Origin: Calditrichia bacterium
GTDB lineage: Bacteria; Calditrichota; Calditrichia; RBG-13-44-9; J075
Assembly (NCBI GenBank): GCA_020635015.1
Contig: JACKAP010000006.1
Coordinates: 76,998 to 140,997, forward strand
DNA length: 64,000 nt
Reading direction: 5' to 3'
Under the pieces are notes generated by a model, which ran no database searches, had not been told where the DNA came from, and saw only the letters and a program-made list of their open reading frames with translations. This document shows positions 1 through 64,000 of this stretch, piece after piece (positions within the stretch are counted from its first letter, which is position 1; the number at the start of each line of letters is the position of its first letter). The position numbers were made by a program, and so were the translations under genes.

Positions 1-1
1 G

Positions 2-940
2 GTGATGAAATCGGCCGGAGAATCGCCCCTGACCTTTGAACGGCCGGAACTGGAACTGGTTGACCGCAACCAAAAAAAGCGCCTGGTGGGCTTTTCGGTG
101 CAGGAATTCACCGATCAAATGAGCGGGGAAGAAGGCTATATCATCTCTCTGAAAGATATCACCTTCACCAAGGAGATCCAGGAAGAGATGCGCCGGGTCG
201 ACCGTCTCGCTTCCCTGGGCGTGATGGCTTCGGGGATCGCCCACGAGATCCGCAATCCCCTGGCGGGCATCAAGGCGATGGCCCAAACCTTCGAGGAAGA
301 GCTGCAGCCAGACGATCCCAAGAACGAATACGTGAAGCGGATCGTGCGCCTGGTGAACCGGTTGGACGATCTGCTGCGCACCCTTTTCTCCTATGCCAAG
401 CCGCCCAAGCCCAACCGGCAGTACTGCAATCTGGATGAAGTGCTGCGGGATGTGTTCAGCCTGATGCGCCAGAAGCTCCGGGAACACAATATCAAACTGA
501 TCAAGCTGATTCATCCGGAATTGCCCCGGGCCTTCGTGGATCCGGGACAGATCCAGCAGGTGCTGGTGAACCTGTTCCTCAACAGCGTGGAGGCGATCAA
601 TAAGAACGGCGAGATTGTCATCTCGATCCAGCCGGTCGGTGAAAAAGAAGCGGCATCCAAGCCCTTCCTTTCCCCGTATCTGATGCTGGGGAAGGCTAAA
701 TTTTTTATCGAGATCCAGATCCGCGATAACGGCTGCGGGATCTCTGAAGAAAACCTCAAGCATATATTCAACCCCTTCTTTACCACCAAGACCTTCGGCA
801 CCGGCCTGGGATTGTCGATCGTCTATCAGATCATCAAAGAAAACGAGGGGTTGATTAATTATGAAAGTGAAGTGGATCAGGGCACGACCTGCTACTTATA
901 TTTACCGGCAGAACAACCCGGTGCCATGATATTGGAATGA
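2..940 (+). CDS. sensor histidine kinase, C-terminal part (5' end cut by window edge)
   Basis: H-box SGIAHEIRNPLAGIKAM. HATPase_c motifs IRDNGCGISEENL and FGTGLGLSIVYQII. Confidence 0.9.
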   Translation: MMKSAGESPLTFERPELELVDRNQKKRLVGFSVQEFTDQMSGEEGYIISLKDITFTKEIQEEMRRVDRLASLGVMASGIAHEIRNPLAGIKAMAQTFEEELQPDDPKNEYVKRIVRLVNRLDDLLRTLFSYAKPPKPNRQYCNLDEVLRDVFSLMRQKLREHNIKLIKLIHPELPRAFVDPGQIQQVLVNLFLNSVEAINKNGEIVISIQPVGEKEAASKPFLSPYLMLGKAKFFIEIQIRDNGCGISEENLKHIFNPFFTTKTFGTGLGLSIVYQIIKENEGLINYESEVDQGTTCYLYLPAEQPGAMILE

Positions 941-1011
941 TAGACAATCAGGGAGGGACTCCGCCGGATTAAATTGGTTACGAAACTGAATTTGCAGTCA
1001 AGGAATCTTCC

Positions 1012-1808
1012 ATGGTCCGTTTTGGTATTACTGAAGACCTCATTCATCAGCCGCTGCTCTATGCCCTGCAGCATTCCCTCATCGATCACCCGTTTGAATT
1101 GATTTCACAGTCGCCGGCACAAAATACGGCCGACCTGTGCCGTGGCAAGCTGGACGCCGCCCTGATTGGCCCGGTCGACTATGCCCGTAACAGCAGTGAA
1201 TTGCTGCTGGTGCCGGATGTTATCGTCTCCAGCCACGGCGCTGCCCGGCACGGCCTGCTTTATTTCCGGGAGAATCAACAGCATATCAGCCGGGTGGTTT
1301 GCCGGGATCTCGATTCCCAATACCGGGTGCTGGCCGATATGGTCATGAAGGAATTCTTCGAAATCGAGATCGAATGGATATCCCTGCCGGGCGGATTTTC
1401 CCTGGAGAAAGCCCTGGGGAATTCCCGGCCTGCCTGGCCGAAGGCCCGGAAGCGCTCCGGGCTTTTCCCCTGGCGGATAATTTTTTCGATCTCCTGGAAG
1501 CGTGGCGTGATAATGCCGAGCTGGATTATGTGCACTATCTGCTGGCCGTGCCGGAGGCCGGGGAGTGGGAAGCGCGGATGGTCGAGCCGCTGCGCCTCTC
1601 CCGGGAACTGGGATTGCGCAATATCAAAAAAATTGCTCAGGATTTTGCGGGCCCTGCCAAAACGGGATGGGATGCCTATTACGACCTGCTGAACGAGGTG
1701 TACCATTATGCGCCGGACGATGCGCTGTGGACCCATCTGCGCGATTATTTTCAATACCTGTTCTACTACGGCGAAATCGAATTCTTGCCGGAGATGCGGT
1801 TCGTTTGA
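1012..1808 (+). pseudogene. MqnA-like chorismate dehydratase (futalosine menaquinone pathway family), reading frame broken once
   Basis: The N-terminal half is in frame 1 (1012..~1420: FGITEDLIHQPLLYAL...LDAALIGPVDY). The C-terminal half is in frame 3 (..1808: ACLAEGPEALRAF...DLLEAWRDNAELDYVHYLLAV). Together they give ~265 aa, a normal family length. The switch is near the G-run ctggggaattc (~1420-1435). Confidence 0.6.
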
Positions 1809-1867
1809 TGAGCGAAGTCTGTGATGGTACATTGAATGCGAAGTTTCTTGTCGTTTTCAATCCGGTG

Positions 1868-1936
1868 TTAGTTGTGGGTGATTGGTTGTTGGGTAAGATA
1901 GGTCTTTGCCAATGACCAATGACCAATCACCAATCG
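1868..1936. repeat. heptamer-arm hairpin: (GGTTGTT/GATTGGT)-core ggtaagataggtctttgcc-(ATGACCA)n
   Basis: Read directly. The core is shared with 20791-20853 (ggttaagacaggtctttgcc). Confidence 0.8.
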
Positions 1937-2020
1937 CAGTTCCTTAAATCTAAAGAACTTAGTGTGCCGTGTAGCAGTGTTTAAAAAAATTTAACCCATA
2001 AAACCGAGAGGCTTGCCGGC

Positions 2021-3217
2021 GTGGATTCCAAGAAAGCGGAACAGCGTTACCTGGATGAAATATCACTTCTGACCAGCAAGGAAGTGGAAGACTATATCCT
2101 GCTCAACCTGAAAAGGATCCGGGAGCGCCGCCGCAAGTTCGATATTCCGGTGATCGGCATTGCCGGTTCAGAGGGAAAAACCACCACCAAGCGGATGCTT
2201 TCGGCCATCCTGCGCCCGGCCCACCAGGTGTTGGAGACCCCGCCCAACTGCTCGACCGCCTCCGGGGTAACCGCCACCCTGCTGGAGATGAACCAGACCC
2301 ATCAATACGCCCTGCTGGAACTGGGGATTGTCAAATCCAAACAGTTTGAACTGGCGGTGCAGGTCGCCGAACCGACCATCGCCGCGATAACCAACATCGG
2401 AGAGGCGCATCTGGCCAACCTGGGCGATAAATACCACATCGCCGATGCCAAGGTCGAGCTGATCAAGCGTCTGCCCCCGGATGGCTATGCGGTGCTGAAT
2501 ATCGATGATGACCTGGTCAGCGAGCTTGCCGCCCATTCGACCAGCCGGAGGGTGATCAAGTTCGGCTTAAATAAAAATGCCCAATTCTTTGCCAATAAGA
2601 TCGAATATCTGGGGCCGGAGGGAATCCGCTTTCACGTGAACGGCTTTTATCCCTTCCACATGCCGATTTACGGTTCTGCCTCAATCTATAATGCCCTGCT
2701 GGCGATTTCGGTGGCCCGGTTGCTGGAGATCGAATTTGAGGAGATCCAGGAAGGGCTGGAGCAGCGTTTTTCCCTGCTCGATCACACCGGCAATCTGACC
2801 CGCCGCGACAATATCAATATCCTCGATTATACCTACGATGCCTCGATCAACTCAGTCACCAAGGCCTGCGAGTCGCTGGCCCAGTTTAAACCCTTCTCGG
2901 AAAAGCTGATCCTGGTGATCGGCGATATCCGCAATCCCGGGCCGGATGTGGCCGGCACCCACCTGAAAATGGGCTACTATATCGCCGCCCAGCCGATCGA
3001 TGTGGTGTTGACCATCGGCGAGGATGCCCGCCTGATCGGCGAGGGAATCCGGCGACTCAATCACACCAAAAAGATCGTGGAATGCAGCGGCGATGCACCC
3101 ACGCTTCTGGAGCGGCTCGCTGCCCACCTGACCCCGAACAGCACCGTGCTGTTTATCGGCAGCAAGGAGCTGCACCTGGAGGATACGCTGCAGGCGCTGC
3201 TGAAGATGATTGGGTGA
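2021..3217 (+). CDS. Mur ligase family protein (MurF-like, lacks the usual N-terminal domain)
   Basis: GTG start. Mur ligase P-loop VIGIAGSEGKTTTKRML, then central and C-terminal Mur ligase-like regions. 398 aa. Confidence 0.75.
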   Translation: MDSKKAEQRYLDEISLLTSKEVEDYILLNLKRIRERRRKFDIPVIGIAGSEGKTTTKRMLSAILRPAHQVLETPPNCSTASGVTATLLEMNQTHQYALLELGIVKSKQFELAVQVAEPTIAAITNIGEAHLANLGDKYHIADAKVELIKRLPPDGYAVLNIDDDLVSELAAHSTSRRVIKFGLNKNAQFFANKIEYLGPEGIRFHVNGFYPFHMPIYGSASIYNALLAISVARLLEIEFEEIQEGLEQRFSLLDHTGNLTRRDNINILDYTYDASINSVTKACESLAQFKPFSEKLILVIGDIRNPGPDVAGTHLKMGYYIAAQPIDVVLTIGEDARLIGEGIRRLNHTKKIVECSGDAPTLLERLAAHLTPNSTVLFIGSKELHLEDTLQALLKMIG

Positions 3218-3326
3218 ATGGGTTAATGGGTGGATGGGTTAATGGGTAAGAACGGATGTACGTCAACTGATTTTACACCCATTCACTCATTCACCCATTC
3301 ACTCATTCACCCATTCACCCATTCAC
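3212..3326. repeat. hairpin of (GGGTGAAT/GGGTTAAT)n and complementary (ACCCATTC/ACTCATTC)n arms
   Basis: gggtgaatgggttaatgggtggatgggttaatggg ... cacccattcactcattcacccattcactcattcacccattcacccattcac. The left arm begins within the last codon of the Mur-ligase gene and spans its stop. Confidence 0.85.
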
Positions 3327-3438
3327 GTTTTTTATATTCCCCCATTGTAAATATCCCATAAAAGCTTTACCTTTAACTCTTTCGAGCCGGAAATGTCAGA
3401 ATTTATTGTGTTGATTTTTTTGAAGTTAAAGGTTTTGT

Positions 3439-4056
3439 ATGATTCACCAGGACATTCACTTTGACACGCCCCACACCCGCACCATCCATAGCGCCGTGGA
3501 AGCGCTGGAAAAGGGCGGCAGCATTATTTATCCCACGGATACGGTCTATGGGATCGGATGCAGCATTTACCGCAAAAGTGCGATCGAACGGCTCTACAAG
3601 ATCAAGGGAAAGTCGAAGTTCGATCCCATGAGCCTGATCTGCAACTCCATCCAGCAGGCGGCGGAGTATGCCCAGATTTCCAATACCGTCTTCCGGATTC
3701 TCAAGCGTTGTTTTCCAGGGCCATACACCGTGGTGCTGCCCGCCAAGCACGGCATTGCCAAGCTGATGCTGTCGCGCCAGAAGGAGATCGGTATCCGCAT
3801 TCCGGACAGCCCGGTTTGCCAGATGCTGGTAGAGGGATTGGGCCACCCGCTGCTCAATACCTCGGTGAATGTATTCTTTGACGAAGACTGGTTTGATGAG
3901 GGGGAAGACACTGAAAAATTTCTCGATTTCGCGGAAATTTTTCTCGATGCCGGCCCGCTTCCGGAAAGTCGGGAATCGACCGTGGTGAAGATCCACGATC
4001 ACGAGATCGAGATTCTCCGCGAGGGCAAAGGGGATCCGGAGGTGTTGTTTTATTGA
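3439..4056 (+). CDS. tsaC: L-threonylcarbamoyladenylate synthase (YrdC/TsaC family)
   Basis: Family motif IIYPTDTVYGIGCSIY. 205 aa. Confidence 0.85.
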   Translation: MIHQDIHFDTPHTRTIHSAVEALEKGGSIIYPTDTVYGIGCSIYRKSAIERLYKIKGKSKFDPMSLICNSIQQAAEYAQISNTVFRILKRCFPGPYTVVLPAKHGIAKLMLSRQKEIGIRIPDSPVCQMLVEGLGHPLLNTSVNVFFDEDWFDEGEDTEKFLDFAEIFLDAGPLPESRESTVVKIHDHEIEILREGKGDPEVLFY

Positions 4057-4099
4057 GGCCGTGCCCGTCGCGCCGGATTGCGCATGGAAGGGCACGTAT

Positions 4100-4127
4100 G
4101 TAGGGTAGGGTCGCGACCCTACCCTAC
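4100..4127. repeat. 28-nt perfect palindrome GTAGGGTAGGGTCGCGACCCTACCCTAC
   Basis: Read directly. Lies downstream of tsaC and is followed by (ACATCCA)n at 4145-4175. A near-identical copy is at 60768-60792. Confidence 0.9.
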
Positions 4128-4192
4128 GCGCGCGAATGGTGCAAACATCCAACATCCAACATCCGACATTCGAAACATCACAAGGAGTTCAC

Positions 4193-4579
4193 ATGAAAAA
4201 AATCATCCGCACCGACAAAGCGCCCCTCCCGGTGGGGCCGTACAATCAGGCGGTCGTCATCAATGGGCTGGTGTTTACCGCCGGGCAGATCGCGATCGAT
4301 CCGGCGACCAATCAACTGCTGCCCGGGGATGTGGAAGCCCAAACCCGGCTGGTGATGGAGAATCTCCGCGCTTTGCTGAATGCGGCCGGCGCCAGCCTGG
4401 AAAGGGTGATCAAAACCACCATTTTTCTCAAGGATATGAATGATTTTCCCCGGGTGAATGCGGTTTACGGCAGTTTCTTTGAAGCAGCCAGTGCCCCGGC
4501 ACGCTCCACCGTCGAGGTGAGCCGCCTGCCGAAAGACGTGCTGGTGGAGATCGAGTGTATCGCCGAAGTGAACGGATAA
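4193..4579 (+). CDS. ridA: RidA/YjgF family reactive-intermediate deaminase
   Basis: MKKIIRTDKAPLPVGPYNQAVVINGLVFTAGQIAIDP. AAGGAG RBS lies 6 nt upstream of ATG 4193. The longer ORF from 4136 runs through repeat DNA. Confidence 0.85.
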   Translation: MKKIIRTDKAPLPVGPYNQAVVINGLVFTAGQIAIDPATNQLLPGDVEAQTRLVMENLRALLNAAGASLERVIKTTIFLKDMNDFPRVNAVYGSFFEAASAPARSTVEVSRLPKDVLVEIECIAEVNG

Positions 4580-4582
4580 CGC

Positions 4583-5476
4583 TTGCCGGCGGCCTATCAT
4601 CTGATCTTTAATCCTGCTGCCGGAAGGGGACGGGCGATACGGGAAACCGCTGCCGTGAGCGCCGAAGTGCGCCGGCAACTGGGAGATGTCGCCATCTACC
4701 ATACCGATCGGAAGGGACACGCCGCGGAGATCGCCGCCTCCCTCCGCGGGCAGGGGGTGACGGTGATTGCCGCCGGAGGTGACGGCACCGTTCACGAGAT
4801 CGTCAACGGGCTGGTGGGAGGCAATTGCACCCTGGGCATCATCCCGATCGGCAGCGGCAACGATTTTGTCAAAATGCTCAACCTGAAGGGCGGCGACTGG
4901 CGTAGCGCGGTGGCGGCGATTCGCCGCGGGCACACCCTGCAGGCAGACGTCGGAAAGGTCGGAGCGGTGTATTTTCCCAACGGGGTGGGGATCGGTTTCG
5001 ATGCCGAGGCGCTGATCGAAAGCCATAAGATGAAGCATTTGAAGGGATTTGCGCTCTATTTCGCTTCGGTGCTGAAAGCACTGCGCCGCTATCGCAACCG
5101 CACCGTGACCCTCACCATCGACGGCCGGCGTCAGACCCGGGAGATTTTCCTGATCGCGGTCGGGAATGGCGAGTGTGCCGGCGGCGGGTTTTACCTGACC
5201 CCCGGGGCGCGGATCGACGACGGCCGGCTGGATGTCTGCATCGCCCGGGCGCTGAAATTAAGCGAGATCCTGCTGCTGCTGCCCCGGGTGGTCAAAGGGA
5301 AGCATATCGGCATGCCGCAGGTGGAATATTTGCAGGCGGAACATCTGCGGATTGAATCCGCGCAGGGCATTCCGGCTCATGCCGACGGCGAATTGCTGGG
5401 AGCGGATCTCCGGGAACTGGAAATCGAACTTCTCCCCGCCGCCCTGAAAGTGATCCATAACCTGAATCCGGATTGA
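4583..5476 (+). CDS. diacylglycerol/lipid kinase family protein (YegS/BmrU-like)
   Basis: Catalytic-domain motif VIAAGGDGTVHEIVNGL. TTG start 4 nt after the ridA stop. Confidence 0.8.
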   Translation: MPAAYHLIFNPAAGRGRAIRETAAVSAEVRRQLGDVAIYHTDRKGHAAEIAASLRGQGVTVIAAGGDGTVHEIVNGLVGGNCTLGIIPIGSGNDFVKMLNLKGGDWRSAVAAIRRGHTLQADVGKVGAVYFPNGVGIGFDAEALIESHKMKHLKGFALYFASVLKALRRYRNRTVTLTIDGRRQTREIFLIAVGNGECAGGGFYLTPGARIDDGRLDVCIARALKLSEILLLLPRVVKGKHIGMPQVEYLQAEHLRIESAQGIPAHADGELLGADLRELEIELLPAALKVIHNLNPD

Positions 5477-5543
5477 GTTTGGGCGTATATTGAAATTGTT
5501 GATGGGGTGGTGTGCTGTGTTCAAGTTGTTTGCGGTTTTAGAT

Positions 5544-5622
5544 CGTTGTTGGTTGTTGGCTTTTGGTTAAAGACCAAAGACCAACAACCAAGGACCAACA
5601 ACCAAGGACCAACAACCAACAA
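5544..5622. repeat. (GTTGTTG)n / (CAACAACCAAGGAC)n hairpin-forming repeat
   Basis: cgttgttggttgttggcttttggttaaagaccaaagaccaacaaccaaggaccaacaaccaaggaccaacaaccaacaagg. Ends just before ATG 5626. Confidence 0.85.
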
Positions 5623-5625
5623 GGT

Positions 5626-6132
5626 ATGCTGTTGAAAAACCTTTGTTTATACATTTTTGTTCTGGCCCTGTGGAGCGTTGCCGGCCGGGCGCAGACAACC
5701 GCGGATAGCAGCACTGTCAATATTGTGAGCAGCGCCGGGATCGATACTCTGCGCCTGCTGTCCGACGAGCCGCTGAAATCCCCGATGGGAGCGATGCTGC
5801 GTTCGGCACTATTGCCGGGGTGGGGGCAGCTTTATAACCGCTCCTACATCAAGAGCGGGGTGGTTGTGGCTGTCCACGGATTTCTGCTCTACAAAGTGCT
5901 GGATAATAACCGGCGCTGGCTGGATCTGCGCAAGGTAAAAGACCCCGGGCGCTACAACGCCAAAGATACCCGTAATCGCTATATCTGGTATACCGGCCTG
6001 GCCTATCTGCTCAACCTGGTCGATGCCTATGTCGATGCCTATTTGTTCGGCTTTGACGATGTCATCGATCTCACCTGGCAGCCGCTGCCGGGGCAAAATA
6101 GCCAGACCCTGACCCTCCACATCAAATTATAA
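5626..6132 (+). CDS. DUF5683-like membrane/secreted protein
   Basis: Signal peptide MLLKNLCLYIFVLALWSVAGRAQ. Motif RSALLPGWGQLYNRSYIKSG. The ORF portion upstream of 5626 is translated heptamer repeat. Confidence 0.5.
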   Translation: MLLKNLCLYIFVLALWSVAGRAQTTADSSTVNIVSSAGIDTLRLLSDEPLKSPMGAMLRSALLPGWGQLYNRSYIKSGVVVAVHGFLLYKVLDNNRRWLDLRKVKDPGRYNAKDTRNRYIWYTGLAYLLNLVDAYVDAYLFGFDDVIDLTWQPLPGQNSQTLTLHIKL

Positions 6133-6141
6133 CCGGCGTCT

Positions 6142-7098
6142 GTGAGTGAATTGATTCGAATCCTGGACTATCTCTACCTTACCCGCCCGGTGCTGTTCTT
6201 CCCGGGCTGGGCCACTCTCCTGGCGGGTTACCTGGTGGCTGCCGGTGATGCCGGCCGGATCCTGCCGCTGCCGCCGGAAATCCGGCCCCTGTTCTGGCAC
6301 GGAGGCATCGTCACCGCCATGCTCAGCTTTGCCGGGGCGATGGGGGGAAGCTTTATCCTCAATCAGCTCCAGGATGTCGATAGCGACCGCAAAAATCAAA
6401 AACTTTTCCTGCTGGGAGACGGCCTGGTGCCGCTGCGTCACGGCTATATCGAGAGCGCGCTGCTGCTCGGAGGCAGCCTCCTCGCTGCCGTTGTCTGTGG
6501 CCTTCAGTATGCGGCTTTTACAGCGGTTTTTATCCTGGTGACCGGCTATCTGTACAATTATCCGCCGTTCCGTTTCAAGGATTATCCCCTCCGCGGCCTG
6601 ATTGCCAATATGCTAATGGGCTGGCTGGCTTTCATCCTGGGCGGGCTGCTGCTGACCGCTTTCAACCATATCCTGTTGCTGCAGTCGCTGCCCTACCTGG
6701 CCTATAATACGGCCCTCTACTTCCTGACCACCATCCCGGACCGGGAAGGGGACGCGGCGGTGAAGAAAGTAACCTTCCCGGTTCGTTACGGATTTTCCGC
6801 CACCTTATGGATCAGCAGCGGCTGTTATCTCCTGGCCGCTTTGCTGGGATGCTACCTGGGAGATCAATTCCTGCTGATCATCCTGGCCGCGGTCGCCCCT
6901 TTCTGGCTCTATGCCCTGATCCGCCATACATCTGCGGCGGTGATAATTGCGCTGAAAATGGGTATTTTCTTTTTTTCGATAGGTGTATGTATTAAATTCC
7001 CCCTGTTTGGCGTATTGATCATTGCGACCTACTATGTGACGCGATTTTACTACAAAAGACGGTTCAACTTCGATTATCCCAATTTCAAAGGCCGATAA
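6142..7098 (+). CDS. UbiA family prenyltransferase
   Basis: Polytopic membrane protein with the Asp-rich motif NQLQDVDSDRKN. GTG start. Confidence 0.75.
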   Translation: MSELIRILDYLYLTRPVLFFPGWATLLAGYLVAAGDAGRILPLPPEIRPLFWHGGIVTAMLSFAGAMGGSFILNQLQDVDSDRKNQKLFLLGDGLVPLRHGYIESALLLGGSLLAAVVCGLQYAAFTAVFILVTGYLYNYPPFRFKDYPLRGLIANMLMGWLAFILGGLLLTAFNHILLLQSLPYLAYNTALYFLTTIPDREGDAAVKKVTFPVRYGFSATLWISSGCYLLAALLGCYLGDQFLLIILAAVAPFWLYALIRHTSAAVIIALKMGIFFFSIGVCIKFPLFGVLIIATYYVTRFYYKRRFNFDYPNFKGR

Positions 7099-7194
7099 TC
7101 GGCGGTTATTGGAAAAACGCGCGAGATGAATGTGAGATTTATTATTTGCGGGTGAAATTAGTTATATATTTTAAAACGGTTCATAGCAAAAAGA

Positions 7195-8601
7195 TTGTCA
7201 ATGGATACGGTACTTAGTCAAATATTTCTCTATCTGGCCAGCATATACATGATCAATGGCATATTGATCAATATCTTTCGCCGTTTGAAGTTAGCCGATT
7301 TTATCGCTCACATATTGACCGGGATCGTCTTTAGCCTGTTGCTGATGGGGTGGGGCGAGTTTTTCGGCAGCGCGGGAACCGCCCCGTTTAACCACAACGG
7401 CCAGCTGGATCTTTTCTTTCGCCAATCCCAGTTGAACAGCGCTGCGGCGGAAGGGGATACGCTGAATCCGGTGCTGTCGCCGGACAGCGCCGCCATGCCG
7501 GTTGCCGGGGAAACAAATGCCCGGGTCGATGCGCTGCCGCCGGAAATCGCGGCGGCGGATAATCCCGACGCCCACTTCCTGCTGCTGATCAAATTCATGA
7601 TCACGGTTGGGTTGCTGCTCTTCCTGATGCAGTTGGGGCTGAACTTTGATCCCCGGTTCTTCCGGATGAAGAAGGAGGAGAACACCTGGCGCCAGGTGGG
7701 CATCTTCGCCGGCCTGACCGCGCTGATCGTCGGTCTGAGCAGCTACTTCCTGGTGCTGGAGCGCGACCTGCTGCTGTCCGGCCTGACCGTGATCGCTTTT
7801 CTCAGCATCCACATCGGTGCGGTGCTCTCCTATAATTTCCCAGTCTCCGCCCGCATGCAGCGGCCTTTCATCTTCCTGATCCAGTTGGCGATCCTGCTGG
7901 ATATTATCGTGATCGGCATCTATTCCGCCCTGGAAATTTATGTCAAATATCAAAATTATACCTTTTCTAAGCATGGTATTCACGGCATCTATTTGCTGAT
8001 CCTGCTGTTGTTCGTCATCCCGATTGTCTTCAACAAGGCCTCCGTCGCCATCTTCAAGACCTTATCCAAATGGATGGGAGAATATACCCTACTGCTCAAA
8101 CTGGGTATCCTGTTTTTCTTCTTTTATGCCGGCTTCCAGGCGGAGCTGTCGGTGCTGCTGCTGGGATTGTGGGCGGGACTGCTCTTCAATGCCCTGATGG
8201 ACATCTCCGAATTCGAATTTCGCCAGAAATTTTTTGCCGGGGCTTCGTTTCTTTATATCCTGCCGTTTGTCGAAATCGGGCGCTCATTGTTTTTTGGCGA
8301 ATTATATCAGCGCGGGTTTTGGATACACCTGGGGGTGATGATCGGTGCTCTGGTGCTGGTTTCCCTGGTGATGGGATTTCTCCAGCGGGGTGAACGGCAA
8401 TATCCGCTGGTCATTTCCGCCGGAACCTTTCCGCGGGGCGAATTGACCGTGTTGATCATCTGGCTGTTCAAGGAGATCGGCTGGATCCCGCTTTCGGTGT
8501 TTACCCTGCTGGTGGTGGTGGTGATCGTCACCAATCTGATCGGGACGGTAATGGGAAAGATCTTGTTCATCCGGCCGCTGCGGCGACAGATGCGCACCTG
8601 A
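7195..8601 (+). CDS. polytopic membrane protein, possibly cation/H+ exchanger family
   Basis: 468 aa with many hydrophobic segments. The N-terminus resembles Na+/H+ exchanger helices, and a ~60-aa soluble insert follows TM2. Family assignment is tentative. Confidence 0.4.
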   Translation: MSMDTVLSQIFLYLASIYMINGILINIFRRLKLADFIAHILTGIVFSLLLMGWGEFFGSAGTAPFNHNGQLDLFFRQSQLNSAAAEGDTLNPVLSPDSAAMPVAGETNARVDALPPEIAAADNPDAHFLLLIKFMITVGLLLFLMQLGLNFDPRFFRMKKEENTWRQVGIFAGLTALIVGLSSYFLVLERDLLLSGLTVIAFLSIHIGAVLSYNFPVSARMQRPFIFLIQLAILLDIIVIGIYSALEIYVKYQNYTFSKHGIHGIYLLILLLFVIPIVFNKASVAIFKTLSKWMGEYTLLLKLGILFFFFYAGFQAELSVLLLGLWAGLLFNALMDISEFEFRQKFFAGASFLYILPFVEIGRSLFFGELYQRGFWIHLGVMIGALVLVSLVMGFLQRGERQYPLVISAGTFPRGELTVLIIWLFKEIGWIPLSVFTLLVVVVIVTNLIGTVMGKILFIRPLRRQMRT

Positions 8602-8636
8602 GCGCGGTTCATTCTAACCTGGAAGGAAAATACTTC

Positions 8637-9560
8637 ATGGCTTCGATTTTCGATAAGATCAAACAAGGATTCAGCAGAACCCGAGAGCAGGTCTTTGACC
8701 GCATCAATCACGCTATCAATGCCAAGAAAAAGATCGATGATGAGCTGCTGGAAGAAATCGAGGAAATCCTGATCTCCGGTGATGTCGGGGTGGAGACCAC
8801 CCTGGAGATCATCGAAAACGTCAAGCAGCGGGTGCGGAAAGAGAAGTATGAAGAATCGCACGAACTCTATCGGATCCTGCGCGAGGAAGTAGCGGGCATC
8901 TTTCCGGAGAAGCAATTCCGGGAAGATGGGCTGAGCAACCGGCCTTATGTGATCCTGGTGATCGGGGTGAACGGCACCGGCAAGACCACCACCATCGGCA
9001 AGCTGGCCAACCGTTTTCGCCAGCAGGGCAAGAAAGTGCTGCTGGCGGCGGGCGATACCTTCCGGGCGGCGGCCATCGAGCAGTTGGAGATCTGGGCGCA
9101 GCGGGTGAATGTCGACCTTGTCAAGCACCAATTTGGCGCCGATCCCGGGGCAGTGGCCTTCGACGCCATCCAGGCGGGGCGCTCGCGCCAGGCGGATGTG
9201 GTGATTATCGATACCGCCGGGCGGCTGCATACCAAAGTGAACTTGATGGAAGAGCTGAAAAAGGTGCAGCGGGTGATCCAGAAAGTGGACCCGGGCGCCC
9301 CCCATCTCAATCTGCTGGTTCTCGACGGCACCACCGGCCAGAATGCCCTCAACCAGGCCCGCCAGTTTATCGATGCCGTGGGGGTGGACGGCATCGTGCT
9401 GACTAAGCTCGACGGCACCGCCAAAGGCGGGGCGGTGATCGGGATCGCCCACCAGTTGAAACTGCCGGTAGAATACATCGGGGTGGGGGAGGGGATCGAT
9501 GATCTCCAGCCGTTTGATCCTCAACTCTATGCGGAAAGCCTTTTCGCAAATGCGGAATGA
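8637..9560 (+). CDS. ftsY: signal recognition particle receptor FtsY (NG domain only)
   Basis: SRP GTPase motifs [22 protein letters not shown] and [11 protein letters not shown]. Confidence 0.92.
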
Positions 9561-9652
9561 ACCGCATCCAGCATCCAGCATCCAGCACCGAGCAAATTAA
9601 CCCGTTCAGGGGATAGCATTCATAAAAACAATTTTGTATATCTCAACTGATT

Positions 9653-11005
9653 ATGGAAACAAAAGCGAAAATCGATGATAGTCCCGCCCGGGAGGGCGCT
9701 CCGAAACGGATCCACCTGACCACCCTGGGGTGTTCCAAGAATACCTACGATTCGGAGATCCTGCTCGGGCAGTTGCGCTCGCGCAATGCCCAGATTGTGG
9801 AAGCGCCGGAGAGCGCCGATGTCATCATCATCAATACCTGCGGCTTTATCGAGATGGCCAAGCAGGAATCGATCGAAGCGATCCTGGAGGCCGAACAGCT
9901 CAAAAAGGATCACCCCGGCAAGAAGGTGGTGGTGTGCGGCTGTCTTTCCCAACGCTACGCCACGGAACTGCGTGCGGAGATGCCCGGCATCGACGGGATC
10001 TTCGGCACCGAGGATTATGCCAATATCCTGAAGTTTCTCGATTATGATCCGCGCCTGTCGCCGGAATTTCTCTATGAACAGCGTATTCTGACGACTTCCA
10101 AACATTATGCCTATCTGAAAATTTCCGAGGGCTGCAATCACACTTGCGCCTTTTGCGCCATTCCCCTGATGCGCGGCCGCCACCGCAGCCGGCCGTTGGA
10201 GCAGATCATTGACGAGGCCCGGCGTCTGGCGGACCAGGGCGTCAAGGAGCTGATCATCATTTCCCAGGATACCACGTTCTACGGGTTGGATCTCTACCAG
10301 TCGCAGCGGCTGGTGGAACTGCTGGAACAGTTGGAGGCGGTGGAGGGCATCGAATGGATCCGGCTTCATTATCTGTATCCCACCACCGTGCAGGACCGGT
10401 TGATCGATTATATGGCCGGCAGCGCCAAGGTGGTGCCTTATCTCGATATGCCGGTGCAGCATATCAGCGACCGGATGCTGAAGATCATGAAGCGGGGCGG
10501 CAAGGCGCACCGTATCCGTAATATTTTCGAACAGGCCCGCGAGAAGATCCAGGACGTTACCCTGCGCACCACTTTCATCGTCGGCCATCCCGGGGAAACA
10601 GAATCAGACTTCCAGGCGTTAAAAGAGTTTGTAGAGGCTTTCCGGTTTGACCGGATGGGGGTCTTCACCTATTCCCATGAGGAAAAGACCTCTGCTTATG
10701 AACTGGAGGATCTTGATCCTGAGGTTAAACAGGCCCGGTATGATGAACTGATGCAGGTGCAGCGCCAGATATCCTTCGACAACAATCAGCAGAAGCACGG
10801 GAAAACCTGCCGGGTGATCGTAGACGAGATCGATTGGACCGCTATGAACGCGTTCGGGCGCACCGCGGGAGATTCCCCGGAAATTGACAATGAGGTGGTG
10901 ATTACCGATCTGAACCGGGCGCTGCGGGTGGGGGAATTTGTAAACGTCGAGATCTTTGATGTCTCGGAATATGAACTTTACGGTAAATTAAAGGATTCAC
11001 CATGA
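9653..11005 (+). CDS. rimO: ribosomal protein S12 methylthiotransferase RimO
   Basis: UPF0004 domain LTTLGCSKNTYDSE. Radical SAM motif CNHTCAFCAIPLMRG. C-terminal TRAM-like region. Confidence 0.88.
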   Translation: METKAKIDDSPAREGAPKRIHLTTLGCSKNTYDSEILLGQLRSRNAQIVEAPESADVIIINTCGFIEMAKQESIEAILEAEQLKKDHPGKKVVVCGCLSQRYATELRAEMPGIDGIFGTEDYANILKFLDYDPRLSPEFLYEQRILTTSKHYAYLKISEGCNHTCAFCAIPLMRGRHRSRPLEQIIDEARRLADQGVKELIIISQDTTFYGLDLYQSQRLVELLEQLEAVEGIEWIRLHYLYPTTVQDRLIDYMAGSAKVVPYLDMPVQHISDRMLKIMKRGGKAHRIRNIFEQAREKIQDVTLRTTFIVGHPGETESDFQALKEFVEAFRFDRMGVFTYSHEEKTSAYELEDLDPEVKQARYDELMQVQRQISFDNNQQKHGKTCRVIVDEIDWTAMNAFGRTAGDSPEIDNEVVITDLNRALRVGEFVNVEIFDVSEYELYGKLKDSP

Positions 11006-12294
11006 AGCGATATGAGAAGCTGGTCTTTTGGATGACGCTAGTGCTGTTGAGCTCAACCGTATTGGCGCAAATTTCCAACCGCTTCCGCAACCGCGAAGCC
11101 GGCGTGCCATTCTTTGAGGCCAAGGTGCTGGAGACCTACTCGGAAGCAGAGGGCAAACTGCTGGCGCGGGCGTTTATTCAGATCGTCAACGACGATCTCA
11201 CCTTCGTAAAGAGCGGGGATGGCTTTCAGGCTGAAGTGCAGATCGAGATTTACCTGCGCCACAAAAGCAGCGATTTTGTGTTTAACCGTACCATTACCCA
11301 AAGCGTTTATACCGAGGATTTTGCCAGAACCAACGATCAGAATATCGTCAATACTTTTTCGACCGATATGGAAGTGGAAGAGGGTGAATATGAGGCGACC
11401 ATCACCGTGCTGGACCAGAATAATAACGAGCAATATACCCGACGCACCAGTTTCAACATCAGTGGCACCAATGCGGTCGATGCCGACCTGATGGTGGGAG
11501 ATATTCTCTTCTTCGACGAATTCCGCAGCGACGAAAACGGGGAAATTGCCGAGTTCAACCCCAAGCTGGATAATAATTTTTCCAGTGACAGCAAGCATCT
11601 TTACTGCTATTTCAACACCTTTACCCGTGATACCACCTCGGAAATGACCGTCGATTATGTGGTGCAGGATGACCGGGGACTGGTGGTACAGCAGAACCAG
11701 TATGTCATTTCCAGCCCGGAAAAGGGTTATCAGGATCATTACATCCGCCTCAACCGCTACTATTTTAGCCGCAACGATTACGCAATCAACATCAAGGTCT
11801 CCTACAATGGTAAATCGGTGCAGCGTACCGCCCGGTTCGGCTTTTACTGGCAGTTCGTTCCCGGAACGGAAAAAGATCTCGATCTGGCGATCAAGCAACT
11901 GCGTTATATCGCCAAGGAAGATTCGATCAAGTACTACCTGAAGAAAGGCAGCTATGAGGAGAAAAAGGCCTTTTTCCAGCGCTTCTGGGAGAGCAAAGAT
12001 CCCAATCCCGATACCGAGGCCAATGAGCTGATGGAGGAATACTATCGCCGGATCAACTATGCCAACGGGCAGTTTTCCTCATCCGGCCTGGGGGGCTGGA
12101 TTACCGACCGCGGGCGCATTTTCATCAAATTCGGCCAGCCGGATGATGTGGAGCGCCATCCCTTCGAGGCGAATTCCTATCCCTACGAGATCTGGCGCTA
12201 CTATTCGTTGCAGAAAAACTTCCTGTTCATCGACCGCACCGGCTTCGGCGATTATGATCTGCATCCGTCGTATTATTATGTGGAATATGAGTGA
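11002..12294 (+). CDS. GWxTD domain-containing protein
   Basis: Signal peptide. C-terminal GLGGWITDRGRIFIKFGQPDD matches the GWxTD motif. The start overlaps the rimO stop (ATGA). Confidence 0.8.
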   Translation: MKRYEKLVFWMTLVLLSSTVLAQISNRFRNREAGVPFFEAKVLETYSEAEGKLLARAFIQIVNDDLTFVKSGDGFQAEVQIEIYLRHKSSDFVFNRTITQSVYTEDFARTNDQNIVNTFSTDMEVEEGEYEATITVLDQNNNEQYTRRTSFNISGTNAVDADLMVGDILFFDEFRSDENGEIAEFNPKLDNNFSSDSKHLYCYFNTFTRDTTSEMTVDYVVQDDRGLVVQQNQYVISSPEKGYQDHYIRLNRYYFSRNDYAINIKVSYNGKSVQRTARFGFYWQFVPGTEKDLDLAIKQLRYIAKEDSIKYYLKKGSYEEKKAFFQRFWESKDPNPDTEANELMEEYYRRINYANGQFSSSGLGGWITDRGRIFIKFGQPDDVERHPFEANSYPYEIWRYYSLQKNFLFIDRTGFGDYDLHPSYYYVEYE

Positions 12295-12296
12295 GG

Positions 12297-12568
12297 TGTT
12301 TGCTCGCTTCGCTCGCGATGTTAGTTCGCTTCGCTCACGATGTTTGCTCGCTGGCGCTCGCGATGTTTGCTCACTTCGTTCGCGATATTTGCGCTTCGCG
12401 CGATATTTGTTCGCTACGCTCACGATGTTTGCGCTTCGGGCGTCATGGAACGAAGAATACCTACTCCTCGATACTCGCAAGGTACCGCGCGAAGCGCAAA
12501 TATCGCTCACGAAGTGAGCAAACATCGCGCGAAGCGCAAATATCGTGAGCGACAGCGAGCAAACATCA
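12297..12568. repeat. array of ~22-bp units (TGTTTGCTCGCTTCGCTCGCGA-like): about 7 direct copies, then about 4 inverted copies
   Basis: Read directly. It occupies nearly the whole gap between the convergent GWxTD and BlaR1-like genes. Units abut without spacers. Confidence 0.85.
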
Positions 12569-12588
12569 CTCAAATGCCAAACTTCCCT

Positions 12589-14190
12589 TTAATTTCCATC
12601 CTTCTTCTTCAGTCCGCTAAAATCAATCATACTTTCCGGGTCCAGTGCTTTGTCATTGTGACGTAATTCGAAGTGCAGGTGCGGGGCGGTCGATAATCCG
12701 GAGTCACCGACCAGGCCGATCAATGTGCCGGCATCAACCTGCTGGCCGTAGCTGACCAGGATGGTGTCCATTTGGCTGTAGAGTGTGGTATAATCATCTC
12801 CATGGCGGAGGATGACGGTATTCCCATAATTCTCCCTAAACTTGCTGAGAATTACCGTGCCGGCGGCTGCGGCGTAAATTTCACTGCCCCGGGGGGCGGC
12901 GACATCGATCCCCCTGTGCAGCATCTTGACTTTCTTGACGGGGTGAATCCGATTGCCATAGCCCGAGCTGACATAGCCGGTTTTTATCGGGCAGTCGAAT
13001 GCCGGACCGGCCATTGCCGGCGGATTTTCCGCTACGGGGCGGTCATCTGCCAACGATTGGTAAGAAGCCATCGGTAGTAAAAACAGGCCGATGAGCATGA
13101 GAACGGCGATGCGAACCAGCGGGTGATGCTTTTTCATAAAACTTCCTCCTTTGATATCGTGAATACGTTGTACCAGAAATTGATGATCGTTGCTAAAACC
13201 GGCATAGAGTTTCCAAGGTTCGGTTCCGCTTTGGTTTAGCCTGAGAACGGCCAGCATGCTTTCGCCATATTCGCGGGGAGAAATTTGCCGCCGGGCCAGC
13301 ACCATCCGGTCACAGATCCGTTCCCGGGCCTGGTTGAGCCGGCGGTTGGCGTACCACACCACTGGATGAAAGAAGTAGATCGCCTGCAGTAATATCTGCA
13401 GCCGGATCCACAGATCGTCATAGCGCCGTATATGGGCCATCTCATGAGCGATGATCGCCTCCAGCAGCCGGGGAGTGTGGAGCGCTGCGACCTTCTGGGG
13501 CAAAAAAATCACCGGGCGAAATATGCCGATGGTAAATGGCGTGGTGCAGTCGTCGGCGCTGCAGAGACGTACCGGCCGGGTGATGCGGAAGGCTTGCCGC
13601 CAATGGGCTGCAGTTTCCAGAATGGCCGGATCGGTAATCGCGCGGGCGCGGGCCGTCAATCGGCGGTAGCGCCGCCGTCGCTGCAGGAATAACCCGCCCA
13701 AACCGGCCGCTCCGCCCAACCAGGCCAATAGCAGCAGCATCTGCTGCACGGCAGGGTCCTCAGCCGGGGCGGCAACACCCTCCAACGTCTGATGCTCGCC
13801 CGGGAGATAGCTGTGCGCGCCGATACCCTCGTCAGTCAATCCGTTGGCGCCATCGCTCCCGCTGCTAAAGATCAGCCCTGATATCACCTCCCATGACGCC
13901 TGAAAGGGCGGCCAGGGGGCCAGCAGATTCCGGGCGCTGAGCGGGGAGGCCCATGAAGGAGGCACGACCAGGCGCAGCAGCAGCAGGGTGCACAAGCCGA
14001 GTTGAAGGTACGCGGAGCGCTTGCCGAACAGACGGAGGAGAATCCAGATTGGAATAAATAAGACGATACTGTAGAGCAGTTCTGCCTGAAGAAATGCAAT
14101 CATATAGGCGCCTGCCTGTGCGGTCTGGTTGAGAAGGTCAACGCTCATTTTAGCCCTCATTTTGATCTTCAGTGGATTGATCATCTTCAT
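12589..14190 (-). CDS. BlaR1-like M56 peptidase sensor fused to a C-terminal M23 peptidase domain
   Basis: M56 zinc motif IIAHEMAHIRRYDD. Canonical M23 motifs LHRGIDVAAPRGSEIY and GDSGLSTAPHLHFELRH. The start may be 14148 (MSVDLL), abutting the blaI-like stop. Confidence 0.8.
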   Translation of the reverse strand: MKMINPLKIKMRAKMSVDLLNQTAQAGAYMIAFLQAELLYSIVLFIPIWILLRLFGKRSAYLQLGLCTLLLLRLVVPPSWASPLSARNLLAPWPPFQASWEVISGLIFSSGSDGANGLTDEGIGAHSYLPGEHQTLEGVAAPAEDPAVQQMLLLLAWLGGAAGLGGLFLQRRRRYRRLTARARAITDPAILETAAHWRQAFRITRPVRLCSADDCTTPFTIGIFRPVIFLPQKVAALHTPRLLEAIIAHEMAHIRRYDDLWIRLQILLQAIYFFHPVVWYANRRLNQARERICDRMVLARRQISPREYGESMLAVLRLNQSGTEPWKLYAGFSNDHQFLVQRIHDIKGGSFMKKHHPLVRIAVLMLIGLFLLPMASYQSLADDRPVAENPPAMAGPAFDCPIKTGYVSSGYGNRIHPVKKVKMLHRGIDVAAPRGSEIYAAAAGTVILSKFRENYGNTVILRHGDDYTTLYSQMDTILVSYGQQVDAGTLIGLVGDSGLSTAPHLHFELRHNDKALDPESMIDFSGLKKKDGN

Positions 14191-14557
14191 AGAGCAGCCG
14201 GGACAGCTCCTCTATTTCCATCTCCGAAAGGGTGTTGCTGCGGGCAAAGAGGTTGATGACAGTTCCGTAGTCTGTCTCCAACACCCGGTCGGCGAAGAAC
14301 TGTACCATCCGCACCAGACCGGCTGGCCGGGATACCCGGGGTTGATAGAGAAAGATGCCGTGGAATTTCTCTCGGGTAAGCAGGCCTTTCTTGACCATCC
14401 GGTCCATCATGGTTTTAGTGGTTGAATAGGCCCATTGCTGGGTAGGGTTGAGTTGATCGTGCACTTCCCGGATGGTCTGCCGGCCGCTGCGCCAGAGCAC
14501 TTTCATGATGCTGTATTCCGCCCGGGATAGATCGGGTATTTCTGTGGGAGCTGTCAT
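14150..14557 (-). CDS. BlaI/MecI/CopY family transcriptional repressor
   Basis: Winged-helix N-terminus LSRAEYSIMKVLW...TIREVHDQL. Lies directly upstream of the BlaR1-like gene. Start chosen at MTAPTE (14557). Confidence 0.85.
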   Translation of the reverse strand: MTAPTEIPDLSRAEYSIMKVLWRSGRQTIREVHDQLNPTQQWAYSTTKTMMDRMVKKGLLTREKFHGIFLYQPRVSRPAGLVRMVQFFADRVLETDYGTVINLFARSNTLSEMEIEELSRLLYEDDQSTEDQNEG

Positions 14558-14587
14558 ATAACACCTGAGTTTGTTTGTCGTTGTTTT

Positions 14588-14600
14588 GTTACACTGTAAC
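14588..14600. promoter_or_regulatory. candidate BlaI-family operator (GTTACA-n-TGTAAC dyad)
   Basis: Perfect dyad gttacactgtaac about 30 nt upstream of the blaI-like start. BlaI/MecI/CopY operators are built on TACA/TGTA dyads. Confidence 0.45.
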
Positions 14601-14970
14601 AGGCTTGCTAAATAAACAAAACTGCAAAACAAAAGTCAAGAAAAAAAATCCATTGGGGAATTTTATGGCCGGGCAGGTGGGGAAGCGGCTATTCTGAGAA
14701 GGCTTGGGTGACTTGCCTCCTGAAGCGATTCTCGGAATAACAGAGGGATTGTGGTATTTACCACAGGACTCATCTGAAACGGGGCTATCGGTAACTCCAA
14801 AAAAGGCAGGAATTAAAACCGGGGTATTAGTTCATAACCGTTAGACAATAAATTTCATCCCCGAAAAATAATGATCTTGCGCAAGACCGAATAAGACTAT
14901 TTTGAGTTGATTGTGAGTTTGGAAGTGCGGTGGTTGGCGTGAAACATTTTGATCAAAATGATGGCTCTGT

Positions 14971-15014
14971 ACAAAGAAAAACTCCCTCTCCATGCCGCTG
15001 CACGAAAGGGAGTT
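14971..15014 (-). terminator. intrinsic terminator downstream of rpmB
   Basis: On the minus strand, an 8-bp stem (aactccct/agggagtt) is followed by ttttctttgt, about 25 nt after the rpmB stop. Confidence 0.55.
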
Positions 15015-15039
15015 CCTATACCGGATAAAAACACAAATA

Positions 15040-15234
15040 TCAGCTGACCGCTTTTTCGACCTTGCCAGCCTGAATGCAACTGGTGCAGACCATAATCCGC
15101 TTGGTAGCGCCATTAATTACTGCCCGGACCTTTTGAAGGTTAGGGTTAAATCGGCGTAAGGTCTTGTTATTTGCATGACTTACATTCTTGCCAGTCATCG
15201 GTTTTTTGCCACATACTTCGCACATTTTCGCCAT
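15040..15234 (-). CDS. rpmB: 50S ribosomal protein L28
   Basis: [36 protein letters not shown]. Start taken at MAKMCE rather than the upstream ORF start. Confidence 0.92.
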
Positions 15235-15567
15235 GTTGACTCTCCTTATGCTTGTAAAAATAAAGACTCTAAATATATGATATGGAATATCTGAAAACAA
15301 ATCTATTTAGAAATTTTCTTAGATTTTTTGCAGTTTTTGGCTAAGTCGTTATTAAACCGAAGGAAAGCTTGCCGTGTTACGTGAAACCCTCTTTTGTGAA
15401 ACAATTCGGTAATTTTTTTGCAATTTTTTTTACGGGCGATTTGGATAATTGGGGGGACTTTTTTTATTATTAGAGGCTCATTTGGGGTAAGGTAAGCCAA
15501 AAACGATTTTCCAACAAATTCAATTGACCGGGTCAATTGGTAAGGGCCTCTCTTTGTCTGGCCAGGA

Positions 15568-17037
15568 ATGGATTTATTAGGGATGAGTGACGTACAGGCG
15601 GTACGCTTGAATATGCGATCTGACGATTTGGATGCTTCAAGGCCGGCAGGGAGCCACCGGGATGGTGTGAAAGACCAGTGGGAGAAATGCCTGACTGCGC
15701 TGAAGACCGCTTTGCCTTCCCAAACCATTCAGACCTGGTTCCTGCCGATCAAGCCGGTATCCCTGATCGATGAAACCCTCATTCTGACCCTGCCGTCCCG
15801 ATTCTTTCAGGAATGGATCGAATCTCATTATGGCGAGTTGTTCAAGGAAGCGATTGCTGCAGCCTTCGGGGAAACGGTGCAGGTCAAATTCCTCATTGTC
15901 AGCGAACAGGAAGAACAACAGCAAATTGCCGCCGCCGCTCCGTCGCCGGAGGAGGACGCAGGCGGCGAGCAGACCGCCATGCCCGCTCCGGAGGCTTGTG
16001 ATTTCGATCACCGTTTCCACTTTGATAATTTTTTCGGAGGGATGGAAAACCAGTTCGCCCTCAAAGCCACCCAGCATGTGGCCCGGCAGCCCGGCACCAC
16101 CGAGTATAATCCGCTGCTGATCCAGGGAGATATCGGCACCGGTAAAACCCACCTACTCCATGCGTTCGGGAATCATCTCCATGAGCACCGGACGGAAACT
16201 CGCCAAATCCTGCTCTCCGGAGAAGGGTTTCTGCATGAATACGTCAATGCTCTACAGAGCAATCGCACCAACCAGTTTATTGCGCAAATGACGGCGGCAA
16301 ACGTCTTTTATCTGGATGATATCCACTTCCTGGCCAATAAGACCAAATCCCAGGAAGGGCTGCTGTTTGTCATCTCCGAGTTACTGAAACGCAAAGCGCA
16401 GATTGTGATCACCTCCCAACTGGCCCCCAATCAGCTCATCCAGTTCAATCCCAAGCTGATTGCCTTCCTGCAGAAAGGGCTGGTGGTCAACCTCGCTGCC
16501 TGCGATTACAATACCCGCGAACAAATCATCCGCCATCATCTGGAAAAAAATGGGTTGCGGCTGGAAGAAAAGATCATTTTTTACCTGGCGGAGCATCTTC
16601 AGAATAATGTGCACCAGCTTCACTCGGTGATGGTGCGGCTGGTTGCTCAGATGTCGCTGCTTGGGAAAAGCATGACCCTGGAGGAGGTGCGCTATATCAT
16701 CTCCCGGATATGCCCCCAGGACGGTGCCGGCACGCCGGGGGTATCCCCGCACCAGGAGATTCGCATCGACAGCATTGTCACTGCCACATCGAATTTTTTC
16801 AACATCCCGGTCGACATTCTCCAGGGTGTTTCCCGCAAGCAAAAGCTGATCAATGCCCGCCAGATAGCCATCTATCTCTGCCGCGAACTCACCAGCGAGT
16901 CACTAAGCGCCATCGGGTATCATTTCTCCAACCTGAATCATGCGTCGGTGCTGTACTCCTATAATAAGGTCAAGCAAAACATGACCCAAAATCCCCGCCT
17001 GAAATCCACGGTCGACAAAATCAAATCTTTGCTCTAG
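15568..17037 (+). CDS. dnaA: chromosomal replication initiator protein DnaA
   Basis: N-terminal WEKCLTALKTALPSQTIQTWFLPIKP. AAA+ Walker A LIQGDIGTGKTHLL. C-terminal DNA-binding signature AIGYHFSNLNHASVLYSYNKV. The true start may be 15613 (ATG) or 15667 (GTG). Confidence 0.93.
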   Translation: MDLLGMSDVQAVRLNMRSDDLDASRPAGSHRDGVKDQWEKCLTALKTALPSQTIQTWFLPIKPVSLIDETLILTLPSRFFQEWIESHYGELFKEAIAAAFGETVQVKFLIVSEQEEQQQIAAAAPSPEEDAGGEQTAMPAPEACDFDHRFHFDNFFGGMENQFALKATQHVARQPGTTEYNPLLIQGDIGTGKTHLLHAFGNHLHEHRTETRQILLSGEGFLHEYVNALQSNRTNQFIAQMTAANVFYLDDIHFLANKTKSQEGLLFVISELLKRKAQIVITSQLAPNQLIQFNPKLIAFLQKGLVVNLAACDYNTREQIIRHHLEKNGLRLEEKIIFYLAEHLQNNVHQLHSVMVRLVAQMSLLGKSMTLEEVRYIISRICPQDGAGTPGVSPHQEIRIDSIVTATSNFFNIPVDILQGVSRKQKLINARQIAIYLCRELTSESLSAIGYHFSNLNHASVLYSYNKVKQNMTQNPRLKSTVDKIKSLL

Positions 17038-17175
17038 ACCGCCACGGGAACCTGAAACCCCGCTTCCGGGTAAAGGATCAATGAACGGTGGCAACAATAA
17101 TAAAAAGCAAGTGCATCGGCGTGCCGGATGCTGTATTATTCCGTTTGATATGTTGAACCAACAGGAGACCCCGGA

Positions 17176-18057
17176 TTGCTGAGGATTCTTTGCTTACTCT
17201 TTATGCTGACGCTATTACTGCCCGCTCAGGAAGATCCATCTGCCGATACCAGCGCAATTTCTACCCCAAATACACCGCCGGAAGCGCGTTTCCGCCCGCT
17301 GGAGCGGGAGGTGCCCAACCGGGCCTTCCGGGTGGGCGAGCGGCTGACCTTTACGATCCGCTACGGCTTTGTGAAGGCCGGGGAAGCGATTATGGAGGTG
17401 ACCGACTCCATGCTGGTGCGCGACAGTATCCCGGCCTATCATATTACCTCCCTGGCCCAATCGGCTTCGTTCTTTGATAATTTCTACAAAGTGCGCGATA
17501 CCGTCGAGACCTTTGTCGACGCCCGGCGAATGTTTTCCTGGAAGTTCAGTAAAAAGCTGCGCGAAGGGGGATATAAATTTGATCTGCTGGTCGATTATGA
17601 TCAGCATTACGGCGCTGCCAAGGTGAAACGGATCCGCTACCATAACAAAGAACCGCTGGAGATCAAAAACCAGAGCGAGTTCAGTCTGCAGATTCCGGCT
17701 TATGTGATGGATGTGCTGGCCGCTTTTTACTATGTGCGTACCCAGAAACTGGAACCCGGCATGCCGCTTTATATGTCAAATCACGATAACAATAAAGTCT
17801 ATGACCTGCAGGTGATCGTGCAGCGCCGGGAACGGATCAAAGTCGATGCCGGCGAATTCAATACCATCATGGTGCAACCCCGCTTGAAAGGGGAGGCCAT
17901 CTTCAAACAAAAGGGCGAATTGTGGATCTGGCTGACCGACGATCAATATAAGATTCCGGTGCAAATGAAGTCGAAAGTGGCGGTGGGTAAGATCACCACA
18001 GAACTGAAGGAAATCGAGGGCGTTCCCCTCCCCTTGCCCTCGCAAGTCAAGCGGTGA
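17176..18057 (+). CDS. DUF3108-like secreted protein
   Basis: Signal peptide. GERLTFTIRYGFVKAGEAIMEV resembles the DUF3108 family. The start could be 17203. Confidence 0.5.
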   Translation: MLRILCLLFMLTLLLPAQEDPSADTSAISTPNTPPEARFRPLEREVPNRAFRVGERLTFTIRYGFVKAGEAIMEVTDSMLVRDSIPAYHITSLAQSASFFDNFYKVRDTVETFVDARRMFSWKFSKKLREGGYKFDLLVDYDQHYGAAKVKRIRYHNKEPLEIKNQSEFSLQIPAYVMDVLAAFYYVRTQKLEPGMPLYMSNHDNNKVYDLQVIVQRRERIKVDAGEFNTIMVQPRLKGEAIFKQKGELWIWLTDDQYKIPVQMKSKVAVGKITTELKEIEGVPLPLPSQVKR

Positions 18058-18428
18058 AATGCGTTGCACTTTTGGTAATTTTGCCAAAAATATGCATAAT
18101 ATTTACACTTTTTGAAAAAGATGCCGTTTGGTGGCGATTGGTAGCCGGCAATATGTTTTGCCGGCATTGCCGATGCTCATCCACAGTAAAGCGCCTGATG
18201 ATGTCAAACCGGTGAATTGACCCGACTTTTCACCCAAAAACCTTCGCGTCGCACCGTCCAGCCGGCAAATGTACCCCCTTCTCTGTGTGAAACATAAAAT
18301 TCGCCAATGTTCGATTGACGCAGCTTACAAATTCGCCGCCGGGAAATTTAATCCGGGACGATGCGCCTCCTGCTGGTAAGATTTTTGCACCGACTTGCTC
18401 TGAGGATAACAGGAGAAGGAGCATTTAT

Positions 18429-20753
18429 ATGGAAGCTATGCTAATAGGAAAGTTTGTCGAGAATTACAAGATCATCGGCGTGCTCGGAAAAGGGGGGATG
18501 AGCACGGTGTTTAAGGCGATCGATCAAACGCTCGACCGGGAGGTGGCGCTCAAGATCATGGAGTCGCAGCTTTCCCGGAGAAAGGATTTTGTTAAGCGGT
18601 TCCGCACGGAAGGGCGCTCTCAGGCCTGCCTGAAGCATCCCAATATCGTCAACATTTATGCCATGCGGGAGGCCGCAGACGGACTCTTCATTGTGATGGA
18701 GTATGTGGCCGGCGGTACGCTCAAGAAGCGCATCGCCCGCGATGGCCCTTTTGCCCCGCTGGAAGCGCTCAATATTCTCAAACAATTGCTGCTGGCGATC
18801 AAGCACGCCCACTCCCGCGGCATCATCCACCGCGATATCAAACCGGCCAACATTTTACTGGACAACAGCGATGTGGTGAAAGTCACCGACTTTGGCCTGG
18901 CCAAAATGCAGCGGGATTTCGGGGTCACCAGCACCGATATTGCCGTCGGCACCCTGGGGTATTCGCCCCCGGAACAGTTGAAGAGCCTCAAGAACACCGA
19001 CCAGCGCAGCGACCTGTATTCGATCGGGATGACGTTCTATGAGATCATTGCCGGTAAGCTGCCCTTTAACGACAACGATTCCAACTTGTCGGTGCAGTTG
19101 GCTATCCTGGAGGGCAAGCTGCCTTCCCCGGATCTGCTCAATCCGGAGATCCCAGCGGAATTTGTGAACCTGATCCGCAAGGCGACCCGGAAAGATCCGG
19201 CCGACCGCTATCAGTCGGCTGCGGAAATGCTTCAGGATGTGCTGGCGCTGGAGCAGCGTTATATCCAGGCCATGCGTAAACGCGACCAGCGGGGCGCTTT
19301 TCGCCGTCTGCCGGCCGGGGCGGCATCGACTGCCGGCAGCACCCGGCCGGGCGGAGCGCTGCCGGAGGAGCGTCCCGCCCCGGCGGCCCCCCCGCAGCGC
19401 CGTCTGCCGGATCGCGCTGCCCAACCGCTGCGCCGGGTGTTTCGTTCATTGCAAAAGCGTTTCGAGGTTAACCTGCGCGCCATGGGGATTTTGACGCTGG
19501 TAATCGTATCCTTGCTGGTGGTGGGGAGCGGGGGATCGATCTATACCCATGGCCAGCGCCCGGATGGAGCAGCAGGCCTCGCCTCACCGGTGATCCCGCT
19601 CTCGATCTTTTCCCGGCCGGAAGGTGCGTCGGTATACCTGAACGGATTTCAGATCGGCACCACGCCGTTGAAGGATTACCTGGTGAGAACCGGCGAGGCG
19701 GCCCTGAAGATCGTTAAAGACAATTATTTGGCGATCGATACCAGCATGGTCTTTTTCCCCGGGGATACGGCGGCATTTTCCCTGCGGCTCTCCTCCGGGG
19801 GCAGCGAGCTGCTTGCCCTGACCGGCAGCGGCAGGCGCTCCCGCCGGGCGGATACGCTGAATGTTCCGCAATACGGCCGCATCAAAGTGATCTCCAGCCC
19901 GCCCGGGGCTGCTATTACGCTCAACGGTACCCCGGTTACGGCGGCGCAAACCCCGCATATTTTCGAAAAAATGCCTCCCGGGAGATACCGGCTGGAGTTG
20001 GCTAAGAAGGGATACCATCCCGCCATCACTCATTTTGAGGTCGTGGCGCAGGAATCGCGGCCGCTGCGGGTCAGCCTGACACCGCAAGTGGGCAATCTGT
20101 ACATTACGTCCAATCCGCCCGGGGCCGATGTCTGGCTCAACGGAAAACGGCTGGCCGGGGTGCGCACGCCGGCGGAACTGCCGGAAATTCCGGTCGGACT
20201 GCAGCGCATCACCCTGCAGAAACCGGGCTTCGAGAAGTATACCGCCCGAGTGGAAGTGGCGCCCCGGAAAACTCGCCAGGTACGGGGGAACTTGCGGCCG
20301 GTACAAGCCCGCCTGAGCGTGGTGGTGCTGCCCTATGGGTCCACTTTCGTGGACGGTGAGTTGAAGAAACACAATACCAACATCCCTTACAATGACGTGC
20401 TGAGCGCCGGGCGATATGTCATTCAAACGGTGCATCCCAAACTGGGTACCTGGGAAAAGGAACTGGTGGTCGATCGATCGCTGCAGCATCAATATATTGT
20501 CGATTTCAACCGTCAATTTAGGCTGCCGGTGACGATCCAGGATGACCGGGGAAACCGTCTCTCCGGCGCCCGGATTTATGTGGATCAGCGGGAAGTTGCT
20601 CTGCATGCGGACGGCACCCTGGAACTGCGAACCGGCCAGCATCTTCTGGAAGTAAGGCGGGAGGGGTATGTACTGCGGGAAGGGCCGATGAAGCTCAATC
20701 TCGACGAGCATTCCGTCAGAACGCTTAATTTTGTTATGGAGCCGGCTCGTTAA
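18429..20753 (+). CDS. Ser/Thr protein kinase with TM segment and multiple extracytoplasmic PEGA domains
   Basis: GVLGKGGMSTVFKA, HRDIKPANILL and DFGLAK. One TM segment (ILTLVIVSLLVVG). Repeated PEGA-like units (GASVYLNGFQIGTTPL, GAAITLNGTPV, GADVWLNGKRL). AGGAGAAGGAG RBS precedes ATG 18429. Confidence 0.88.
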   Translation: MEAMLIGKFVENYKIIGVLGKGGMSTVFKAIDQTLDREVALKIMESQLSRRKDFVKRFRTEGRSQACLKHPNIVNIYAMREAADGLFIVMEYVAGGTLKKRIARDGPFAPLEALNILKQLLLAIKHAHSRGIIHRDIKPANILLDNSDVVKVTDFGLAKMQRDFGVTSTDIAVGTLGYSPPEQLKSLKNTDQRSDLYSIGMTFYEIIAGKLPFNDNDSNLSVQLAILEGKLPSPDLLNPEIPAEFVNLIRKATRKDPADRYQSAAEMLQDVLALEQRYIQAMRKRDQRGAFRRLPAGAASTAGSTRPGGALPEERPAPAAPPQRRLPDRAAQPLRRVFRSLQKRFEVNLRAMGILTLVIVSLLVVGSGGSIYTHGQRPDGAAGLASPVIPLSIFSRPEGASVYLNGFQIGTTPLKDYLVRTGEAALKIVKDNYLAIDTSMVFFPGDTAAFSLRLSSGGSELLALTGSGRRSRRADTLNVPQYGRIKVISSPPGAAITLNGTPVTAAQTPHIFEKMPPGRYRLELAKKGYHPAITHFEVVAQESRPLRVSLTPQVGNLYITSNPPGADVWLNGKRLAGVRTPAELPEIPVGLQRITLQKPGFEKYTARVEVAPRKTRQVRGNLRPVQARLSVVVLPYGSTFVDGELKKHNTNIPYNDVLSAGRYVIQTVHPKLGTWEKELVVDRSLQHQYIVDFNRQFRLPVTIQDDRGNRLSGARIYVDQREVALHADGTLELRTGQHLLEVRREGYVLREGPMKLNLDEHSVRTLNFVMEPAR

Positions 20754-20790
20754 TACACTGCGAGTCAAGTGTTTTTTACTCTCGAGCTGC

Positions 20791-20853
20791 CATTGGTTGT
20801 TGGTTGTTGGTTAAGACAGGTCTTTGCCAAAAACCAATGCCCAACAACCAAAA
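20791..20853. repeat. heptamer-arm hairpin (TTGGTTG)n-core ttaagacaggtctttgcc-(CAACCAA-like)
   Basis: ccattggttgttggttgttggttaagacaggtctttgccaaaaaccaatgcccaacaaccaaaagc. Lies between convergent genes. Confidence 0.85.
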
Positions 20854-20881
20854 GCTAATTTTAACGCTCATACTGACGCCG

Positions 20882-21583
20882 TCACTCATTGAGCAATTCG
20901 TGCAGCTCTTTATATTTCTGACGGCTCAGCGGCAGCTGCCGCCCGTCTTTCAAGGTCACCTGGTAAGTGCCTCCCCCGGTATGGCGGTAAGCGGCGATCG
21001 CCTCCAGGTCGACAAAATAGGAGCGGTGGATTCGTAGAAAGTTGGCCGGGAGGATCTGTCCCAGTCGGTCCATGGTCTTATCCAGGATCTCCCGGCGTCC
21101 GTTTTTCAGGTGTGCCTCCACGTATATCCCGGCGGCCTTGAGAAAAAAGATCTCCCGGACCGGCAGCAGGATGTTCTGATTCTCTTTGCGCACGGTCAGA
21201 TATCGGACGGCCTCTGCCGGAGGAGATTGGCGGTCGAAATAGCGCTGAAGGGCCTGGGAAAGCCGTTCTTCATCAAAGGGCTTGGGGACGAAATCCAGCA
21301 CCCCGAACCGGAATGCCTCAATCGCCTTATCGGTATTGGCGGATATGATGATGGTGTGAAAGGAACCCGACACCGCCAGCTTGAGCAGTTCATAGCCGTC
21401 TTCACCATTCAGATTCAGGTCCAGCAGGCAGAGGTCTACCGGCTGCCGGAACAAAAATGAGGCGGCATCCTCCAGGCTGTGCTGAATATCGATGGCGCGG
21501 ATTTTAGACCCCAGCAATTGCCGGCAGAGACGCTCGATGTATTTGGCGATCGGCCTTTCATCCTCAACGATCAGAATACGCAT
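20882..21583 (-). CDS. LytTR family response regulator
   Basis: Receiver domain MRILIVEDERPIAKYI. C-terminal LytTR motif FLRIHRSYFVDLEAI. Confidence 0.9.
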   Translation of the reverse strand: MRILIVEDERPIAKYIERLCRQLLGSKIRAIDIQHSLEDAASFLFRQPVDLCLLDLNLNGEDGYELLKLAVSGSFHTIIISANTDKAIEAFRFGVLDFVPKPFDEERLSQALQRYFDRQSPPAEAVRYLTVRKENQNILLPVREIFFLKAAGIYVEAHLKNGRREILDKTMDRLGQILPANFLRIHRSYFVDLEAIAAYRHTGGGTYQVTLKDGRQLPLSRQKYKELHELLNE

Positions 21584-21611
21584 GCATCCCTCCCTTTAGC
21601 GCAGTGCCCGG

Positions 21612-23378
21612 TTAATGTTGGGCGATGATGATATTCACTTCCCAGCCATCGCTGCGCAGGCCATAATCCATCTGCCAACGGTGCGGATAACGCTCTTCCA
21701 GGCGGGCCTTGACATACTTCAATCCCATCCCTTCTTCGATCTGCTGCGCCGGCTGCCGGGAGAGCTTCTCCAACTGCGAACCGTCATTCCATAGCCGGTA
21801 GTGCACGGTGCCGTTGTTGCGCTCGCAACTGATCAAAAATTTCCCGTTTTCCCCGCTGCGGTAAGCGTGGGTCAGTCCGTTCTCGATCAGGGTATGGAAG
21901 ATCATCGGCGGTATCTTTTCCTCGCCGGGAAGATTTTGTGCTTCCAGGGCATACTGTACGTCCTGGCGGTAGCCCATCAGGGTCAGGTGGGTGCGGCAGA
22001 GCGCAACTTCGTCGCTTAGCGGGATCTCGGTTTGTGAGGAGATCTGGTTGATCATGCGGAATTCCTCCGCCAGCGATTGGATCAGTTTGATGGCGGTGGG
22101 AGGATCTTCCCGGATCCAGGAAATGATCGAGAGCAGGGTGTTCATCAAAAAATGAGGTTGGATGTGCTTTTTGAGCAATTCGGTCTCCAGCCGGGCGGAA
22201 CGCAGTTTGGCCACCTCATGCTGCTGGTTCTGCTGCTTGATCTGCCGGCTGATGGAAAGCATCACGCAAAAGATGAAAAAGACGATACCGGCGGTATAGA
22301 CGTACCAGACCACACCCCAGTAAAAGAACACCATCATTGCCAGCAGTCCAAGGATCCCGATCAGGGCAGTCAGGCTGCCGGGCACTTTTTTCCGGATGGC
22401 GTATAGCGCCATGCCGGATGCGTAGAGCAGCACCAGCACCGGATCCGACTGGTCGAATAACAGCAGCGGAACCACTGCCAGCACACTGACGATCAGCATG
22501 TGATAATACTTGCGGGGCATCTCGAAAATCAAGATAAAAAAGATCGCCAGCAGCACTCCGCTTAGCGGCGTGATGATATAAGAGAGCCAGACCAGGCTGT
22601 CGGCATAGCGGATATTGATATTCCAGAGCAGTTGATAGGCCAGGATGCCGATCCCCAGCACGCTGGCCAGGCAGTAGAGACTGAACATCAGGTAAGGCCG
22701 CTGCCGGCCGCCCCCCAGGAACAGGGCGAAGCTGAACAGGCAGGCAAAAAAGAATACCCCGATATTAAACAACTGGAGATACATAAACTCGTTCAGCTTG
22801 TCGCGGATATCGGAGAGATAACCCAGCGGTATCCGGAAATAACGGAAAGAGTCATGCACATGCAGGTTGGAGAGCCGGATGGCAATCGTATGGATACCGG
22901 GGGTGGTCCACTCCCGCCTGAGTTTGACCACCCGCAGCAGGTCGCCGGGAATCTCCGCCGCCTGCACCGCCGCCACGCCGCCGTTGCGGTGGATCAGCCG
23001 CCCATCCCAGTAAATTTCATAGGCGGAGACGATCCCGGAGAAATACATCGCCAGGATATCAAAATCGTTCTGTTCTCCTTCCAGCCGCACCCGGGTGCGG
23101 TACCAGCGGATTCCGTGATTGGTTTCCTTTTCTTTGCCGGGATGCAGCCGGCCCCAGGCCTGGTCGTCGAAATCGGACAGCGCCCAAAGCGGGTTGTCGC
23201 CAAAGCGGTATTTCCAGTCTCCCAGCCGTTCGAGCTGCCCGCTCCGGCTGAGATCGAAAACGTGCAGGGAATCGCTGCCGGTCTTTTGAGCGTGCAGCGG
23301 CAGGATGCAGAAGAGAGCGATGGCCAGAATCGTGATTTTTGAAGGAGGAAGGATAAAGGATAAAATGAGATTTGCCAC
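21612..23378 (-). CDS. 7TMR-DISM-type sensor histidine kinase (LytS/His_kinase family)
   Basis: Extracytoplasmic domain, about 7 TM segments, LKKHIQPHFLMNTLLSI (His_kinase motif) and a C-terminal ATPase. The start is uncertain: GTG 23378, or upstream ATGs up to 23504. Confidence 0.85.
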   Translation of the reverse strand: MANLILSFILPPSKITILAIALFCILPLHAQKTGSDSLHVFDLSRSGQLERLGDWKYRFGDNPLWALSDFDDQAWGRLHPGKEKETNHGIRWYRTRVRLEGEQNDFDILAMYFSGIVSAYEIYWDGRLIHRNGGVAAVQAAEIPGDLLRVVKLRREWTTPGIHTIAIRLSNLHVHDSFRYFRIPLGYLSDIRDKLNEFMYLQLFNIGVFFFACLFSFALFLGGGRQRPYLMFSLYCLASVLGIGILAYQLLWNINIRYADSLVWLSYIITPLSGVLLAIFFILIFEMPRKYYHMLIVSVLAVVPLLLFDQSDPVLVLLYASGMALYAIRKKVPGSLTALIGILGLLAMMVFFYWGVVWYVYTAGIVFFIFCVMLSISRQIKQQNQQHEVAKLRSARLETELLKKHIQPHFLMNTLLSIISWIREDPPTAIKLIQSLAEEFRMINQISSQTEIPLSDEVALCRTHLTLMGYRQDVQYALEAQNLPGEEKIPPMIFHTLIENGLTHAYRSGENGKFLISCERNNGTVHYRLWNDGSQLEKLSRQPAQQIEEGMGLKYVKARLEERYPHRWQMDYGLRSDGWEVNIIIAQH

Positions 23379-23637
23379 AGAGACACAGAGGCTGAAAGAC
23401 ACAGCATCGTTGCCAACTCTGTGGTCTCTGTGCCTCTGTGGCATATATCCTATTCGCATTTTCCGCTTGACGCTGTTCTCCCATTCACCCATATACCGAT
23501 CCACGAATTTATAATCAAAACTAATAGATTATACTCCTTCCCCTTCCCATCCGCAATACCAAACATTTCATTTGCATTTCCGGCAGCAGCGGGTATATTT
23601 GTTGCCTGAGCATTTTCATCATATCGGTAGGAAACGA

Positions 23638-25440
23638 ATGAAGTTACATCTTTGGAAAATTTTATGGTTGGTGGGGTTATTGGTCGTTTGGAACAGCGCA
23701 TTAATCGGCGGAGGGGAGATGCAGATTGCTTACCAGGTTGCGTGGGCGCAGCCGAATTCGCATTATTTTGAGGTGACCGTCACGGTGACCAATCCCGGGG
23801 CGGGACCGACCGCGTTCCGCATTCCTGCCTGGCGGCCCGGGCGCTACCGGATCGAAAATTATACCCGAAATGTCATCCAATTTGCCGCCGCCGATGGCGC
23901 CGGTGCGACCTTGAATTTCCGCAAGCTGGATAAAGATACCTGGGAAGTGCCGCATGGCGCGATCGAGCGGATCGTTGTCACCTATCGCTACTACGCCAAT
24001 GTGCTCGATGCCGGGTCTTCTTATCTTGATGACCGGGAAGCCTATCTCAATCCGGTCACCATGCTGATGTACCTACCCGGCCGGGAGCATCTGCCGGTCT
24101 CGATCCGTTTCCCCAATCCCCAGGGCTGGCGGGTGGTCACTGCGCTGGACATCGACCCGGTAACCGGCGCCTATCCGGCGGCGGATTATCACGAGCTGGC
24201 TGACAGCCCGTTCCTGATCAGCCCGGATGTGGAAGTGCTGGAGTTCGAGTACCGGCATGCCCGTTTCGAGATTGCGCTTCAGAGCAAGGTCGATGCCGAT
24301 CTGCAAAAGCTGATCGGCGATATTCGTGAGATCGTGCGGGTGCAAAGCGAACTTTTCGGCGATATACCGTTCAAGCGTTACGTGTTCCTTTATCACCTGG
24401 TGCCTTTCCGCATCAGCCATGGGGTGGAGCATAAGAACTCTACCTCGATCGTGCGCGGGCCGGTGGATTTCAGCAGCCCGGAATTCTATTTTGGACTGCT
24501 TGGGTTTACCTCGCATGAGTTTTTCCATGTATGGAATGTGGAGCGCATCCGCCCGGCGGCGATTTATTACCCGGATTATTCCCGGGAGAACTATACCACC
24601 GGGATGTGGTTTTATGAGGGGGTAACCAGCTATTACGACATGTTGACGCTGTGCCGGGCGGGGTTGATTTCCCGTTACGCTTTCTATAATGATCTGCAGC
24701 GGGTCATCAACGGATTTGAGAAATCCCCCGGGCGCAAGCTCAACAGCCCGGCCATGACCAGTTGGGATAGCTGGGGGCGGGAGCAGGATCCGCCGCCCAA
24801 TACTGCGGTGTCGTTTTATCGAAGCGGGCAACTGCTCGGCCTGCTGTTGGACCTGGAGATCCGCGGTCGCACCGCCAATGCCCAATCGCTGGATGCGGTG
24901 ATGCGCTATCTCTACCGGAATTATGCTCAAAAAGACATCGGGGTGCCGGAAGATGGAATCCAGCAAGCGATCGAAGCGGTGGCCGGCAGCAGCTTCGAAG
25001 CTTTTTTCCGCGATTTTGTCTATGGCACCGAAGATATCGACTATAATGCCTTCCTGCAGCATGCCGGGCTGGAACTGGTCGAGGATGTGGATAGCGGGAC
25101 GCCGGCCGCTTACCTGGGCATCCGCCTCAGCGGTGACAGCCGGGAGAGCCTTATTACCAATGTGTTCCCGGCCTCGCCGGCTCTGGAGGCCGGGCTGGCG
25201 GTCGGTGATGTACTGCTGGCCCTCGACGGGCAGCGCGCTCACGCCGATAACCTCGACCGCCTGCTCCAACCCTATCATCCGGGAGATAAAATAACCCTGA
25301 CGGTGTTCCGGCGGGAGGAACTGCGCCGCTTTGAGGTACTGCTGGGCGGCGGGAAAAATACCGTGCTTAACCTATGGGAATCGCCGGAAGCATCCGATGC
25401 GCAAATACGATTGCGGGATGGCTGGCTGGGTGGCGAGTGA
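23638..25440 (+). CDS. M61 family glycyl aminopeptidase with C-terminal PDZ domain
   Basis: Signal peptide MKLHLWKILWLVGLLVV. Zinc motif FTSHEFFHVWNVERIRP. PDZ-like ITNVFPASPALEAGLAVGDVLLALDG. Confidence 0.85.
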   Translation: MKLHLWKILWLVGLLVVWNSALIGGGEMQIAYQVAWAQPNSHYFEVTVTVTNPGAGPTAFRIPAWRPGRYRIENYTRNVIQFAAADGAGATLNFRKLDKDTWEVPHGAIERIVVTYRYYANVLDAGSSYLDDREAYLNPVTMLMYLPGREHLPVSIRFPNPQGWRVVTALDIDPVTGAYPAADYHELADSPFLISPDVEVLEFEYRHARFEIALQSKVDADLQKLIGDIREIVRVQSELFGDIPFKRYVFLYHLVPFRISHGVEHKNSTSIVRGPVDFSSPEFYFGLLGFTSHEFFHVWNVERIRPAAIYYPDYSRENYTTGMWFYEGVTSYYDMLTLCRAGLISRYAFYNDLQRVINGFEKSPGRKLNSPAMTSWDSWGREQDPPPNTAVSFYRSGQLLGLLLDLEIRGRTANAQSLDAVMRYLYRNYAQKDIGVPEDGIQQAIEAVAGSSFEAFFRDFVYGTEDIDYNAFLQHAGLELVEDVDSGTPAAYLGIRLSGDSRESLITNVFPASPALEAGLAVGDVLLALDGQRAHADNLDRLLQPYHPGDKITLTVFRREELRRFEVLLGGGKNTVLNLWESPEASDAQIRLRDGWLGGE

Positions 25441-25510
25441 ACGAGCGGTATTTTAGCCTATTACAACGGATTTAGGAAAATTACGCTGTGAATTAAGTTT
25501 TTAGCAGTTA

Positions 25511-25584
25511 TAGATTTCTCACAAACTACGTTCGAAATGACGACATTGTGTCATTCCGAGGCGCCAGCCGAGGAATCTGTAATT
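25511..25584. repeat. degenerate copy of the 72-bp 'gtcattccga...gaggaatctg' hairpin element
   Basis: tagatttctcacaaactacgttcgaaatgacgacattgtgtcattccgaggcgccagccgaggaatctgtaatt aligns with 57974-58045. Confidence 0.75.
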
Positions 25585-25674
25585 TTTAAAGACTTAATTC
25601 ACCGTGTAACAATTGCATGCCCCATGCGGGCAATTTTACAGCGGTTTCAGTCGCATATTCTGGCAGGAGATACC

Positions 25675-26550
25675 ATGCATCAAACATTGATTTTACTGGC
25701 AGCCGGGAGGGCTTCCCGGATGAAAAACGCCCCGGCCGGGGAAGGCGTCGCTCCCGAGGATGCGGCTCAGGCCAATTCGCTGCACAAAGGGCTGATTGGC
25801 GTGGGAGAGCAGGGACGCCCCCTGATGGATTACATACTGTATAATGCCTGGAAAGCCGGGCATCGGCGGGCGATTCTCGTGACCGGGGAGGACAACCGTC
25901 ATTTCCAGTCACGTTACGGGGCGCAGCGCCGGGGAAACCGCTTCCACGGTCTGGAAATATCATACGCCATCCAGGCGATCCCGCCCGGGCGGGAGAAGCC
26001 TTTCGGCACTGCCGATGCGCTCTGCCAGGCCCTGGAACAGTTCCCGGAACTTCAGCGGGAGGCCTTTTCCGTGTGTAATAGCGACAATCTCTATTCGGAA
26101 AAAGCGTTCCGCCTGCTGCGGGAGACTTCCAGTCTCCATGCCTGGATCAATTACGACCGGGATGCGCTGGAATTCACGCCGGAGCGGATTGCCGGCTTTG
26201 CGGTGGCGCAGACCGACCGCGCCGGTAAGCTATTGGCAATGATTGAAAAACCGGAGGTACAAGCCCTGGAACAGTATCGTGGTGAAGACGGGAAAATACG
26301 GGTGAGCATGAATCTGTTCAAATTCAGCGGGGACGTGTTTTATCCTTATTTGCGGGATTGCCCGGTGACCCCCGGGCGGAACGAAAAGGAATTGGTAAGT
26401 GCCATCGCCCATCTTGTCGAGGATAATCCCGGCAGCATGCGGGGCATTCCGCTGGGCGAGCATGTGCCGGATTTAACCGAAAAAAAAGATATCGCCCGGG
26501 TGCGGGCGTACCTGCAGCAGCATTACGCCCGCCTGGATTGGGAGGATTAG
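25675..26550 (+). CDS. sugar-phosphate nucleotidyltransferase family protein
   Basis: N-terminal LILLAAGRASRM NTP-transferase motif. AGGAGA RBS precedes ATG 25675. The upstream ORF extension is a repeat element. Confidence 0.7.
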   Translation: MHQTLILLAAGRASRMKNAPAGEGVAPEDAAQANSLHKGLIGVGEQGRPLMDYILYNAWKAGHRRAILVTGEDNRHFQSRYGAQRRGNRFHGLEISYAIQAIPPGREKPFGTADALCQALEQFPELQREAFSVCNSDNLYSEKAFRLLRETSSLHAWINYDRDALEFTPERIAGFAVAQTDRAGKLLAMIEKPEVQALEQYRGEDGKIRVSMNLFKFSGDVFYPYLRDCPVTPGRNEKELVSAIAHLVEDNPGSMRGIPLGEHVPDLTEKKDIARVRAYLQQHYARLDWED

Positions 26551-27242
26551 AATTCGCCGAGCTGTTTCTCGGCAGCTTCCAGCCGGGTCAGGTAATCTTC
26601 GTAAATCTTCAGATTCGCGTCATTGCGCACCGGCCGGGTCTCCAGCCATTTCATCAATTGGGCTTCAGTATCTTTATACGCTTTGATCGCCTGGCGGTAG
26701 GCCTTTCCCTTTTCCGGGGAGAGCGTTTTAACCCGCTTGCTGATCTCTATTTCCCGGAAGCGCAGGAGATCTTTCAGTTGATCGATGAACATCGCCGGGG
26801 TGATTTCCTGAGCGGCGCCTAATTTCCCCAAAACGGTTTTGCCGTCGCTGTCGACGACCATATAGGTCGGAAAACCTTCCACGCCATACGCAACCCGCAG
26901 ATTCTCATTGCGCCCGACATATTTCGCCGGCACGATATTCGGGTTGCGGGGAAAGTCCAGGGTGACCAACACCATCTCCCGGCGGGCGAATTCCTGCCAT
27001 TGGGTCTGGGAGAAAACGCTGCGATCCATCAGTTTGCACCAGCCGCACCAATCAGAACCGGTAAAGTTCAGCAGCACGGGAAGCTGTTTCTCGCCGGCCA
27101 GTTTTAAGGCGGCATCATAGTCCATGGTCCACTCACCGACTTTGGCACCTTCTTTGGCAACCTGATTGGCCTGCAGCGTGCTTGCCAGTAATAAGAGCAC
27201 ATTCAAGATGATTAGCAGGGATGACACTTTCCGGATATGCAT
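26547..27242 (-). CDS. secreted thioredoxin-fold protein
   Basis: Signal peptide. LLNFTGSDWCGWCKLMD CxxC motif. Confidence 0.75.
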   Translation of the reverse strand: MHIRKVSSLLIILNVLLLLASTLQANQVAKEGAKVGEWTMDYDAALKLAGEKQLPVLLNFTGSDWCGWCKLMDRSVFSQTQWQEFARREMVLVTLDFPRNPNIVPAKYVGRNENLRVAYGVEGFPTYMVVDSDGKTVLGKLGAAQEITPAMFIDQLKDLLRFREIEISKRVKTLSPEKGKAYRQAIKAYKDTEAQLMKWLETRPVRNDANLKIYEDYLTRLEAAEKQLGEF

Positions 27243-27405
27243 GATGACCTTCCTTTTCTCAAACTTGTGGTTTGACCGATTATGGCGATCAGCTTAAAAA
27301 TTACGCCGGATCGGCGATTGAATCAATCGAAAAAACCCTTTTTCATCTATTGGATGAACGAGCGTGCGAAAAGTGACATCATGCTGGAAATTGGCGAGAC
27401 GGCAT

Positions 27406-27439
27406 AAAAAAAGCCCGCCGGACAGTTTGCCCGACGGGC
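27406..27439 (-). terminator. intrinsic terminator (minus strand) inside a 525-bp non-coding gap
   Basis: On the minus strand, a 9-bp GC-rich stem (gcccgtcgg/ccggcgggc, one mismatch) is followed by a run of 7 T. Confidence 0.55.
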
Positions 27440-27640
27440 CCCTCCTTTAAAAACCCGTTGTACGGTCCCTCTTCCGGCCAACGGCGTTTTCTAAAAATTG
27501 CCCGCCAGTGTCGCCACCTTTGGGCTTTCCCTCCTTAAGGGAACAAATCGCGAGGTAACTGGAGGATGTAAACCGTCCAGTTACCTCCTCCCTCGATGCA
27601 GGCAGGACCTGCAATACAATGTATTCGATAATTCCGCTTG
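27406..27640 (-). ncRNA. candidate unclassified structured RNA or leader ending at the terminator
   Basis: No plausible ORF. Contains a perfect 12-bp hairpin (27552-27563 / 27576-27587), a further stem ccgttg/caacgg and the terminal intrinsic terminator. I could not match it to a known RNA family by eye. Confidence 0.25.
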
Positions 27641-27773
27641 GATAATATACCAGTTATGATTAGTATCTCCTGTCTTATCGCTAACCGTCTACTATATTGT
27701 TCTGTTGCAGCGGCTGAATATTGAATTTTTTTTGAAAAAAATAAAAATTTTGAACCAGCTTTAAAGGTTGCAC

Positions 27774-28316
27774 ATGACGCCGAGACAAAATCGATCCGAT
27801 CAGCCGGCAAATCCGGAGGTGGAAAAGCAAGTGGAGGCGCTGCTGGGTTTGAAGGAGCAGATAAGAGATGTGGTGAATTATCACATCTGGAATAAAGATA
27901 ACCGGGAAGATATCCTGCAAGAGATTATCGCGGCCGCTATCACCAGCATCCGCAACGGTAATTTTAATCCCGAGGCCGGGGTGAAATTTACGACCTATGT
28001 CTTTAAAATCGTTAGAAATAAGATCACCGACTATATCAAGTCTCAGACAAAAATCCGGGATAATGAGGTGCCCGGACTGGATATTGATCTATTCCCCGAC
28101 GATCCGGATACCCTATCTGAAGAGGATATGGAGGAATTGCGGGAAGCGCTAAGCGACATGTTGAAGCCATTAAAACCGAAATACCGCGAGATACTGAGGC
28201 TGCGATTTATTGAAGGGCTTTCGATCGAAGCAATCAGCAAAATTCTCGATTTACCGCCCCGGAGAGTCAGCGAACGCATTCATTATGCGATTCAAAAGAT
28301 CCGTAAAAAAAAGTAA
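27774..28316 (+). CDS. ECF-type RNA polymerase sigma-70 family factor
   Basis: Region 4 KYREILRLRFIEGLSIEAISKILDLPPRRVSERIHYAIQKIR, plus a region 2-like N-terminus. 180 aa. Confidence 0.85.
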   Translation: MTPRQNRSDQPANPEVEKQVEALLGLKEQIRDVVNYHIWNKDNREDILQEIIAAAITSIRNGNFNPEAGVKFTTYVFKIVRNKITDYIKSQTKIRDNEVPGLDIDLFPDDPDTLSEEDMEELREALSDMLKPLKPKYREILRLRFIEGLSIEAISKILDLPPRRVSERIHYAIQKIRKKK

Positions 28317-28373
28317 AAAAAATCAATATAAGCCCTCATTTTTAGAATAATTATTCGGGAGGGAGTTAAATTT

Positions 28374-29270
28374 ATGCCATGCCATTTAAAAGATCGTGAT
28401 AAAATTATCAGCCGCTACCTGTTGCATGAGCTTAGCGAAGCAGAAGCGATGGAGTTCCAGGCGCACTTTTTCGAATGTGAGGAGTGTTTTCAAGAAATTA
28501 CTTTCAAGCGGAAAGCGTTGCGCTTGTTTCATGACCGCGGTGAAGAAATACTGGAATCCATCGAAACGGAGCCGGAGCCAGAGTTGGATCGAGCGACGCG
28601 TGGATTCTTTGCGCGCTACCGGCCGCATTTCGCTACAGCCGCAGCAGTGTTGATCGTGATGGCGTTGGTCATCCAGTTTACCCCATTGCTGGAAAAACCG
28701 GCTGACCAACAATGGCAGCGGGATATGAAGGTGCCTTATGAATATCGTCCGGGCGACAGTTTCCGCTCTGCCGGTACGCCTAGCGCAAAAAGTACGGCCG
28801 ATTCCCTGGCGGGTCAATTGCAGCGGGGGATAAACCGTTCGATGGGGGCCTATAATCAACCGAATTATGCGCTGATGCTCCAGAATATGGCGCAGTTGGA
28901 GGCGGCCGCAGCGCACTTGCGCGGGCAGCTATCTGCCCAGGATACCGCTGCCGCCATGATCCTGCGCGATTATGAATTCTATTACGGGGTCAGCAGGCTG
29001 GCCCGGGCGCGCACCCAAATAACCGACCTGGATCCGAAATACCGGGAACAGTTGCTCCAGGAAGCGGTCACGAACATCTCCCTGGCCTTAGATCTGGCCG
29101 TGGTTTATGGAAAAACCGATACCGATAAAGAACATTATTTCCTGGGGCTGGCGTACGGCTTTTCCGGTCAATTTTCCCGGGCCGTGGAGGCGCTGGAGAA
29201 GGTTACAGACGTTTCCAACCCGCAGTTTGACAGCCTCGCATCATTCCTCAAATTATGGAAAAACCGTTGA
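28374..29270 (+). CDS. zinc-finger (HxxxCxxC) anti-sigma factor with one TM and an extracytoplasmic helical domain
   Basis: FQAHFFECEECFQE ZAS motif. TM segment FATAAAVLIVMALVIQF. Lies directly downstream of the ECF sigma gene. Confidence 0.7.
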   Translation: MPCHLKDRDKIISRYLLHELSEAEAMEFQAHFFECEECFQEITFKRKALRLFHDRGEEILESIETEPEPELDRATRGFFARYRPHFATAAAVLIVMALVIQFTPLLEKPADQQWQRDMKVPYEYRPGDSFRSAGTPSAKSTADSLAGQLQRGINRSMGAYNQPNYALMLQNMAQLEAAAAHLRGQLSAQDTAAAMILRDYEFYYGVSRLARARTQITDLDPKYREQLLQEAVTNISLALDLAVVYGKTDTDKEHYFLGLAYGFSGQFSRAVEALEKVTDVSNPQFDSLASFLKLWKNR

Positions 29271-29495
29271 AGCCTCGCCAACCGATCTTTCCTGGCCGGC
29301 GAGGCCGGTGAATTCGCTCCAGATAGTTGATGCGGTCTCGGGCCGCCGCAACGACTGCAACCGATGAGATTGATCCTCCGCCGTAATCCAGCGCCAAGTC
29401 GACTTAAATCCATCCCTGGATTTGAAAGGCAATATTCGTATATTTTCCGAAGTCAACAACATCTCAACTGCCGGATAGATTACTTCGGGGGCTTT

Positions 29496-32400
29496 GTGAA
29501 AACGAACCTTTTCGAAATTAAGAGAGTGCTTTATCCGTTGATGCTGGTCGCTGGAATAAGCACATTGTTTGCTCAGGAACCCGGGCAGTATGAGCCCGAC
29601 CCTGCTGATCTGTCCCGCCTTTATACCTTCATGGAAACCATCGCCCGGGATTCGGTCGAAGTGCAGATCCGCGCTTACCGCCAATTTGTCACCGATCATC
29701 CGGAGCAGGAGCGGGCCTGCTGGCATTTGCTGGATTTTATGGTGATGGGCGGCCAACTGGAGGAGGCCCGGGATTTCTTTCAGGAGCAGGCGCTCGTTCC
29801 GGCAGGACGGCGCAACAGCCTCTGGATGCTGGCCCGGATCTACGCCCTGGAGGGCAATGCCGCTGCCGCCTTGCAAACCTACCGGGAAGTCTTTCAAAAC
29901 GGAGCGGCCTCCTTTGTGCTGCTGGATGATTTTGCCCTGTTTATCGTCCAAAACAAACTCGACCTGGAAAGTGAAATCGCGCAGTTGTCGATATCATCTG
30001 CCCAGCAAGCGATGATCCGAGTGGAAGTGTTGCGCCGGCGCGGTGAGGTCGAGAGGGTCCTGACCGTGCTTCAGGAAACGCTCCCCGACTATCAAACCAA
30101 CAAGTATTTGCTCCATCTCGCCGCCTACTGTCATCTCAACTCCGGAGACGAGGCCAGCGCGCTGCGTCTTCTGGAAAAAGGTCTTGGGATTGCCCGCGCA
30201 GAGAATGACCGGTTTATGACCGCCTATTACCTGACCATGATGGCGAATGTTGCCGGGGGCAATCGCGGAAAGGCCTATTGGGAAGAGGCCCGCAAGATTT
30301 CCGAAGGTCTTGCCAACCTGCGCCTGTCTATCAATGTCTATGTTGCCAGTTCCTTCGCGCTGGAGGATAAACAAGCTGCTCTGGGCTATATGGAACGGGC
30401 GATTGAAATTGCTACCGCTATCCGAAGCACACCGGAGATCGTATCGGCCTGGCTGTTGAAGGCCCAGCTGGAATCAGATCTGGAAAATTATAACGAGGCC
30501 CTGGATGCGTTTGTGCGGACGGAACAATATCTTGCTCAAGATGGCAATGAGGTTCACCGCTACGATTTTTACCTGGCCCGGGGAAGGTTCTTTCATAAAC
30601 TGCAACTAAACCAATGGGCCCGGAAGGATTACGAAACGGCCTATGAGTGGGCCCGGCAGAATGGCATGCTTTCCTACAACTATCTCGCACTCTCGCGTCT
30701 GGCCGATATCACCCTGAAAGAAAAAGAATATGAACGTGCCATTGTCCTGTACCGGGATTTCTTGAACCTGCACGCATCGAAGGTGCGTGTGTCCAACCGG
30801 GTTTATTGGCGCTATAAATTGGCGGAAGCATACCAGGCACAACATAAATATGCCGAAGCCCAGCAGCAGTTCGCCCGGGTTTACCAAGCGGCAGATCAAA
30901 TTCCGTTTCCGGTGTATAAAGAGCGGATGAAAGCGTATGCCCTGATACAGCAGGTCGCTATTCTGGCGGATCAGGAGGATCTGAAAGGCGCAAGCCGCCT
31001 GCTTAACAACGATGATCTCCGCCAGGTGTCGAAAGACCAGCAGGATGTCAAGATTGCTTATTTGATGATGCAGGGGCGGTTGTATCAACAAAAAGAGGAG
31101 ACAGACAGCGCGATCGTATGCCTGGAGGAGGCATCGAGAATTATCGAGGCGCAGCGCGGGCAACTGAAAGCGGAGGACCTGCGGGTAGGGTTTTTCAGTG
31201 ATAAAAGCAAGGTATATGATGAGCTGGTCAGTTGTTACTGGCAGCGCTATCGGCATGAATCCCAGCCGGAGGATCTGGAGCAAATTTACACTGCGCTGGA
31301 AATGCGCCGGGCACGGGTACTGCGTGATCTCAAATTTTCCGGGAATAAAAATCTCCGGAGGCAATCCAAAGATCCCTTGTATCAAAAATATCATGCGGCC
31401 TGTAATAGACTTCAAGCGCTTCAGCGCAGGATCCGGTTGAACCCCGGGCTTTATAGTGACTTGCAGCTCCAGTTAAAAACCGCCCGCCAGCAGGTAATCA
31501 ATACCCGGCTTCATTTGCTGAATCAATACGGATCGGCGGCTGTAGAGCAGCAGAAACCGCGACTGGATGAACTGGTCAGCGCCATGCAGTTACGGCAGAT
31601 GAGTCTGCTGTTTTACTGTATCGCCGAAAACGAGGCGTTTGTGCTGGTGGTGAACCGGGGGGAGCCCCGGGTGATCGCTCTGGATGCAAAGCTGGCGACC
31701 ATCGATTCCAAGGTGGATTCCCTGCTCCGGCCGCTGCACGAAATGCCGCCGGGTGGAATGGTAGGAATCCCATTCCGTGCGAAACTGGCCAACGAGTTAT
31801 ATCAGATCCTGATCGCGCCGGTTAAAGCGCAGGTCGACCTGGAGGAACAGGTGATGATCATCCCCGACCTGGCACTGGCCGGGCTGCCCTTTGATATACT
31901 GCTGAGCCAGATGCCCTCCCGGGAAGTTTATACCCCGGCCGATCCGGATACCGATTACCGCGATTCCTTTCTGCTGCATCAGCATGCAATCCTCTATGCG
32001 CCCAGTTCCTGGGTGGTACGCTCCGCTTCCAGCGCCGCCGTTGATTCCAGCGCCATACTGCTGCTGGCCAATCCCTTCTCGAATGATTTGTCACGCCCAT
32101 CGGAAAATGCGCTGCCGGTGAACCGGCAGCTTGAATATTTTGAACCCCTGATTTATGCCGATTACGAAGCGCAGATGATCAAAAGCCGTTGCGAGCAGGT
32201 GGAGGTCTTCCAGCACCAGCAGGCCACGCTCAAGGTGATTGATTCCCTCGGCAGCCGGTATGGGGTGCATCATTATTCGACGCACAGCTTTATCGATAAC
32301 GAGTTTGGGGCGTTTTCCGGCCTGTTTTTTGCCCTGAGTGATGATTCAACCGACGATGGCCTGCTGACGGTTTATAAGATTGCCGATCTGGAACTGAATT

Positions 32401-32855
32401 GTGACCTGGTATGTCTGAGCGCCTGCGAGAGCGGGGCGGGAAAGTTGGTGCGGGGTGAAGGGGTGATGGGAATGCCCCGGCAGTTCCTGGCCGCGGGCGC
32501 CCGCCGGGTGCTGATGAGCCAGTGGCTGGTCTCCGACCGCTTTAGCTCGCTGTTGATGCCGCTGTTTTACGAAGGAGCTATTGGGGAGCGTCAGCCCAAA
32601 GCGGTGGCGCTGCAACAGGCGAAGGTCGGCCTGCTGAGCCAGGTATCCGAAGAGCAATTGCGCTATGCCCATCCGTTTTTCTGGGCCGGTTTTACCCTCT
32701 ACGGCGAGCCGGAGATTGCGCTCGGCCCGCGCTTTCCGCTCTTTTCCGGAAACTGGTGGTTTGTCCTGCTGCTGGGCGCTATTGCCGGTGGGTATTTTGT
32801 CGCCGTCTGGCGCCGAATGAACGGCACCCCCCATTCTCGCGACCGGCGCACCTAG
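29496..32855 (+). CDS. TPR-repeat CHAT-domain (caspase-like) protease, N-terminal signal and C-terminal TM anchor
   Basis: Long TPR-like helical repeats. CHAT catalytic region HYSTHSF...LVCLSACESGAGK. C-terminal WWFVLLLGAIAGGYFVAVW. GTG 29496 precedes the signal-like LYPLMLVAGISTLFAQ; the ORF opens at 29364. Confidence 0.85.
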   Translation: MKTNLFEIKRVLYPLMLVAGISTLFAQEPGQYEPDPADLSRLYTFMETIARDSVEVQIRAYRQFVTDHPEQERACWHLLDFMVMGGQLEEARDFFQEQALVPAGRRNSLWMLARIYALEGNAAAALQTYREVFQNGAASFVLLDDFALFIVQNKLDLESEIAQLSISSAQQAMIRVEVLRRRGEVERVLTVLQETLPDYQTNKYLLHLAAYCHLNSGDEASALRLLEKGLGIARAENDRFMTAYYLTMMANVAGGNRGKAYWEEARKISEGLANLRLSINVYVASSFALEDKQAALGYMERAIEIATAIRSTPEIVSAWLLKAQLESDLENYNEALDAFVRTEQYLAQDGNEVHRYDFYLARGRFFHKLQLNQWARKDYETAYEWARQNGMLSYNYLALSRLADITLKEKEYERAIVLYRDFLNLHASKVRVSNRVYWRYKLAEAYQAQHKYAEAQQQFARVYQAADQIPFPVYKERMKAYALIQQVAILADQEDLKGASRLLNNDDLRQVSKDQQDVKIAYLMMQGRLYQQKEETDSAIVCLEEASRIIEAQRGQLKAEDLRVGFFSDKSKVYDELVSCYWQRYRHESQPEDLEQIYTALEMRRARVLRDLKFSGNKNLRRQSKDPLYQKYHAACNRLQALQRRIRLNPGLYSDLQLQLKTARQQVINTRLHLLNQYGSAAVEQQKPRLDELVSAMQLRQMSLLFYCIAENEAFVLVVNRGEPRVIALDAKLATIDSKVDSLLRPLHEMPPGGMVGIPFRAKLANELYQILIAPVKAQVDLEEQVMIIPDLALAGLPFDILLSQMPSREVYTPADPDTDYRDSFLLHQHAILYAPSSWVVRSASSAAVDSSAILLLANPFSNDLSRPSENALPVNRQLEYFEPLIYADYEAQMIKSRCEQVEVFQHQQATLKVIDSLGSRYGVHHYSTHSFIDNEFGAFSGLFFALSDDSTDDGLLTVYKIADLELNCDLVCLSACESGAGKLVRGEGVMGMPRQFLAAGARRVLMSQWLVSDRFSSLLMPLFYEGAIGERQPKAVALQQAKVGLLSQVSEEQLRYAHPFFWAGFTLYGEPEIALGPRFPLFSGNWWFVLLLGAIAGGYFVAVWRRMNGTPHSRDRRT

Positions 32856-32905
32856 AGGCCTTTTTAAATTCTCGCCAGAGAGGCGAATATTGACAAAAGA
32901 TTATT

Positions 32906-33892
32906 TTATTCGGTAGGATATCGCAGGTTCCACTGGCGGCGCAGGGTATCCATGATGCGCATCAGCGCCAGCGACTCATCCAGGGGCATCGTTTCACTCT
33001 CGGTTTTACCGGCGGCCAGGCAGTGCATTACTTCCCGGGCTTCGTAAAGGTAGCCGTGTCCGCGATAAGGGGTGGGAAATATTTGCGGTTCCCGCCCTTC
33101 CGGGATAACGGTCAGGCTTTCCGGACGGTAGAGCGGGCCATGAATTTCAATCCGGCCCTCGCTTCCCAGCAGCACCGCGCCGCCCGGGGCAGCGGTACGC
33201 ACTGCGGCGAACAGGGAGGCCAGCTGTCCCTCCGGGTATTGCAGCATGAAGGCGCATTGCTCATCGACCCCGGTGGCGCCGATGTGGGCAACCCCCCGGA
33301 TGTCTGCCGGAGCTGCGCCGAAGATCATCGCCGCCAGGGCGAGGGGGTAGATGCCTAAATCCAGCAGCGCCCCGCCTCCCAGCGCCGGATCGAATAGCCG
33401 GCCGGAGGGATCGAAGGGGGCCCGGAAGGCCAACTCCCCGCGCAGCATTCGCTGCTCGCCGATCGTTCCCGCCGCCAGCAACTCCCGCAGCTTGATCAAA
33501 GCCGGTTGAAAACGGGTCCACATCGCTTCCATCAGGAAAAGCTTTTCCCGGCGGGCGAAAGCGATCAACTGTTCCGCCTCCCGGGCGTTGATGGTAAAGG
33601 CTTTCTCGCACAGCACCGCCTTGCCGTGCTGCAAGCAGAGCAGGCTGTCGCGATAGTGGAAAATATGCGGGGTGGCGACGTAGATAATCTCCACTTCCGG
33701 ATCGGCGGCCAGGGCTTCGTAACTGGCATGGCGGCGGGGGATATGATATTGCGCTCCGAAAGCCTCGGCATTTTCCCGGCTGCGCGACCCTACCGCTACC
33801 AGTTCCGCCTCGGGCAGCAATTGAAGGTCGGCGGCAAACTGATGGGCGATCCGCCCCGGCCCCAGGATGCCCCAGCGGTATTTACGGCTCAT
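32906..33892 (-). CDS. Gfo/Idh/MocA family oxidoreductase
   Basis: N-terminal Rossmann motif YRWGILGPGRIAHQF. 328 aa, typical for the family. Confidence 0.85.
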   Translation of the reverse strand: MSRKYRWGILGPGRIAHQFAADLQLLPEAELVAVGSRSRENAEAFGAQYHIPRRHASYEALAADPEVEIIYVATPHIFHYRDSLLCLQHGKAVLCEKAFTINAREAEQLIAFARREKLFLMEAMWTRFQPALIKLRELLAAGTIGEQRMLRGELAFRAPFDPSGRLFDPALGGGALLDLGIYPLALAAMIFGAAPADIRGVAHIGATGVDEQCAFMLQYPEGQLASLFAAVRTAAPGGAVLLGSEGRIEIHGPLYRPESLTVIPEGREPQIFPTPYRGHGYLYEAREVMHCLAAGKTESETMPLDESLALMRIMDTLRRQWNLRYPTE

Positions 33893-34979
33893 CGGATACC
33901 TCGGGACTCGGGATGCTGATCTTCAGGCGGGCGATGCGTCCTTCGGAGCCGGCGGCCCAACAGTCGCCGAAAGGCCCCACCGCCAGGGTGTAATAGCCTT
34001 CCGCACTAAATGGCGCCCAGCTTTCTCCTTCATCAAAAGAATAACTGCAGCCGGATGCGCCTGATGCCACTAGGGCGGTGCGTTCACCCACCTGGAGATA
34101 GATGACGCAGGAGCGGTAAGTCATGGCGGCGGAGTCGGCCAGCGGCTGCCAGGTGCGTCCGCCGTCGTTGGTGCGGGCGGCATTGTGGTTGGCTGAATCC
34201 GGCTGCCGGAAATCGCCTCCGACCGCAATGCCGTTAAGTGCATCACGGAAGGCGAGGGAGAAGATGCCGGAAGATGGGGTGCCGCTCATGACCGGGGTGT
34301 CACTGACCTCCCAGTTGCGGCCGCTGTCGGCGCTAAAGAACACCCGGGCGGCGGTGCCGCCGCTGGCAATCCATGCCCGCCCCTCCGCGCCGGCGATCAG
34401 GCAGCTTCCGCTGGCGGCGAAAGCATATTCGCCTTCTTGCGCCGGTGGGATCTGGATCCGGGGCACTTCCAGCCAGGTTTGTCCGGCATCAGAAGTGCGG
34501 TAAATGACAAATTTGCCATCGACCGGATCGCTGAAGACGATGCCGTTCCGGGCATCCCAAAAGTCCATGCTGCTGAAGAAGCCCTCCGGATGGGGGCAGG
34601 TTAGCTGCAAGGCCCAGTTCTCGCCCCGGTCGGTGCTTTGGTAGATGCGCGACAGCTCGCCGTTGCCGGCGCTCATCAGGTACACCGTATCGCCGAAGGC
34701 ATGCACATCGCGAAAATCAAGGCTGCCGCCGTCCGGCATCCGCCCCGACCGCCAACTGGTGCCGCTGTCGCTGCTGACGGCATACTGCCCGCTGGCCCCG
34801 CTGACCCAGATGTCCCCATTGGCTGCCAGGGAGATGCCGCGCAGGGGCACCACCAGGCCGGCGTCAACCGGGATCCATTGCATCAGCACCGGTGCCGGGC
34901 CCATCAATTGCTGCGCCTGGAGGGAGACGGTCAGCCCGGCAAGCAGAATGCCCCAAAAGAAAAAATGATGTTTACCCAC
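33882..34979 (-). CDS. secreted BNR/Asp-box beta-propeller protein (Ycf48/sialidase-like fold)
   Basis: Signal peptide plus six SxDxGxTW-type boxes (SSDSGTSW, STDRGENW, TSDAGQTW, SADSGRNW, TNDGGRTW, SFDEGESW). Confidence 0.7.
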   Translation of the reverse strand: MGKHHFFFWGILLAGLTVSLQAQQLMGPAPVLMQWIPVDAGLVVPLRGISLAANGDIWVSGASGQYAVSSDSGTSWRSGRMPDGGSLDFRDVHAFGDTVYLMSAGNGELSRIYQSTDRGENWALQLTCPHPEGFFSSMDFWDARNGIVFSDPVDGKFVIYRTSDAGQTWLEVPRIQIPPAQEGEYAFAASGSCLIAGAEGRAWIASGGTAARVFFSADSGRNWEVSDTPVMSGTPSSGIFSLAFRDALNGIAVGGDFRQPDSANHNAARTNDGGRTWQPLADSAAMTYRSCVIYLQVGERTALVASGASGCSYSFDEGESWAPFSAEGYYTLAVGPFGDCWAAGSEGRIARLKISIPSPEVSDEP

Positions 34980-34999
34980 GATTCGATCCTGCCGTATTG

Positions 35000-36214
35000 T
35001 TAATTCTGAACGTTTAACAACAGCAACTGAGAGATACTGCTATTGCCGGCCGCATCGTAAGCCCGGGCCAGCAGACTGTGCAGACCGTTGGGCACGGTGC
35101 CGGTATCCCAGTTCCAGGTAAAGGGCGCGGTATTTTCTGTGCCGGCCAGGAGCCCGTCGACAAAATATTCTACCTGGACCACCTCCTCATTGTCGCTGGC
35201 CTGGACCAGGACTGCGATGGTGCCCGATACATCGGAGAGGTTGATCGGCGCTGTAATGACCACCACCGGCGCAATCTCGTCCCCGGTTTCCGAATATACG
35301 CTAATTAGCTGGGAATAGCCAATATTTCCCTGGGCGTCGCGGGCGGTGGCGTAAATGGAATAGCTTTCTCCGCCGGCCGGCGACCAGCTCGCTTCATAGG
35401 GGGGCGTTGCGACCGAGGTCAGGGAATCGCCGTCGATGTAGAAGGTCACCGCTTCTACCGCCACATTATCCGATGCCTCGGCGCGGATGGTCACCGCTTC
35501 TCCGACAAGACTGTACGCGGCTGGGTGGGTGAGAAAGACGATTGGCGCGGTCATATCCGCCGATTCCGGATAGACCGTCACCAACTGGGAGTAGCCGATA
35601 TTGCCCTGGCGGTCACGGGCGGTGGCGTAGATAGAATAACTCGCTCCGCCGGACGGTGACCAGGTGACTTCGTAGGGGGGGGCGCTTGCCGACGCCAGAG
35701 AATCGCCGTCGATGTAAAAGGTTATTGTTTCCACCGCGATATTATCCATCGCCTCAGCACGGATGATGACCTCCTCTCCGACGATGCTGTAGGCGGCAGG
35801 CTGGGTGATAAATAGGACCGGCGCCTGCAGATCCGGGACGGTGTAGACCGTCACCAGTTGTGAAATACCCAGATTGCCGGACCCGTCGCGCGCTTTGGCC
35901 AGCAAGGTGTGGCTGGTTTCCGGACCGTCGAAAATGATCTGGAACTCGAAAGGAAGCTGGTTGTCGCCTGCCAGGGAATCGCCGTCGATCAGGATGTAGA
36001 CCTCGCGAATCTCACCGCTGTCCTGGGCATCCACCTTGACATCTACCGTGTCGCCGGTATAAGCATACTGGGCCGGTGCCGTGATGGTAACCACCGGCGC
36101 GTAGATATCCTCCGGCGTCGGCGCGACCGTTTCCACCGGATCGGCTTCGTTGCATGCGGTGAAAAAGAGCAGACTGAACAGCAAAATAGAAATCGGTTTT
36201 ACTATTTTCATCAT
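35000..36214 (-). CDS. lipoprotein with four tandem Ig-like domains
   Basis: Lipobox LLFFTAC. Four ~95-aa repeats (…ITFYIDGDSLASASAPPYEVTWSP…ATARDRQGNIGYSQLVTVY…), the middle two near-identical. Confidence 0.6.
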   Translation of the reverse strand: MMKIVKPISILLFSLLFFTACNEADPVETVAPTPEDIYAPVVTITAPAQYAYTGDTVDVKVDAQDSGEIREVYILIDGDSLAGDNQLPFEFQIIFDGPETSHTLLAKARDGSGNLGISQLVTVYTVPDLQAPVLFITQPAAYSIVGEEVIIRAEAMDNIAVETITFYIDGDSLASASAPPYEVTWSPSGGASYSIYATARDRQGNIGYSQLVTVYPESADMTAPIVFLTHPAAYSLVGEAVTIRAEASDNVAVEAVTFYIDGDSLTSVATPPYEASWSPAGGESYSIYATARDAQGNIGYSQLISVYSETGDEIAPVVVITAPINLSDVSGTIAVLVQASDNEEVVQVEYFVDGLLAGTENTAPFTWNWDTGTVPNGLHSLLARAYDAAGNSSISQLLLLNVQN

Positions 36215-36234
36215 CCCAAACTCCTGCTTTTTTT

Positions 36235-36472
36235 GTCCACGGATTACACGGATGAGACAGATGTTATGCACTCACGGCTGAAAACATGATTTATGCTGTC
36301 ATTGCGAGGCGTTTTTTCCGAAGCAATCTCCCGCAAGGTGCAACCATCTGCAGTTAAATTGTAAGCGATCCGCATGAGATTGCCGCGCCGCACGCTACGC
36401 GGCTCGCAATGACAGCACCCGATGACGACCTGAGTTTCATTTAATCCGTGAAAATCCGTGTAATCCGTGGAC
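36235..36472. repeat. 238-bp nested inverted-repeat element
   Basis: Perfect 19-bp outer arms gtccacggattacacggat / atccgtgtaatccgtggac. Perfect 14-bp inner arms gctgtcattgcgag / ctcgcaatgacagc. 8-bp innermost pair gcaatctc / gagattgc. Confidence 0.85.
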
Positions 36473-36526
36473 CGATTTTCTTCTATCGTTTAAATACTCC
36501 CGCCCTCCGCACTCCGCACTCCACCC

Positions 36527-37903
36527 TCAGCCCTTCGCGCTTCGCCCTTTGCCATCTTTTTCCAGCCAGGGCGGCAGCGCTTCCAACTGCTGCACGTATT
36601 CGGTGTTTTCCGCCTGGCGGATGACGGCAATGCTTTTATCCTCACCGATCATCACCACATTGGGACGGAGGTGGATGAACTGCATCCATTGGGTGTTGTT
36701 GTAGGCCCCGACCGGAGAGATCACCACCTGGTCGCCTTTCTCCAGGTAGGGCATCTGGATGGTGTTGCAGATCTCATCGATCTGCATGCACAGCGGTCCG
36801 TAGATGTGATGAGCCTCCTGATTCAACTGGGCTTTATTCTCCGCCGGCAGGATGGTATGGTCGTACCAAAAGGAGGTGAACAGCAGATTGACCCCGGCGT
36901 CCAACACCAGCATGCGCATGCCGCTGTTCATGCGCTTGGTGGCGACCACCTGGGCGATCAGGAAGGCCGACTCATCCACCAGCCCCCGCCCGGTCTCCAG
37001 GAAGAGGGTGGGCAACTGCGCTGCCGGGAAGGCGTTGAGCAGCTCCGCGGTGATCGCCTCGGCATACTGGTCGAAGGAGGGGATGGTCTGGTAGGCCGCC
37101 GGGTAGATCGACGCCTTGAGCTTGTTGTGCGAGGCGAAGCCGCCTCCGATATCGATATAGCGGATCTTGATGCTCTCTGCCTGCTGGATCTGCTGAACAA
37201 AGCCGATCAGCTTGCGCACCTGTTCGCGGTAAACCTCGGCGTTGAGCACAAAGGTGCCGATATGGGAATGGATCCCCACCAGGCGCAGCCACTTGCTGGC
37301 GGCGATCCTCCGTGCCGCCTCGAAGGCCTGCCCGCTCTCCATGTTGAGGCCAAATCGATCCCACGACTGCAAAGTAGAGAGGTTCATATTGACCCGCATG
37401 CCGATCTCGACTTCCCGGCCGAGGTCCTCGGCAATCTGTTCGATCTCGTAAATTTCATCGAAGCTGTCGATGTTGATCATCGCTCCATCCTGAACCGCGA
37501 TTTGCAGTCCGCGAGGCGACTTGTACGGTCCGTTGAAGATGATCCGGTTGCCGGGATTGCCCATCTTGCGGGCCAGTTCATATTCCCATTCCGAGACCAC
37601 CTCCGCCCAGGCGCCGAGCTGGTGATAGCTCCGGCATACCGCCTGCAGATAGTTGGTCTTGTAGCTCCAGGCGAAATGTACTTTGGGATATCGTTTAGAG
37701 AAAGCCCGGTAGGCATTCTGGAAGATCTCCTTCAGCCGCGGGTAGGAATAGACAAAGAGCGGGGAGCCGTAGGCGGCGGTCAACTCGCTGACCGGGATGC
37801 CTTCGATATTGTCCTGAAAGCCGCTGGTCTGCGGTGTGCCGAATTTGCTGGTAATGCCCATTTGCCGCCGCGATATCGCCGGTTTTTGATAGGTCTTTTT
37901 CAT
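36527..37903 (-). CDS. PLP-dependent decarboxylase, Orn/DAP/Arg decarboxylase family (fold type III)
   Basis: PLP-lysine context HFAWSYKTNY. IDIGGGFAS, FLETGRGLV and GPLCMQIDE motifs. 458 aa. Confidence 0.85.
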   Translation of the reverse strand: MKKTYQKPAISRRQMGITSKFGTPQTSGFQDNIEGIPVSELTAAYGSPLFVYSYPRLKEIFQNAYRAFSKRYPKVHFAWSYKTNYLQAVCRSYHQLGAWAEVVSEWEYELARKMGNPGNRIIFNGPYKSPRGLQIAVQDGAMINIDSFDEIYEIEQIAEDLGREVEIGMRVNMNLSTLQSWDRFGLNMESGQAFEAARRIAASKWLRLVGIHSHIGTFVLNAEVYREQVRKLIGFVQQIQQAESIKIRYIDIGGGFASHNKLKASIYPAAYQTIPSFDQYAEAITAELLNAFPAAQLPTLFLETGRGLVDESAFLIAQVVATKRMNSGMRMLVLDAGVNLLFTSFWYDHTILPAENKAQLNQEAHHIYGPLCMQIDEICNTIQMPYLEKGDQVVISPVGAYNNTQWMQFIHLRPNVVMIGEDKSIAVIRQAENTEYVQQLEALPPWLEKDGKGRSAKG

Positions 37904-38994
37904 GATGTCGGTCCTTCATCGGTTGAATGTTGCACAGGATTCGTCTCCGGATAATGGATCTCACCCCGGGAGAGCAGGCTGTCCAGCTGGCTGATTTCGC
38001 CAATCAGATCGATGGTGTAATGGGTGAAGAGTTTGCCCACCTGGTAATCGTTGACCGGTTCCAATTTCCGCCCCCGGGCCAGATCAACGTAATGGGCGGG
38101 CAGGTTGATCTCTGCCGCCACTCCGAGGTAGATCCAGGCGGGAAAGCGCGGGTTGATCTCCAGGATATAGAGTTTCTGGTCGCGCCGGGCCAGCAGGGTC
38201 TCCATCTCCAGCGCGCCCCGCCAGCGAGTGGCGCTAATGAAGCGGCGGGTGAGGTCGAGTAGCTGCTCGTTGCGGATACTCACCCCCGCCCAGCCCTTGC
38301 CCTTGTCGGTGAGCAGGATCTTCTTCATGCACAGGGCGGACACAATGCCGCCGTCGCCCCCGCCCAGCGCCGCTGCATTGAATTCCTCGCCCTGGATATA
38401 TTCCTGCACCAGCAGCGGGTAGCCCCACTTGTTGGCCAGCAGGCGGGCGTAAGAGAGCGCCTGAGGCTGGTCGTGGCAAATGTAAGCGTCGTAATAGATC
38501 CCTTTGACCAGCAGCGGGAAGCCGACCTCCCGCAGCGCTGCCTCCAGATCGGCCAGATGGTGCACCGTCACAGTGCGTGGTACCGCAAAATCAAATTTAC
38601 GGCCCAGTTCCGCCAGGTTGGCTTTGGAGCGGGCCTCGATCTGCGCAGTGGTGGGGATGAACATCCGGGTCCCGCTCTCCCGCAATTCAGCTTCCAGCCC
38701 GGCAAAGTGGGCGATCTCCGAATCCAGGGTGGGGATGATGATGTCGATGGGCGTTCTCTGCCGGATCTCATCCAGGCGCTGCTGCAGCGCCTCCCGCCCT
38801 TCCCGGGGGTAGGGCAGCAGATAGCCGGCACGGAACAGCTCGCGGTCGAACAGCCCGGGATCGATGGCGTCATAGCCGAGGGCGATCAGGCGATAATCCT
38901 GCCCGCCCTGGGCCATCAGACTGCGCGCCACCGCCACACCCGGACCGGGACTCTCCACGGCGTTGACCCCGGTAATGGCTATGGTCAGACTCAT
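37900..38994 (-). CDS. ATP-grasp domain ligase
   Basis: FPLLVKG, PLLVQEYIQGEEF and LYILEINPRFPAW motifs. 4-nt overlaps with both neighbouring genes. Confidence 0.8.
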   Translation of the reverse strand: MSLTIAITGVNAVESPGPGVAVARSLMAQGGQDYRLIALGYDAIDPGLFDRELFRAGYLLPYPREGREALQQRLDEIRQRTPIDIIIPTLDSEIAHFAGLEAELRESGTRMFIPTTAQIEARSKANLAELGRKFDFAVPRTVTVHHLADLEAALREVGFPLLVKGIYYDAYICHDQPQALSYARLLANKWGYPLLVQEYIQGEEFNAAALGGGDGGIVSALCMKKILLTDKGKGWAGVSIRNEQLLDLTRRFISATRWRGALEMETLLARRDQKLYILEINPRFPAWIYLGVAAEINLPAHYVDLARGRKLEPVNDYQVGKLFTHYTIDLIGEISQLDSLLSRGEIHYPETNPVQHSTDEGPTS

Positions 38995-39269
38995 ATGCTG
39001 TTCTCCTGTGTGTCAAAACTGACCAGGCCGAGGTTGATCAGCATTGGGATGAATTCGCGGATATCCTTGTCGAGTACCCGTTCGTCCACTTCGTAAACTT
39101 CCAGCAGGCGGGTTTTGATCGCCTCGGTATCGGTGATGCCTTCTTTGAGGCACTGGATGATGTCTCGGGCAACCTCATTGGTGCTGAGGATTTCCCCGGT
39201 GCCGGGATCGAATACGAACCCGGTATCGCTGATGATGAATTGCTGTAATCTTTCCACATTGTAGCGCAT
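38991..39269 (-). CDS. PqqD family-like small protein (peptide chaperone / RRE-like)
   Basis: 92 aa. FVFDPGTGEILSTNEVARDIIQCLKEGITDTEAIKTRLLEVYEVD...DIREFIPMLINLGLV has the PqqD-family pattern. Confidence 0.65.
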   Translation of the reverse strand: MRYNVERLQQFIISDTGFVFDPGTGEILSTNEVARDIIQCLKEGITDTEAIKTRLLEVYEVDERVLDKDIREFIPMLINLGLVSFDTQENSI

Positions 39270-39287
39270 GGCGAATTCTCCTGAAGA

Positions 39288-39719
39288 TTAGGGGGATACC
39301 AGGTAAGCCCAGATATAGGCGGTCATGCCGTCGAGCTTATAGCCGAGTTTATTGCATACCGCGTCGTCTTCGGCACAGTCTTTTTTTTCCAGCTTGCGCA
39401 GCCAAACCGCGGCCTCGAAGGTGCCGTTGAGGTATTCCGGATCGACCACGATCTCCTTCACCGTCACCCCCTGTTTGATCGAAAAAGAGAGATGCTTGCC
39501 CTCTTCCAGGGTATTGGTCACATTGGGCGGGTAAAGCGAGACCCCCAGCCACATGTCCTTGCCGCTGACGTGGGCAGTGAGGGTTAGTTTGAGGGTGTTG
39601 CCGCCGTTTTTGGTGATCTCGTAGGAGAACCCGATCTGGTCGGTCTGGGCGGCCGCCCCATTTCCAAAGGCGCTGATTAACGCCAGCAGGATGATAAAAA
39701 TTAATGTGTTACGCTTCAT
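39288..39719 (-). CDS. small secreted protein, unknown function
   Basis: 143 aa. Signal peptide MKRNTLIFIILLALISAFGNGAAAQ. Two Cys near the C-terminus. Operon position supports that it is coding. Confidence 0.6.
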   Translation of the reverse strand: MKRNTLIFIILLALISAFGNGAAAQTDQIGFSYEITKNGGNTLKLTLTAHVSGKDMWLGVSLYPPNVTNTLEEGKHLSFSIKQGVTVKEIVVDPEYLNGTFEAAVWLRKLEKKDCAEDDAVCNKLGYKLDGMTAYIWAYLVSP

Positions 39720-39731
39720 AGTGATGACTCC

Positions 39732-40604
39732 TTAGAATTTATAGAACAAACCAAATGTATAGTACACAGCACTGAACTGAAATCCCTGGTCGTCATAGCG
39801 CTCATATTGGACATCCGCATAAGGCTTGAGGTGCTTGCCGAGCTGGTAGTAGGCGGTGAGCCCCAGGTTGGTGGTCAGCATCACGTCGGTGGTGTAGAGC
39901 ACCAGCGTCGAGGGGTTATAAGAAAGTACCTGTTCCCCGAAAATTCCGTAAGCAGTAAGGGTGAGTTTGCGGGGCACGGGGTACCAGGTTAGCTCCGGAT
40001 GCACGCTCCAGCCCCATTTGATATTCTGCACCGGCTGTTCATAAAACGAAAAATGCCCGGAAGCCTGCGCCCAGACATAATAGTTGAACAGGGCCATGCC
40101 CCAGGTGGCGGAGACTTCGGCTTTATCGGCCAGGTCGTTAGGAAAATAGTGCAGATTAAGATCCGCATAATAGCGCCCCGCCGGAGAAAACCAGGAAAGG
40201 GAGAGGTAGCCGGGAAAGGTCTGATCGACCGCCGGAAAAGGCGCCCACAGCGCGCTGCCCTCCAGGGCCAGGGTAAAGCTGCCGCGATGGCGAGTATAGA
40301 AGGTGCGGGCCAGGCTGACCCGCAGGTGGTCGCTGCGGGCCGGCTCGCCGTCGGTTTTGTCGACCGTGATGTCGGTATGGCGCCAGCCCAAGGCCAGCCA
40401 CCAGGTCTTGGCTCGATTGTTATAATAGATGTCGCCCCTTCCGGAGCGAAATACGTCGACCAGGCTGTTTTCGTAGATTCCGTAGACGCCTTTCGCCGCG
40501 ACCGTGAGCGAGGACTGGGCAGATGCCTTGCCGCTCAGGAACAGCGCCAGGCAGATCAGTTGTAAAACCGTAAATTGCAGTAAGCGGGTCGATAAGCGTT
40601 TCAA
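39732..40604 (-). CDS. predicted outer-membrane beta-barrel protein
   Basis: Signal peptide ending ASAQ. Alternating aromatic/polar strands. C-terminal ...YYTFGLFYKF, the terminal-Phe OMP signature. Confidence 0.6.
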   Translation of the reverse strand: MKRLSTRLLQFTVLQLICLALFLSGKASAQSSLTVAAKGVYGIYENSLVDVFRSGRGDIYYNNRAKTWWLALGWRHTDITVDKTDGEPARSDHLRVSLARTFYTRHRGSFTLALEGSALWAPFPAVDQTFPGYLSLSWFSPAGRYYADLNLHYFPNDLADKAEVSATWGMALFNYYVWAQASGHFSFYEQPVQNIKWGWSVHPELTWYPVPRKLTLTAYGIFGEQVLSYNPSTLVLYTTDVMLTTNLGLTAYYQLGKHLKPYADVQYERYDDQGFQFSAVYYTFGLFYKF

Positions 40605-40611
40605 ACCGTAT

Positions 40612-42765
40612 TCACTCCCCGGGTGTCTGTTCGTAATACTCTATTTTATCTAACTTTAATTCGACGCCATTCTCCTGGAGATAATTGAATCCTTCCCCTT
40701 TGCGGAACACCAGTTGGCGGGTGCCAGCCTTGCGCTTGAACGTAAAATGCCATCTGATAAATCCGCCTCGGATCTGCTGGGCCTGCTTGAGCAGAATGGT
40801 TTCGTCGGGCAGTTTTTCCAGGGAATTGTCGATCTCCAGGAAGCAGCGCAGGCCGAAAATGGTAAACAGGTCCAGGAAGTGCACCAGGTAACGGGGCAGG
40901 GTGTAATCCAGGGAGGTCTGGCTGGTCCAATGAAGTTTGCCCGGCGCTTCCGGAAACACCACATCGGTGAGGGTCTGGGCCAGCAGAAACAGGGCGCTGT
41001 TGCGCTTTCCCTGATACTTTTTCAGCGAGAGCACTCCTTCAGACAGGTCGAAATAGAGCCGGTCGCCGTCCTGGTTTTCCAGGCAGAGATTGTTGTAAAA
41101 ATCATTGTGCAGATGCCAGGATTCCTCAGAGCTCAACTTGCCGCTGTTCAGGATCAACTGCCATTTTTTGTAAATTTCATCGAAGAAATATTTGCTGTAG
41201 TCGGCATCATAGCGCAGGTTCTCCACCCGGTCATCTTTGTTGAGGATGCCCTTGGGAAGCAGGCGGTCGGCGGCGTTATCCTGTTTGATCAGCAGATTGG
41301 AAAATTCAAAATAAAGTGCCGGGGCGCCGATGTAATCCTGAGCCTGAAACTGCAGGTGGATATGCGGGTAGGGAGAACGGCCGGAATTGCCGCAGTGCCC
41401 GATTTTATCACCTTTACTGACGGTATCCCCTGCTTTGACGCTGATCGAATCCTTCTGCAGGTGAGCGATGCAGCTGTAGAAATAGGGGGCATGCTCGATG
41501 ATCACGCAGTTGCCCCAGTTGTCGCGGGGATTGGCCTGCCCGGGGCGGTTGTCATAGATGTCATTTTTGACCCGAACGACCGTGCCGTCGGCCGGGGCGA
41601 GCACCAGGGCGTTGTAGCAATAGTAATCGCTCAGCTTCTCCCCGCTGCCGCTGTAAATGCTGCCGCCGGTGTCGCGGATCATGAAGTCGATCCCATAAGC
41701 CCATTCGTCTTTATGGGTATATTCGCCTTTGAATGCCTGGCTCACCACCCAGTCGCTGTAAAAGGGCAGGGAGATCGCCACCCCGTAGCGCCGCCACATC
41801 TTCAGGTTTTCCCGGTAGCTGCTCAGGTTCTCCTCAGGTGATAGCGGGTGGGAACTCAATTCCAGCCCCAGCGAGGGATGGAGGCGCATCTTTAAGGCAA
41901 ATACCACCAGTAGCACCGAGAGGTTGAAAGACAGCGCAAGAGAAGAGAGATAAAACGGCATGGCGATCTCCAGCGCGATCAGGTTCATGTAAACGATAAA
42001 GATGCCGAAGATCGCCAGCAGGAGGCTGGATAGATTCGGGATCAGGAACACCCCGCCCAGCGCCAGGGCGGTGAGCATATAGTTGAAGCCAAGATATTGG
42101 CTGTGAATGAACGCTTCGCTCACCCCGAAAAATTCGTGGATGTAATACCCGCCCAGCCAGCCGATCCCGATCAGCAACAGCGAGAGGCGGGAATAAATCA
42201 GCAGCCCGGCGGCGATCAGGATGCCTGAGATCGGGTTGATGGTGAAAAAGATCGCCCCGAGGTTCTTGAAAAACAGGTTGAGGCTAAGGGGCAAGGCATG
42301 CAGGGAGACGTCAAACACCTGCCAGCGCACCTCCGAAGGGGTCAGGTAGCCGCTGCCAAAGCTGGCGATGATGGCGGTGTAGATGATCAGATTGAAGGGG
42401 AGGCTCATGTAGGGCAGCCCGTAGGCGCTCAAGAAGGTTTTGATCCACATGGTGAAGACGGTCATCAGGATCACCGCAATGATGACCAGGATGACCAGGT
42501 GGAGGGAGACATCGTAATAAAGGCTCAGGCCTAACGCCACCAGAATACCGTTGAAGCCCCATAAGCCTTGCCGTATCTCCTGGCGGCTGAATCCCAGCAG
42601 GTAGGCGACCAGGTTGGCAATCAGCGCCCCTCCCAGGCCGAAGATGCCGTGGGAGGGAATGACCAGGGTTGCCAGCAGGATAATCAATCCCAATGCCTGA
42701 TGTTGTGAAAAGAATATGAGCGAATAGCTTTTTAAGGTACTCTCTGTCCAGAATTTCGCATTCAT
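40612..42765 (-). CDS. fusion protein: urea-transporter (UT)-like polytopic membrane domain + M23/LytM domain + unknown C-terminal domain
   Basis: The N-terminal ~310 aa carry UT-family motifs (IFFSQHQALGL, QGLWGFNGILVALGL). The M23 region has GNSGRSPYPHIHLQF. The last ~220 aa have no motif I recognise. Confidence 0.8.
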   Translation of the reverse strand: MNAKFWTESTLKSYSLIFFSQHQALGLIILLATLVIPSHGIFGLGGALIANLVAYLLGFSRQEIRQGLWGFNGILVALGLSLYYDVSLHLVILVIIAVILMTVFTMWIKTFLSAYGLPYMSLPFNLIIYTAIIASFGSGYLTPSEVRWQVFDVSLHALPLSLNLFFKNLGAIFFTINPISGILIAAGLLIYSRLSLLLIGIGWLGGYYIHEFFGVSEAFIHSQYLGFNYMLTALALGGVFLIPNLSSLLLAIFGIFIVYMNLIALEIAMPFYLSSLALSFNLSVLLVVFALKMRLHPSLGLELSSHPLSPEENLSSYRENLKMWRRYGVAISLPFYSDWVVSQAFKGEYTHKDEWAYGIDFMIRDTGGSIYSGSGEKLSDYYCYNALVLAPADGTVVRVKNDIYDNRPGQANPRDNWGNCVIIEHAPYFYSCIAHLQKDSISVKAGDTVSKGDKIGHCGNSGRSPYPHIHLQFQAQDYIGAPALYFEFSNLLIKQDNAADRLLPKGILNKDDRVENLRYDADYSKYFFDEIYKKWQLILNSGKLSSEESWHLHNDFYNNLCLENQDGDRLYFDLSEGVLSLKKYQGKRNSALFLLAQTLTDVVFPEAPGKLHWTSQTSLDYTLPRYLVHFLDLFTIFGLRCFLEIDNSLEKLPDETILLKQAQQIRGGFIRWHFTFKRKAGTRQLVFRKGEGFNYLQENGVELKLDKIEYYEQTPGE

Positions 42766-42830
42766 CTCCGGCTCTCAGCTTGTGCGATCGAATAGTGAAT
42801 TGCAAACTGGCATTAATCCAACTTTATTAT

Positions 42831-42890
42831 GATGCTGGATACTGGATGCTGGATACAAGATTGGGTCGAGCATCCAGCGTCTTCGGATGT
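42831..42890. repeat. (GGATGCT/GGATACT) hairpin upstream of the six-gene operon
   Basis: gatgctggatactggatgctggatacaagattgggtcgagcatccagcgtc. Confidence 0.75.
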
Positions 42891-42965
42891 ATAGATCGTT
42901 ACCATTCGCATTGTAATATACCGGATTTAATCGCGGTACTCCATCATTGATACATTTTGTTCGCG

Positions 42966-43369
42966 GTTGATGGGTTAATGGGGAAAAGGATAAAGGATAA
43001 AGGATAAAGGATAAAGGATAAAGGTTGAAGATACTGGATACTGGATACTGGATAAAATAAAAATGCTTGTTCAGGTGTGAAAATCGGGTTCATTTAAGCA
43101 TCCAGCATCCAGCATCCAGCATCCAGCATCCAGCATCCAGCATCCAGCATCCAGCATCCAGCATCCAGCATCCAACATCCAACATCCAGCATCCAACATA
43201 TACTCATCAGACAAAGCCATCCGCAAAAACTTGCAAATTTCCTATTGACCTGACCCGATCCCTTCAACATATTTCCGCCGCAATGAAAAATCAACCCATC
43301 AACCCATCAACCCATCAACCCATCAACCCATCAACCGATCAACCCATTAACCCATCAACCCATCAACCC
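42966..43369. repeat. composite simple-repeat element (left copy): (GGATAAA)n-(GGATACT)n-unique core-(GCATCCA)n-spacer-(CAACCCAT)n
   Basis: Read directly. It ends exactly at the ATG (43370) of the S9 peptidase gene. Inverted partner at 45296-45527. Confidence 0.9.
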
Positions 43370-45295
43370 ATGAAAACATTACCCTATGGCACCTGGCCAT
43401 CACCGATTACCGCCGATCTCATCGCTGCCGCCGGGCGGCGGCTGGGCGATATCGCCGTCGATGGAGATTCGGTTTACTGGATCGAAAGTCGCCCGGAGCA
43501 GGAGGGGCGCAATACCATCATGATGTGGAACCCCGGCGGGGAGTTTCGGGAAGTTACCCCGCCGCCTTTTAATGTGCGCTCCCGGGCCCATGAATACGGC
43601 GGCGGCGCTATGGCGGTGTATGGCGGCCGGGTGTTCTTTGTGAACGATGCAGATCGCCAGATCTATCACATTCCTCCCGGCGGATCCCCGCAGGCGCTGA
43701 CCAGCGAATCCGATACCGCCTATGCCGATATGATCCTCGATCCGGCGCGCCAGCGGCTGATCCTGGTGCAGGAGCATTATTTTGATGACAGCCGCCCGCC
43801 CCGCGACATGCTGGCCGTGCTTTCCCTGCGCGGCCGCCCGGGATATTGTGAGCCGCTGGTGAGCGGGAACGATTTCTATGCCAGTCCCGCCCTGAGCCGC
43901 GACGGCCGGCAGCTTTGCTGGCTGAGCTGGGACCATCCGGCAATGCCCTGGAACGGTACTGAATTATGGGTGGCGGAGGTAGGGGATGACGGTCAACTGC
44001 GCCGCCGGCGCCGGATTGCCGGAGGCGCGCAGGAGTCGGTGTTCCAGCCGCAATGGGGTACAGACGGCACCCTGTATTTTGCTTCCGACCGCAGGGAGGG
44101 CTGGTGGAACCTCCATGCCTGGGATGGGCACACCATCCGGCCGGTGCTGGAGATGGCTGCGGAGTTCGCCTTGCCCCAGTGGGTTTTCGGAATGTCGACC
44201 TATTGTATTTTGAATGAGCGTTGTATCGCCGCTGCGTACACCCGGGAGGGGCGCTGGGAGATGGGGCTGATCGATCCGCAGCGCGGTGATCTGGAGGCCC
44301 TGGCGCTGCCCTTTAGCTATATTACCCAGGTTCGCGGCGCCGGGGAGCGGATCGCTTTTGTCGGCGCTGCGCCGGATGCAGCGGAGGCGGTTTATACCCT
44401 GGAACTGCCGTCGCAGCACCTGCAGATGTTGCGGAAATCCAGCGATCTGGAGGTGGATGCCGGCTATATTTCCACCCCGCAGGCAGTGAGTTTTGAAAGT
44501 GATGGCGAGGAGGTGCACGGCTTTTTCTATCCTCCCAGCAATCGCGATTTCAGCGCTCCGGAGGACGAAAAACCTCCGCTGATCGTATTCATTCACGGCG
44601 GTCCCACGGCGGCGGCGAACAGCGGATTGGATCTTCGCAAACAATTTTGGACCAGCCGCGGCTTTGCGGTGCTCGACGTCAACTACCGGGGCAGCACCGG
44701 CTATGGGCGGGCGTACCGGGAAAGCCTCAACGGCCGTTGGGGGGTGGCCGATGTGCAGGATTGCGTCAACGGCGCCCGGCGTCTGGCGGCGCAGCAGCAG
44801 GCGGATCCGGAAAGGCTGCTGATCCGCGGCGGCAGCGCCGGGGGATTCACCGCCCTGGCGGCGCTGACTTTTCACGATTGTTTCCGGGCCGGGGCGAGCT
44901 ATTATGGCATCAGCGATCTGGAAGCGCTGGAGCAGGAGACCCACAAGTTTGAATCGCGCTACAATCATCAATTGATCGCCCCCTATCCCGCCGGTAAGCC
45001 AGTCTACCGCGAACGCTCGCCGCTGCACCATGCCGGGGATCTGAACCGCCCGGTGATCTTCCTGCAGGGCCTGGAGGATCGGGTGGTGCCCCCCGGTCAG
45101 GCGGAAAGAATGGCCCACGCCCTGCGTAAACGCGGCGTGCCGGTGGCTTATCTTACCTTTGAGGGCGAAGGGCACGGCTTCCGCAAGCCGGAAACCATCC
45201 GCCGCGCCCTGGAAGCGGAGTTGTTCTTTTATGGAAGGGTGCTGGGATTCGAGCCCGGGGAGAAGCTTGATCCGGTGCAGATAGATAATTTGTGA
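43370..45295 (+). CDS. S9 family serine peptidase (prolyl oligopeptidase / acylaminoacyl-peptidase type)
   Basis: Beta-propeller N-terminal half. Catalytic nucleophile motif IRGGSAGGFTALAAL and C-terminal ...EGEGHGF. The ORF part upstream of 43370 is translated repeat DNA. Confidence 0.88.
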   Translation: MKTLPYGTWPSPITADLIAAAGRRLGDIAVDGDSVYWIESRPEQEGRNTIMMWNPGGEFREVTPPPFNVRSRAHEYGGGAMAVYGGRVFFVNDADRQIYHIPPGGSPQALTSESDTAYADMILDPARQRLILVQEHYFDDSRPPRDMLAVLSLRGRPGYCEPLVSGNDFYASPALSRDGRQLCWLSWDHPAMPWNGTELWVAEVGDDGQLRRRRRIAGGAQESVFQPQWGTDGTLYFASDRREGWWNLHAWDGHTIRPVLEMAAEFALPQWVFGMSTYCILNERCIAAAYTREGRWEMGLIDPQRGDLEALALPFSYITQVRGAGERIAFVGAAPDAAEAVYTLELPSQHLQMLRKSSDLEVDAGYISTPQAVSFESDGEEVHGFFYPPSNRDFSAPEDEKPPLIVFIHGGPTAAANSGLDLRKQFWTSRGFAVLDVNYRGSTGYGRAYRESLNGRWGVADVQDCVNGARRLAAQQQADPERLLIRGGSAGGFTALAALTFHDCFRAGASYYGISDLEALEQETHKFESRYNHQLIAPYPAGKPVYRERSPLHHAGDLNRPVIFLQGLEDRVVPPGQAERMAHALRKRGVPVAYLTFEGEGHGFRKPETIRRALEAELFFYGRVLGFEPGEKLDPVQIDNL

Positions 45296-45527
45296 GTGGA
45301 TGGGTGGATGGGTTGATGAGTGGATGGGTGGATGGGTTAATGGGTTGAGATGCTGGATGCTGGATGCTGGATGCTGGATGCTGGATGCTGAAATGAACCC
45401 GATTTTCGCACCCGAACAAGCATTTTTATTTTACCCAGTATCCAGCACCTTCAACCTTTATCCTTTATCCTTTATCCTTTACCCTTTATCCTTTATCCTT
45501 TATCCTTTTCCCCATTCACCCATCAAC
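45296..45527. repeat. composite simple-repeat element (right, inverted copy)
   Basis: Starts 1 nt after the S9 peptidase stop. It is the reverse complement of the left element, including the unique core (4 substitutions in ~56 nt by my count). Confidence 0.9.
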
Positions 45528-45562
45528 AAGCAATCGCAAAACCACGAAAGGTAACCGACTTA

Positions 45563-46798
45563 ATGATCTACCAATCCGTCCACAAAACCATTCTCCCCAA
45601 CGGCCTGACCATCGTTTCCGAGCACATCCCTTACGTGCGTTCGATTTCCCTGGGTGTATGGGTGAAGTCCGGCAGCCGCAGTGAAACCCCGGAGAATAAT
45701 GGGGTTGCCCACTTCCTGGAACATCTGCTGTTCAAGGATACCGAGCGGCGCAGCGCTCGCGACGTGGTGCGCAATATCGAGTCTTTGGGCGGAATGATCA
45801 ACGCTTACACCAGCAAAGAGCAGACCTGCTTTCACGTGGAGATTCTTGATGAACACCTTCCCCAGGCGGTGGACGTGCTGGCGGATATCCTGTTCCGCAA
45901 GGGTTTTCCGGAAAATGAGATCGAAAAAGAACGGGAGGTGATCCTGGATGAGATTCAGTCGCTGGAAGACACTCCGGATGAACTGGTGCAGGATATCCTG
46001 ATGGAAAAACTCTACCCCGGCCACAGTCTGGGATTTTCGATCCTGGGTACGGAGCAGTCTATTGCTGCCCTGACCCTGCGCGAGTTGATGAATTTTTACC
46101 ATGCCCATTATTGCCCCGGCAATATCATCATCGCCGCCGCCGGAAATCTGGAACATGCCCGCCTGGTGGATTTGGCACAGGGCAGCTTTTCCTTTTCCGA
46201 TCAGCCTTGCGATTCCAGCGTGGAGGCCCCCCGGCAGTACGGAAAGGGCGAAGTGCGGATCACCCGCCCGATCAACCAGGCGCATGTCTGCCTGGGGATG
46301 CCCGCCTTCTCCTACAGTGATCCCCGTAAATACGATCTACTGGTGCTGAATACGGTTCTGGGCGCCGGGATGGGCTCGCGCCTGTTCCAGAATATCCGGG
46401 AAACATACGGCATCGCCTATGGGATCTACTCGTTTTTTGATTTCTTCAGCGACAACGGCATGTTTGGGGTCTATCTCGGCACCGATCCGAAAAAAGTGCC
46501 CCGGGCGCTGGAACTGGTGGAGAAAGAACTGGCGGTGCTTTGTAAGCGGCAGATACCCCGGCAGGAACTGCAGGAGGCCCAATCTCAACTGAAGGGCAAC
46601 ATCGTACTGGGACTGGAAAGCACCGCCGCGCGCATGAACCGGCTGGCCATGTTGGAAATCTATTTCGATGGTTTCAAGACGATCGATTACATCGTAGAAG
46701 CGATCGACCGCACCACCCGGAGGTCGGTGTGGGAAACCTCCTGCGAGCTTTTCCGGCCGGAGAACTTTCTGCGGGTGGTGTTCTCGCCGGAGGGTTAG
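45563..46798 (+). CDS. M16 family (pitrilysin-like) zinc peptidase
   Basis: Inverted zinc motif GVAHFLEHLLFKDT. 411 aa. Confidence 0.88.
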   Translation: MIYQSVHKTILPNGLTIVSEHIPYVRSISLGVWVKSGSRSETPENNGVAHFLEHLLFKDTERRSARDVVRNIESLGGMINAYTSKEQTCFHVEILDEHLPQAVDVLADILFRKGFPENEIEKEREVILDEIQSLEDTPDELVQDILMEKLYPGHSLGFSILGTEQSIAALTLRELMNFYHAHYCPGNIIIAAAGNLEHARLVDLAQGSFSFSDQPCDSSVEAPRQYGKGEVRITRPINQAHVCLGMPAFSYSDPRKYDLLVLNTVLGAGMGSRLFQNIRETYGIAYGIYSFFDFFSDNGMFGVYLGTDPKKVPRALELVEKELAVLCKRQIPRQELQEAQSQLKGNIVLGLESTAARMNRLAMLEIYFDGFKTIDYIVEAIDRTTRRSVWETSCELFRPENFLRVVFSPEG

Positions 46799-46826
46799 TG
46801 CATAAGTCATCATCCTGTAAATACCG

Positions 46827-46926
46827 TTGCATGGGGCATGGGGCATGGTGTATTACAGTGCGAGTGTCGACGTATACGCTAGCACATGACGGCGCCATGC
46901 GCTTTGCCCTTTGCCCCATGCAAAAG
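46827..46926 (+). repeat. ~95-bp palindromic MITE/REP-like element, copy 1
   Basis: Terminal inverted repeats TTGCATGGGGCATGGGGCATGG / CCATG..CCCCATGCAAAAG, with an internal core tattacagtgcg...gcgc..acggcgcc shared with copies 2 and 3. Confidence 0.85.
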
Positions 46927-47074
46927 CCGTCCCCAATATCCAGTCCCCGGCACGAACGAAAATAAGTATGCTAGATATACACATTTTTTTTGTATGTTGC
47001 TGATGAGACGGGGCGATCTGCGGGTCGCCTTTGTTTTTTGGCAGCATGATGTTGATTGATGAAGAGGAGTCAGG

Positions 47075-48190
47075 ATGATATTTGGCGTTCCGCTCGAAAT
47101 TCGCACCCATGAGCACCGGGTGGGCGCGGTGCCGTCGGTGGTGCATGAATTGGTCGGTCTGGGCCATCAGGTGCTGGTGGAGGCCAAAGCCGGAGAAAGA
47201 AGCGGGCACAGTGATGCCGATTACGCTGCGGCCGGTGCCACCATCGTGCCCTCGCCGGAGAAACTCTACTCTCAGGCGGAAGCGATCCTGAAGGTGCGTG
47301 GCCCGATTCCGGTTGAGTACGACTTGATCCGCCCCGACCACATCCTCTTCGGCTTCTTCCGGTTTTTTAACCGCCCGGAGAAAACCCTGGCCCTGCTGGG
47401 GCGGGGATGCACCTGTTACGCCTACGAAATGTTCAAAACCCGAGACAATCGCCGCCCGCTGCTGGATATCGACTGCCGGATTTCCGGACAGGTGGCGGTG
47501 CAGCAGGGAAGCACCTATCTGATGACCCCGCACGGGGGCCGGGGCGTGCTGCTGGGACGAATTCCGTTTGGCGACCCGCTGAATGTGACCATCCTTGGCC
47601 TGAGTGTCGCCGGGATCAGCGCAGCGGAGTTCGCCGCCCAAAACGGCGCCCGCATCAACATCATCGATCATGATGAAACCCGCTTTGAAGAAGCGGCTTC
47701 CCACCTTCCGGAGGATGTGCGTTTGCTGAAATTCTCACCGGAAACCCTGCAGGAGATGCTGCCGCGCACCGATCTGCTGATCAGCACCCTGCAGGAGGTG
47801 GAGGATCTCTCGCCGGTCGTGCTGAGCAAGGCGGAGGTTGGGCTGATGCCTCCCGGATCGGTGTTGGTGGATCTGGCGGCGGACTTTGGCGGCAGTGTCG
47901 AAACCAGCAATCCCACCTCCCCGGATAATCCCACCTTTGTGGTTGAGAATGTGATCCATTACTGCGTGCGCAGCCTGCCCAGCATGGTAGCGGCGACCGC
48001 TTCGGAAGCGCTCAGCAATGCGCTGTTGCCCTACCTGATTCGTTTCTGTGAAGCGGGATTTGTGGAAACCCTCAGAGCTAACGAGGAACTGGCCACCGGG
48101 CTGGTCTTTTTTGAAGGCTGGGTCACCCACGAAAAGCTGGCGGAGACCCTGGGTGTCAAGTATGTCGATTTCCGGGAGAGCGGTGAGTAA
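47075..48190 (+). CDS. ald: alanine dehydrogenase
   Basis: MIFGVPLEIRTHEHRVGAVPSVVHELVGLGHQVLVEAKAGERSG matches the AlaDH/PNT N-terminus. 371 aa. Confidence 0.85.
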   Translation: MIFGVPLEIRTHEHRVGAVPSVVHELVGLGHQVLVEAKAGERSGHSDADYAAAGATIVPSPEKLYSQAEAILKVRGPIPVEYDLIRPDHILFGFFRFFNRPEKTLALLGRGCTCYAYEMFKTRDNRRPLLDIDCRISGQVAVQQGSTYLMTPHGGRGVLLGRIPFGDPLNVTILGLSVAGISAAEFAAQNGARINIIDHDETRFEEAASHLPEDVRLLKFSPETLQEMLPRTDLLISTLQEVEDLSPVVLSKAEVGLMPPGSVLVDLAADFGGSVETSNPTSPDNPTFVVENVIHYCVRSLPSMVAATASEALSNALLPYLIRFCEAGFVETLRANEELATGLVFFEGWVTHEKLAETLGVKYVDFRESGE

Positions 48191-49049
48191 GCGGCGCCAC
48201 CGGGATTCCATCCGTGCCCTGCTGGCAAAGATCCCCATCCTGACCTATCACAAGATCGAAAACCGCCGGGAAGTGGGCATTAACGCCCTCCCCCCGGAAC
48301 ATTTCCAGGCGCAGCTGGCCTGCCTGCAGGAACTGGGATATACCACCATCACGTTTCACGACCTCCTCGATTCCCCGGAACTGCCAGAGAAGGCGGTCAT
48401 CCTTACCTTTGATGATGGGTATGCGTCGGTCTACGAGCATGCCCTGCCGCTGATGCAGCCCTACGGATTCCGCGGAGTGGTTTATGCGGTTGGCCGCTTT
48501 ATCGGCCGCTGGAATGATTGGGATGCCAATCTGGGCGGCATCCGCTTCCGCCACATGGACCGGCGGCAGCTGCGTGAGCTGGCGGATGCCGGCTGGGAGG
48601 TCGGCGCTCATTCCCTGACCCACCGGGCGCTCTCCTGGCTTGATGAAACAAGCCTTCACCGGGAAATTTTCGGATCACGTGATCTACTGGCTGATGTCGC
48701 CGGTCGCATGCCAGCGAGCTTTGCCTATCCGTTCGGCATGCATCATCTCCGGGTGCGGGAGATGGCCAAAGCTGCCGGATTTGCTTTCGCCTGCGGCGGG
48801 ATTAACAGCGCTGCAGAAGCCGTCGATCCCCTGCAGTTGCGCCGTGTCCCGGTCTACCAGTTCGAAGGGCTCAGCGCTTACCGGAAAAAGCTGCGGATCG
48901 CGGGTTTGCCCCGATTGGAATATCTAAAACTCCGTATCCTGAGCTGGCCGGCGGTACTCACGCCGCTCTATCAAAAGCGCTTCCGTCGGGAATTATTCCT
49001 TGAAATGGAGGGCATGCCGGGGGTATATTCTAATAATTCAAACGATTGA
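48183..49049 (+). CDS. polysaccharide deacetylase (NodB homology) family protein
   Basis: ILTYHKI...VILTFDDGYASVYEHALPLM...HSLTH. The start is uncertain: GTG 48183 or ATG 48162. The ORF opens at 48048, inside ald. Confidence 0.75.
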   Translation: MSKRRHRDSIRALLAKIPILTYHKIENRREVGINALPPEHFQAQLACLQELGYTTITFHDLLDSPELPEKAVILTFDDGYASVYEHALPLMQPYGFRGVVYAVGRFIGRWNDWDANLGGIRFRHMDRRQLRELADAGWEVGAHSLTHRALSWLDETSLHREIFGSRDLLADVAGRMPASFAYPFGMHHLRVREMAKAAGFAFACGGINSAAEAVDPLQLRRVPVYQFEGLSAYRKKLRIAGLPRLEYLKLRILSWPAVLTPLYQKRFRRELFLEMEGMPGVYSNNSND

Positions 49050-49127
49050 GCCGATTATTACCAGCACCTGAGATTGGATTGACGATGCTCAGGTTGCATT
49101 CGCGGCAATCAAAGACGGTCTGTTGAG

Positions 49128-49478
49128 ATGAGCATTCAGAAACCGCCGAAAAAACTCTATTATTCGCTGCGTCAAACCGCCTCCATGACCGGTTTGAGTG
49201 TCGCCGTGCTTAAAAATTGGGAGAAAGAATTTCCCGAAGTTCAGCCCGCCCGCAATCGCGCCGGCAACCGCCATTATACCGATAGCGACTTGACCCTCCT
49301 CTTCCGCATCAAGGAATTACTTTTGGAAAAAAAGTTGTCTCCGGAGGAAATTCACACCCGCCTGCGCAGCCATCCGGCCCAGCCCGCTCCGGAAGTGGCC
49401 GACGTGGTGCGCCTGAAAAAAGTGCTGGCGGAGATCAAGCTGGAGATCGAGGAAATATTGCTGCTGTTGCGGGAGTAG
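49128..49478 (+). CDS. MerR family transcriptional regulator
   Basis: HTH YYSLRQTASMTGLSVAVLKNWEKEF...RNRAGNRHYTDSDL. Confidence 0.75.
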   Translation: MSIQKPPKKLYYSLRQTASMTGLSVAVLKNWEKEFPEVQPARNRAGNRHYTDSDLTLLFRIKELLLEKKLSPEEIHTRLRSHPAQPAPEVADVVRLKKVLAEIKLEIEEILLLLRE

Positions 49479-49482
49479 GGGG

Positions 49483-49604
49483 GACGAAGGGTGAAGGATG
49501 AAGGATGAAGGATGAAGGATGAAGGATGAAGGATGAAGGATGAAGGATGAAGGATAAAGGATAAAGGATGAAGGATAAAGGATGAAGGATGAAGGATGAA
49601 GGAT
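49483..49604. repeat. (GGATGAA)n / (GGATAAA)n heptamer array filling the whole intergenic spacer
   Basis: About 17 heptamer units lie between the MerR-family stop (49478) and the next start (49605). Confidence 0.9.
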
Positions 49605-49970
49605 ATGTCGGAACGTAAATCGCCACGACTCAGTGGAGGCATCCAAAAATTTTGGGAAGAGCGGGAGCAGTTGAATGAAACCGTGCTGAAAAATGCCGGC
49701 CTCACCACCCGGCGTTTTTTCAGTCTGGATCATCAGGCCTACCAGGAAGGCGCTCTGCCGGTCAAGACCAAGGAACTGCTGGGCCTGGTCGCCTCGCTGG
49801 TGCTGCGCTGCGACGATTGCATCTCCTATCATCTGGTGCGCTGCCGGGAAGAAGGGGTGAGCGCGGCAGAATTGGAAGAGGCGCTGTCGATCGGGCTGGT
49901 CGTGGGAGGCTCTATCACCATTCCCCATCTCCGCCGGGCCTTCCGCGCCTGGGAGGAGATGGAAGGCTAG
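49605..49970 (+). CDS. carboxymuconolactone decarboxylase (AhpD-like) family protein
   Basis: LVLRCDDCISYH CxxC motif. About 120 aa. Confidence 0.75.
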   Translation: MSERKSPRLSGGIQKFWEEREQLNETVLKNAGLTTRRFFSLDHQAYQEGALPVKTKELLGLVASLVLRCDDCISYHLVRCREEGVSAAELEEALSIGLVVGGSITIPHLRRAFRAWEEMEG

Positions 49971-49991
49971 CGCCGCACGCACCCTAGGGCT

Positions 49992-51149
49992 TTATCCGAA
50001 CAAGCGGGAGTCTGACACCTCCGGCTCCTGGCTGGAGACGGTTTCCATGTAGGTCTTAATGAATGAAGGGCGGAAGATCTTGCGGTCGAAACCGATATTG
50101 CCCTCATCAGCCAGATTGCGGATCAATTGTTTATAGGATTTGAAGGCCCGGACTTTCACATAAAACGGAATCCAGCGCAGGGGAAACTTCAGCGGTCCCA
50201 GCACCAGCCGCTGCCGCCCGAGATGCTTTTCCAGGTTACCGGGGTTGAGGTAGTTCAGCAGATGGGCCGCCCCCTGATCGACCAGCGCCCGGTATCCTTT
50301 CAGCATCGCCCGTTCGTGAAGGAGATGCTCTTCGATTTGCTGGTGAATATAGTTCAAGCGCCGGTCGGCTTCTTCCGGGGTGATGTCGGCATCATACAGA
50401 TAAGCCTGAAGCTCTTCCGGGGTGGATAAATGCAGGGGCTGGTCGCTGATGACCGTGGCGATTTCCATAAATTGCCGGCGGAATTTGGCCGCTTCTTTAG
50501 CCAGTTCGATCAGGGCGTTAAATAAAATCTCTTCGGTCTTGCGGGGGTTGTAGGGGGGACCCGCTCTTTCCGCAGGTGGTGCCGGCTGCGCCGGGGCCGG
50601 GGGAGCTTCCGGGAAAATGGCCGCGAGCATGGCGCGGATCTCCTCTCGGCTGACCGCGCGGCGGGTGAGGGCGTCATCCAGCGCACCGCGCATCTCGCTT
50701 TCCCGAAGTTCACGCTTTTCGCTGTGGAATTTTTCAGCCAGCTGCTGCAGCAGATGCACCAATTGGCGAATATCTTCCTGGAAGGGATTGAGGTAAGGAG
50801 CCGTTTCATCCGCCCTTCCATTGCGGTGAGGCGCTTCCGGGCGAAATTGATATTCCAGCAAAAATTCCCCGATTTGAATCTTGTCTCCGTTCTGCAATTG
50901 ATAGGGCTGCTCGGCAGCCAGCTTGATCTGGTTGAGATATGTCGCATTGGCGCTTTTGCAATCCACCAGATAATATACCGCGCCCTTCTGCCGAATCATG
51001 GCGTGGCGCCGGGAAACCACTTTCTCCCGGTCTTGCAGTTGCAGGGTGTTGGATGAATGGCGGCCGATCGAGATCAATGCCTGTTCGAACTCCGCCTCCT
51101 GCTGCCAATTTATATCGGATGCCTTCCGGATGTTAAATCTCGCGGGCAT
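49992..51149 (-). CDS. FHA domain protein with Pro/Ala-rich linker and uncharacterised C-terminal domain
   Basis: FHA region ISIGRHSSNTLQLQDREKVVSRRHAMIRQKGAVYYLVDCKSANATYLN. Linker PEAPPAPAQPAPPAE. Confidence 0.75.
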   Translation of the reverse strand: MPARFNIRKASDINWQQEAEFEQALISIGRHSSNTLQLQDREKVVSRRHAMIRQKGAVYYLVDCKSANATYLNQIKLAAEQPYQLQNGDKIQIGEFLLEYQFRPEAPHRNGRADETAPYLNPFQEDIRQLVHLLQQLAEKFHSEKRELRESEMRGALDDALTRRAVSREEIRAMLAAIFPEAPPAPAQPAPPAERAGPPYNPRKTEEILFNALIELAKEAAKFRRQFMEIATVISDQPLHLSTPEELQAYLYDADITPEEADRRLNYIHQQIEEHLLHERAMLKGYRALVDQGAAHLLNYLNPGNLEKHLGRQRLVLGPLKFPLRWIPFYVKVRAFKSYKQLIRNLADEGNIGFDRKIFRPSFIKTYMETVSSQEPEVSDSRLFG

Positions 51150-51201
51150 GCTTACGCTCCTTTCCCAAAAGTGTGCAAACTATGAACATTCCCCGCCGGT
51201 T

Positions 51202-52662
51202 TTACCGATCGCTTTTTTTAGCATAATCGGGATACCAGGCCTTCATACAGTCGTCGCAGATGCCATGACTGAACTCTGCTTCTGAATGTTCTTGCAAATA
51301 CAGTTCCAATTGATTCCAATATCCCTTATCATCACGTATTTTTTTACATGAGGAGCAGATTGGAATCAATCCCCGGAGCGTTTTGATTTTGGTCAGGGCG
51401 TCACGCAGTTCGCGGATCAACTGTTCTTTGGCAGCTTCCGCCTCTACTCGGTCAGTGACGTCTCGGATGATCGACAGCACCGCTTCTGACCCGCAGGCCA
51501 TGATGCGGTTTTCATAGAATCGTTTTTTGCCATGCACCTGCAGGTCGAATTCGAACACCTGCACCGTGCCGGAATACAGCGCTTTGGAAATATAGCCGAG
51601 GGTTCGCTGGTTGATTTCGCCGGGCAGCAGGTCGTGCAGTCTTTTCCCCGGCAGGTCATCGCCGAACAACGGAATGGTGTTCTTGGGCATCTTGCAGGCC
51701 AGCACTGTGCCGTCCTGGTTTAGCTGCATCATCAGATCCGGTATGGCGTTGAGCAGGGCGCGGTTGGTGACTTCGCTTTGCTGGAGGGATTTCAGGAAGT
51801 TCTCCAGGTTTTCCCGGGAGTTTTTTTCTTTGTGCACGCGCTCGTTCAATATCAGGCGTTCCAGCCCTCCGGCGGTTTGCCGGGCGATGTCGGTCAGCAG
51901 GCGCAGATCGCTGTTGCCGAACTTCTTGGCGGATTTATCCTCGATATACAATACCCCCATCAGGGAATCCTTGCTGCGCAGGGGAACGCAGATGGCGGAG
52001 TGCATTTCCTCCGCCAGGAGCGTATCGGCCGGGTCGGTGCCCGGGTTATATATTGCCGCCTCCCCGTTGCCTAGCACTTGCGCCACCAGCGGCCGGCGGT
52101 AGGAGTCGGAGGCCCCATAGTAAATCTGGCAGTAGGGCATCGGGTCCTGGTCGAACAGCAGGATGGCGCCTCCATCGGCGCCGGTCGATTGACAGGACAG
52201 CTTAATCACCCACTCACAAATGGTATCGATATCATTGGTCTGGTTGAATTTCTGGCTGATCTTGTTGATGATCAGATAGTGCAGATCTACCGTGTTGCTG
52301 GGATCCACGCTGTCGGCCTTCGCTGCGGTTTCGCCGGTGGGCTGATCCTGCGGGATGTCGGCAGCAAAGGTCAGGATGGTAAACCCGACCCGGATCTGGT
52401 CCTGATCGGCCAGGCGGATGCGTTTGATCCGCTCGTCGTTGACATAGGTGTGATTCCGGCTTCCGAGATCTTCAATGTAGTAATGGCCTTTCTCGCGGAA
52501 GATCCGGGCATGACGGCGGGAAACCGTCTCGTCATCGATCGCCAGATCATTTTCGATCTGCTGGGAAAGATCATCTTTCCCGATATATATCTCCTCCTCG
52601 GAGAAGGTGTACGCTTCTTCGCTACCGTTTGGCAGGCGTACCTTTAACTTGGCCATGGGCAT
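51202..52662 (-). CDS. FHA-GAF-PAS signalling protein with C-terminal Cys-rich (CxxC...HxxCxxC) module
   Basis: FHA region IYIGKDD...VSRRHARIFREKGHYYIEDLGSRNHTYVN. GAF-like middle and PAS-like region. Ends LIPICSSCKKIRDDKGYWNQLELYLQEHSEAEFSHGICDDCMKAWYP. Confidence 0.75.
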   Translation of the reverse strand: MPMAKLKVRLPNGSEEAYTFSEEEIYIGKDDLSQQIENDLAIDDETVSRRHARIFREKGHYYIEDLGSRNHTYVNDERIKRIRLADQDQIRVGFTILTFAADIPQDQPTGETAAKADSVDPSNTVDLHYLIINKISQKFNQTNDIDTICEWVIKLSCQSTGADGGAILLFDQDPMPYCQIYYGASDSYRRPLVAQVLGNGEAAIYNPGTDPADTLLAEEMHSAICVPLRSKDSLMGVLYIEDKSAKKFGNSDLRLLTDIARQTAGGLERLILNERVHKEKNSRENLENFLKSLQQSEVTNRALLNAIPDLMMQLNQDGTVLACKMPKNTIPLFGDDLPGKRLHDLLPGEINQRTLGYISKALYSGTVQVFEFDLQVHGKKRFYENRIMACGSEAVLSIIRDVTDRVEAEAAKEQLIRELRDALTKIKTLRGLIPICSSCKKIRDDKGYWNQLELYLQEHSEAEFSHGICDDCMKAWYPDYAKKSDR

Positions 52663-52769
52663 CCCTTTGCTGATTCGATCATAATATATCAAAATTTACC
52701 ACACCGCCAAAGAGAATGCAAAAAGGCTTGATTTTTCTTGAATGATCAATCTGAGAGCAGTGTAGGTCT

Positions 52770-52858
52770 TTTTTGCATGGGGCATGGGGTATTACAGTGC
52801 GGGTCTCGGAATATGCGCTTGCGCATTACGGCGCCATGCCCTATGCCCCATGCAAAAG
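52770..52858 (+). repeat. ~95-bp palindromic MITE/REP-like element, copy 2
   Basis: Same termini and core as copy 1. Lies in the divergent promoter region between the FHA-GAF-PAS gene and the MarR-family gene. Confidence 0.85.
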
Positions 52859-52972
52859 TTTTCCACATTTTACAGTTCTCAAAATGCTTGTTTGCAAAAA
52901 AAAATAAAAAATGTGTTGCAACATTAAATGTCTATACATATATTTTTGGCGAATAAAATAACCGAGTATTAT

Positions 52973-53422
52973 ATGGAACTGGAAAAAGAGATTAATCAAA
53001 GCAAGTTTCGCAACGAATATCAGAAGATGATCATCAACATCCTCTTCACCGCCGGGTGGTTGAATCATCACAATTCGCTGAAGTTAAAGCCCCATGGCAT
53101 ATCGCCTCAGCAGTTTAACGTACTGCGGATTCTGCGCGGCCAGCATCCCAATCCGGTCACGATCAACCTGCTGCAGGAGCGGATGCTTGACCGCATGTCG
53201 AATGCCTCCCGGTTGGTGGAGAAGCTGCGCCAGAAAAACCTGGTGGAACGGCGTGTCTGCGAACGCGATCGCCGGGCGGTTGACGTCATCATCACTGATC
53301 AAGGGTTGGCAATATTGGCAGAACTGGATAAAGTGATGATCGAATGGGAAAACGAATGCAAAGTGTTGAGTGAAAGCGAAGCAGATACCCTGAACCGGCT
53401 CCTAAATAAACTGCGCGGCTAG
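52973..53422 (+). CDS. MarR family transcriptional regulator
   Basis: ISPQQFNVLRILRGQHPNPVTINLLQERMLDRMSNASRLVEKLRQKNLVER winged helix. Confidence 0.85.
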   Translation: MELEKEINQSKFRNEYQKMIINILFTAGWLNHHNSLKLKPHGISPQQFNVLRILRGQHPNPVTINLLQERMLDRMSNASRLVEKLRQKNLVERRVCERDRRAVDVIITDQGLAILAELDKVMIEWENECKVLSESEADTLNRLLNKLRG

Positions 53423-53425
53423 GGG

Positions 53426-53478
53426 GGTTATAGATTGCGGTTATTGGCAACAACACCCAATAACCGCAATCTATAACC
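53426..53478 (+). terminator. perfect 22-bp-stem hairpin downstream of the MarR-family gene (no U-tract)
   Basis: ggttatagattgcggttattgg, a 9-nt loop, then ccaataaccgcaatctataacc. Starts 4 nt after the stop codon. Confidence 0.4.
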
Positions 53479-53576
53479 AAATGCCAAAGACTAAAGACCA
53501 AGAGCTAAATGTTTGAAAGACATATTTTATAGTAACCAAACAAATATCACCATAAATCAATCTAAGGAGTTGTATC

Positions 53577-54185
53577 ATGAAAAAGTATTTTGCAGTGTTG
53601 TTGGTTTTCGCCTTGACCGGGTTGGGAGGCAGCTTGTTGGCCCAGACTTACACCGTTGATGTAGAGAATAGCAAACTGGCCTGGGAAGGTGAAAAAGTGA
53701 CCGGTAAGCATCATGGAATTATCAATATTCAATCCGGGCAACTTTCCCGTGACGGTGAAAGCCTGAGCGGCGAATTCACGATTGACATGAATTCGATCGT
53801 TGACTTCGACCTGGAAGACCCGCAGTGGAACCAGAAACTGGTCGGTCATCTGAAGTCGGATGATTTCTTCTCGGTGGACAAGCATCCGGTCTCCACTTTC
53901 AAGATTACCAATGTCGCCGAATATGAAGCCAAAGAAGGGGAGAAGGCAACCCACACCATTACTGGCGATCTGACCATCAAAGGGATCACCCATCAGATTT
54001 CCTTCCCGGCCTATGTCAATTTCAACGGGGAAACCGTGGTGGCCGAAGCGAACTTCGCGATCGATCGCACCAAGTGGGATATCCGCTTCCGTTCCGGCAG
54101 CTTCTTCGAGAACCTGGGCGACAAGCTGATCTACGACGACATCAAATTCGAACTGAATCTGACCGGTGCTAAGGCCGAAAGCTAA
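53577..54185 (+). CDS. YceI family periplasmic protein
   Basis: Signal peptide. YTVDVENSKLAWEGEKVTGKHHG... Confidence 0.85.
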   Translation: MKKYFAVLLVFALTGLGGSLLAQTYTVDVENSKLAWEGEKVTGKHHGIINIQSGQLSRDGESLSGEFTIDMNSIVDFDLEDPQWNQKLVGHLKSDDFFSVDKHPVSTFKITNVAEYEAKEGEKATHTITGDLTIKGITHQISFPAYVNFNGETVVAEANFAIDRTKWDIRFRSGSFFENLGDKLIYDDIKFELNLTGAKAES

Positions 54186-54315
54186 GGATCACCGGTTCAA
54201 GTAAGGCGGCCAGTATTTTGTTTTATAAGTCTGGCCGCCTTATGAATTATGACGGCTATAAGCTAATAAATCAGTTTTTCTTTACAATTATATTTAGCAT
54301 TTTTTTGGCAATATT

Positions 54316-55023
54316 ATGAAAATACTATACATATATCCCCATCCCGATGATGAATCCTTTGGCCCCGGCCATGTGATGGCGAAACAGGTGCGCGATGGCC
54401 ACGAGGTATACTTGCTGACCCTCACCAAAGGAGGCGCCACCCGGCAGCGGTTTAAATACAATCATACGATCGCTGAGATGGGGGAGGTGCGTTACCGGGA
54501 AATGCTGAATGTCGCCAGGACGTTAAATCTCACCGGCATGACCGTGCTGGACCTGCCCGACAGCGGATTGAAGGAGATGGATCCCCGGGAGATCGAAAAA
54601 GTGGTTGCTGCCGAGATCGAGCGGCTGCAGCCGGCAGTGGTGGTGACCTATGCGGTTCACGGTATCAGCGGCTTTCACGATCATCTGGTGACCCATGCAG
54701 TAGTAAAAAGAGTTTTTGTGGATTTAAAGGAAAGAACAAATTATCTTAGACGGTTGGCAATGGTAACACTCACCGAAGCTGATGCGAGTATGGGAACGAT
54801 GTTTAAGCTGAATCATTCCAAGCCTGAGGAAATCGACTGCATCGTGACGGTGGAAGATGCCGACATCAAAAGCTGCCATGCAGCCCTGGATTGCTATACG
54901 ACATTTCAGGAAACGATCGAGAAATCCGGCATCAAATCATTCATTAAGCACCAGGCGGTGTTTGAAATTTTTCAGGAAGATCACAAGCCGCCGCTGACCG
55001 ATCTCTTTGATCATTTGTCCTGA
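54316..55023 (+). CDS. PIG-L/LmbE family deacetylase
   Basis: ILYIYPHPDDESFG motif. Confidence 0.8.
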   Translation: MKILYIYPHPDDESFGPGHVMAKQVRDGHEVYLLTLTKGGATRQRFKYNHTIAEMGEVRYREMLNVARTLNLTGMTVLDLPDSGLKEMDPREIEKVVAAEIERLQPAVVVTYAVHGISGFHDHLVTHAVVKRVFVDLKERTNYLRRLAMVTLTEADASMGTMFKLNHSKPEEIDCIVTVEDADIKSCHAALDCYTTFQETIEKSGIKSFIKHQAVFEIFQEDHKPPLTDLFDHLS

Positions 55024-55140
55024 GCATGATCACGCTGCTGCGGTTCGCTAAATCATTGAACCGGGCTGCTGGTAGGCGTGATGTCTTTACATGCATCCGG
55101 GGGAAGTGGCATTTTCTTTAAATCCAGGAGGGTTGCAGCA

Positions 55141-55707
55141 ATGAAATCGTGCACAAGCGTCCGGGCGATGATGAGTGGGGTATTCATTTCGTTGGTGACC
55201 ATGTGCGCCTGCGCGCCATTAAACTCGGAACGGGAGGACGGTCGAAGTTATACCCCGCCTCCGAAGCCGAAGCAAACGACGACGGTTAAAGCTGATACTT
55301 CCGGTCAGAACGGGCCGGTAATCGGGCCGCCGCTGCCGCCGTCTTATAAAAAACCGGAAAACCCCAAGCCCAAAGCCGTAACACCCGCGCCGAAAGCGGA
55401 GAAGGTCTATTATGGGAAGGCGGTTTATATCGACAATCAGCTGCACGGCCGGCCGACGGCCAGTGGCGAGCGTTACGACCGCACCAAATTTACTGCCGCC
55501 CATATTTTTTTGCCGTTTGGCACCATCTGCCGGGTAACCAACCTGGCCAACGGAAGGACCGTCAATGTGCGGATCAATGACCGCTGCAAGAATGTCGACA
55601 ATCGGGTGATCGACCTCTCTTACGCCGCAGCGGAGGAATTGGACGCGATTCTGGCGGGGGTCATCAATGTAAAAATTGAAGTGGTTAAAGAAGTGGAGTA
55701 TCCGTGA
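55141..55707 (+). CDS. RlpA-like (DPBB domain) lipoprotein
   Basis: Lipobox-like LVTMCAC. GRPTASGERYDRTKFTAAH...VNVRINDR. AGGAGG RBS precedes ATG 55141. Confidence 0.8.
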   Translation: MKSCTSVRAMMSGVFISLVTMCACAPLNSEREDGRSYTPPPKPKQTTTVKADTSGQNGPVIGPPLPPSYKKPENPKPKAVTPAPKAEKVYYGKAVYIDNQLHGRPTASGERYDRTKFTAAHIFLPFGTICRVTNLANGRTVNVRINDRCKNVDNRVIDLSYAAAEELDAILAGVINVKIEVVKEVEYP

Positions 55708-55708
55708 G

Positions 55709-57028
55709 GTGAAAACCGCCTGTATCATCGGCGCCGGCGCCTCCGGTATTACCGCCGCGAAAACCTTCCGGGAGCAGGGAATTGATTTTGACTGCTTTGA
55801 GAAAGGTTCCGGTATCGGCGGCAACTGGCGCTACGGAAACGACAACGGGATGTCTTCCGCCTACCGCTCCCTGCATATCATCTCCAGCAAGTGGAACATG
55901 CAGTATTCCGATTATCCCATGCCGGAAGATTTTCCCGACTACGGCCATCACAGCGATGTACTGCGTTATTTCGAGAATTATGTCGATCACTTTGGCATTC
56001 GCGAGACCATCCGCTTTCATTGCGAAGTGAAAGAGGTGACGCCGCACTCCCGGGATGGCTGGGAGGTGACCCTCGCAGGGGGCGAGCGCCGGAACTATCG
56101 TGCGGTGGTGGTGGCCAACGGCCATCACTGGAATCCCCGCTGGCCGGAATTTCCCGGAAGCTTTCACGGAGAAGCAATCCATTCTCATCATTATAAAACG
56201 CCCGAGGCCTTTGAAGACAAAAATGTGCTGATCGTCGGGATCGGAAATTCCGCCTGCGATATTGCGGTCGACCTCTCCCGCCTGGCCCGCACGGTGCATC
56301 TTTCTACCCGGCGCAGCGCCTATGTGCTTCCGAAATATGTGCTGGGAATTCCCAATGATCAATGGCTTCATCCGCTGTTCGATTATTTCCCGCTGGCCCT
56401 GCGTCGCACCGCCTTCCGGATATTGGCCTACATGACCGTTGGTAACCAGGAGCGCTACGGCCTGCCCCGGCCCCGCCACAAATTGTTGCAGGAGCATCCC
56501 ACTCTGAATCAGGAATTTTTGTCCTACGTGGGACACGGGCGGATCAAGATCAAACCGGATATCCGCGAACTGCAGGGGGAACGGGTGGGGTTCGTCGACG
56601 GCAGCAGTGAACCGTTCGATACGATCATTTATGCCACCGGCTATAACATCACCTTTCCGTTTCTGAAGCCGGAAGTGTTTACGGTGCAGGACAACCGGGT
56701 ACACCTTTACCGGCGGGTGATCGATCCGGAATTGCCCAACTTGTTCTTCCTGGGGCTGATCCAGCCCCTCGGGGCGATCATGCCCCTGGCGGAGTTGCAG
56801 GCCCGCTGGATCGCCGGGCTGCTGAACGGCGAGATGGCCCTGCCGGACGAAGGGCGGATGCGCCGCGATATCGAGGCCGATCGTTCCCTCCTGCGCCGCC
56901 GCTACACCGACTCCGCCCGCCATACCATCCAGGTGGATTTTTGGGATTATGTGCACCAACTGAAGCGGGAAATGCGGAAAGGGAAGAAGCTTGCTGATAG
57001 GAAAAGGAGGATGAAGGGTGAAGGATAA
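55709..57028 (+). CDS. flavin-containing monooxygenase
   Basis: FAD motif ACIIGAGASGITAAK, FMO motif FHGEAIHSHHYK and NADPH motif VLIVGIGNSACDIA. GTG start 2 nt after the RlpA-like stop. Confidence 0.85.
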   Translation: MKTACIIGAGASGITAAKTFREQGIDFDCFEKGSGIGGNWRYGNDNGMSSAYRSLHIISSKWNMQYSDYPMPEDFPDYGHHSDVLRYFENYVDHFGIRETIRFHCEVKEVTPHSRDGWEVTLAGGERRNYRAVVVANGHHWNPRWPEFPGSFHGEAIHSHHYKTPEAFEDKNVLIVGIGNSACDIAVDLSRLARTVHLSTRRSAYVLPKYVLGIPNDQWLHPLFDYFPLALRRTAFRILAYMTVGNQERYGLPRPRHKLLQEHPTLNQEFLSYVGHGRIKIKPDIRELQGERVGFVDGSSEPFDTIIYATGYNITFPFLKPEVFTVQDNRVHLYRRVIDPELPNLFFLGLIQPLGAIMPLAELQARWIAGLLNGEMALPDEGRMRRDIEADRSLLRRRYTDSARHTIQVDFWDYVHQLKREMRKGKKLADRKRRMKGEG

Positions 57029-57145
57029 AGGGCAAAGGATAAAGGGCAAAGGATAAAGGAATAACCTTGATTGACATTGGGACTGGATTTTGTTCTGTTT
57101 CAGCATCCAGCATCCAGCATCCAGTACAACCCATCAACCCATTTA
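57008..57145. repeat. composite simple-repeat element: (GGATAAAGG/GGATGAA)n-core-(GCATCCA)n-(CAACCCAT)n
   Basis: Same module order as the element upstream of the S9 peptidase gene. It overlaps the last codons and the stop of the FMO gene. Confidence 0.85.
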
Positions 57146-57175
57146 CAAAAGAAAAACATCCACCATATCATACAC

Positions 57176-57946
57176 ATGCAACCAAAAACCATCTTCATCA
57201 CCGGCGCCGCTTCCGGGATCGGAGCGGCTACTGCCCGCAAGTTTCACGCGCAGGGCTGGTTTGTAGGTTTATATGATCTGAATCCCGCTCCGCTGGCTGA
57301 GTTGCAGCGCTCCCTGGGCACGGAAAACAGCTGCTTCATGGCCTTGGATGTACGCGACCGGGAGGCGGTGGCAGCGGCGATGGACCACTTCGGGGCGCAC
57401 AGCGGGGGGAGGATGAACCTGCTGTTCAACTGTGCCGGGATCATCGGCATCGGCCCCTTCGAGGACCTCCGGCTGGAAGATCACCTGCGTACGGCGGAGG
57501 TGAATTTTCAGGGGGTGCTCAACTGCACGTTTCTGGCTTTTCCGTTGCTGAAAGCAACTCCCGGCGCGCGGGTGGTCAGCATGTCCTCCGCCTCGGCCCG
57601 CTACGGCACGCCGGACTTTGCCAGCTACTCGGCCAGCAAATTCGCGGTGCGCGGCCTAACCGAAGCGCTGAATATCGAATGGCGCCGGCATGGCATCGTG
57701 GTCAGCGACATCATGCCTCCATTCGTTAATACCCCGATGATCCAGAGCGGGCCGGCCAGCAAGAGTTTCGAGCGGATGGGCATCCGTCTCAGGCCGGAGC
57801 AGGTGGCTGAGGTGGTCTGGAAAGCCGCCCGGGGAAACAAGGTGCACTATCCGGTCGGTTTGCAGTTCAAACTGCTCAACGCCCTCTCGGCCGTTTCGCC
57901 TGACTGGCTGACCCGCCGGGTGATGCGCTGGATTGGGGGATATTAG
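57176..57946 (+). CDS. SDR family oxidoreductase
   Basis: IFITGAASGIGAATA and YSASKFAVRGL motifs. Confidence 0.85.
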   Translation: MQPKTIFITGAASGIGAATARKFHAQGWFVGLYDLNPAPLAELQRSLGTENSCFMALDVRDREAVAAAMDHFGAHSGGRMNLLFNCAGIIGIGPFEDLRLEDHLRTAEVNFQGVLNCTFLAFPLLKATPGARVVSMSSASARYGTPDFASYSASKFAVRGLTEALNIEWRRHGIVVSDIMPPFVNTPMIQSGPASKSFERMGIRLRPEQVAEVVWKAARGNKVHYPVGLQFKLLNALSAVSPDWLTRRVMRWIGGY

Positions 57947-57973
57947 TGTGCGCTACCCGGGCTTTCGCAAGAA

Positions 57974-58045
57974 CAGATTCCTCACTTCGTTCGGAATGAC
58001 AGCACAAATGTCATTCCGAAGGCGCCAGCCGAGGAATCTGTAATT
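57974..58045. repeat. 72-bp hairpin element (cagattcctcacttcgttcggaatgaca / tgtcattccgaaggcgccagccgaggaatctg)
   Basis: Imperfect inverted repeat. A second, more degenerate copy is at 25511-25584, and related arms (gtcattgcgag) are at 36295-36416. Confidence 0.8.
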
Positions 58046-58054
58046 CTACAAGAT

Positions 58055-58678
58055 GTGACCATCTATGCCAAAAGGAGCGACGTGAAAAAAATTCTGATTA
58101 TCTTCGCCCACCCCGCGTTTCAGAAATCGCGGGTGAATGCCCGGCTGATCGAAGGGCTGGCTCAGATGGAAGGGATTACCTTCCACGATCTTTATCAGGC
58201 CTACCCGGAGTTCGACATCGATATCGCCGCCGAGCAGCAGCTGCTGACCGGGCATGACGTGATCGTGTTTCACCATCCCTTCTTCTGGTACAGCACCCCG
58301 GCGCTGCTCAAGGAGTGGCAGGATCTGGTGCTGGAGCATGGCTGGGCCTATGGCAGCCAGGGGAATCAGCTTAATGACAAGTGGTTTTTTAACATCATCA
58401 CCACCGGTGGCGGTGCGGCTGCCTACAGCCAGCAGGGCTATAATTTTTACACCATCCGCCAGTTGCTGGCGCCGATCGAACAGACTGCCAGGCTATGCAA
58501 GATGGTGTTTCTGCCGCCCTATGTGGTGCACGGCACCCACGCCATCACCCCAGAGGAAATCGAAGCATACCGGGAGAAAGGCCAACGGCTGCTGACGATG
58601 ATCCGCGATGGGGATTTTGACCTGGCGGCTGCCATGCAACTGCAATATTTAAATGATTATATGAAACGCTCAGACTGA
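58055..58678 (+). CDS. kefG: NAD(P)H oxidoreductase, KefF/KefG-type ancillary protein of K+ efflux system
   Basis: KILIIFAHPAFQKSRVN...HPFFWYSTPALLKEWQD flavodoxin-like fold. Located upstream of the kefC-like gene. The start may be GTG 58085. Confidence 0.75.
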   Translation: MTIYAKRSDVKKILIIFAHPAFQKSRVNARLIEGLAQMEGITFHDLYQAYPEFDIDIAAEQQLLTGHDVIVFHHPFFWYSTPALLKEWQDLVLEHGWAYGSQGNQLNDKWFFNIITTGGGAAAYSQQGYNFYTIRQLLAPIEQTARLCKMVFLPPYVVHGTHAITPEEIEAYREKGQRLLTMIRDGDFDLAAAMQLQYLNDYMKRSD

Positions 58679-58698
58679 TGACGATGTAATGCGGCGCA

Positions 58699-58798
58699 CT
58701 TTTGCATGGGGCATGGGGCATGGCGCCGTAATATGCAAGCGCATGGTCCGACACCCGCACTGTAATACACCATGCCCCATGCTCCTGGCCCCATGCAA
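58699..58798 (-). repeat. ~95-bp palindromic MITE/REP-like element, copy 3 (inverted orientation)
   Basis: Its reverse complement aligns with copies 1 and 2. Sits between kefG-like and kefC-like. Confidence 0.85.
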
Positions 58799-58875
58799 TA
58801 TAACTTGACACTATACTCAGTCTGAGCAGACTCATTCTGAGCGATCCGAAAAACTCAAAAACAGGAAATAGATCC

Positions 58876-60771
58876 ATGCACGAAGGCGGATTTTTTTATC
58901 AGGCATTTGTTTATCTCAGCGCAGCCGTTGTCTCGGTGCCGGTGGCCAAGCGGCTCGGCCTGGGCTCGGTGCTGGGATATTTGATCGCCGGCATCATCAT
59001 CGGACCTTTTGCCCTGGGCCTGGTGGGGGAGGAAGGGCAGGACGTGATGCATTTTGCCGAATTCGGGGTGGTGATGATGCTGTTTCTGATCGGCCTGGAA
59101 CTGCAGCCGGCCCTGCTCTGGAAGCTGCGCGTGCCGATCCTTGGCCTGGGTGGGCTGCAGGTTGGTTTGACCAGTGCGCTGATCCTCGGTGCGGGAATTG
59201 CTTTCGGACTGGCCTGGCAAACCGCTCTGGCGCTTGGGCTGACCCTGGCGCTCTCCTCTACGGCGATTGTGTTGCAGACCCTGAACGAAAAAGGGTTGAT
59301 GAAAACCGCCGGAGGCCAGAATGCTTTCTCGGTGCTGCTGTTCCAGGATATCGCAGTGATCCCGATCCTGGCGGTGATGCCGCTCCTGGCAAGCGGACAT
59401 GTTGCTGCGGGGTCCGGAGACGGGCATCATGCCGTCACCTGGGTGGAAGGGCTGCCGATCTGGGCCCAGACCGGGGTGGTGCTGGGGGTGGTGGTGATGA
59501 TCGTGCTGGCCGGCCAGTACCTGATCAGCCCCCTGTTCCGCATTATCGCCCGCACCCGCCTGCGGGAAATTTTTACCGCCGCCGCCCTGTTGCTGGTGAT
59601 CGGCATTGCCCTGCTGATGACCCAGGTGGGGCTCAGTCCGGCATTAGGCACCTTCCTGGCCGGGGTGGTGCTGGCCCAGAGCGAATACCGCCATGAGTTG
59701 GAAACCGATATCGAACCGTTCAAAGGACTGCTGCTGGGCCTGTTTTTCATTGCGGTGGGGGCTTCGATCGACTTCAACCTGATCGCCGCCGATCCCCTGT
59801 TGATCACCCAACTGGTGATCGCCCTGATCCTGCTGAAGTTCGTGGTGCTCTTCGTCACCGGTAAGTTTTTCCGCATGAGCCTGGATAATAACCTGCTTTT
59901 CGCCTTTGCCCTGGCCCAGGGCGGGGAGTTTGCCTTTGTGCTCTTCTCCTTTGCGGTGCAGAATCAGGTGATCCCCCCGGCGGTGGCCAATCCGCTGATC
60001 GCGGTGGTGGCAGTCTCCATGGCCCTGACCCCGCTGCTGATGCTGATCAACGAGAAGCTGATCCAGCCGCGCTTCGGCACCACCGAGAAGGCTGCCCGGG
60101 CCGCCGATGAAATCGATGAACAGAGCAAGGTGATCATCGCCGGCTTCGGCCGGGTGGGCAGCACCGTCGGCCGCTTTCTGCAGGCCAACGGGGTGCAGGC
60201 CACCTACCTGGATATCGATCCGGACAATGTCGACCTCCTGCGCAAGATGGGGCTGAAGGTATTTTACGGCGACGCCTCGCGCCATGACCTGCTCCATGCC
60301 GCCGGGGCCGGGGAAGCGGAACTGCTCATTGTGGCGGTGGACGATCCCGTCAAAACCCTGGCGATCGTGGAAACCGCCCGCAAGCACTATCCCAATCTGA
60401 AGATCATGGCGCGCAGCGTGGGCTGGACCGATTCCTACGATCTACTCGATGCCGGCATTGGCGATGTCTACCGCGAGACGCTCGACTCCGCCCTGCGTAT
60501 GGCGGCAGATGCCCTGCACCGGCTGGGATTCCGCCGCCATCAGGCCATGCGGGCGGTCAAAACTTTCCGCCGGCATGACGAGCGCTACCTGCGCGAGCTG
60601 GCCGCGATGCGCCACGACAGCAAAGCGCTGATCCGGGGCGCGCGACAGCGAATCGAAGACCTGGAGAAACTCATGCAGGAAGAGAGTGAGAATGTCGGCA
60701 AGCACAAAGACCTCGGATGGGATGCGACGACATTGATTGAAGAGTATGGAAAAATGCAATCGGATTCGTAG
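58876..60771 (+). CDS. kefC: glutathione-regulated K+ efflux system protein (KefB/KefC family, CPA2 + RCK domain)
   Basis: CPA2 membrane domain followed by an RCK/TrkA-N Rossmann motif VIIAGFGRVGSTVGRFL. 631 aa. Confidence 0.9.
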   Translation: MHEGGFFYQAFVYLSAAVVSVPVAKRLGLGSVLGYLIAGIIIGPFALGLVGEEGQDVMHFAEFGVVMMLFLIGLELQPALLWKLRVPILGLGGLQVGLTSALILGAGIAFGLAWQTALALGLTLALSSTAIVLQTLNEKGLMKTAGGQNAFSVLLFQDIAVIPILAVMPLLASGHVAAGSGDGHHAVTWVEGLPIWAQTGVVLGVVVMIVLAGQYLISPLFRIIARTRLREIFTAAALLLVIGIALLMTQVGLSPALGTFLAGVVLAQSEYRHELETDIEPFKGLLLGLFFIAVGASIDFNLIAADPLLITQLVIALILLKFVVLFVTGKFFRMSLDNNLLFAFALAQGGEFAFVLFSFAVQNQVIPPAVANPLIAVVAVSMALTPLLMLINEKLIQPRFGTTEKAARAADEIDEQSKVIIAGFGRVGSTVGRFLQANGVQATYLDIDPDNVDLLRKMGLKVFYGDASRHDLLHAAGAGEAELLIVAVDDPVKTLAIVETARKHYPNLKIMARSVGWTDSYDLLDAGIGDVYRETLDSALRMAADALHRLGFRRHQAMRAVKTFRRHDERYLRELAAMRHDSKALIRGARQRIEDLEKLMQEESENVGKHKDLGWDATTLIEEYGKMQSDS

Positions 60772-60792
60772 GGTAGGGTCGCGACCCTACCC
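60768..60792. repeat. second copy of the GTAGGGTAGGGTCGCGACCCTACCC palindrome
   Basis: Overlaps the kefC stop codon (TAG 60769-60771). Followed by (CCCCTCAA/CCCATCAA) repeats to about 60826. Confidence 0.9.
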
Positions 60793-60842
60793 ACACCCCT
60801 CAACCCCTCAACCCATCAACCATAACACGGAGCACATACATC

Positions 60843-61790
60843 ATGTCCCCCAAAGTCCACGGCATCCATCACGTTACTGCCATGGCCGGCGATCCCCAGC
60901 AGAATGTCGATTTTTATGCCGGCATTCTCGGGCTGCGCATGGTCAAAAAGACCGTCAATTTTGACGATCCGTTCACCTATCATTTTTACTATGGCGATGA
61001 TGCCGGCAATCCCGGCACGATCATGACCTTTTTCCCCTGGAGCTCTGCCGGGATGCGCGGCCGGATCGGCAATGGTCAGTTGAGCGTCACCTCCTTTGCC
61101 GTACCCGAAGGTTCACTGACCTTCTGGGAGGCGCGCCTGAAAGCGCATCGGGTAAAGATCCGGGGTATTTCCGAACGGTTTTCGGAAACGGTGCTCTCGT
61201 TTGACGATCCGGACGGGCTGTTGCTGGAACTGGTGAGTTCGCCGGCCGAGCGCCGTCCGGGATGGGAGAACGGCAGCATTCCTGCCGATCATGCCATCCG
61301 TGGGTTTTACAGCGTCACCCTTTCCCTGGCGGCCTACGAGCGAACCGCCGGTCTGATGACCTCCACCCTGGGTTACCAGGCGGTGGAGGACGCAGACAGC
61401 CGCTTTCGCTATGAATCCGGGACCGGGGGCCCTGGTACCTATGTCGACCTGTTTTGCCAGCCTTCCGCGCCCCGCGGCACGATGGGCGTGGGCGCGGTGC
61501 ACCACGTGGCCTGGCGGATCAACGACGACGAGTCCCAGCTGCAGCTTCGCCGGGAATTGCTCGCCTCCGGATACCAGGTCTCGCCGGTGATGGACCGGAA
61601 CTATTTCCATTCGATCTACTTTCGGGAGCCCGGCGGGGTGCTGTTCGAGGTGGCGACCGATCCCCCGGGTTTTGCAGTTGATGAACCGGCCGAGAGCCTG
61701 GGCCAGTCGCTGAAGCTGCCCCCCTGGCTGGAGAAGGAGCGGGCGTTGATCGAACAGAACCTGACGCCGGTAACGGTGCGGAAACCCTGA
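60843..61790 (+). CDS. VOC-family ring-cleaving dioxygenase (MhqO-like, two glyoxalase domains)
   Basis: HGIHHVTAMAGDPQQNVDFYAGILGLRMVKKTVNFDD, with a second VOC repeat GAVHHVAWRI. Confidence 0.75.
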   Translation: MSPKVHGIHHVTAMAGDPQQNVDFYAGILGLRMVKKTVNFDDPFTYHFYYGDDAGNPGTIMTFFPWSSAGMRGRIGNGQLSVTSFAVPEGSLTFWEARLKAHRVKIRGISERFSETVLSFDDPDGLLLELVSSPAERRPGWENGSIPADHAIRGFYSVTLSLAAYERTAGLMTSTLGYQAVEDADSRFRYESGTGGPGTYVDLFCQPSAPRGTMGVGAVHHVAWRINDDESQLQLRRELLASGYQVSPVMDRNYFHSIYFREPGGVLFEVATDPPGFAVDEPAESLGQSLKLPPWLEKERALIEQNLTPVTVRKP

Positions 61791-61877
61791 TGAAGGGAAA
61801 AGGATGAAGGATAAAGGATGAAGGATAAAGGGAAGAAGAATAGCCCCATTGTTCACGATGGGGAGGAGGAGTAGCCC

Positions 61878-62516
61878 ATGCAAGGACCTCATCAGGGGCA
61901 GCCGGTGATGCATGCCGGGGCTCCGCTCGATAAAGCCCGGGCGGCAATGATCATGATCCATGGCCGCGGTGCCGATGCCCGGGATATTCTCTCGCTGCTG
62001 CCGGAACTGAACTGTACGGATGTCGCCTGCCTGGCGCCCAATGCCGCCGGCAACACCTGGTATCCCTACAGCTTCCTGGCGCCGCTGGAACGCAACGAGC
62101 CGGGAATTTCCTCCGGCCTGCAGGTGATCGATGATCTGCTGGCCGATCTTGCCGCGCAGGGCTTTCCCCCGGAAAAAATTCTGCTGCTTGGATTTTCCCA
62201 GGGCGCCTGCCTGACTCTAGAATATGTTGCCCGCCATGCCCGCCGCTACGGCGGGGTGGCCGGACTTAGCGGGGGCCTGATCGGCGCGGAAGGTACCCCG
62301 CGCGACTATCCCGGCAATCTGGCCGGCACCCCGGTCTTCCTGGGATGCAGTGATATCGATTTTCATATCCCCAAAGAGCGGGTGTTGGAAACCGCCGCGA
62401 TTATGCGTGACCTGGGTGGAGAAGTGACCGACCGTCTCTACCCCGGGATGGGGCATACCATCAACGCCGATGAGATCCGGGTCGTGCGGGAGATGATCGC
62501 GCAGATCACTAAATAG
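61878..62516 (+). CDS. alpha/beta hydrolase, phospholipase/carboxylesterase family
   Basis: Nucleophile elbow LLLGFSQGACL. 212 aa. Follows the dioxygenase, as in mhqO/mhqD-type pairs. Confidence 0.75.
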   Translation: MQGPHQGQPVMHAGAPLDKARAAMIMIHGRGADARDILSLLPELNCTDVACLAPNAAGNTWYPYSFLAPLERNEPGISSGLQVIDDLLADLAAQGFPPEKILLLGFSQGACLTLEYVARHARRYGGVAGLSGGLIGAEGTPRDYPGNLAGTPVFLGCSDIDFHIPKERVLETAAIMRDLGGEVTDRLYPGMGHTINADEIRVVREMIAQITK

Positions 62517-62572
62517 TGTGCCGAAAGTGTATGTTTCGAGAGTGGAATAGAGCAGAGATTGTTGCCTGGAAA

Positions 62573-62655
62573 GCATTTCGCCACCGAGGCACAGAGCGCA
62601 CCAAGTGTTGTCAGGAAACAACGCATTTTATATCTGTGCATCGGTGGCGAAATGC
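62573..62655. terminator. long hairpin between convergent genes (possible bidirectional terminator or repeat element)
   Basis: Perfect 15-bp arms gcatttcgccaccga / tcggtggcgaaatgc, plus a further 7 bp (gcacaga / tctgtgc). Confidence 0.4.
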
Positions 62656-62668
62656 TAAACGCTTGGCA

Positions 62669-63952
62669 CTAAATTACCAGATCATCCTGGATCACCGCAT
62701 TCTTCGGAATCACTACGATGCCGTCCTGGATGATGTAGTTTTTGCCCTCTTCGTAATTGACCCGGCGGTGATTGGTGATGCGCACATTGTTGCCGATGCG
62801 GGCATTCTTGTCGATAATCGTCCGTTCGATCACCGCATTTTCGCCCACCCCGATCAGGGGAATGCCTTTCTCCCGGTTTTCTTTTTTCTCCGCGGCAGTT
62901 TCGAAAAAGTCCGATCCCATCATCACCACTTCTTTAAAATTACAGTTGTTGCCGACGATTGAGCGTGCCCCGATAATCGAGTCGCGGATCACCGAAGGGT
63001 TGATGATGCTGCCGTCGCCCAGGATAGAATGTTCGATATCGGATTTGAGCACCTTGGCGCCGGGCAGAAAACGCGGATGGGTGTAGATCGGCCGGTCTTC
63101 GTCATAAAAATTGAACTTCGGGAGGGGCCGGGTTAGATCAATGTGAGCGTCGAAAAATGAGCCAATGGTTCCGATATCTTCCCAGTAACCGTCAAAGAAA
63201 TAGGCAAATACGTTCTTGTTAGAAATGGCAAAAGGGATCACTTCCTTGCCGAAATCGGAATAGGAGGTGCCGTCCAACAGATCGCGCAATACCTGGTGAT
63301 TGAATACGTAGATCCCCATGGAGGCCAGGTGAGTGCGGCCGTTGGCAGGCACACCCTGCTTTTCGAAGACTGCTTCCGGCACTTTCAGATTTTCGAGCAA
63401 TTCCGCCTGCTTGGGTTTTTCATGAAAGGTGGTGATGCGCGAATCCCCGTCTACCTTCATCACCCCGAACTGAGTAGCGCGCTCCTGGGGTACCGGGATG
63501 ACCCCGATGGTGATATCGGCCTTCTTTTCGATATGGTAATTGACAAATTTGCTGTAGTCCATGCGGTAGAGATGGTCGCCGGACAGGATCAGCACATGGT
63601 CGCCATGTTCCTGAATAAACCGCAGGTTCTGCCGCACCGCGTCGGCTGTGCCCTGGTACCAGTCGCGATTCTCCATGGTTTGCTGGGCCGAGAGGATGGT
63701 GATGAAGTCTTTCGAAAAGATGCTAAAGCGGTAGGTCAGAAAAATATGCCGGTGCAGCGACTCTGCGCTGAACTGGGTACAGATATAAATCCGCCGGTAC
63801 CCGGAATGCAGGCAATTGGAGATCGGGATATCGATCAGGCGGAATTTTCCGGCGATAGGGACCGCCGGTTTGGAGCGGTATTTGGTTAAGGGGTACAGCC
63901 GGCTGCCCTGACCGCCGGCTAAAATCATGGTAACGACCTTGGAAGATGCCAT
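62669..63952 (-). CDS. glgC: glucose-1-phosphate adenylyltransferase
   Basis: ILAGGQGSRLYPLTKYRSKPAVPIAGKFRLIDIPISNC. C-terminal left-handed beta-helix region. Confidence 0.9.
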   Translation of the reverse strand: MASSKVVTMILAGGQGSRLYPLTKYRSKPAVPIAGKFRLIDIPISNCLHSGYRRIYICTQFSAESLHRHIFLTYRFSIFSKDFITILSAQQTMENRDWYQGTADAVRQNLRFIQEHGDHVLILSGDHLYRMDYSKFVNYHIEKKADITIGVIPVPQERATQFGVMKVDGDSRITTFHEKPKQAELLENLKVPEAVFEKQGVPANGRTHLASMGIYVFNHQVLRDLLDGTSYSDFGKEVIPFAISNKNVFAYFFDGYWEDIGTIGSFFDAHIDLTRPLPKFNFYDEDRPIYTHPRFLPGAKVLKSDIEHSILGDGSIINPSVIRDSIIGARSIVGNNCNFKEVVMMGSDFFETAAEKKENREKGIPLIGVGENAVIERTIIDKNARIGNNVRITNHRRVNYEEGKNYIIQDGIVVIPKNAVIQDDLVI

Positions 63953-64000
63953 TCGATTCCTCTCCGCTTTTTTCCGTCTCAGTGAAATTCAATTTACAGA

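What the first reader, a model, noticed from the sequence alone, without database searches (positions are those of the whole stretch)
40612..42765. Urea-transporter-like channel domain covalently fused to a possibly degenerate LytM/M23 domain
Seen in sequence: the N-terminal ~310 aa look like a UT (SLC14-type) channel; by eye I count about 10-11 hydrophobic segments. The M23 region keeps the HxH motif (PHIHLQF). Where the first zinc-ligand motif HxxxD is expected, the sequence reads WAYGIDF, so the His position appears to be Ala in my by-eye alignment. The M23 domain of the BlaR1-like protein in the same window is canonical (LHRGIDV ... PHLHFE), which serves as an internal control. Established knowledge: LytM domains lacking zinc ligands (the EnvC/NlpD type) act as regulators or binding modules rather than hydrolases. 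Inference: the fusion may tether a peptidoglycan- or peptide-binding module to a small-solute channel. Which side of the membrane it faces depends on whether the TM count is odd or even.
Basis: partly seen in the sequence, partly recalled or inferred. Interest (0 to 1): 0.6.

Follow-up and report, generated by a model that had tools for sequence, protein, structure and literature searches.

The report
Cytoplasmic M23 peptidase fused to channel
This gene encodes a membrane channel of the urea-transporter type fused to a probably active metal-dependent peptidase and a third barrel-shaped domain, both facing the cell interior. It always sits in a conserved operon, not described in the papers I could search, that probably makes a small compound and lets it out of the cell.

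Summary

- **M23 activity.** The canonical HxxxD histidine position is never His in 121 relatives. However, D360, H435, H468 and H470 are invariant, and so is H351, at a fixed gap-free distance upstream of the Asp. Active M23A enzymes also use a distant His. The domain is therefore probably catalytic, not EnvC/NlpD-like.
- **Topology.** No transmembrane segment follows the UT fold, and the positive-inside bias is strong in all 121 sequences. M23 and the barrel are therefore cytoplasmic and do not face the cell wall.
- **UT pore.** It lacks part of the urea-recognition motif.
- **Genomic context.** The fusion occurs in at least 594 species, almost always in the operon PqqD, ATP-grasp, FslC/DAP-type decarboxylase, UT-M23, outer-membrane barrel, periplasmic accessory protein.

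My best reading is a make, cleave and release module that spans the envelope. Its product is unknown. The architecture is already catalogued; I found no paper on the operon or the cytoplasmic M23.

The parts
40612..42765 (-). Whole gene: a 717-aa protein with three domains, UT channel, M23 peptidase and a C-terminal beta-barrel
   Evidence: ORF. Pfam UT and M23. AF2 model has pLDDT 94.4 and pTM 0.89. The identical protein occurs on two ENA metagenome contigs with the same neighbours.
41866..42765 (-). UT-fold membrane domain (residues 1-300): helices Pa, 1a-5a, Pb, 1b-5b. The selectivity filter is altered: L16, S121, A171 and A277 stand where canonical UTs have Q, T, Q/E and T.
41776..41865 (-). 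Cytoplasmic linker with helix 310-323 (residues 301-330), equivalent to the UT C1 helix; contains invariant P310
   Evidence: AF2 secondary structure; invariant columns; UT C1 helix described in PMC11589576.
41335..41775 (-). Variant M23 metallopeptidase domain (residues 331-477). Invariant residues are H351 (41713-41715), D360 (41686-41688), H435 (41461-41463), H468 (41362-41364) and H470 (41356-41358). An extra stretch of roughly 15-20 residues lies between D360 and the PVLAPADG strand.
40615..41334 (-). C-terminal beta-barrel domain (residues 478-717) wrapped around helices. No Pfam family matches it. Few residues are conserved: W550, D555, G586, L592.
39732..40604 (-). 290-aa protein with a signal peptide, ending ...GLFYKF: probably a small outer-membrane beta-barrel. 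It is a conserved partner in the Calditrichota/Nitrospirota/Deltaproteobacteria subfamily.
   Evidence: ORF. Homologues of 285-288 aa sit in the same operon in L003, L087, L088 and L089. The L003 homologue weakly hits an OmpG-type porin family, E=0.0038. The barrel assignment is an inference.
39288..39719 (-). 143-aa secreted protein of unknown fold. It sits immediately upstream of PqqD in this subfamily.
   Evidence: ORF. Homologues of 136-143 aa occupy the same position in L003, L087, L088 and L089. No Pfam hit.
38991..39269 (-). PqqD-family small protein (92 aa), of the peptide-chaperone/RRE type. Its stop overlaps the ATP-grasp start.
   Evidence: Pfam PqqD E=1.2e-11. Weak NCBIfam matches to lasso-peptide and HPr-rel-A PqqD chaperones. 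Present upstream in 67 of 86 loci; most of the others lack the flank. Alignment.
37900..38994 (-). ATP-grasp ligase (364 aa) of the carbamoyl-phosphate-synthase-like / PurD / biotin-carboxylase branch
   Evidence: Pfam ATPgrasp_Ter and ATP-grasp_3. NCBIfam PRK12767-type hits below cut-off. The profile's best PDB matches are the CPS large chain (4.7e-15), 2pn1, PurD and biotin carboxylases. Found in 76 of 86 loci.
36527..37903 (-). Fold-type III PLP decarboxylase (458 aa), closest to N-citrylornithine decarboxylase FslC and to diaminopimelate decarboxylases
   Evidence: Pfam Orn_Arg_deC_N and Orn_DAP_Arg_deC. NCBIfam FslC 9.1e-67 and lysA 3.1e-66, both below cut-off. PDB hits: 7kh2 FslC 3.1e-55, DAP decarboxylases, BtrK 7ru7/2j66 about 1e-25. 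Found in 81 of 86 loci.

Best explanation
**Shown.** The gene encodes the inner-membrane subunit of a conserved six-gene module that spans the cell envelope. Its N-terminal 300 residues form a UT-fold channel. The periplasmic half of that channel has lost the polar urea-recognition residues. Its C-terminal 420 residues hang into the cytoplasm and comprise a variant M23 domain plus a beta-barrel domain. The partners are a PqqD-like adaptor, an ATP-grasp ligase, an FslC/DAP-type PLP decarboxylase, a dedicated outer-membrane barrel and a periplasmic accessory protein.

**Inferred from conservation.** The M23 domain is an active zinc peptidase or amidase. It would use H351, D360 and H470 as metal ligands and H435 and H468 as catalytic histidines. 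This H-x8-D arrangement is comparable to the distant His of M23A enzymes.

**Inferred mechanism.**
1. The ATP-grasp enzyme joins an amino acid through its side chain to a carboxylate or amine of a substrate, possibly a peptide held by PqqD.
2. The decarboxylase removes the free alpha-carboxylate of the attached residue, as FslC and BtrK do on conjugated amino acids.
3. The M23 domain, held at the cytoplasmic mouth of the pore, cuts the amide bond and frees a small, probably uncharged amide or amine product.
4. The product leaves passively through the UT-type pore and then through the dedicated outer-membrane barrel.

The product is not identified and is probably not urea.
For: **Architecture and fold.**

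**Cytoplasmic location.** UT termini are intracellular (PMC11589576). The positive-inside bias is 9.9 against 2.3 K+R, in 121 of 121 sequences, and there is no transmembrane segment after residue 292.

**Catalytic set.**
- T350, H351, D360, H435, H468 and H470 are invariant in 121 sequences, and the H351-D360 spacing is gap-free.
- M23A beta-lytic protease uses His22/Asp36/His82/His121/His123 (PMC8715609).

**Altered pore.**
- Q(Pb) is Ala in 89 of 121 sequences.
- T(5b) is S61/A41/V18.
- T(5a) is Ser in 119 of 121.
- Q(Pa) is Leu in the window.
- Alanine mutations at these motif positions reduce urea flux in canonical UTs.
- The urea-transporter equivalog TIGR03441 scores 109 against a cut-off of 274.6.
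- No urease or urea-carboxylase genes appear among the conserved neighbours.

**Operon.**
- In genome-contig loci with at least 5.3 kb upstream, ATP-grasp and decarboxylase are always found upstream on the same strand by tblastn. PqqD is found in all but one.
- Downstream, a TPR/barrel protein and/or a TPR protein is present in 66 of 67 loci, and both are present in 61 of 67.
- A second operon layout, with a 286-aa barrel and a 140-aa secreted protein, occurs in Nitrospirota, Deltaproteobacteria and the window.

**Spread.** At least 594 species genomes, at least 729 clusters at 90% identity, and 492 clusters at 50% identity with E<=1e-30.

**Decarboxylase relatives.** The closest solved relatives act on side-chain-conjugated amino acids: FslC 3.1e-55 and BtrK about 1e-25.
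Against: - I could not obtain model coordinates, so it is not shown that H351 lies within ligand distance of D360 and H470.
- hhalign against LasA aligned only the C-terminal core.
- The canonical His position is mostly Arg or Lys, which could instead fill the metal site.
- No conserved small ORF that could encode a PqqD-bound precursor or scaffold peptide was found within 2 kb of the operon in about 80 loci.
- The PqqD C-termini are not conserved, so a LysW-type carrier role is not supported.
- The ATP-grasp enzyme groups with CPS, PurD and biotin carboxylases rather than with classical peptide ligases.
- The direction of flux is not determined.
- A channel gives no energy coupling.
- In L069 and L086, no PqqD, ATP-grasp or decarboxylase match was found beside the UT-M23 gene.
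- No experimental literature on the operon was found.
Confidence: 0.42

Rival explanations
1. The M23 domain is a degenerate, non-catalytic LytM module of the EnvC/NlpD type. It binds peptidoglycan or a peptide in the envelope and is tethered to a small-solute channel.
Against: D360, H435, H468 and H470 plus H351 are invariant, unlike EnvC/NlpD-type degenerate LytM domains, which lack zinc ligands. The domain is predicted to be cytoplasmic. No amidase partner appears among the conserved neighbours.
Confidence: 0.08
2. The protein is an ordinary urea (or ammonia/amide) uptake channel. The cytoplasmic M23 and barrel domains act only as a regulatory gate or ligand sensor, as proposed for ankyrin and EF-hand fusions to UT domains.
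Against: The urea recognition motif on the periplasmic side is lost. The protein scores far below the urea-transporter equivalog cut-off. No urea-metabolism genes are linked to it, whereas biosynthetic enzymes and an outer-membrane barrel are linked in nearly every locus. A pure gate does not explain invariant catalytic residues.
Confidence: 0.12
3. A machine for maturing and exporting a ribosomal peptide, analogous to peptidase-containing ABC exporters. PqqD binds the leader of a precursor peptide. The ATP-grasp and decarboxylase modify the peptide. The M23 domain removes the leader. The modified peptide itself is then exported through the membrane domain and the TPR/barrel outer-membrane protein.
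For: The nearest NCBIfam models to this PqqD protein are peptide chaperones of peptide-maturation systems, but all score below their cut-offs. A peptidase sits on the cytoplasmic face of a membrane protein. The outer-membrane TPR-barrel partner is conserved.
Against: No conserved precursor ORF was found in or near about 80 operons. The UT pore is a narrow slot for urea-sized molecules and the fold is unchanged (rmsd 1.9 A), so an ordinary peptide should not pass. DAP-type PLP decarboxylases need a free alpha-amino acid moiety (established enzymology, my own knowledge).
Confidence: 0.13
4. An uptake and salvage module running inward. A small amide or short peptide-like solute enters through the dedicated outer-membrane barrel and the UT-type pore. 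The M23 domain hydrolyses it at the cytoplasmic mouth, and the ATP-grasp and decarboxylase trap or convert the products.
For: Channels work down a gradient, and metabolic trapping is a common uptake strategy (my own knowledge). The operon has a dedicated small barrel plus a periplasmic accessory protein. Canonical UTs are mostly used for uptake in bacteria (my own knowledge).
Against: ATP-grasp ligases and FslC/BtrK-like decarboxylases are typically biosynthetic (plus my own knowledge). A PqqD adaptor has no obvious role in catabolism. No catabolic genes are conserved nearby.
Confidence: 0.1

Closest known systems
Canonical urea channels of the UT/SLC14 family (dvUT of Desulfovibrio vulgaris, Yut, mammalian UT-A/UT-B)
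   Different: A 420-residue cytoplasmic extension is added. The polar Q-T-T-Q ladder becomes Q(variable)-S-S/A/V-A; in the window it is L-S-A-A. The protein scores below the urea-transporter equivalog cut-off. It is not linked to urea metabolism genes.
M23B peptidoglycan endopeptidases (LytM, lysostaphin, MepM, ShyA, Csd3)
   Different: The His of HxxxD is replaced by Arg, Lys or Ala, and an invariant His lies 9 residues upstream of the Asp. There is an extra stretch of roughly 15-20 residues after the Asp. The predicted location is cytoplasmic, not extracytoplasmic, so mature peptidoglycan cannot be the substrate.
M23A peptidases (LasA, beta-lytic protease, pseudoalterin)
   Same: The first zinc His lies well upstream of the Asp rather than in HxxxD: His22...Asp36 in beta-lytic protease. 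The five-residue catalytic set maps one to one. Pseudoalterin aligns structurally over 133 residues.
   Different: The spacing is 9 residues rather than 13 or 14. Detectable sequence similarity is restricted to the C-terminal core. M23A enzymes are secreted pro-enzymes, not cytoplasmic domains of membrane proteins.
Degenerate LytM factors (EnvC, NlpD, DipM, SpoIIQ)
   Same: M23 fold with a non-canonical first motif; high structural similarity.
   Different: Here four canonical positions and an extra His are invariant, and the domain is cytoplasmic.
ATP-grasp plus PLP-decarboxylase pairs acting on conjugated amino acids (BtrJ/BtrK in butirosin); FslC in rhizoferrin biosynthesis
   Same: The operon's decarboxylase is most similar to FslC (3.1e-55) and also matches BtrK (about 1e-25). 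From my own knowledge: the BtrJ/BtrK pathway pairs an ATP-grasp ligase with such a decarboxylase, and a small partner protein is present.
   Different: The partner here is a PqqD-fold protein, not an acyl carrier protein. The substrates are unknown. No such pathway is known to be coupled to a UT-M23 protein or a dedicated outer-membrane barrel.
Peptidase-containing exporters (C39 peptidase-ABC transporters). This is an analogy only, from my own knowledge.
   Same: A cytoplasmic peptidase domain is fused to the membrane protein through which the product leaves.
   Different: The fold is different, there is no ATPase, and the conduit is a narrow passive channel. No precursor gene was found.

Membership tests
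Urea transporter family (Pfam UT / SLC14 fold) | Matches the UT profile above the curated cut-off over its full length | tested here: met
   177.9 bits against a cut-off of 25, profile positions 2-291 of 292.
Urea transporter family (Pfam UT / SLC14 fold) | Ten transmembrane helices in two inverted halves plus pore helices Pa and Pb | tested here: met
Functional urea channel (equivalog level) | Reaches the NCBIfam urea-transporter equivalog score (TIGR03441) | tested here: not met
   109.4 bits against a cut-off of 274.6.
Functional urea channel (equivalog level) | Urea recognition motif Q-V-Y-T (cytoplasmic side) and Q-V/I-F/Y-T (outer side), as defined in PMC11589576 | tested here: not met
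   The window has L16, S121, A171 and A277. In the family, Q(Pb) is Ala in 89 of 121, T(5b) is S61/A41/V18, and T(5a) is Ser in 119 of 121. The V/I and aromatic positions are kept.
Functional urea channel (equivalog level) | Conducts urea | not testable with these tools
   Needs flux assays.
Peptidase family M23 | Matches the M23 profile above the cut-off and has the M23 fold | tested here: met
Peptidase family M23 | HxH motif and the catalytic His of the 'xHL' strand | tested here: met
   H468, H470 and H435 are invariant in 121 of 121 sequences and align to the corresponding residues of solved enzymes.
Peptidase family M23 | HxxxD motif supplying two zinc ligands | tested here: inconclusive
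   Asp360 is invariant. The position four residues before it is never His (R77/K28/A9/Q5). An invariant His351 lies 9 residues before the Asp with no gaps in any sequence. M23A enzymes set a precedent for a distant His. The geometry could not be measured because no coordinates were available.
Peptidase family M23 | Extracytoplasmic location with peptidoglycan or secreted-protein substrates (typical, not strictly defining) | tested here: not met
   Predicted to be cytoplasmic from UT topology, the positive-inside bias in 121 of 121 sequences, and the absence of a further transmembrane segment.
Degenerate LytM regulators (EnvC/NlpD type) | Loss of the zinc-binding and catalytic residues | tested here: not met
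   Four of the five canonical positions are invariant, and an extra invariant His is present.
Degenerate LytM regulators (EnvC/NlpD type) | Periplasmic location together with an amidase or divisome partner | tested here: not met
   Cytoplasmic prediction. No amidase or FtsEX genes are among the conserved neighbours.
RiPP-type pathway with a PqqD recognition element | A precursor peptide gene next to the PqqD/modifying-enzyme genes | tested here: not met
   No conserved ORF of 10-90 aa was found upstream of PqqD or within 2 kb of the operon in about 80 loci. A precursor encoded elsewhere is not excluded.
RiPP-type pathway with a PqqD recognition element | A PqqD-family protein present and coupled to a modifying enzyme | tested here: met
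   Pfam PqqD E=1.2e-11. The gene directly precedes the ATP-grasp gene and overlaps it in the window.

The most novel reading that the evidence does not exclude
FCB-group bacteria and a few other phyla may carry a previously unrecognised pathway that spans the envelope. In it, a UT-fold pore has been repurposed as the exit for a product that is not urea. A PqqD/ATP-grasp/PLP-decarboxylase trio would assemble and tailor that product on a peptide or carrier. A zinc peptidase of a cell-wall-hydrolase family, relocated to the cytoplasm and docked on the pore, would then release it. This would be a passive 'cleave-and-release' channel, with a dedicated outer-membrane barrel completing the route.
Probability: 0.25. 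Interest if true: 0.8.

Novelty: new variant of a known kind. Interest (0 to 1): 0.6.

Why it matters
M23/LytM domains are treated as markers of cell-wall remodelling outside the cytoplasmic membrane, and UT domains as markers of urea transport. Here both labels are probably misleading. Hundreds of genomes annotate this protein as 'urea transporter' or 'peptidoglycan DD-metalloendopeptidase'. The evidence instead points to a cytoplasmic peptidase joined to a channel with a changed selectivity filter, inside a tightly conserved six-gene operon whose product is unknown. If the proposed mechanism holds, it would add a new way of coupling an enzyme to a passive channel. It would also point to an undiscovered metabolite or peptide made by many Bacteroidota, Ignavibacteriota and relatives. 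The H-x8-D arrangement would also widen the definition of an active M23 site.

Tried and rejected
- **Active-site geometry.** The structure tool returns no coordinates and /data holds none, so I could not measure the geometry around H351.
- **Alignment of the H351 region.**
  - The profile search of PDB also aligned only profile positions of about 50-155.
- **Precursor peptide.** Two scans found no conserved small ORF: 10-80 aa within 500 nt upstream of PqqD, and 15-90 aa on both strands within 2 kb of the operon.
- **LysW-like carrier.** PqqD C-termini are often acidic but not conserved, so I rejected this idea.
- **Outer-membrane partners.** An HMM of the Bacteroidota TPR-barrel protein does not detect the window's 290-aa protein, so the two outer-membrane partners are not demonstrably homologous. 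No homologue of the TPR or TPR-barrel proteins occurs elsewhere in the window.
- **Foldseek against afdb50.** This search for the C-terminal domain was unavailable.
- **Literature.**
  - Three searches found no functional study of the fusion or the operon.
  - One 2026 survey lists the architecture.
- **Eleventh transmembrane segment or inverted topology.** I considered both and rejected them.
- **Promoter and terminator scans.** Matches were at chance level and were not used.
Full report
**What is there**

The ORF at 40612-42765 on the minus strand encodes 717 residues.
- Pfam places a complete urea-transporter (UT) domain at residues 8-291 (E=3.4e-52) and a Peptidase_M23 domain at 385-475 (E=4.5e-16). 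The M23 match covers only profile positions 13-89.
- A canonical M23 domain in the same window, in the BlaR1/M56 protein at 12589-14190 (-), matches the profile end to end at 113.7 bits. It carries LHRGIDV...PHLHFE.

**Structure**

An AlphaFold2 model built on 121 relatives is very confident (pLDDT 94.4, pTM 0.89).

**Is the M23 domain degenerate?**

In 121 relatives sharing 30-40% identity with the window protein:
- The position four residues before the zinc-binding Asp is never His (R77/K28/A9/Q5).
- D360, H435, H468 and H470 are invariant, that is, the Asp, the catalytic His and both His of HxH. T350-H351 is also invariant. The distance from H351 to D360 is 9 residues without a single gap in any sequence.
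Here the conservation is what an enzyme shows.
- Active M23A enzymes do not use HxxxD either. Beta-lytic protease has His22, Asp36, His82, His121 and His123 (PMC8715609). That set maps one to one onto H351, D360, H435, H468 and H470.

I therefore consider the domain probably active, at about 65-70%. I could not measure the geometry because no coordinates are exposed. Profile alignments did not reach the H351 region. The Arg or Lys at the canonical position in 87% of sequences remains unexplained.

**Which side of the membrane?**

- Cryo-EM work states that both termini of UT subunits face the cytoplasm. It defines the helix order as Pa, 1a-5a, a long outer loop, Pb, 1b-5b (PMC11589576).
- Mapping the model's helices onto that order, the loops expected inside carry 9.9 +/- 1.9 Lys+Arg and those expected outside carry 2.3 +/- 1.1. 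Inside exceeds outside in 121 of 121 sequences.
- The most hydrophobic 19-residue window after residue 292 scores only 1.58.

There is thus no eleventh transmembrane segment. The M23 and barrel domains are predicted to lie in the cytoplasm, and a peptidoglycan-facing role is not supported.

**Is it a urea channel?**

The fold and the GFN and LPxx[S/T]xPF motifs are kept. The polar Q(Pb)-T(5b)-T(5a)-Q(Pa) ladder that recognises urea is not.

| Motif position | Family (121 sequences) | Window |
|---|---|---|
| Q(Pb) | Ala in 89 | A171 |
| T(5b) | S61 / A41 / V18 | A277 |
| T(5a) | Ser in 119 | S121 |
| Q(Pa) | Gln in 79 | L16 |

Alanine substitutions at motif positions lower urea flux in canonical UTs. 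The urea-transporter equivalog model scores 109 bits against a cut-off of 274.6. None of the conserved neighbours is a urea-metabolism gene. I conclude that it is a UT-fold pore with altered selectivity, probably not for urea.

**Distribution and neighbours**

- The fusion is common. At least 729 clusters at 90% identity match, and the top 120 all carry both domains at about 700-740 aa.
- 492 clusters at 50% identity match the M23-barrel part at E<=1e-30, nearly always at residues of about 330-700 of a protein of about 720 aa.
- Carriers are mostly Bacteroidota, with Ignavibacteriota, Chlorobiota, Calditrichota, Nitrospirota, Nitrospinota, Fibrobacterota, Bradymonadales and Deltaproteobacteria.
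- A 2026 survey already lists UT+M23 as a bacterial architecture, without any functional analysis (PMC12998343).

I found no paper that describes the context.
- In the loci with enough flanking DNA, the genes upstream on the same strand are a PqqD-family protein, an ATP-grasp ligase and a fold-type III PLP decarboxylase.
- Downstream lie a secreted protein with TPR-like repeats fused to a beta-barrel ending in an aromatic residue, and a secreted TPR protein. At least one is present in 66 of 67 loci and both in 61 of 67.
- In Ignavibacteria the TPR and barrel parts are separate genes.
- In the window and in Nitrospirota and Deltaproteobacteria relatives, the envelope partners are instead a signal-peptide protein of about 286 aa, probably a small barrel, and a secreted protein of about 140 aa. 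The gene order is permuted.

**What the enzymes suggest**

- The decarboxylase is closest to N-citrylornithine decarboxylase FslC (3.1e-55), then to diaminopimelate decarboxylases and BtrK. These enzymes decarboxylate an amino acid whose far end is conjugated to something else.
- The ATP-grasp enzyme belongs to the carbamoyl-phosphate-synthase-like, PurD and biotin-carboxylase branch.
- The nearest NCBIfam models to this PqqD protein are peptide chaperones, but all score below their cut-offs. No conserved precursor ORF was found, and the PqqD tails are not conserved.

**Most likely mechanism (inference)**

1. The three soluble proteins build and decarboxylate an amide-linked intermediate.
2. 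The cytoplasmic M23 domain, held at the pore, cleaves it.
3. The small product diffuses out through the UT-type pore and the dedicated outer-membrane barrel.

The rival readings are listed separately with their evidence: a degenerate regulator, an ordinary gated urea channel, a peptide exporter analogous to peptidase-ABC transporters, and inward salvage.

**Verdict**

- The interpretation as a degenerate, envelope-facing LytM module is not supported.
- The fusion itself is catalogued.
- I found no description of its cytoplasmic orientation, the H-x8-D site, the altered pore or the conserved six-gene operon in the papers I could search.
- These points define a testable system of unknown function.

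Noticed in passing
window 42985-43371 and 45293-45508: The S9 (prolyl-oligopeptidase family) gene, divergent from the operon, is bracketed by mirror-image arrays of three different short tandem repeats. Upstream: (AAAGGAT)x10, (AGCATCC)x15, (ATCAACCC)x10. Downstream: a GTGGATGG-like array x6, then (GATGCTG)x6 and (CCTTTAT)x8, which are the reverse complements of two of the upstream units, in inverted order. The mechanical ORF 43067-45295 reads through the upstream arrays, so the true start is probably near MKTLPYGTWPSPI.
   Followed up: partly
window 12589-14190 (-): A 533-aa BlaR1/M56 sensor-peptidase domain fused to a fully canonical M23 domain (Pfam M56 4.7e-34, M23 4.7e-33). This is a second M23 fusion to a membrane protein in the same window.
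   Followed up: partly
family alignment A2, window residue 357: The residue three positions before the zinc Asp is His in 45 of 121 relatives (F48/H45/Y20). The canonical position four before the Asp is Arg or Lys in 105 of 121. The role of these residues near the metal site is unexplained.
   Followed up: no
L028:9006-9923 and L068:8995-9903: In two Bacteroidota loci, a gene of about 300 aa from the IF-2B family (Pfam IF-2B 2.8e-28) is inserted between the decarboxylase and the UT-M23 gene. This family includes sugar-phosphate isomerases (my own knowledge).
   Followed up: partly
L026:8517-9701: Two nearly identical copies of a 140-146-aa ORF, which by eye resemble an IS200/REP-type transposase, lie between the decarboxylase and the UT-M23 gene and interrupt the operon. 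The transposase identity was not checked with a profile.
   Followed up: no
L062:10735-11529 and 15 other Bacteroidota loci: A protein of about 264 aa with a type IX secretion C-terminal sorting domain (Por_Secre_tail 3.5e-10) accompanies the operon in 16 loci. It lies either after the TPR gene or between the ATP-grasp and decarboxylase genes.
   Followed up: partly
L069 and L086: In these two loci no PqqD, ATP-grasp or decarboxylase match was found by tblastn. L069 has only about 1.9 kb of upstream flank and still carries both the TPR-barrel and the TPR genes downstream. L086 has neither downstream.
   Followed up: no
window 35000-36271 (-): Directly downstream of the operon lies a secreted protein with four Big_7 bacterial Ig-like repeats (Pfam 1.7e-56). 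It is present on both metagenome contigs that carry the identical operon, but not in the Nitrospirota, Ignavibacteriota or Bacteroidota loci searched.
   Followed up: no

Follow-up and report, generated by a model that had tools for sequence, protein, structure and literature searches.

Genes and repeat modules at the S9 peptidase locus

The locus is centred on a gene for an S9 family serine peptidase of 641 aa (43370..45295, plus strand; Pfam PF00326, E 4.6e-51), within a 64-kb window, which is the whole stretch of DNA that was analysed. Upstream and divergent from it lies a urea-transporter / M23 peptidase fusion gene (40612..42765, minus strand; PF03253, PF01551), which is also the upstream neighbour in three other assemblies of the species (L087, L089 and L215), and downstream lies the gene for an M16 (insulinase-type) peptidase (45563..46798, plus strand; PF00675, PF05193). 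The S9-M16-AlaDH-deacetylase-MerR block is syntenic in a distant relative (L090) at 56-62 % protein identity and with the same start and stop positions, the S9 orthologue being 56 % identical end to end; as judged from these sequences, this synteny is ancestral. S9 homologues obtained from a scan of genome contigs were at most 53 % identical, came from many phyla and were of no use for comparing flanks. Horizontal acquisition of S9 was considered on the grounds of base composition and rejected, because its GC range of 60-66 % is matched by other genes of the window. No tRNA or tmRNA genes that might mark an integration site were found.

The intergenic region to the left of S9 is built from short tandem arrays, designated here by letters. 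A small hairpin that stands apart from the element is composed of these units too (GATGCTGGATACTGGATGCTGGATAC ... GCATCCAGC; 42831..42885, with a TRF row at 42831-42856) and is identical across all alleles of the locus. The element proper, read on the plus strand, starts with an outer 5' arm, c (GTTGATGGGTTAATGGGG; 42966..42983), which is complementary to the C array next to the gene and pairs with 43343-43360 in the minimum free energy (MFE) structure. It is followed by the A array (AAAGGAT, about 6 units; 42984..43022), which TRF reports as (AAAGGAT) x10.4 at 42985-43056 in a row that takes in ATACTGG units, then by a GGTTGAAG linker with the b array (ATACTGG x3.6; 43023..43053), an imperfect complement of the B array, and by the first copy of a unique core (43054..43095). 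The B array itself (GCATCCA x14.7 with AACATCC variants; 43097..43199) is reported by TRF as (AGCATCC) x14.7. Next comes a 90-nt unique spacer (43200..43289), identical in all strains and present in the left flank only, and finally the C array of CAACCCAT x10.2 (43290..43371; (ATCAACCC) x10.2 in TRF), which is free of G and predicted to be unstructured (MFE 0.0). The C array abuts and overlaps the start codon of S9, its last unit supplying the AT of the ATG at 43370. The spacer contains a sigma-70-like site, TTGACC-17-CATATT (43245-43273), with 9/12 matches, to be read against a regional count of such sites that is not above chance. The S9 promoter is probably in this spacer, and the leader would therefore consist only of the unstructured (CAACCCAU)n tract.

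In the right flank the arrays run directly out of the coding sequence. The TGA stop of S9 (45293-45295) is the start of the first unit, TGAGTGGA, of a seven-unit c array (TGAGTGGA/TGGGTGGA/TGGGTTGA/TGGGTTAA; 45293..45348, plus strand like the arrays that follow), and beyond it are a b array (GATGCTG x6; 45349..45390) with 4 to 7 units in other samples, the second copy of the core, in reverse complement (45391..45432, minus strand), a short B remnant (CCAGTATCCAGCA) with a CCTTCAACC linker (45433..45454) that is kept in sister species contig L216, an A' array (CCTTTAT x7.7; 45455..45508) and an outer 3' arm, C' (CCCCATTCACCCATCAAC; 45509..45527), recognized from sequence and folding. The A' array has 5-8 units in same-species contigs and 2 in the sister species. 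The core of this flank is present in every assembly covering the site. No terminator-like site was found in 45296-45562, and no T-run follows the right element.

The first-pass annotation had described S9 as bracketed, from ATG to stop, by inverted composite elements, and our analysis confirms this. The arms 42957-43137 and 45349-45529 form a gapless inverted repeat of 181 nt with 86 % complementarity, to which the C array (43291-43371) and the c array (45293-45348) add further arms that are 84-87 % complementary. The two cores differ by 2 mismatches in 42 positions, and we obtained the same count of 4 substitutions as that annotation when the edges were included (about 54 nt). No match of this type occurred in 100 dinucleotide shuffles (0 expected by chance); two copies of the core are present within the 64 kb.

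Folding predictions gave each flank as a nested hairpin with c…C and b…B arms, the terminal c/C arms pairing in the MFE structures. Self-folding energies were -98.9 kcal/mol (z -4.2) for the left flank and -101.4 kcal/mol (z -6.1) for the right. When both flanks were folded together, 209 intermolecular base pairs were predicted at -365.7 kcal/mol versus -200.3 for two separate hairpins, and the earlier claim that the two untranslated regions could pair over more than 200 nt therefore holds in the model. The strand asymmetry of folding energies was considered as a guide to the transcribed strand and rejected as confounded by G content. Three features were absent from the earlier description: arrays in many other spacers, self-complementary flanks and polymorphic array copy numbers.

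Arrays in other spacers and in other strains

Arrays of this kind are not confined to S9. The window contains 22 arrays of period 7 or 8, where 100 shuffles gave 0.22 (maximum 2), and 19 of them are intergenic, intergenic DNA being 10.6 % of the window; 12 of its 35 spacers carry an array. Overlaps with coding sequence occur at the S9 start, the S9 stop, a stop at 3215-3217 and a start at 49605. One more composite, the third, keeps the module order but has a different core (57008..57142, plus strand); it consists of an A array, one b unit, B x3.4 and C x2, ahead of an SDR gene at 57176. Stems of tandem repeats also occur in other hairpin families, at 3207-3326 (followed by GTTTTTT), 46826-46925, 52774-52858, 58703-58800, 1870-1935 and 20793-20853. 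Elements also sit between divergent genes, where the role of a terminator or stabiliser makes no sense. A search of the whole window with Rfam gave nothing meaningful by E-value and nothing at the gathering threshold, the best sub-threshold hits being plant miRNA models (27 bits versus 88).

Outside the window, (GCATCCA)n has a patchy distribution over at least 120 metagenome contigs of 38-67 % GC, and (GGATGCT)n lies at a median of 25 nt past stop codons in metagenomes, on the sense strand in 42 cases versus 21. Most contigs of this species end within arrays. Arrays thus break short-read assemblies, and the elements are therefore under-represented in MAG-based databases; spurious ORFs are also called through them.

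The right element was recovered in six independent contigs, which is why an assembly artefact was rejected for it, while the left element in the form seen in the window was not. The three other assemblies of the species mentioned above (three out of four) have a second allele of the left flank (allele 2), in which c5-loop34-B8 replaces c-A-b-core-B: the c arm is expanded to 5 units, the B array has 8, and the A array, the linker with the b array and the core are absent. The core shared between the flanks is consequently strain-specific. The two alleles differ by a replacement between shared arrays, without target-site duplication, and the loop of allele 2 resembles a loop at 3247-3275. The predicted self-folding of the allele 2 flank is as strong (-97 kcal/mol, z -8.6). 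A collapsed duplicate was considered as the origin of the left element and rejected, since, outside the arrays, its core is about 6 % divergent from the right copy. It could still be a chimeric join to a third, unseen copy; no donor of the left core was found among the sequences searched. Copy numbers across samples were 4-7 for b, 5-8 for A' and 10 to at least 15.5 for C.

In the sister species, where S9 is 90 % and M16 92 % identical, the module order is kept and the unit counts differ. The C array upstream of S9 and the c and b arrays downstream are retained, the c array with only about 10 nt, and a (GGATGAA)17 spacer is swapped for another palindrome. That array position around S9 is kept at 90 % protein identity hints at selection, which a purely neutral or selfish model leaves unexplained. 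In the distant relative L090 the S9 flanks consist of unrelated units, each forming its own nested hairpin (z -8.1 and -6.3); no inverted repeat spans S9 there, and the flanks do not pair with each other.

Origin and possible roles of the elements

We consider it probable that the flanks are two opposite copies of a self-folding mosaic short-tandem-repeat element and not the ends of a cassette. The building blocks would be arrays of 7-8 nt units, A (GGATAAA), b/B (GGATRCT / GCATCCA) and c/C (GGGTKGAT / CAACCCAT), set as nested inverted repeats round a unique core, and owing to this nesting each copy would fold back on itself. Such elements would fill any available spacer and extend until coding sequence is met; since TGA or TAA occurs within c and A units, and an ATG arises where CAACCCAT precedes a G, arrays can run into stop and start codons. 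The arrays evolve fast by slipped-strand changes in copy number. In addition, arrays at different sites would exchange the material between them through ectopic recombination or gene conversion, and an event of this kind would have given this strain a core on either side of S9, an old and syntenic gene. We infer that the elements form local stem-loops at gene boundaries, comparable to REP/BIME or BOX. It also seems likely, extrapolating from 64 kb and short contigs, that tandem-repeat hairpins are general in the intergenic DNA of this Calditrichia lineage.

Several other explanations have to be weighed against this one. The first-pass annotation is right on the anatomy, the shared core and the potential for pairing, and most of the mechanisms that it suggested are not borne out. 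The first-pass annotation had suggested an invertible or mobilisable cassette or the footprint of a repeat-mediated insertion, and inverted repeats of more than 180 bp, 1.9-2.2 kb apart, are indeed good substrates for recombination. However, S9 has one orientation in all six informative contigs, which come from different samples (0/6 inverted), and Pfam found neither a recombinase or transposase nor a Y1 (RAYT) transposase domain among the roughly 52 genes of the 64-kb window. No direct repeat that could be a target-site duplication is found at the borders cattttgttcgcg/GTTGATGGG and CCCATCAAC/aagcaatcg or at those on the gene side. The core pattern had no match in JGI metagenomes, viral contigs, plasmids or phages, nor had the left element in a BLAST search against plasmids and phages. 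Instead of being absent from some loci, as the cargo of a composite transposon would be, S9 keeps its place in the synteny block in the sister species and, at 56-62 % protein identity and with conserved gene ends, in L090; its base composition is within the range of its neighbours. That S9 was flipped or moved through its inverted flanks, or inserted as a composite element, is thus very improbable, and neither proposal is supported. The picture of a gene between inverted repeats can arise from fast-evolving intergenic tandem-repeat hairpins, with no cassette needed. The same annotation had proposed mRNA circularisation or RNase III-dependent regulation. An S9 mRNA carrying both elements might form a dsRNA of about 200 bp that would close the transcript and lead to cutting by RNase III or to a block of exonucleases or translation. 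This proposal survives as energetically possible in the co-folding model; cross-gene C/c and B/b complementarity persists in allele 2, and the sister species keeps arrays of complementary type on both sides of S9. But the left A, b and core modules are missing in three of the four assemblies of the species, the c array of the sister species is very short, L090 has no cross-gene complementarity, and the promoter-like site in the spacer is downstream of c, A, b, core and B, leaving the leader with the C array only. Local hairpins would moreover form first during transcription, and we regard such a duplex as unlikely.

It is also unlikely that the core-bearing element (c-b-core'-B'-A'-C') serves the gene outside it as a portable promoter or leader module that faces outwards, with S9 merely lying in between. 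Its direction is towards M16 on the right flank and, in this strain, towards the urea-transporter/M23 gene on the left, so that the two copies are oriented alike with respect to the gene outside them, and promoter-like sequences occur on the outward strand of both: a weak TTCACA-16-TATTTT (9/12) on the minus strand of core copy 1 and TTCGCA-16-TATTTT in copy 2. The latter is, however, below the scan threshold (8/12), promoter-like counts are not above chance, and the third composite (57008-57142) has the opposite direction with respect to the gene that follows it. The RNA folds better in the outward orientation, with b/B' mismatches becoming G-U pairs, although this asymmetry is weak evidence because G-rich strands always gain G-U pairs. 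Little credence, too, is given to the arrays being functional cis-elements in their own right, as protein-binding or non-B-DNA tracts. They could be a G-quadruplex or i-motif in c/C, SD-like AAGGA tracts in A, and either a C-rich, G-poor site for Rho loading or an SD-independent translation enhancer in (CAACCCAU)n and (GCAUCCA)n. A canonical G3N5 quadruplex motif lies on the complement of the C array, with further motifs at 3212-3246 and 60785-60814 and none of strict form in the right c array; the positions agree with the rule described for quadruplex-forming GGGNATC repeats; (CAACCCAU)10 contains no G and is unstructured; (GGATGCT)n shows the stop-codon position and sense-strand excess given above; and TAACTGA repeats likewise stand in for ribosome-binding sites. 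On the other hand, quadruplex motifs are not significantly enriched over the window (8 versus 4.6 expected), most arrays, namely A and b/B, are not of the G-tract type, the sister species does without the (GGATGAA)17 spacer, and no factor that binds the arrays is known.

A broader possibility, to which we also assign a low probability, is that the 7-8-nt arrays are a lineage-wide cis-regulatory vocabulary, in which expression would be set by complementary arrays sharing a transcript. If so, the G-free, C-rich tracts (CAACCCAU)n and (GCAUCCA)n would be unstructured leaders or sites where Rho is loaded or a factor binds, the G-rich complements that directly follow stop codons would be anti-sequences, and the 200-bp 5'-3' duplex of the S9 mRNA, made by recombination, would provide a natural on/off allele pair (allele 1 versus allele 2). 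The presence of (GGATGCT)n after stops in unrelated contigs would then point to a shared binding factor or to a bias in polymerase slippage. The pair of left-flank alleles is a natural experiment on the effect of an element on expression.

Comparison with known repeat systems

With invertons the locus shares flanking inverted repeats, with 181-nt arms at 86 %, but there is no site-specific recombinase among the window genes and only one orientation in 6/6 contigs. The elements resemble MITEs in being small, non-coding, intergenic, found in either orientation and bounded by terminal inverted c/C arms. They differ from MITEs in lacking a target-site duplication and in that the alleles are set apart by a replacement between shared arrays, not by an insertion. 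Two core copies are known, both in the 64 kb, and no cognate transposase was found in the window.

BOX elements of S. pneumoniae (boxA-boxB(n)-boxC) and the BIME/REP elements of enterobacteria (REP plus linker motifs) are modular intergenic mosaics that fold back stably, have variable internal tandem modules, are placed between genes in both directions and influence the stability of mRNA or the expression of neighbours. Their modules are 20-60 nt long, and REPs depend on RAYT transposases, whereas here we have arrays of 7-8-nt units, no sequence relationship and no RAYT among the window genes. The cyanobacterial STRR (Mazel et al. 1990) reportedly comprise several heptamer families, tandemly amplified in intergenic DNA genome-wide. 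Their units and phylum differ from those described here, and to our knowledge they have not been described as ordered composites with nested inverted arms.

The GGGNATC / GGGGA(C/T)T repeats of Xanthomonas and Nostoc are intergenic, with units of about 7 nt in 2-26 copies; they keep their positions among close relatives while copy number and sequence vary, stem-loops can form from inverted pairs, and they are not associated with mobile elements (Rehm et al. 2015, PMC4692102). Their reported geometry is exactly that of the c and C arrays around S9 (PMC4692102). In contrast, the G-tract unit here is an octamer, GGGTKGAT. It represents just one array type out of three or more, joined in fixed order as nested inverted repeats round a unique core; the phylum is Calditrichota and there is no preference for four units. 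The TAACTGA direct repeats of marine Beggiatoaceae, cyanobacteria and some Bacteroidetes are abundant, intergenic, end a few nt from start codons and replace the Shine-Dalgarno site (MacGregor 2015, PMC4679880). Their patchy phylogenetic distribution is like that of (GCATCCA)n in metagenome contigs, but they are a single heptamer, mostly in 2-6 copies and in the forward direction only, without hairpin, mosaic architecture or shared unique core (PMC4679880). Ordered composites of heptamers and octamers, with nested stems round exchangeable cores, are undescribed in the literature searched, and they add, after cyanobacteria/Xanthomonas and Beggiatoaceae, a third phylum-level example of the unexplained heptamer-repeat phenomenon.

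Anatomy of the S9 flanks

The S9 serine peptidase gene (43370-45295; PF00326, E 4.6e-51 in Pfam), whose protein is identical at 641/641 residues to record P0255 (MCB9088848.1), lies between a left element at 42966-43369 and a right element at 45296-45527. We refer to GGATAAA arrays as A, GGATRCT and GCATCCA as b and B, and GGGTKGAT and CAACCCAT as c and C, with primes for reverse complements. On reading 42600-45900 together with Tandem Repeats Finder, the modules listed by the first-pass annotation were all present. On the plus strand the left element runs c (GTTGATGGGTTAATGGGG), A array, GGTTGAAG, b array (ATACTGG), core, B array (GCATCCA), 90-nt spacer and C array (CAACCCAT), and the right element runs c array, b array, core', short B, CCTTCAACC, A' array and short C. 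Tandem Repeats Finder placed (AAAGGAT) x10.4 at 42985-43056 (A, in a row that also takes in ATACTGG units), (AGCATCC) x14.7 at 43097-43199 (B) and (ATCAACCC) x10.2 at 43290-43371 (C) on the left, and an 8-mer c array starting at 45293, (GATGCTG) x6 at 45349-45390 (b) and (CCTTTAT) x7.7 at 45455-45508 (A') on the right. The gene is indeed bracketed from ATG to stop: the last C unit provides the AT of the ATG, and the TGA forms bases 1-3 of the first right-hand unit, TGAGTGGA.

The inverted composite around S9 is real. Its longest inverted repeat has gapless 181-nt arms (42957-43137 and 45349-45529; 86 % complementary), and a second arm set (43291-43371 and 45293-45348) is 84-87 % complementary. 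A 42-nt non-repetitive core at 43054-43095 has a minus-strand copy at 45391-45432 that differs at 2 positions, whereas 100 shuffles produced no match at all; the 4 substitutions counted earlier were recovered over ~54 nt. Both flanks are also self-complementary. As c complements C and b imperfectly complements B, the left element is a nested hairpin, and because the outer arms complement each other the inverted orientation is limited to the inner A-b-core-B part. The folding energy of each RNA alone is -98.9 kcal/mol for the left flank (z -4.2) and -101.4 kcal/mol for the right one (z -6.1), and each copy of the element is a hairpin. The source-genome data read comprised 64 kb plus short contigs.

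Arrays elsewhere in the window

The S9 composite is built from array types common in this genome, and the arrays belong to the genome generally, not to the S9 gene specifically. The window holds 22 period-7/8 arrays with 2.8 copies or more, whereas block shuffles gave 0.22 (maximum 2); 19 of the 22 are intergenic, although intergenic DNA makes up only 10.6 % of the window, and the remaining three sit at borders of crude ORF calls. Among spacers at least 40 nt long, 12 of 35 contain one or several arrays. The spacer between the MerR and CMD genes (49479-49604) consists wholly of (GGATGAA/GGATAAA)17, from a stop at 49478 to a start at 49605, and a c-loop-C hairpin at 3207-3326, with GTTTTTT following it, begins within the stop codon of a Mur ligase gene. 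Since arrays elsewhere touch start and stop codons in this way, exact abutment is common in this DNA; TGA or TAA occurs within the c and A units, and an ATG arises where CAACCCAT is joined to a G. At 57008-57142 lies a third composite, in which A, a single b unit, B and C precede a gene; its core is a different one. Heptamer arrays also form the stems of other hairpin families: a dispersed one whose core occurs either way round, TTTTGCATGGGG(CATGGGG)n - ~45-nt core - (CCCCATG)nCAAAA at 46826-46925, 52774-52858 and 58703-58800, as well as (TTGGTTG)n-TAAGAYAGGTCTTTGCC-(AATGACC)n at 1870 and 20793.

A longer-unit version of the tandem-repeat hairpin theme lies between two convergent genes at 12295-12588, where ~22-nt tandem units (TGTTTGCTCGCTTCGCTCGCGA, at least 6 copies) are followed by inverted copies. 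GC-rich palindromes of the GTAGGGTCGCGACCCTAC type directly 3' of stop codons (4100-4130, 60772-60792, and 3993-4015 of L216, a sister-species contig) form a small dispersed family, possibly of terminator stems.

The window is core chromosome (dnaA, ftsY-like SRP54, Mur ligase, kinases, peptidases and similar), with no tRNA genes or Rfam families. Within 14633-17037, a 935-nt AT-rich non-coding gap directly 5' of dnaA (15568-17037; Bac_DnaA, DnaA_N and Bac_DnaA_C domains) is probably the chromosomal replication origin. On the minus strand, 36527-42765 encodes an Orn/DAP decarboxylase, an ATP-grasp protein (ATPgrasp_Ter), a PqqD-like protein, two Pfam-less ORFs and an unusual urea-transporter/M23 peptidase fusion, and may be a peptide-modification (RiPP-like) cluster.

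Variation and ancestry of the locus

Same-species contigs from other assemblies were found via neighbouring proteins. Polymorphism affects both array copy numbers and whole inner modules. All contigs covering the right-hand site (L081, L087, L212-L215) carry the right element together with its core, with 4-7 b and 5-8 A' units; C arrays range from 10 to at least 15.5 units between samples. Copy numbers from these contigs are minimum or approximate values, because short-read assembly of long arrays is unreliable. Most short-read contigs end within arrays; those of the species and its sister that start or end there are L082-L086, L088, L089, L212-L214 and L216. Gene callers also draw spurious ORFs through arrays (90 aa at L087 7473-7744; 742 aa, TTG-started, at window 43067-45295). 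The left flank of L087, L089 and the gap-free L215 reads c5 - TAAAAACGGACGTACGATAAGCGATTTTATATCA - B8 - spacer - C and lacks the A array, b array and core; its loop, TAAAAACGGACGTACGATAAGCGATTTTATATCA, is similar to the hairpin loop at 3247-3275. The flanking c and B arrays are common to both left alleles, so that the difference is a replacement, and no target-site duplication was seen on comparing the two. Outside arrays the left and right cores diverge by ~6 %, against an S9 identity of 99-100 % between strains; therefore the left core was probably donated by a third copy, or else the polymorphism is old.

In a sister species (sample DRR333436; S9 90 % and M16, the peptidase gene 3' of S9, 92 % identical) the module order around S9 is the same with different unit counts: (CAACCCAT)n directly adjoins the S9 ATG, the stop is succeeded first by a short c unit and next by (GCTGGAT)n, and ...AGCATCTTCAACC(TTTATCC)2TTTTCCCCATTCACCCAT... 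lies 5' of M16. In L216 the M16-AlaDH spacer retains its GCATGGG hairpin (the 46826 copy) with fewer units, and the MerR-CMD spacer there (3991-4054) has an GGGTCGAGTCGCGACTCGACCC palindrome in place of (GGATGAA)17. That spacer also carries a normal GGAG ribosome-binding site. A scan of the genome collection gave no close relative among the matches. The more distant contig L090 (M16 62 %, S9 56 % identical end to end) keeps the S9-M16-AlaDH-deacetylase-MerR block and the same S9 start and stop positions, and each of its S9 flanks is a long nested hairpin (z -8.1 for one, -6.3 for the other) made of unrelated units, with no inverted repeat across the gene common to the two. The conserved trait is each spacer folding on itself, not the flanks pairing with each other.

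S9 and its neighbours are ancestral. The suggestion of an inserted or mobilisable cassette is contradicted by this conservation of block and gene ends and by the lack of transposase, integrase, invertase or RAYT domains among the ~52 window genes. An invertible cassette fares no better, as all six contigs joining S9 to unique flank have the window orientation and those genes include no inversion machinery. The elements probably change instead through slippage and through ectopic recombination of one array with another, and their role, if any, may be as local stem-loops at gene boundaries.

Pairing, promoters and known repeats

A strain-specific long 5'-3' duplex between the S9 flanks may form in RNA. 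Co-folding is favoured (-365.7 kcal/mol, against -200.3 as separate hairpins) and gives 209 intermolecular pairs, so that the proposed pairing over more than 200 nt is thermodynamically possible in the model. Against it, the sole plus-strand sigma-70-like site (TTGACC-17-CATATT, 43245-43273; it scores 9/12, and such sites are not above chance in the region) falls within the 90-nt spacer, which is identical in all strains and is the putative location of the S9 promoter. A start there would leave only (CAACCCAU)10 in the leader, a G-free and unstructured tract (MFE 0.0) whose pairing with the c array would still be feasible (-125.1 versus -101.4). There is also no canonical terminator 3' of S9, and both core copies carry a weak promoter-like TTCACA/TTCGCA-16-TATTTT directed away from S9, from which an outward promoter might be proposed with low confidence. 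Finally, the arrays may have array-specific binding, G4 or Rho functions; the C-array complement forms a canonical G3N5 quadruplex motif, although overall there is no enrichment of motifs of this kind.

In the literature on tandem and heptamer repeats in Calditrichota we found nothing beyond an 18-nt REP-like palindrome, the only repeat reported in the Caldithrix abyssi genome paper. The (GCATCCA)4 pattern occurs in at least 120 JGI metagenome contigs (L092-L211; 38-67 % GC), where arrays of at least 4 units are mostly intergenic and many contigs bear other heptamer arrays, several of them in large numbers (e.g. L151, L130, L119, L143). Among the matches listed, no A or C array lay near any of them, and an inverted partner was present in only 8; with GCATCCA set on the plus strand, the next gene was on the minus strand in 42 cases versus 21 (median gap 25 nt). 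By this bias, (GGATGCT)n tends to follow closely on stop codons on the sense strand, the same placement as after S9. TAACTGA arrays lie immediately 5' of start codons, replacing ribosome-binding sites (MacGregor, PMC4679880). The GGGNATC heptamer arrays of Xanthomonas and Nostoc (Rehm et al., PMC4692102) vary in copy number at conserved positions, have inverted pairs that form stem-loops, and show no link to mobile elements. They share the placement rule of the S9 arrays, including stop-codon overlap, and we group the S9-flanking elements with intergenic heptamer-repeat and mosaic palindromic elements.

Follow-up and report, generated by a model that had tools for sequence, protein, structure and literature searches.

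Censuses of signal transduction in bacteria count kinases, cyclases, c-di-GMP enzymes, DNA-binding domains and PP2C phosphatases as outputs, and usually set aside those sensors that apparently have none. In sensor histidine kinases the PAS domain is coupled to DHp by a signalling helix of invariant length, which starts at the PAS DIT(E/D)RK motif and carries heptad-spaced hydrophobic residues, while one-component regulators usually end in a C-terminal nucleic-acid-binding domain. FHA domains occur in FHA-GAF sensors, which combine a phosphothreonine reader with a ligand sensor and end in a cyclase, SpoIIE/PP2C, HATPase or sigma54 AAA+ output, in the actinobacterial regulators GarA/OdhI and FhaA/FhaB, the last also being a two-FHA-gene arrangement, and in TagH/Fha1, where a low-complexity Pro/Ala linker connects the N-terminal FHA domain to a helical PF20232-type domain at the C-terminus. 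TagH binds phosphothreonine on its kinase, is controlled in known systems by a Ser/Thr kinase and a phosphatase, and can have roles beyond the T6SS (PMC13584744).

The window analysed here, which is the whole 64-kb stretch of Calditrichia DNA, encodes two adjacent FHA proteins, one of them (protein 1) a sensor ending in a compact Cys4(His2) module and the other (protein 2) a relative of TagH/Fha1. Our preferred reading, to which we assign a probability of roughly 0.4, is that of a lineage-specific Calditrichota two-gene signalling unit formed by a sensor with a Cys4 output and a diverged TagH-type scaffold.

Organization and conservation of the gene pair

The two consecutive minus-strand FHA genes described in the initial annotation were confirmed: both open reading frames are real (51202–52662 and 49992–51149), run in the same direction 52 nt apart, and encode proteins that match PF00498 above its gathering score (20.7 bits), Pfam gathering thresholds having been applied to both. 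Gene 1 (51202–52662, minus strand), identified from its reading frame and Pfam domains as an FHA-GAF-PAS sensor with a C-terminal Cys4 module, encodes 486 residues from the first ATG or 484 from the second (52656), the latter as in MCB0290509.1 (P0292), an identical protein recorded as 'FHA domain-containing protein [Calditrichaeota bacterium]'. Gene 2 (49992–51149, minus strand) encodes a TagH/Fha-like protein of 385 residues, as judged from its reading frame, TIGR03354 match and homologs. The 52-nt spacer between them (51150–51201, minus strand) contains a Shine-Dalgarno-like GGAAAGGAG ahead of gene 2 and no terminator-like site on the minus strand. Just upstream of gene 1, a consensus scan marks TTGGCG-16-TATATT, preceded by the TG of an extended −10 element (52683–52710, minus strand), as a tentative promoter-like site.

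The same order is found, with a 52-nt spacer, in a lineage whose pair is 89% identical (L006) and, with a 34-nt spacer, in a Calditrichia metagenome-assembled genome (L007; 59% identity for protein 1 and 50% for protein 2), so that the pair has been kept in three Calditrichota lineages. The flanks, which are housekeeping-type genes, are syntenic as well. These observations support a two-gene FHA unit. No homolog of protein 2 is encoded near the more distant protein 1 orthologs (L013 and L014, ~44% identity), nor does a protein 1 lie beside the T6SS-embedded homologs of protein 2; the coupling is therefore either young or facultative.

Domain structure of protein 1

The FHA domain of protein 1 (residues 27–93; 52384–52584, minus strand) scores 69.6 bits against PF00498. 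We take the canonical binding and structural residues to be the G-R, S-x-x-H and N of Rad53 FHA1 (G69/R70, S85/H88 and N107). Protein 1 keeps S48, H51 and N70 of this set but has G28-K29 in place of G-R, with Lys29 at the position of the phosphate-contacting arginine. A lysine is found there in all five protein 1 orthologs, in contrast to the arginine of the aligned FHA-GAF-cyclase paralog P0298. Because of this replacement, phosphothreonine binding by protein 1 is uncertain, although by domain both proteins would be phosphothreonine readers.

The GAF-like and PAS-like regions proposed to follow the FHA domain proved to be a GAF domain (residues 144–266; 51865–52233, minus strand), recognized by PF01590, PF13492 and PF13185 above their gathering scores (GAF, 45.9 bits versus a threshold of 22.4), and a PAS domain (residues 304–406; 51445–51753, minus strand), matched by PF08448 (PAS_4) at 27.3 bits versus 23.1. 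Pfam and NCBIfam scans at E ≤ 1 revealed no HisKA/HATPase, GGDEF/EAL, cyclase, PP2C, sigma54-AAA or HTH domain. The nearest paralogs, which share the FHA-GAF body (23–35% identity over 53–87% of the length), carry an adenylate cyclase, SpoIIE phosphatase, HATPase or sigma54-AAA domain in the corresponding position; protein 1 differs from them by its additional PAS domain and by a 50-residue Cys4 module instead of the enzymatic or AAA+ output, and the initial description of a compact Cys/His end replacing a kinase or cyclase is thus borne out.

PAS and module are joined by a linker (residues 401–435; 51358–51462, minus strand) that begins with the DVTDR motif at the C-terminal end of PAS and reaches up to the first cysteine. 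It is predicted to be helical, with heptad-spaced hydrophobic residues (positions −20, −17, −13, −10, −7 and −4), and its length of exactly 35 residues is shared by 126 of 136 module proteins. The likeness to the PAS-to-DHp helix, which in the family includes the DIT(E/D)RK motif at the PAS end, stops there: module proteins have no DHp/CA core after the linker, and neither an H-box nor a G-box.

The C-terminal Cys4(His2) module

Alignments and a motif scan delimit the module to residues 429–478 (51229–51378, minus strand), which read LRGLIPIC436SSC439KKIRDDKGYWNQLELYLQEH459SEAEFSH466GIC469DDC472MKAWYP, and its motif (nt 51247–51357) is the sole copy in the window. The four cysteines of the 4-Cys/1-His motif originally described (Cys436, Cys439, Cys469 and Cys472) are 100% conserved, as are P−2, D+9, G+11 and W+13; instead of one histidine there are two, His459 and His466, both highly conserved. 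The spacing is C436-x2-C439-x29-C469-x2-C472, with a Cys-to-Cys span of 37 residues in all 282 family sequences, and identity across phyla amounts to ~65–70%. The module is terminal, with a median of 14 residues beyond the last cysteine. Its second knuckle is CPxC in the family consensus, and an internal pseudo-repeat (IC-xx-C-KK, twice) is visible. A conserved basic patch comprises CKKIR and the KK past the last cysteine, and an invariant DD follows the basic residues; on average, the module carries a net charge of −0.47. An AlphaFold2 model of the monomer, computed from 21 sequences and confident in only two of the five models, predicts a β-α-α-β-α topology with a pLDDT of 84.5.

The module matched nothing in Pfam, NCBIfam, PADLOC or the PDB, a fold search with the predicted model gave no match, and literature searches by motif strings and descriptive terms returned nothing that characterizes it. 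The C-terminal region of protein 1 therefore maps to no characterized domain in these resources, in keeping with the earlier remark that the motif has no defined function. Weak profile matches to the Rad50 zinc hook (E 0.5–1.4) were taken as noise, and the analogy was discarded. PADLOC matched neither protein 1 nor protein 2, and the pair is accordingly not a known defence system.

A census of the module and its partners, of the kind proposed at the outset, retrieved 23,982 representatives at E ≤ 1e-3 (19,716 at E ≤ 1e-10). In 102 matches the partners are exclusively input domains, namely PAS (76), GAF (14), REC (12) and HAMP (5), as well as CHASE, MASE6, 7TM and PilJ; the 25 partner families listed include no DNA-binding family, and no GGDEF, HK, HD-GYP, sigma54 or cyclase motif was found in 282 module proteins. 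Matches to EAL came from a loose regular expression and are not meaningful, since no EAL Pfam family occurs among the partners. Named matches belong mostly to anaerobic sediment lineages (Thermodesulfobacteriota, Desulfobacterales and Calditrichia), and a search of plasmids with the module gave one weak match, in Dongshaea. The gene neighbourhoods of four short module proteins share no recurrent partner, and with neighbours so heterogeneous no target can be named. A glutaredoxin gene adjoins one small module ORF. In L015 another such ORF, a 77-residue 'standalone' one, is preceded by an AAA_14/DUF4143 gene and a long REC-PAS gene, and may therefore be a split remnant rather than a true standalone protein.

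As judged from these architectures, the module is most likely a widespread signal-output domain, occupying the output slot of tens of thousands of sensors, and its output most likely a regulated protein–protein contact and not catalysis or DNA binding. It could instead be a sensor itself, a rubredoxin-like Fe(Cys)4 or redox-labile Zn(Cys)4 site reporting oxygen, oxidants or metal, with signalling by oligomerization alone. Rubredoxin likewise has two CxxC knuckles separated by 29 residues, with CPxC as the second, and a spacing of ~29 residues recurs in zinc ribbons and in the rubredoxin-like regulatory domain of mycobacterial PknG; the dominance of anaerobic sediment lineages and the glutaredoxin neighbour would also suit a redox or metal sensor. 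On the other hand, neither rubredoxin and zinc-ribbon HMMs nor the fold search link the module to these families, its predicted topology is helical, and it always follows input domains, REC included, through a fixed-register linker, at the place where paralogs have enzymatic outputs, all of which makes a sensory role unlikely. We consider very improbable a DNA- or RNA-binding zinc finger, which would turn protein 1 into a phospho-dependent one-component regulator of transcription or RNA. The conserved basic patch, the dimeric coiled coil expected ahead of the module and the usual C-terminal placement of such domains in one-component regulators speak for it, and nucleic-acid binding had been raised in the initial annotation; it is not favoured because the module has a net charge of about −0.5 and no DNA-binding family is listed among its partners. 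The invariant DD directly after the basic residues, the heterogeneous neighbourhoods devoid of an obvious target operon and the lack of detectable similarity to known nucleic-acid-binding fingers point the same way. The module also differs from the ZAS anti-sigma motif (H-x3-C-x2-C) in having H466-x2-C469-x2-C472, and the zf-HC2 model does not match it; that model does match another protein of the window (28374–29270).

Protein 2 as a divergent TagH/Fha-type protein

The FHA domain of protein 2 (residues 26–94; 50868–51074, minus strand; 67.4 bits against PF00498) contains all of the canonical residues (G29-R30, S46, H49 and N68), which are invariant in a five-sequence family alignment, and its putative binding of phosphothreonine is well supported by this complete set. 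Of the phospho-Thr-dependent pair initially envisaged, phosphothreonine binding is supported for protein 2 and uncertain for protein 1: the alignment check of the phosphopeptide-binding residues found them complete in the former, and the latter with the Ser, His and Asn but with Lys for Arg.

The FHA domain and Pro/Ala-rich linker had been correctly recognized; the ~190-residue domain that follows, initially taken to be free of any recognizable motif, appears to be a divergent T6SS_FHA_C-type domain (residues 190–385; 49995–50582, minus strand). Against PF20232 it scores 17.7 bits (E 0.003) and thus misses the gathering score of 23.7, which the 50%-identical ortholog of L007 exceeds (25.8 bits); two T6SS-embedded homologs score 18.7 (P0124) and 16.7 bits (P0125), and a full-length scan of P0122 gave no match. 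TIGR03354 (TagH) aligns with protein 2 over model positions 14–215 of 420, with 84.1 bits (E 1.7e-23) against a curated cut-off of 120.25, and the T6SS-embedded P0124 and P0125 likewise stay below the cut-off, at 80–82 bits. Over its full length protein 2 is 35–36% identical to proteins that head T6SS clusters (in P0124 and P0125 followed downstream by tssJ-tssK-tssL-tssM-tagF-tssA), and such first genes of canonical T6SS clusters are its only distant full-length homologs. This identity as a divergent TagH/Fha-type protein changes the biological frame of the locus. Other searches added little: a profile built from the protein 2 alignment found one locus only in genome contigs and a single unrelated FHA match in metagenome contigs, tblastn against plasmids gave generic FHA similarity, and an AlphaFold2 model from five sequences was unusable (mean pLDDT 41).

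While the architecture is like that of TagH/Fha1, both scores are under the curated cut-offs (84 versus 120 bits and 17.7 versus 23.7 bits), the gene lies outside any T6SS cluster seen, with tagE, tagG and tagF absent nearby, and its partner gene is an FHA-GAF-PAS sensor. Among solved structures and NCBIfam models, GarA/OdhI and FhaA/FhaB match the FHA domains of both proteins best, but the likeness is limited to FHA: the other domains differ, and the pair has no linked PknA/B-type kinase or PstP phosphatase.

Relation to T6SS and to threonine phosphorylation

No T6SS family was found among window ORFs of at least 90 residues, tblastn searches with TssJ, TssK, TssL, TssM, TagF and TssA gave a best E value of 0.07 in the window, and the 10 kb on either side of the pair in L007 contain no T6SS genes. 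Given this absence from the 64-kb window and the occurrence of the pair in two other lineages, protein 2 has the appearance of an orphan TagH that may have been co-opted. The PEGA Ser/Thr kinase that had been proposed as a partner does exist (18315–20753, with Pkinase and three PEGA domains) and is the only kinase in the window; it lies 30 kb from the pair, and proximity within 64 kb is all that ties them together. The window contains no detectable PP2C phosphatase, and neither kinase nor phosphatase was found linked to the pair.

Protein 2 might nonetheless serve as TagH for a T6SS located at another site of the genome, with protein 1 as an added input to the classical threonine-phosphorylation pathway gating its assembly. 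Its closest distant homologs head T6SS-i clusters, it matches the TagH and T6SS_FHA_C profiles, and known TagH proteins are under kinase and phosphatase control (PMC13584744). We find this doubtful, as T6SS core genes are missing from the window and from the surroundings of the pair in L007, gene 2 is flanked by housekeeping-type genes whose synteny is conserved, and all of the TagH-model scores are under curated cut-offs except that of the C-terminal domain of one ortholog. It is more doubtful still that the two FHA genes are simply neighbours that function independently of each other: this would account for distant protein 1 orthologs and protein 2 homologs occurring without each other, but is hard to reconcile with the retention of order, strand and 34–52-nt spacers down to 50–59% identity, and with the lack of a terminator-like site between the genes.

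Proposed mechanism

In the preferred two-gene signalling unit, protein 1 would be a cytoplasmic one-component-style sensor whose FHA domain docks onto a phosphorylated (or acidic) partner and whose GAF and PAS domains detect a small molecule or a redox signal. The rigid, fixed-register coiled coil would hand the state of the sensor to the C-terminal module, a putative metal-binding site of four cysteines and two histidines acting as an output by regulated protein–protein contact. Protein 2, probably co-transcribed with protein 1, would be a diverged TagH/Fha scaffold that has left its T6SS locus. Phosphothreonine sites made by a Ser/Thr kinase could bring the two FHA proteins together in a single complex. 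Within it, the sensor state of protein 1, through the Cys4 module, would modulate which components the TagH-like scaffold assembles or sequesters.

More generally, and tentatively, the module may define an undescribed class of output domain, present in some 20,000 or more protein families, in which a fixed-register coil from PAS, GAF, REC, HAMP or FHA domains leads to a metal-dependent protein–protein (or redox) output at a conserved target, wired in Calditrichota to a co-opted TagH. Despite its apparent output position in ~24,000 protein clusters, we found for it no family name, structure or literature. Once identified, its metal and target would give a function to many proteins now annotated as 'PAS domain S-box protein' or 'response regulator', mostly in anaerobic sediment bacteria. 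The reuse of T6SS accessory scaffolds has so far been based mainly on the hlyA phenotype of V. cholerae; an orphan TagH beside a sensor and away from T6SS genes would, if true, be a clean case of it.

Organization of the gene pair

The initial annotation described two consecutive minus-strand genes that each begin with an FHA domain, and this was borne out by the open reading frames and by Pfam matches above gathering scores to FHA (aa 27-93), GAF (aa 144-266) and PAS_4 (aa 304-406) in protein 1 and to FHA (aa 26-94) in protein 2. Gene 1 (51202-52662, minus strand) encodes 486 aa counted from the first ATG; the identical database protein (MCB0290509.1, P0292; "FHA domain-containing protein [Calditrichaeota bacterium]") has its start placed at the second ATG and comprises 484 aa. 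Gene 2 (49992-51149, minus strand) encodes 385 aa. The two genes are co-directional and separated by a 52-nt spacer, a GGAAAGGAG site precedes gene 2 and no terminator-like site was found between them on the minus strand. A sigma-70-like TTGGCG-16-TATATT element lies directly upstream of gene 1, and the unit is bordered by a MarR gene in divergent and a CMD-family gene in convergent orientation.

According to the initial annotation, loss of the FHA phosphopeptide-binding residues would refute a phosphothreonine-dependent pair. This does not apply to protein 2, which has all five hallmark residues (G29-R30, S46, H49 and N68). Protein 1 is a less certain phosphothreonine binder: it retains S48, H51 and N70 but has Lys29 where the phosphate-contacting Arg is expected. 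This lysine is conserved in all orthologs, and Arg is kept in an FHA-GAF-cyclase paralog.

Protein 2 is related to TagH

The region of about 190 aa in protein 2 in which no motif had been recognized proved to be of TagH type. The NCBIfam TagH model TIGR03354 matches the FHA domain and the region following it (84.1 bits, E 1.7e-23; cut-off 120.25), and PF20232 (T6SS_FHA_C; gathering score 23.7) matches the C-terminal domain of most family members, with 17.7 bits in protein 2 and 18.7 and 16.7 bits in the T6SS-embedded homologs. The gathering score is exceeded by a 50%-identical ortholog from a Calditrichia MAG (25.8 bits); a full-length scan of the close relative P0122 gave no match. Full-length homologs are very few: besides three close ones there are P0124 and P0125, which are 35-36% identical to protein 2 across 98% of its length and are both encoded directly upstream of tssJ(SciN)-tssK(VasE)-tssL(DotU)-tssM(IcmF)-tagF-tssA. 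The family alignment shares the C-terminal signatures LGPxKxPxRWxPFYV and FDRKIFRPSFI. Judged by these profile matches, T6SS-embedded homologs and signatures, protein 2 belongs to the TagH/Fha type as a divergent protein that scores below curated thresholds. It is a new orphan member of a known family; the FHA/TagH part of this analysis is incremental.

Ahead of the T6SS clusters starting with P0124 (L001, 115-2980; L002, 1-2896) lie genes for an integrase, a DDE transposase and AAA_30, which suggests that this island is mobile or recently inserted.

The C-terminal Cys4 module

A census of the C-terminal motif of protein 1 and its domain partners, proposed in the initial annotation, was obtained with an 81-position profile covering the module and its linker. 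Among 1.84 billion representatives clustered at 50% identity, it matched 23,982, 19,716 and 5,249 proteins at E-value limits of 1e-3, 1e-10 and 1e-30, respectively. The module is not rare: it is abundant in databases but unnamed, a "known unknown". Named matches come from MAGs of Thermodesulfobacteriota, Desulfobacterales, Desulfobulbaceae, Calditrichia, Bacteroidetes and Pseudomonadota.

Because the sequences used for its anatomy were top-scoring matches selected by regular expression, the figures describe the family core and not its fringe: in all 282 sequences the span between the first and last Cys is 37 aa, the median length of the tail beyond the last Cys is 14 residues, and 26 of the 282 have the module twice, as in REC-module-REC-module. 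Conservation is 100% for the four Cys, P-2 and W+13, at least 98% for G+11, D+9 and K+4, 92% for H+30 and 70-90% for H+23. A pseudo-repeat is visible between the two halves (I-C-x-x-C-K-K followed by a helix). The linker shows heptad-like hydrophobic positions, and in 126 of 136 proteins, including protein 1, exactly 35 residues separate the DIT.R motif at the PAS C-terminus from the first Cys.

Partners among the 102 top matches were input domains, namely PAS (76), GAF (14), REC (12) and HAMP (5), together with CHASE, MASE6, a 7TM region and PilJ, while some proteins consist of a transmembrane anchor, linker and module and nothing more. GGDEF, histidine-kinase, HD-GYP, sigma54 and cyclase signatures were found in none of the 282 module proteins. 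In the FHA-GAF paralogs that are nearest to protein 1 but not part of its ortholog group, the position of the module is taken by adenylate cyclase, SpoIIE/PP2C, HATPase or sigma54-AAA. Since it always follows the inputs, REC included, through a fixed-register helix and occupies the enzyme slot of these paralogs, the module is best read as a putative output module.

Unusual architectures are seen in P0146, which has two complete TM-anchor-module units in tandem, in P0148, which is REC-module-REC-module, and in P0180, which combines a membrane anchor, coiled coil and module but has no recognizable sensor domain. At another locus (L015, 258-5234), an AAA_14/DUF4143 gene and a gene for a 1049-aa REC-multi-PAS protein are followed by a 77-aa ORF that comprises a coiled coil and the module alone, and then by a glutaredoxin gene. 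The ORF may encode a genuine standalone module or a tail split off from the sensor upstream of it.

Other features of the window

Many intergenic tandem arrays of 7-8-nt units (49482-49604, 42985-43371, 45293-45508, 3207-3326, 5572-5622, 57008-57060 and 61789-61831; for example GGATGAA x17.6, AGCATCC x14.7, ATCAACCC x10 and CCTTTAT x7.7) flank genes, often in both orientations on either side of one gene, and yield IQHPASS-type heptad peptides in spurious ORFs. One lies just past the FHA pair, between MerR and CMD genes. Two inverted arrays of 18-22/40-nt repeats (TGTTTGCTCGCTTCGCTCGCGA...; 12297-12442 and 12486-12567) face each other across about 40 nt, just downstream of a GWxTD-domain gene and adjoining a BlaR1/M23-BlaI-like pair (12589-14632). 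A DnaA gene (15568-17037; DnaA_N, Bac_DnaA, Bac_DnaA_C) adjoins the segment of lowest GC (14001-16000, 0.47), and the chromosomal origin may therefore be nearby. A co-directional cluster (27768-32855) encodes an ECF sigma factor, a zf-HC2 anti-sigma protein and a 1163-aa TPR-CHAT protein. What looks like a peptide-modification (RiPP-like) locus (36527-42765, minus strand) encodes a PqqD-like (RRE) protein, an ATP-grasp enzyme, a PLP-dependent Orn/DAP decarboxylase, a fused urea-transporter/M23-peptidase protein and two proteins without a family match.

Discussion

TagH, a phosphorylated protein, binds phosphothreonine on its kinase TagE/PpkA. It promotes assembly of the T6SS, TagF sequesters it, and it binds phospho-TssL in Agrobacterium and, independently of the T6SS, also represses hlyA in V. 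cholerae (review PMC13584744). On the reading favoured here, the pair would form a signalling unit that depends on phosphorylation: protein 2, as a co-opted TagH scaffold, would work alongside a GAF/PAS sensor (protein 1) whose state would be expressed via the Cys4 module, a putative metal-binding output. Such a unit could involve a physical complex and depend on a kinase.

The weightiest alternative is that protein 2 is the classical TagH of a T6SS encoded elsewhere in the genome, as the position of its distant homologs at the head of T6SS clusters would allow. Pfam searches of every ORF of at least 90 aa detected no T6SS component in the window, and T6SS proteins of L001 gave only noise against it by tblastn (best E 0.07). 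The same Pfam searches revealed one Ser/Thr kinase (Pkinase plus three PEGA domains, 18315-20753) and no PP2C phosphatase. That the genes are adjacent but independent carries less weight, ranking third. A syntenic Calditrichia MAG locus (L007; PIG-L, DPBB/RlpA-like, FMO, SDR and GlgC) has the same pair, in which a spacer of 34 nt separates the protein 2 ortholog from a protein 1 ortholog (59% identity) that ends in ...LIPICSSCKKIRDDQGSW...SHGICEEC...; no T6SS gene lies within 10 kb. A second Calditrichota locus (L006, 89% identity) also retains the pair. However, no protein 2 homolog occurs near the protein 1 orthologs of about 44% identity (L013, L014), and protein 1 is absent beside the T6SS-embedded protein 2 homologs. 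The pairing is real but lineage-restricted. Beyond the pair, L007 (11200-18630) encodes two giant secreted proteins that are CotH-kinase-like (CotH, lamin-tail and FlgD-Ig), one bearing a T9SS Por_Secre_tail, which lack counterparts in the window.

Concerning the module, a role as redox or metal sensor ranks second among the alternatives. The module has the CxxC-x29-CxxC spacing of rubredoxin and, in its family consensus, also the CPxC second knuckle, so that a redox-active Fe site or redox-labile Zn site is a live alternative to the output role. Least weight falls on a nucleic-acid-binding finger, considered in the initial annotation: the mean net charge of -0.47 and the lack of shared features among the neighbourhoods of four module genes argue against a finger that binds DNA and controls a local regulon. 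The analysis favours a generic conserved cellular target, which the module would reach through protein-protein contact.

We give the module roughly one chance in three of representing a new output class. Multi-domain sensors like protein 1 are of a known kind, its output is undescribed, and the specialist interest lies in the role of the module in about 24,000 sensor families.
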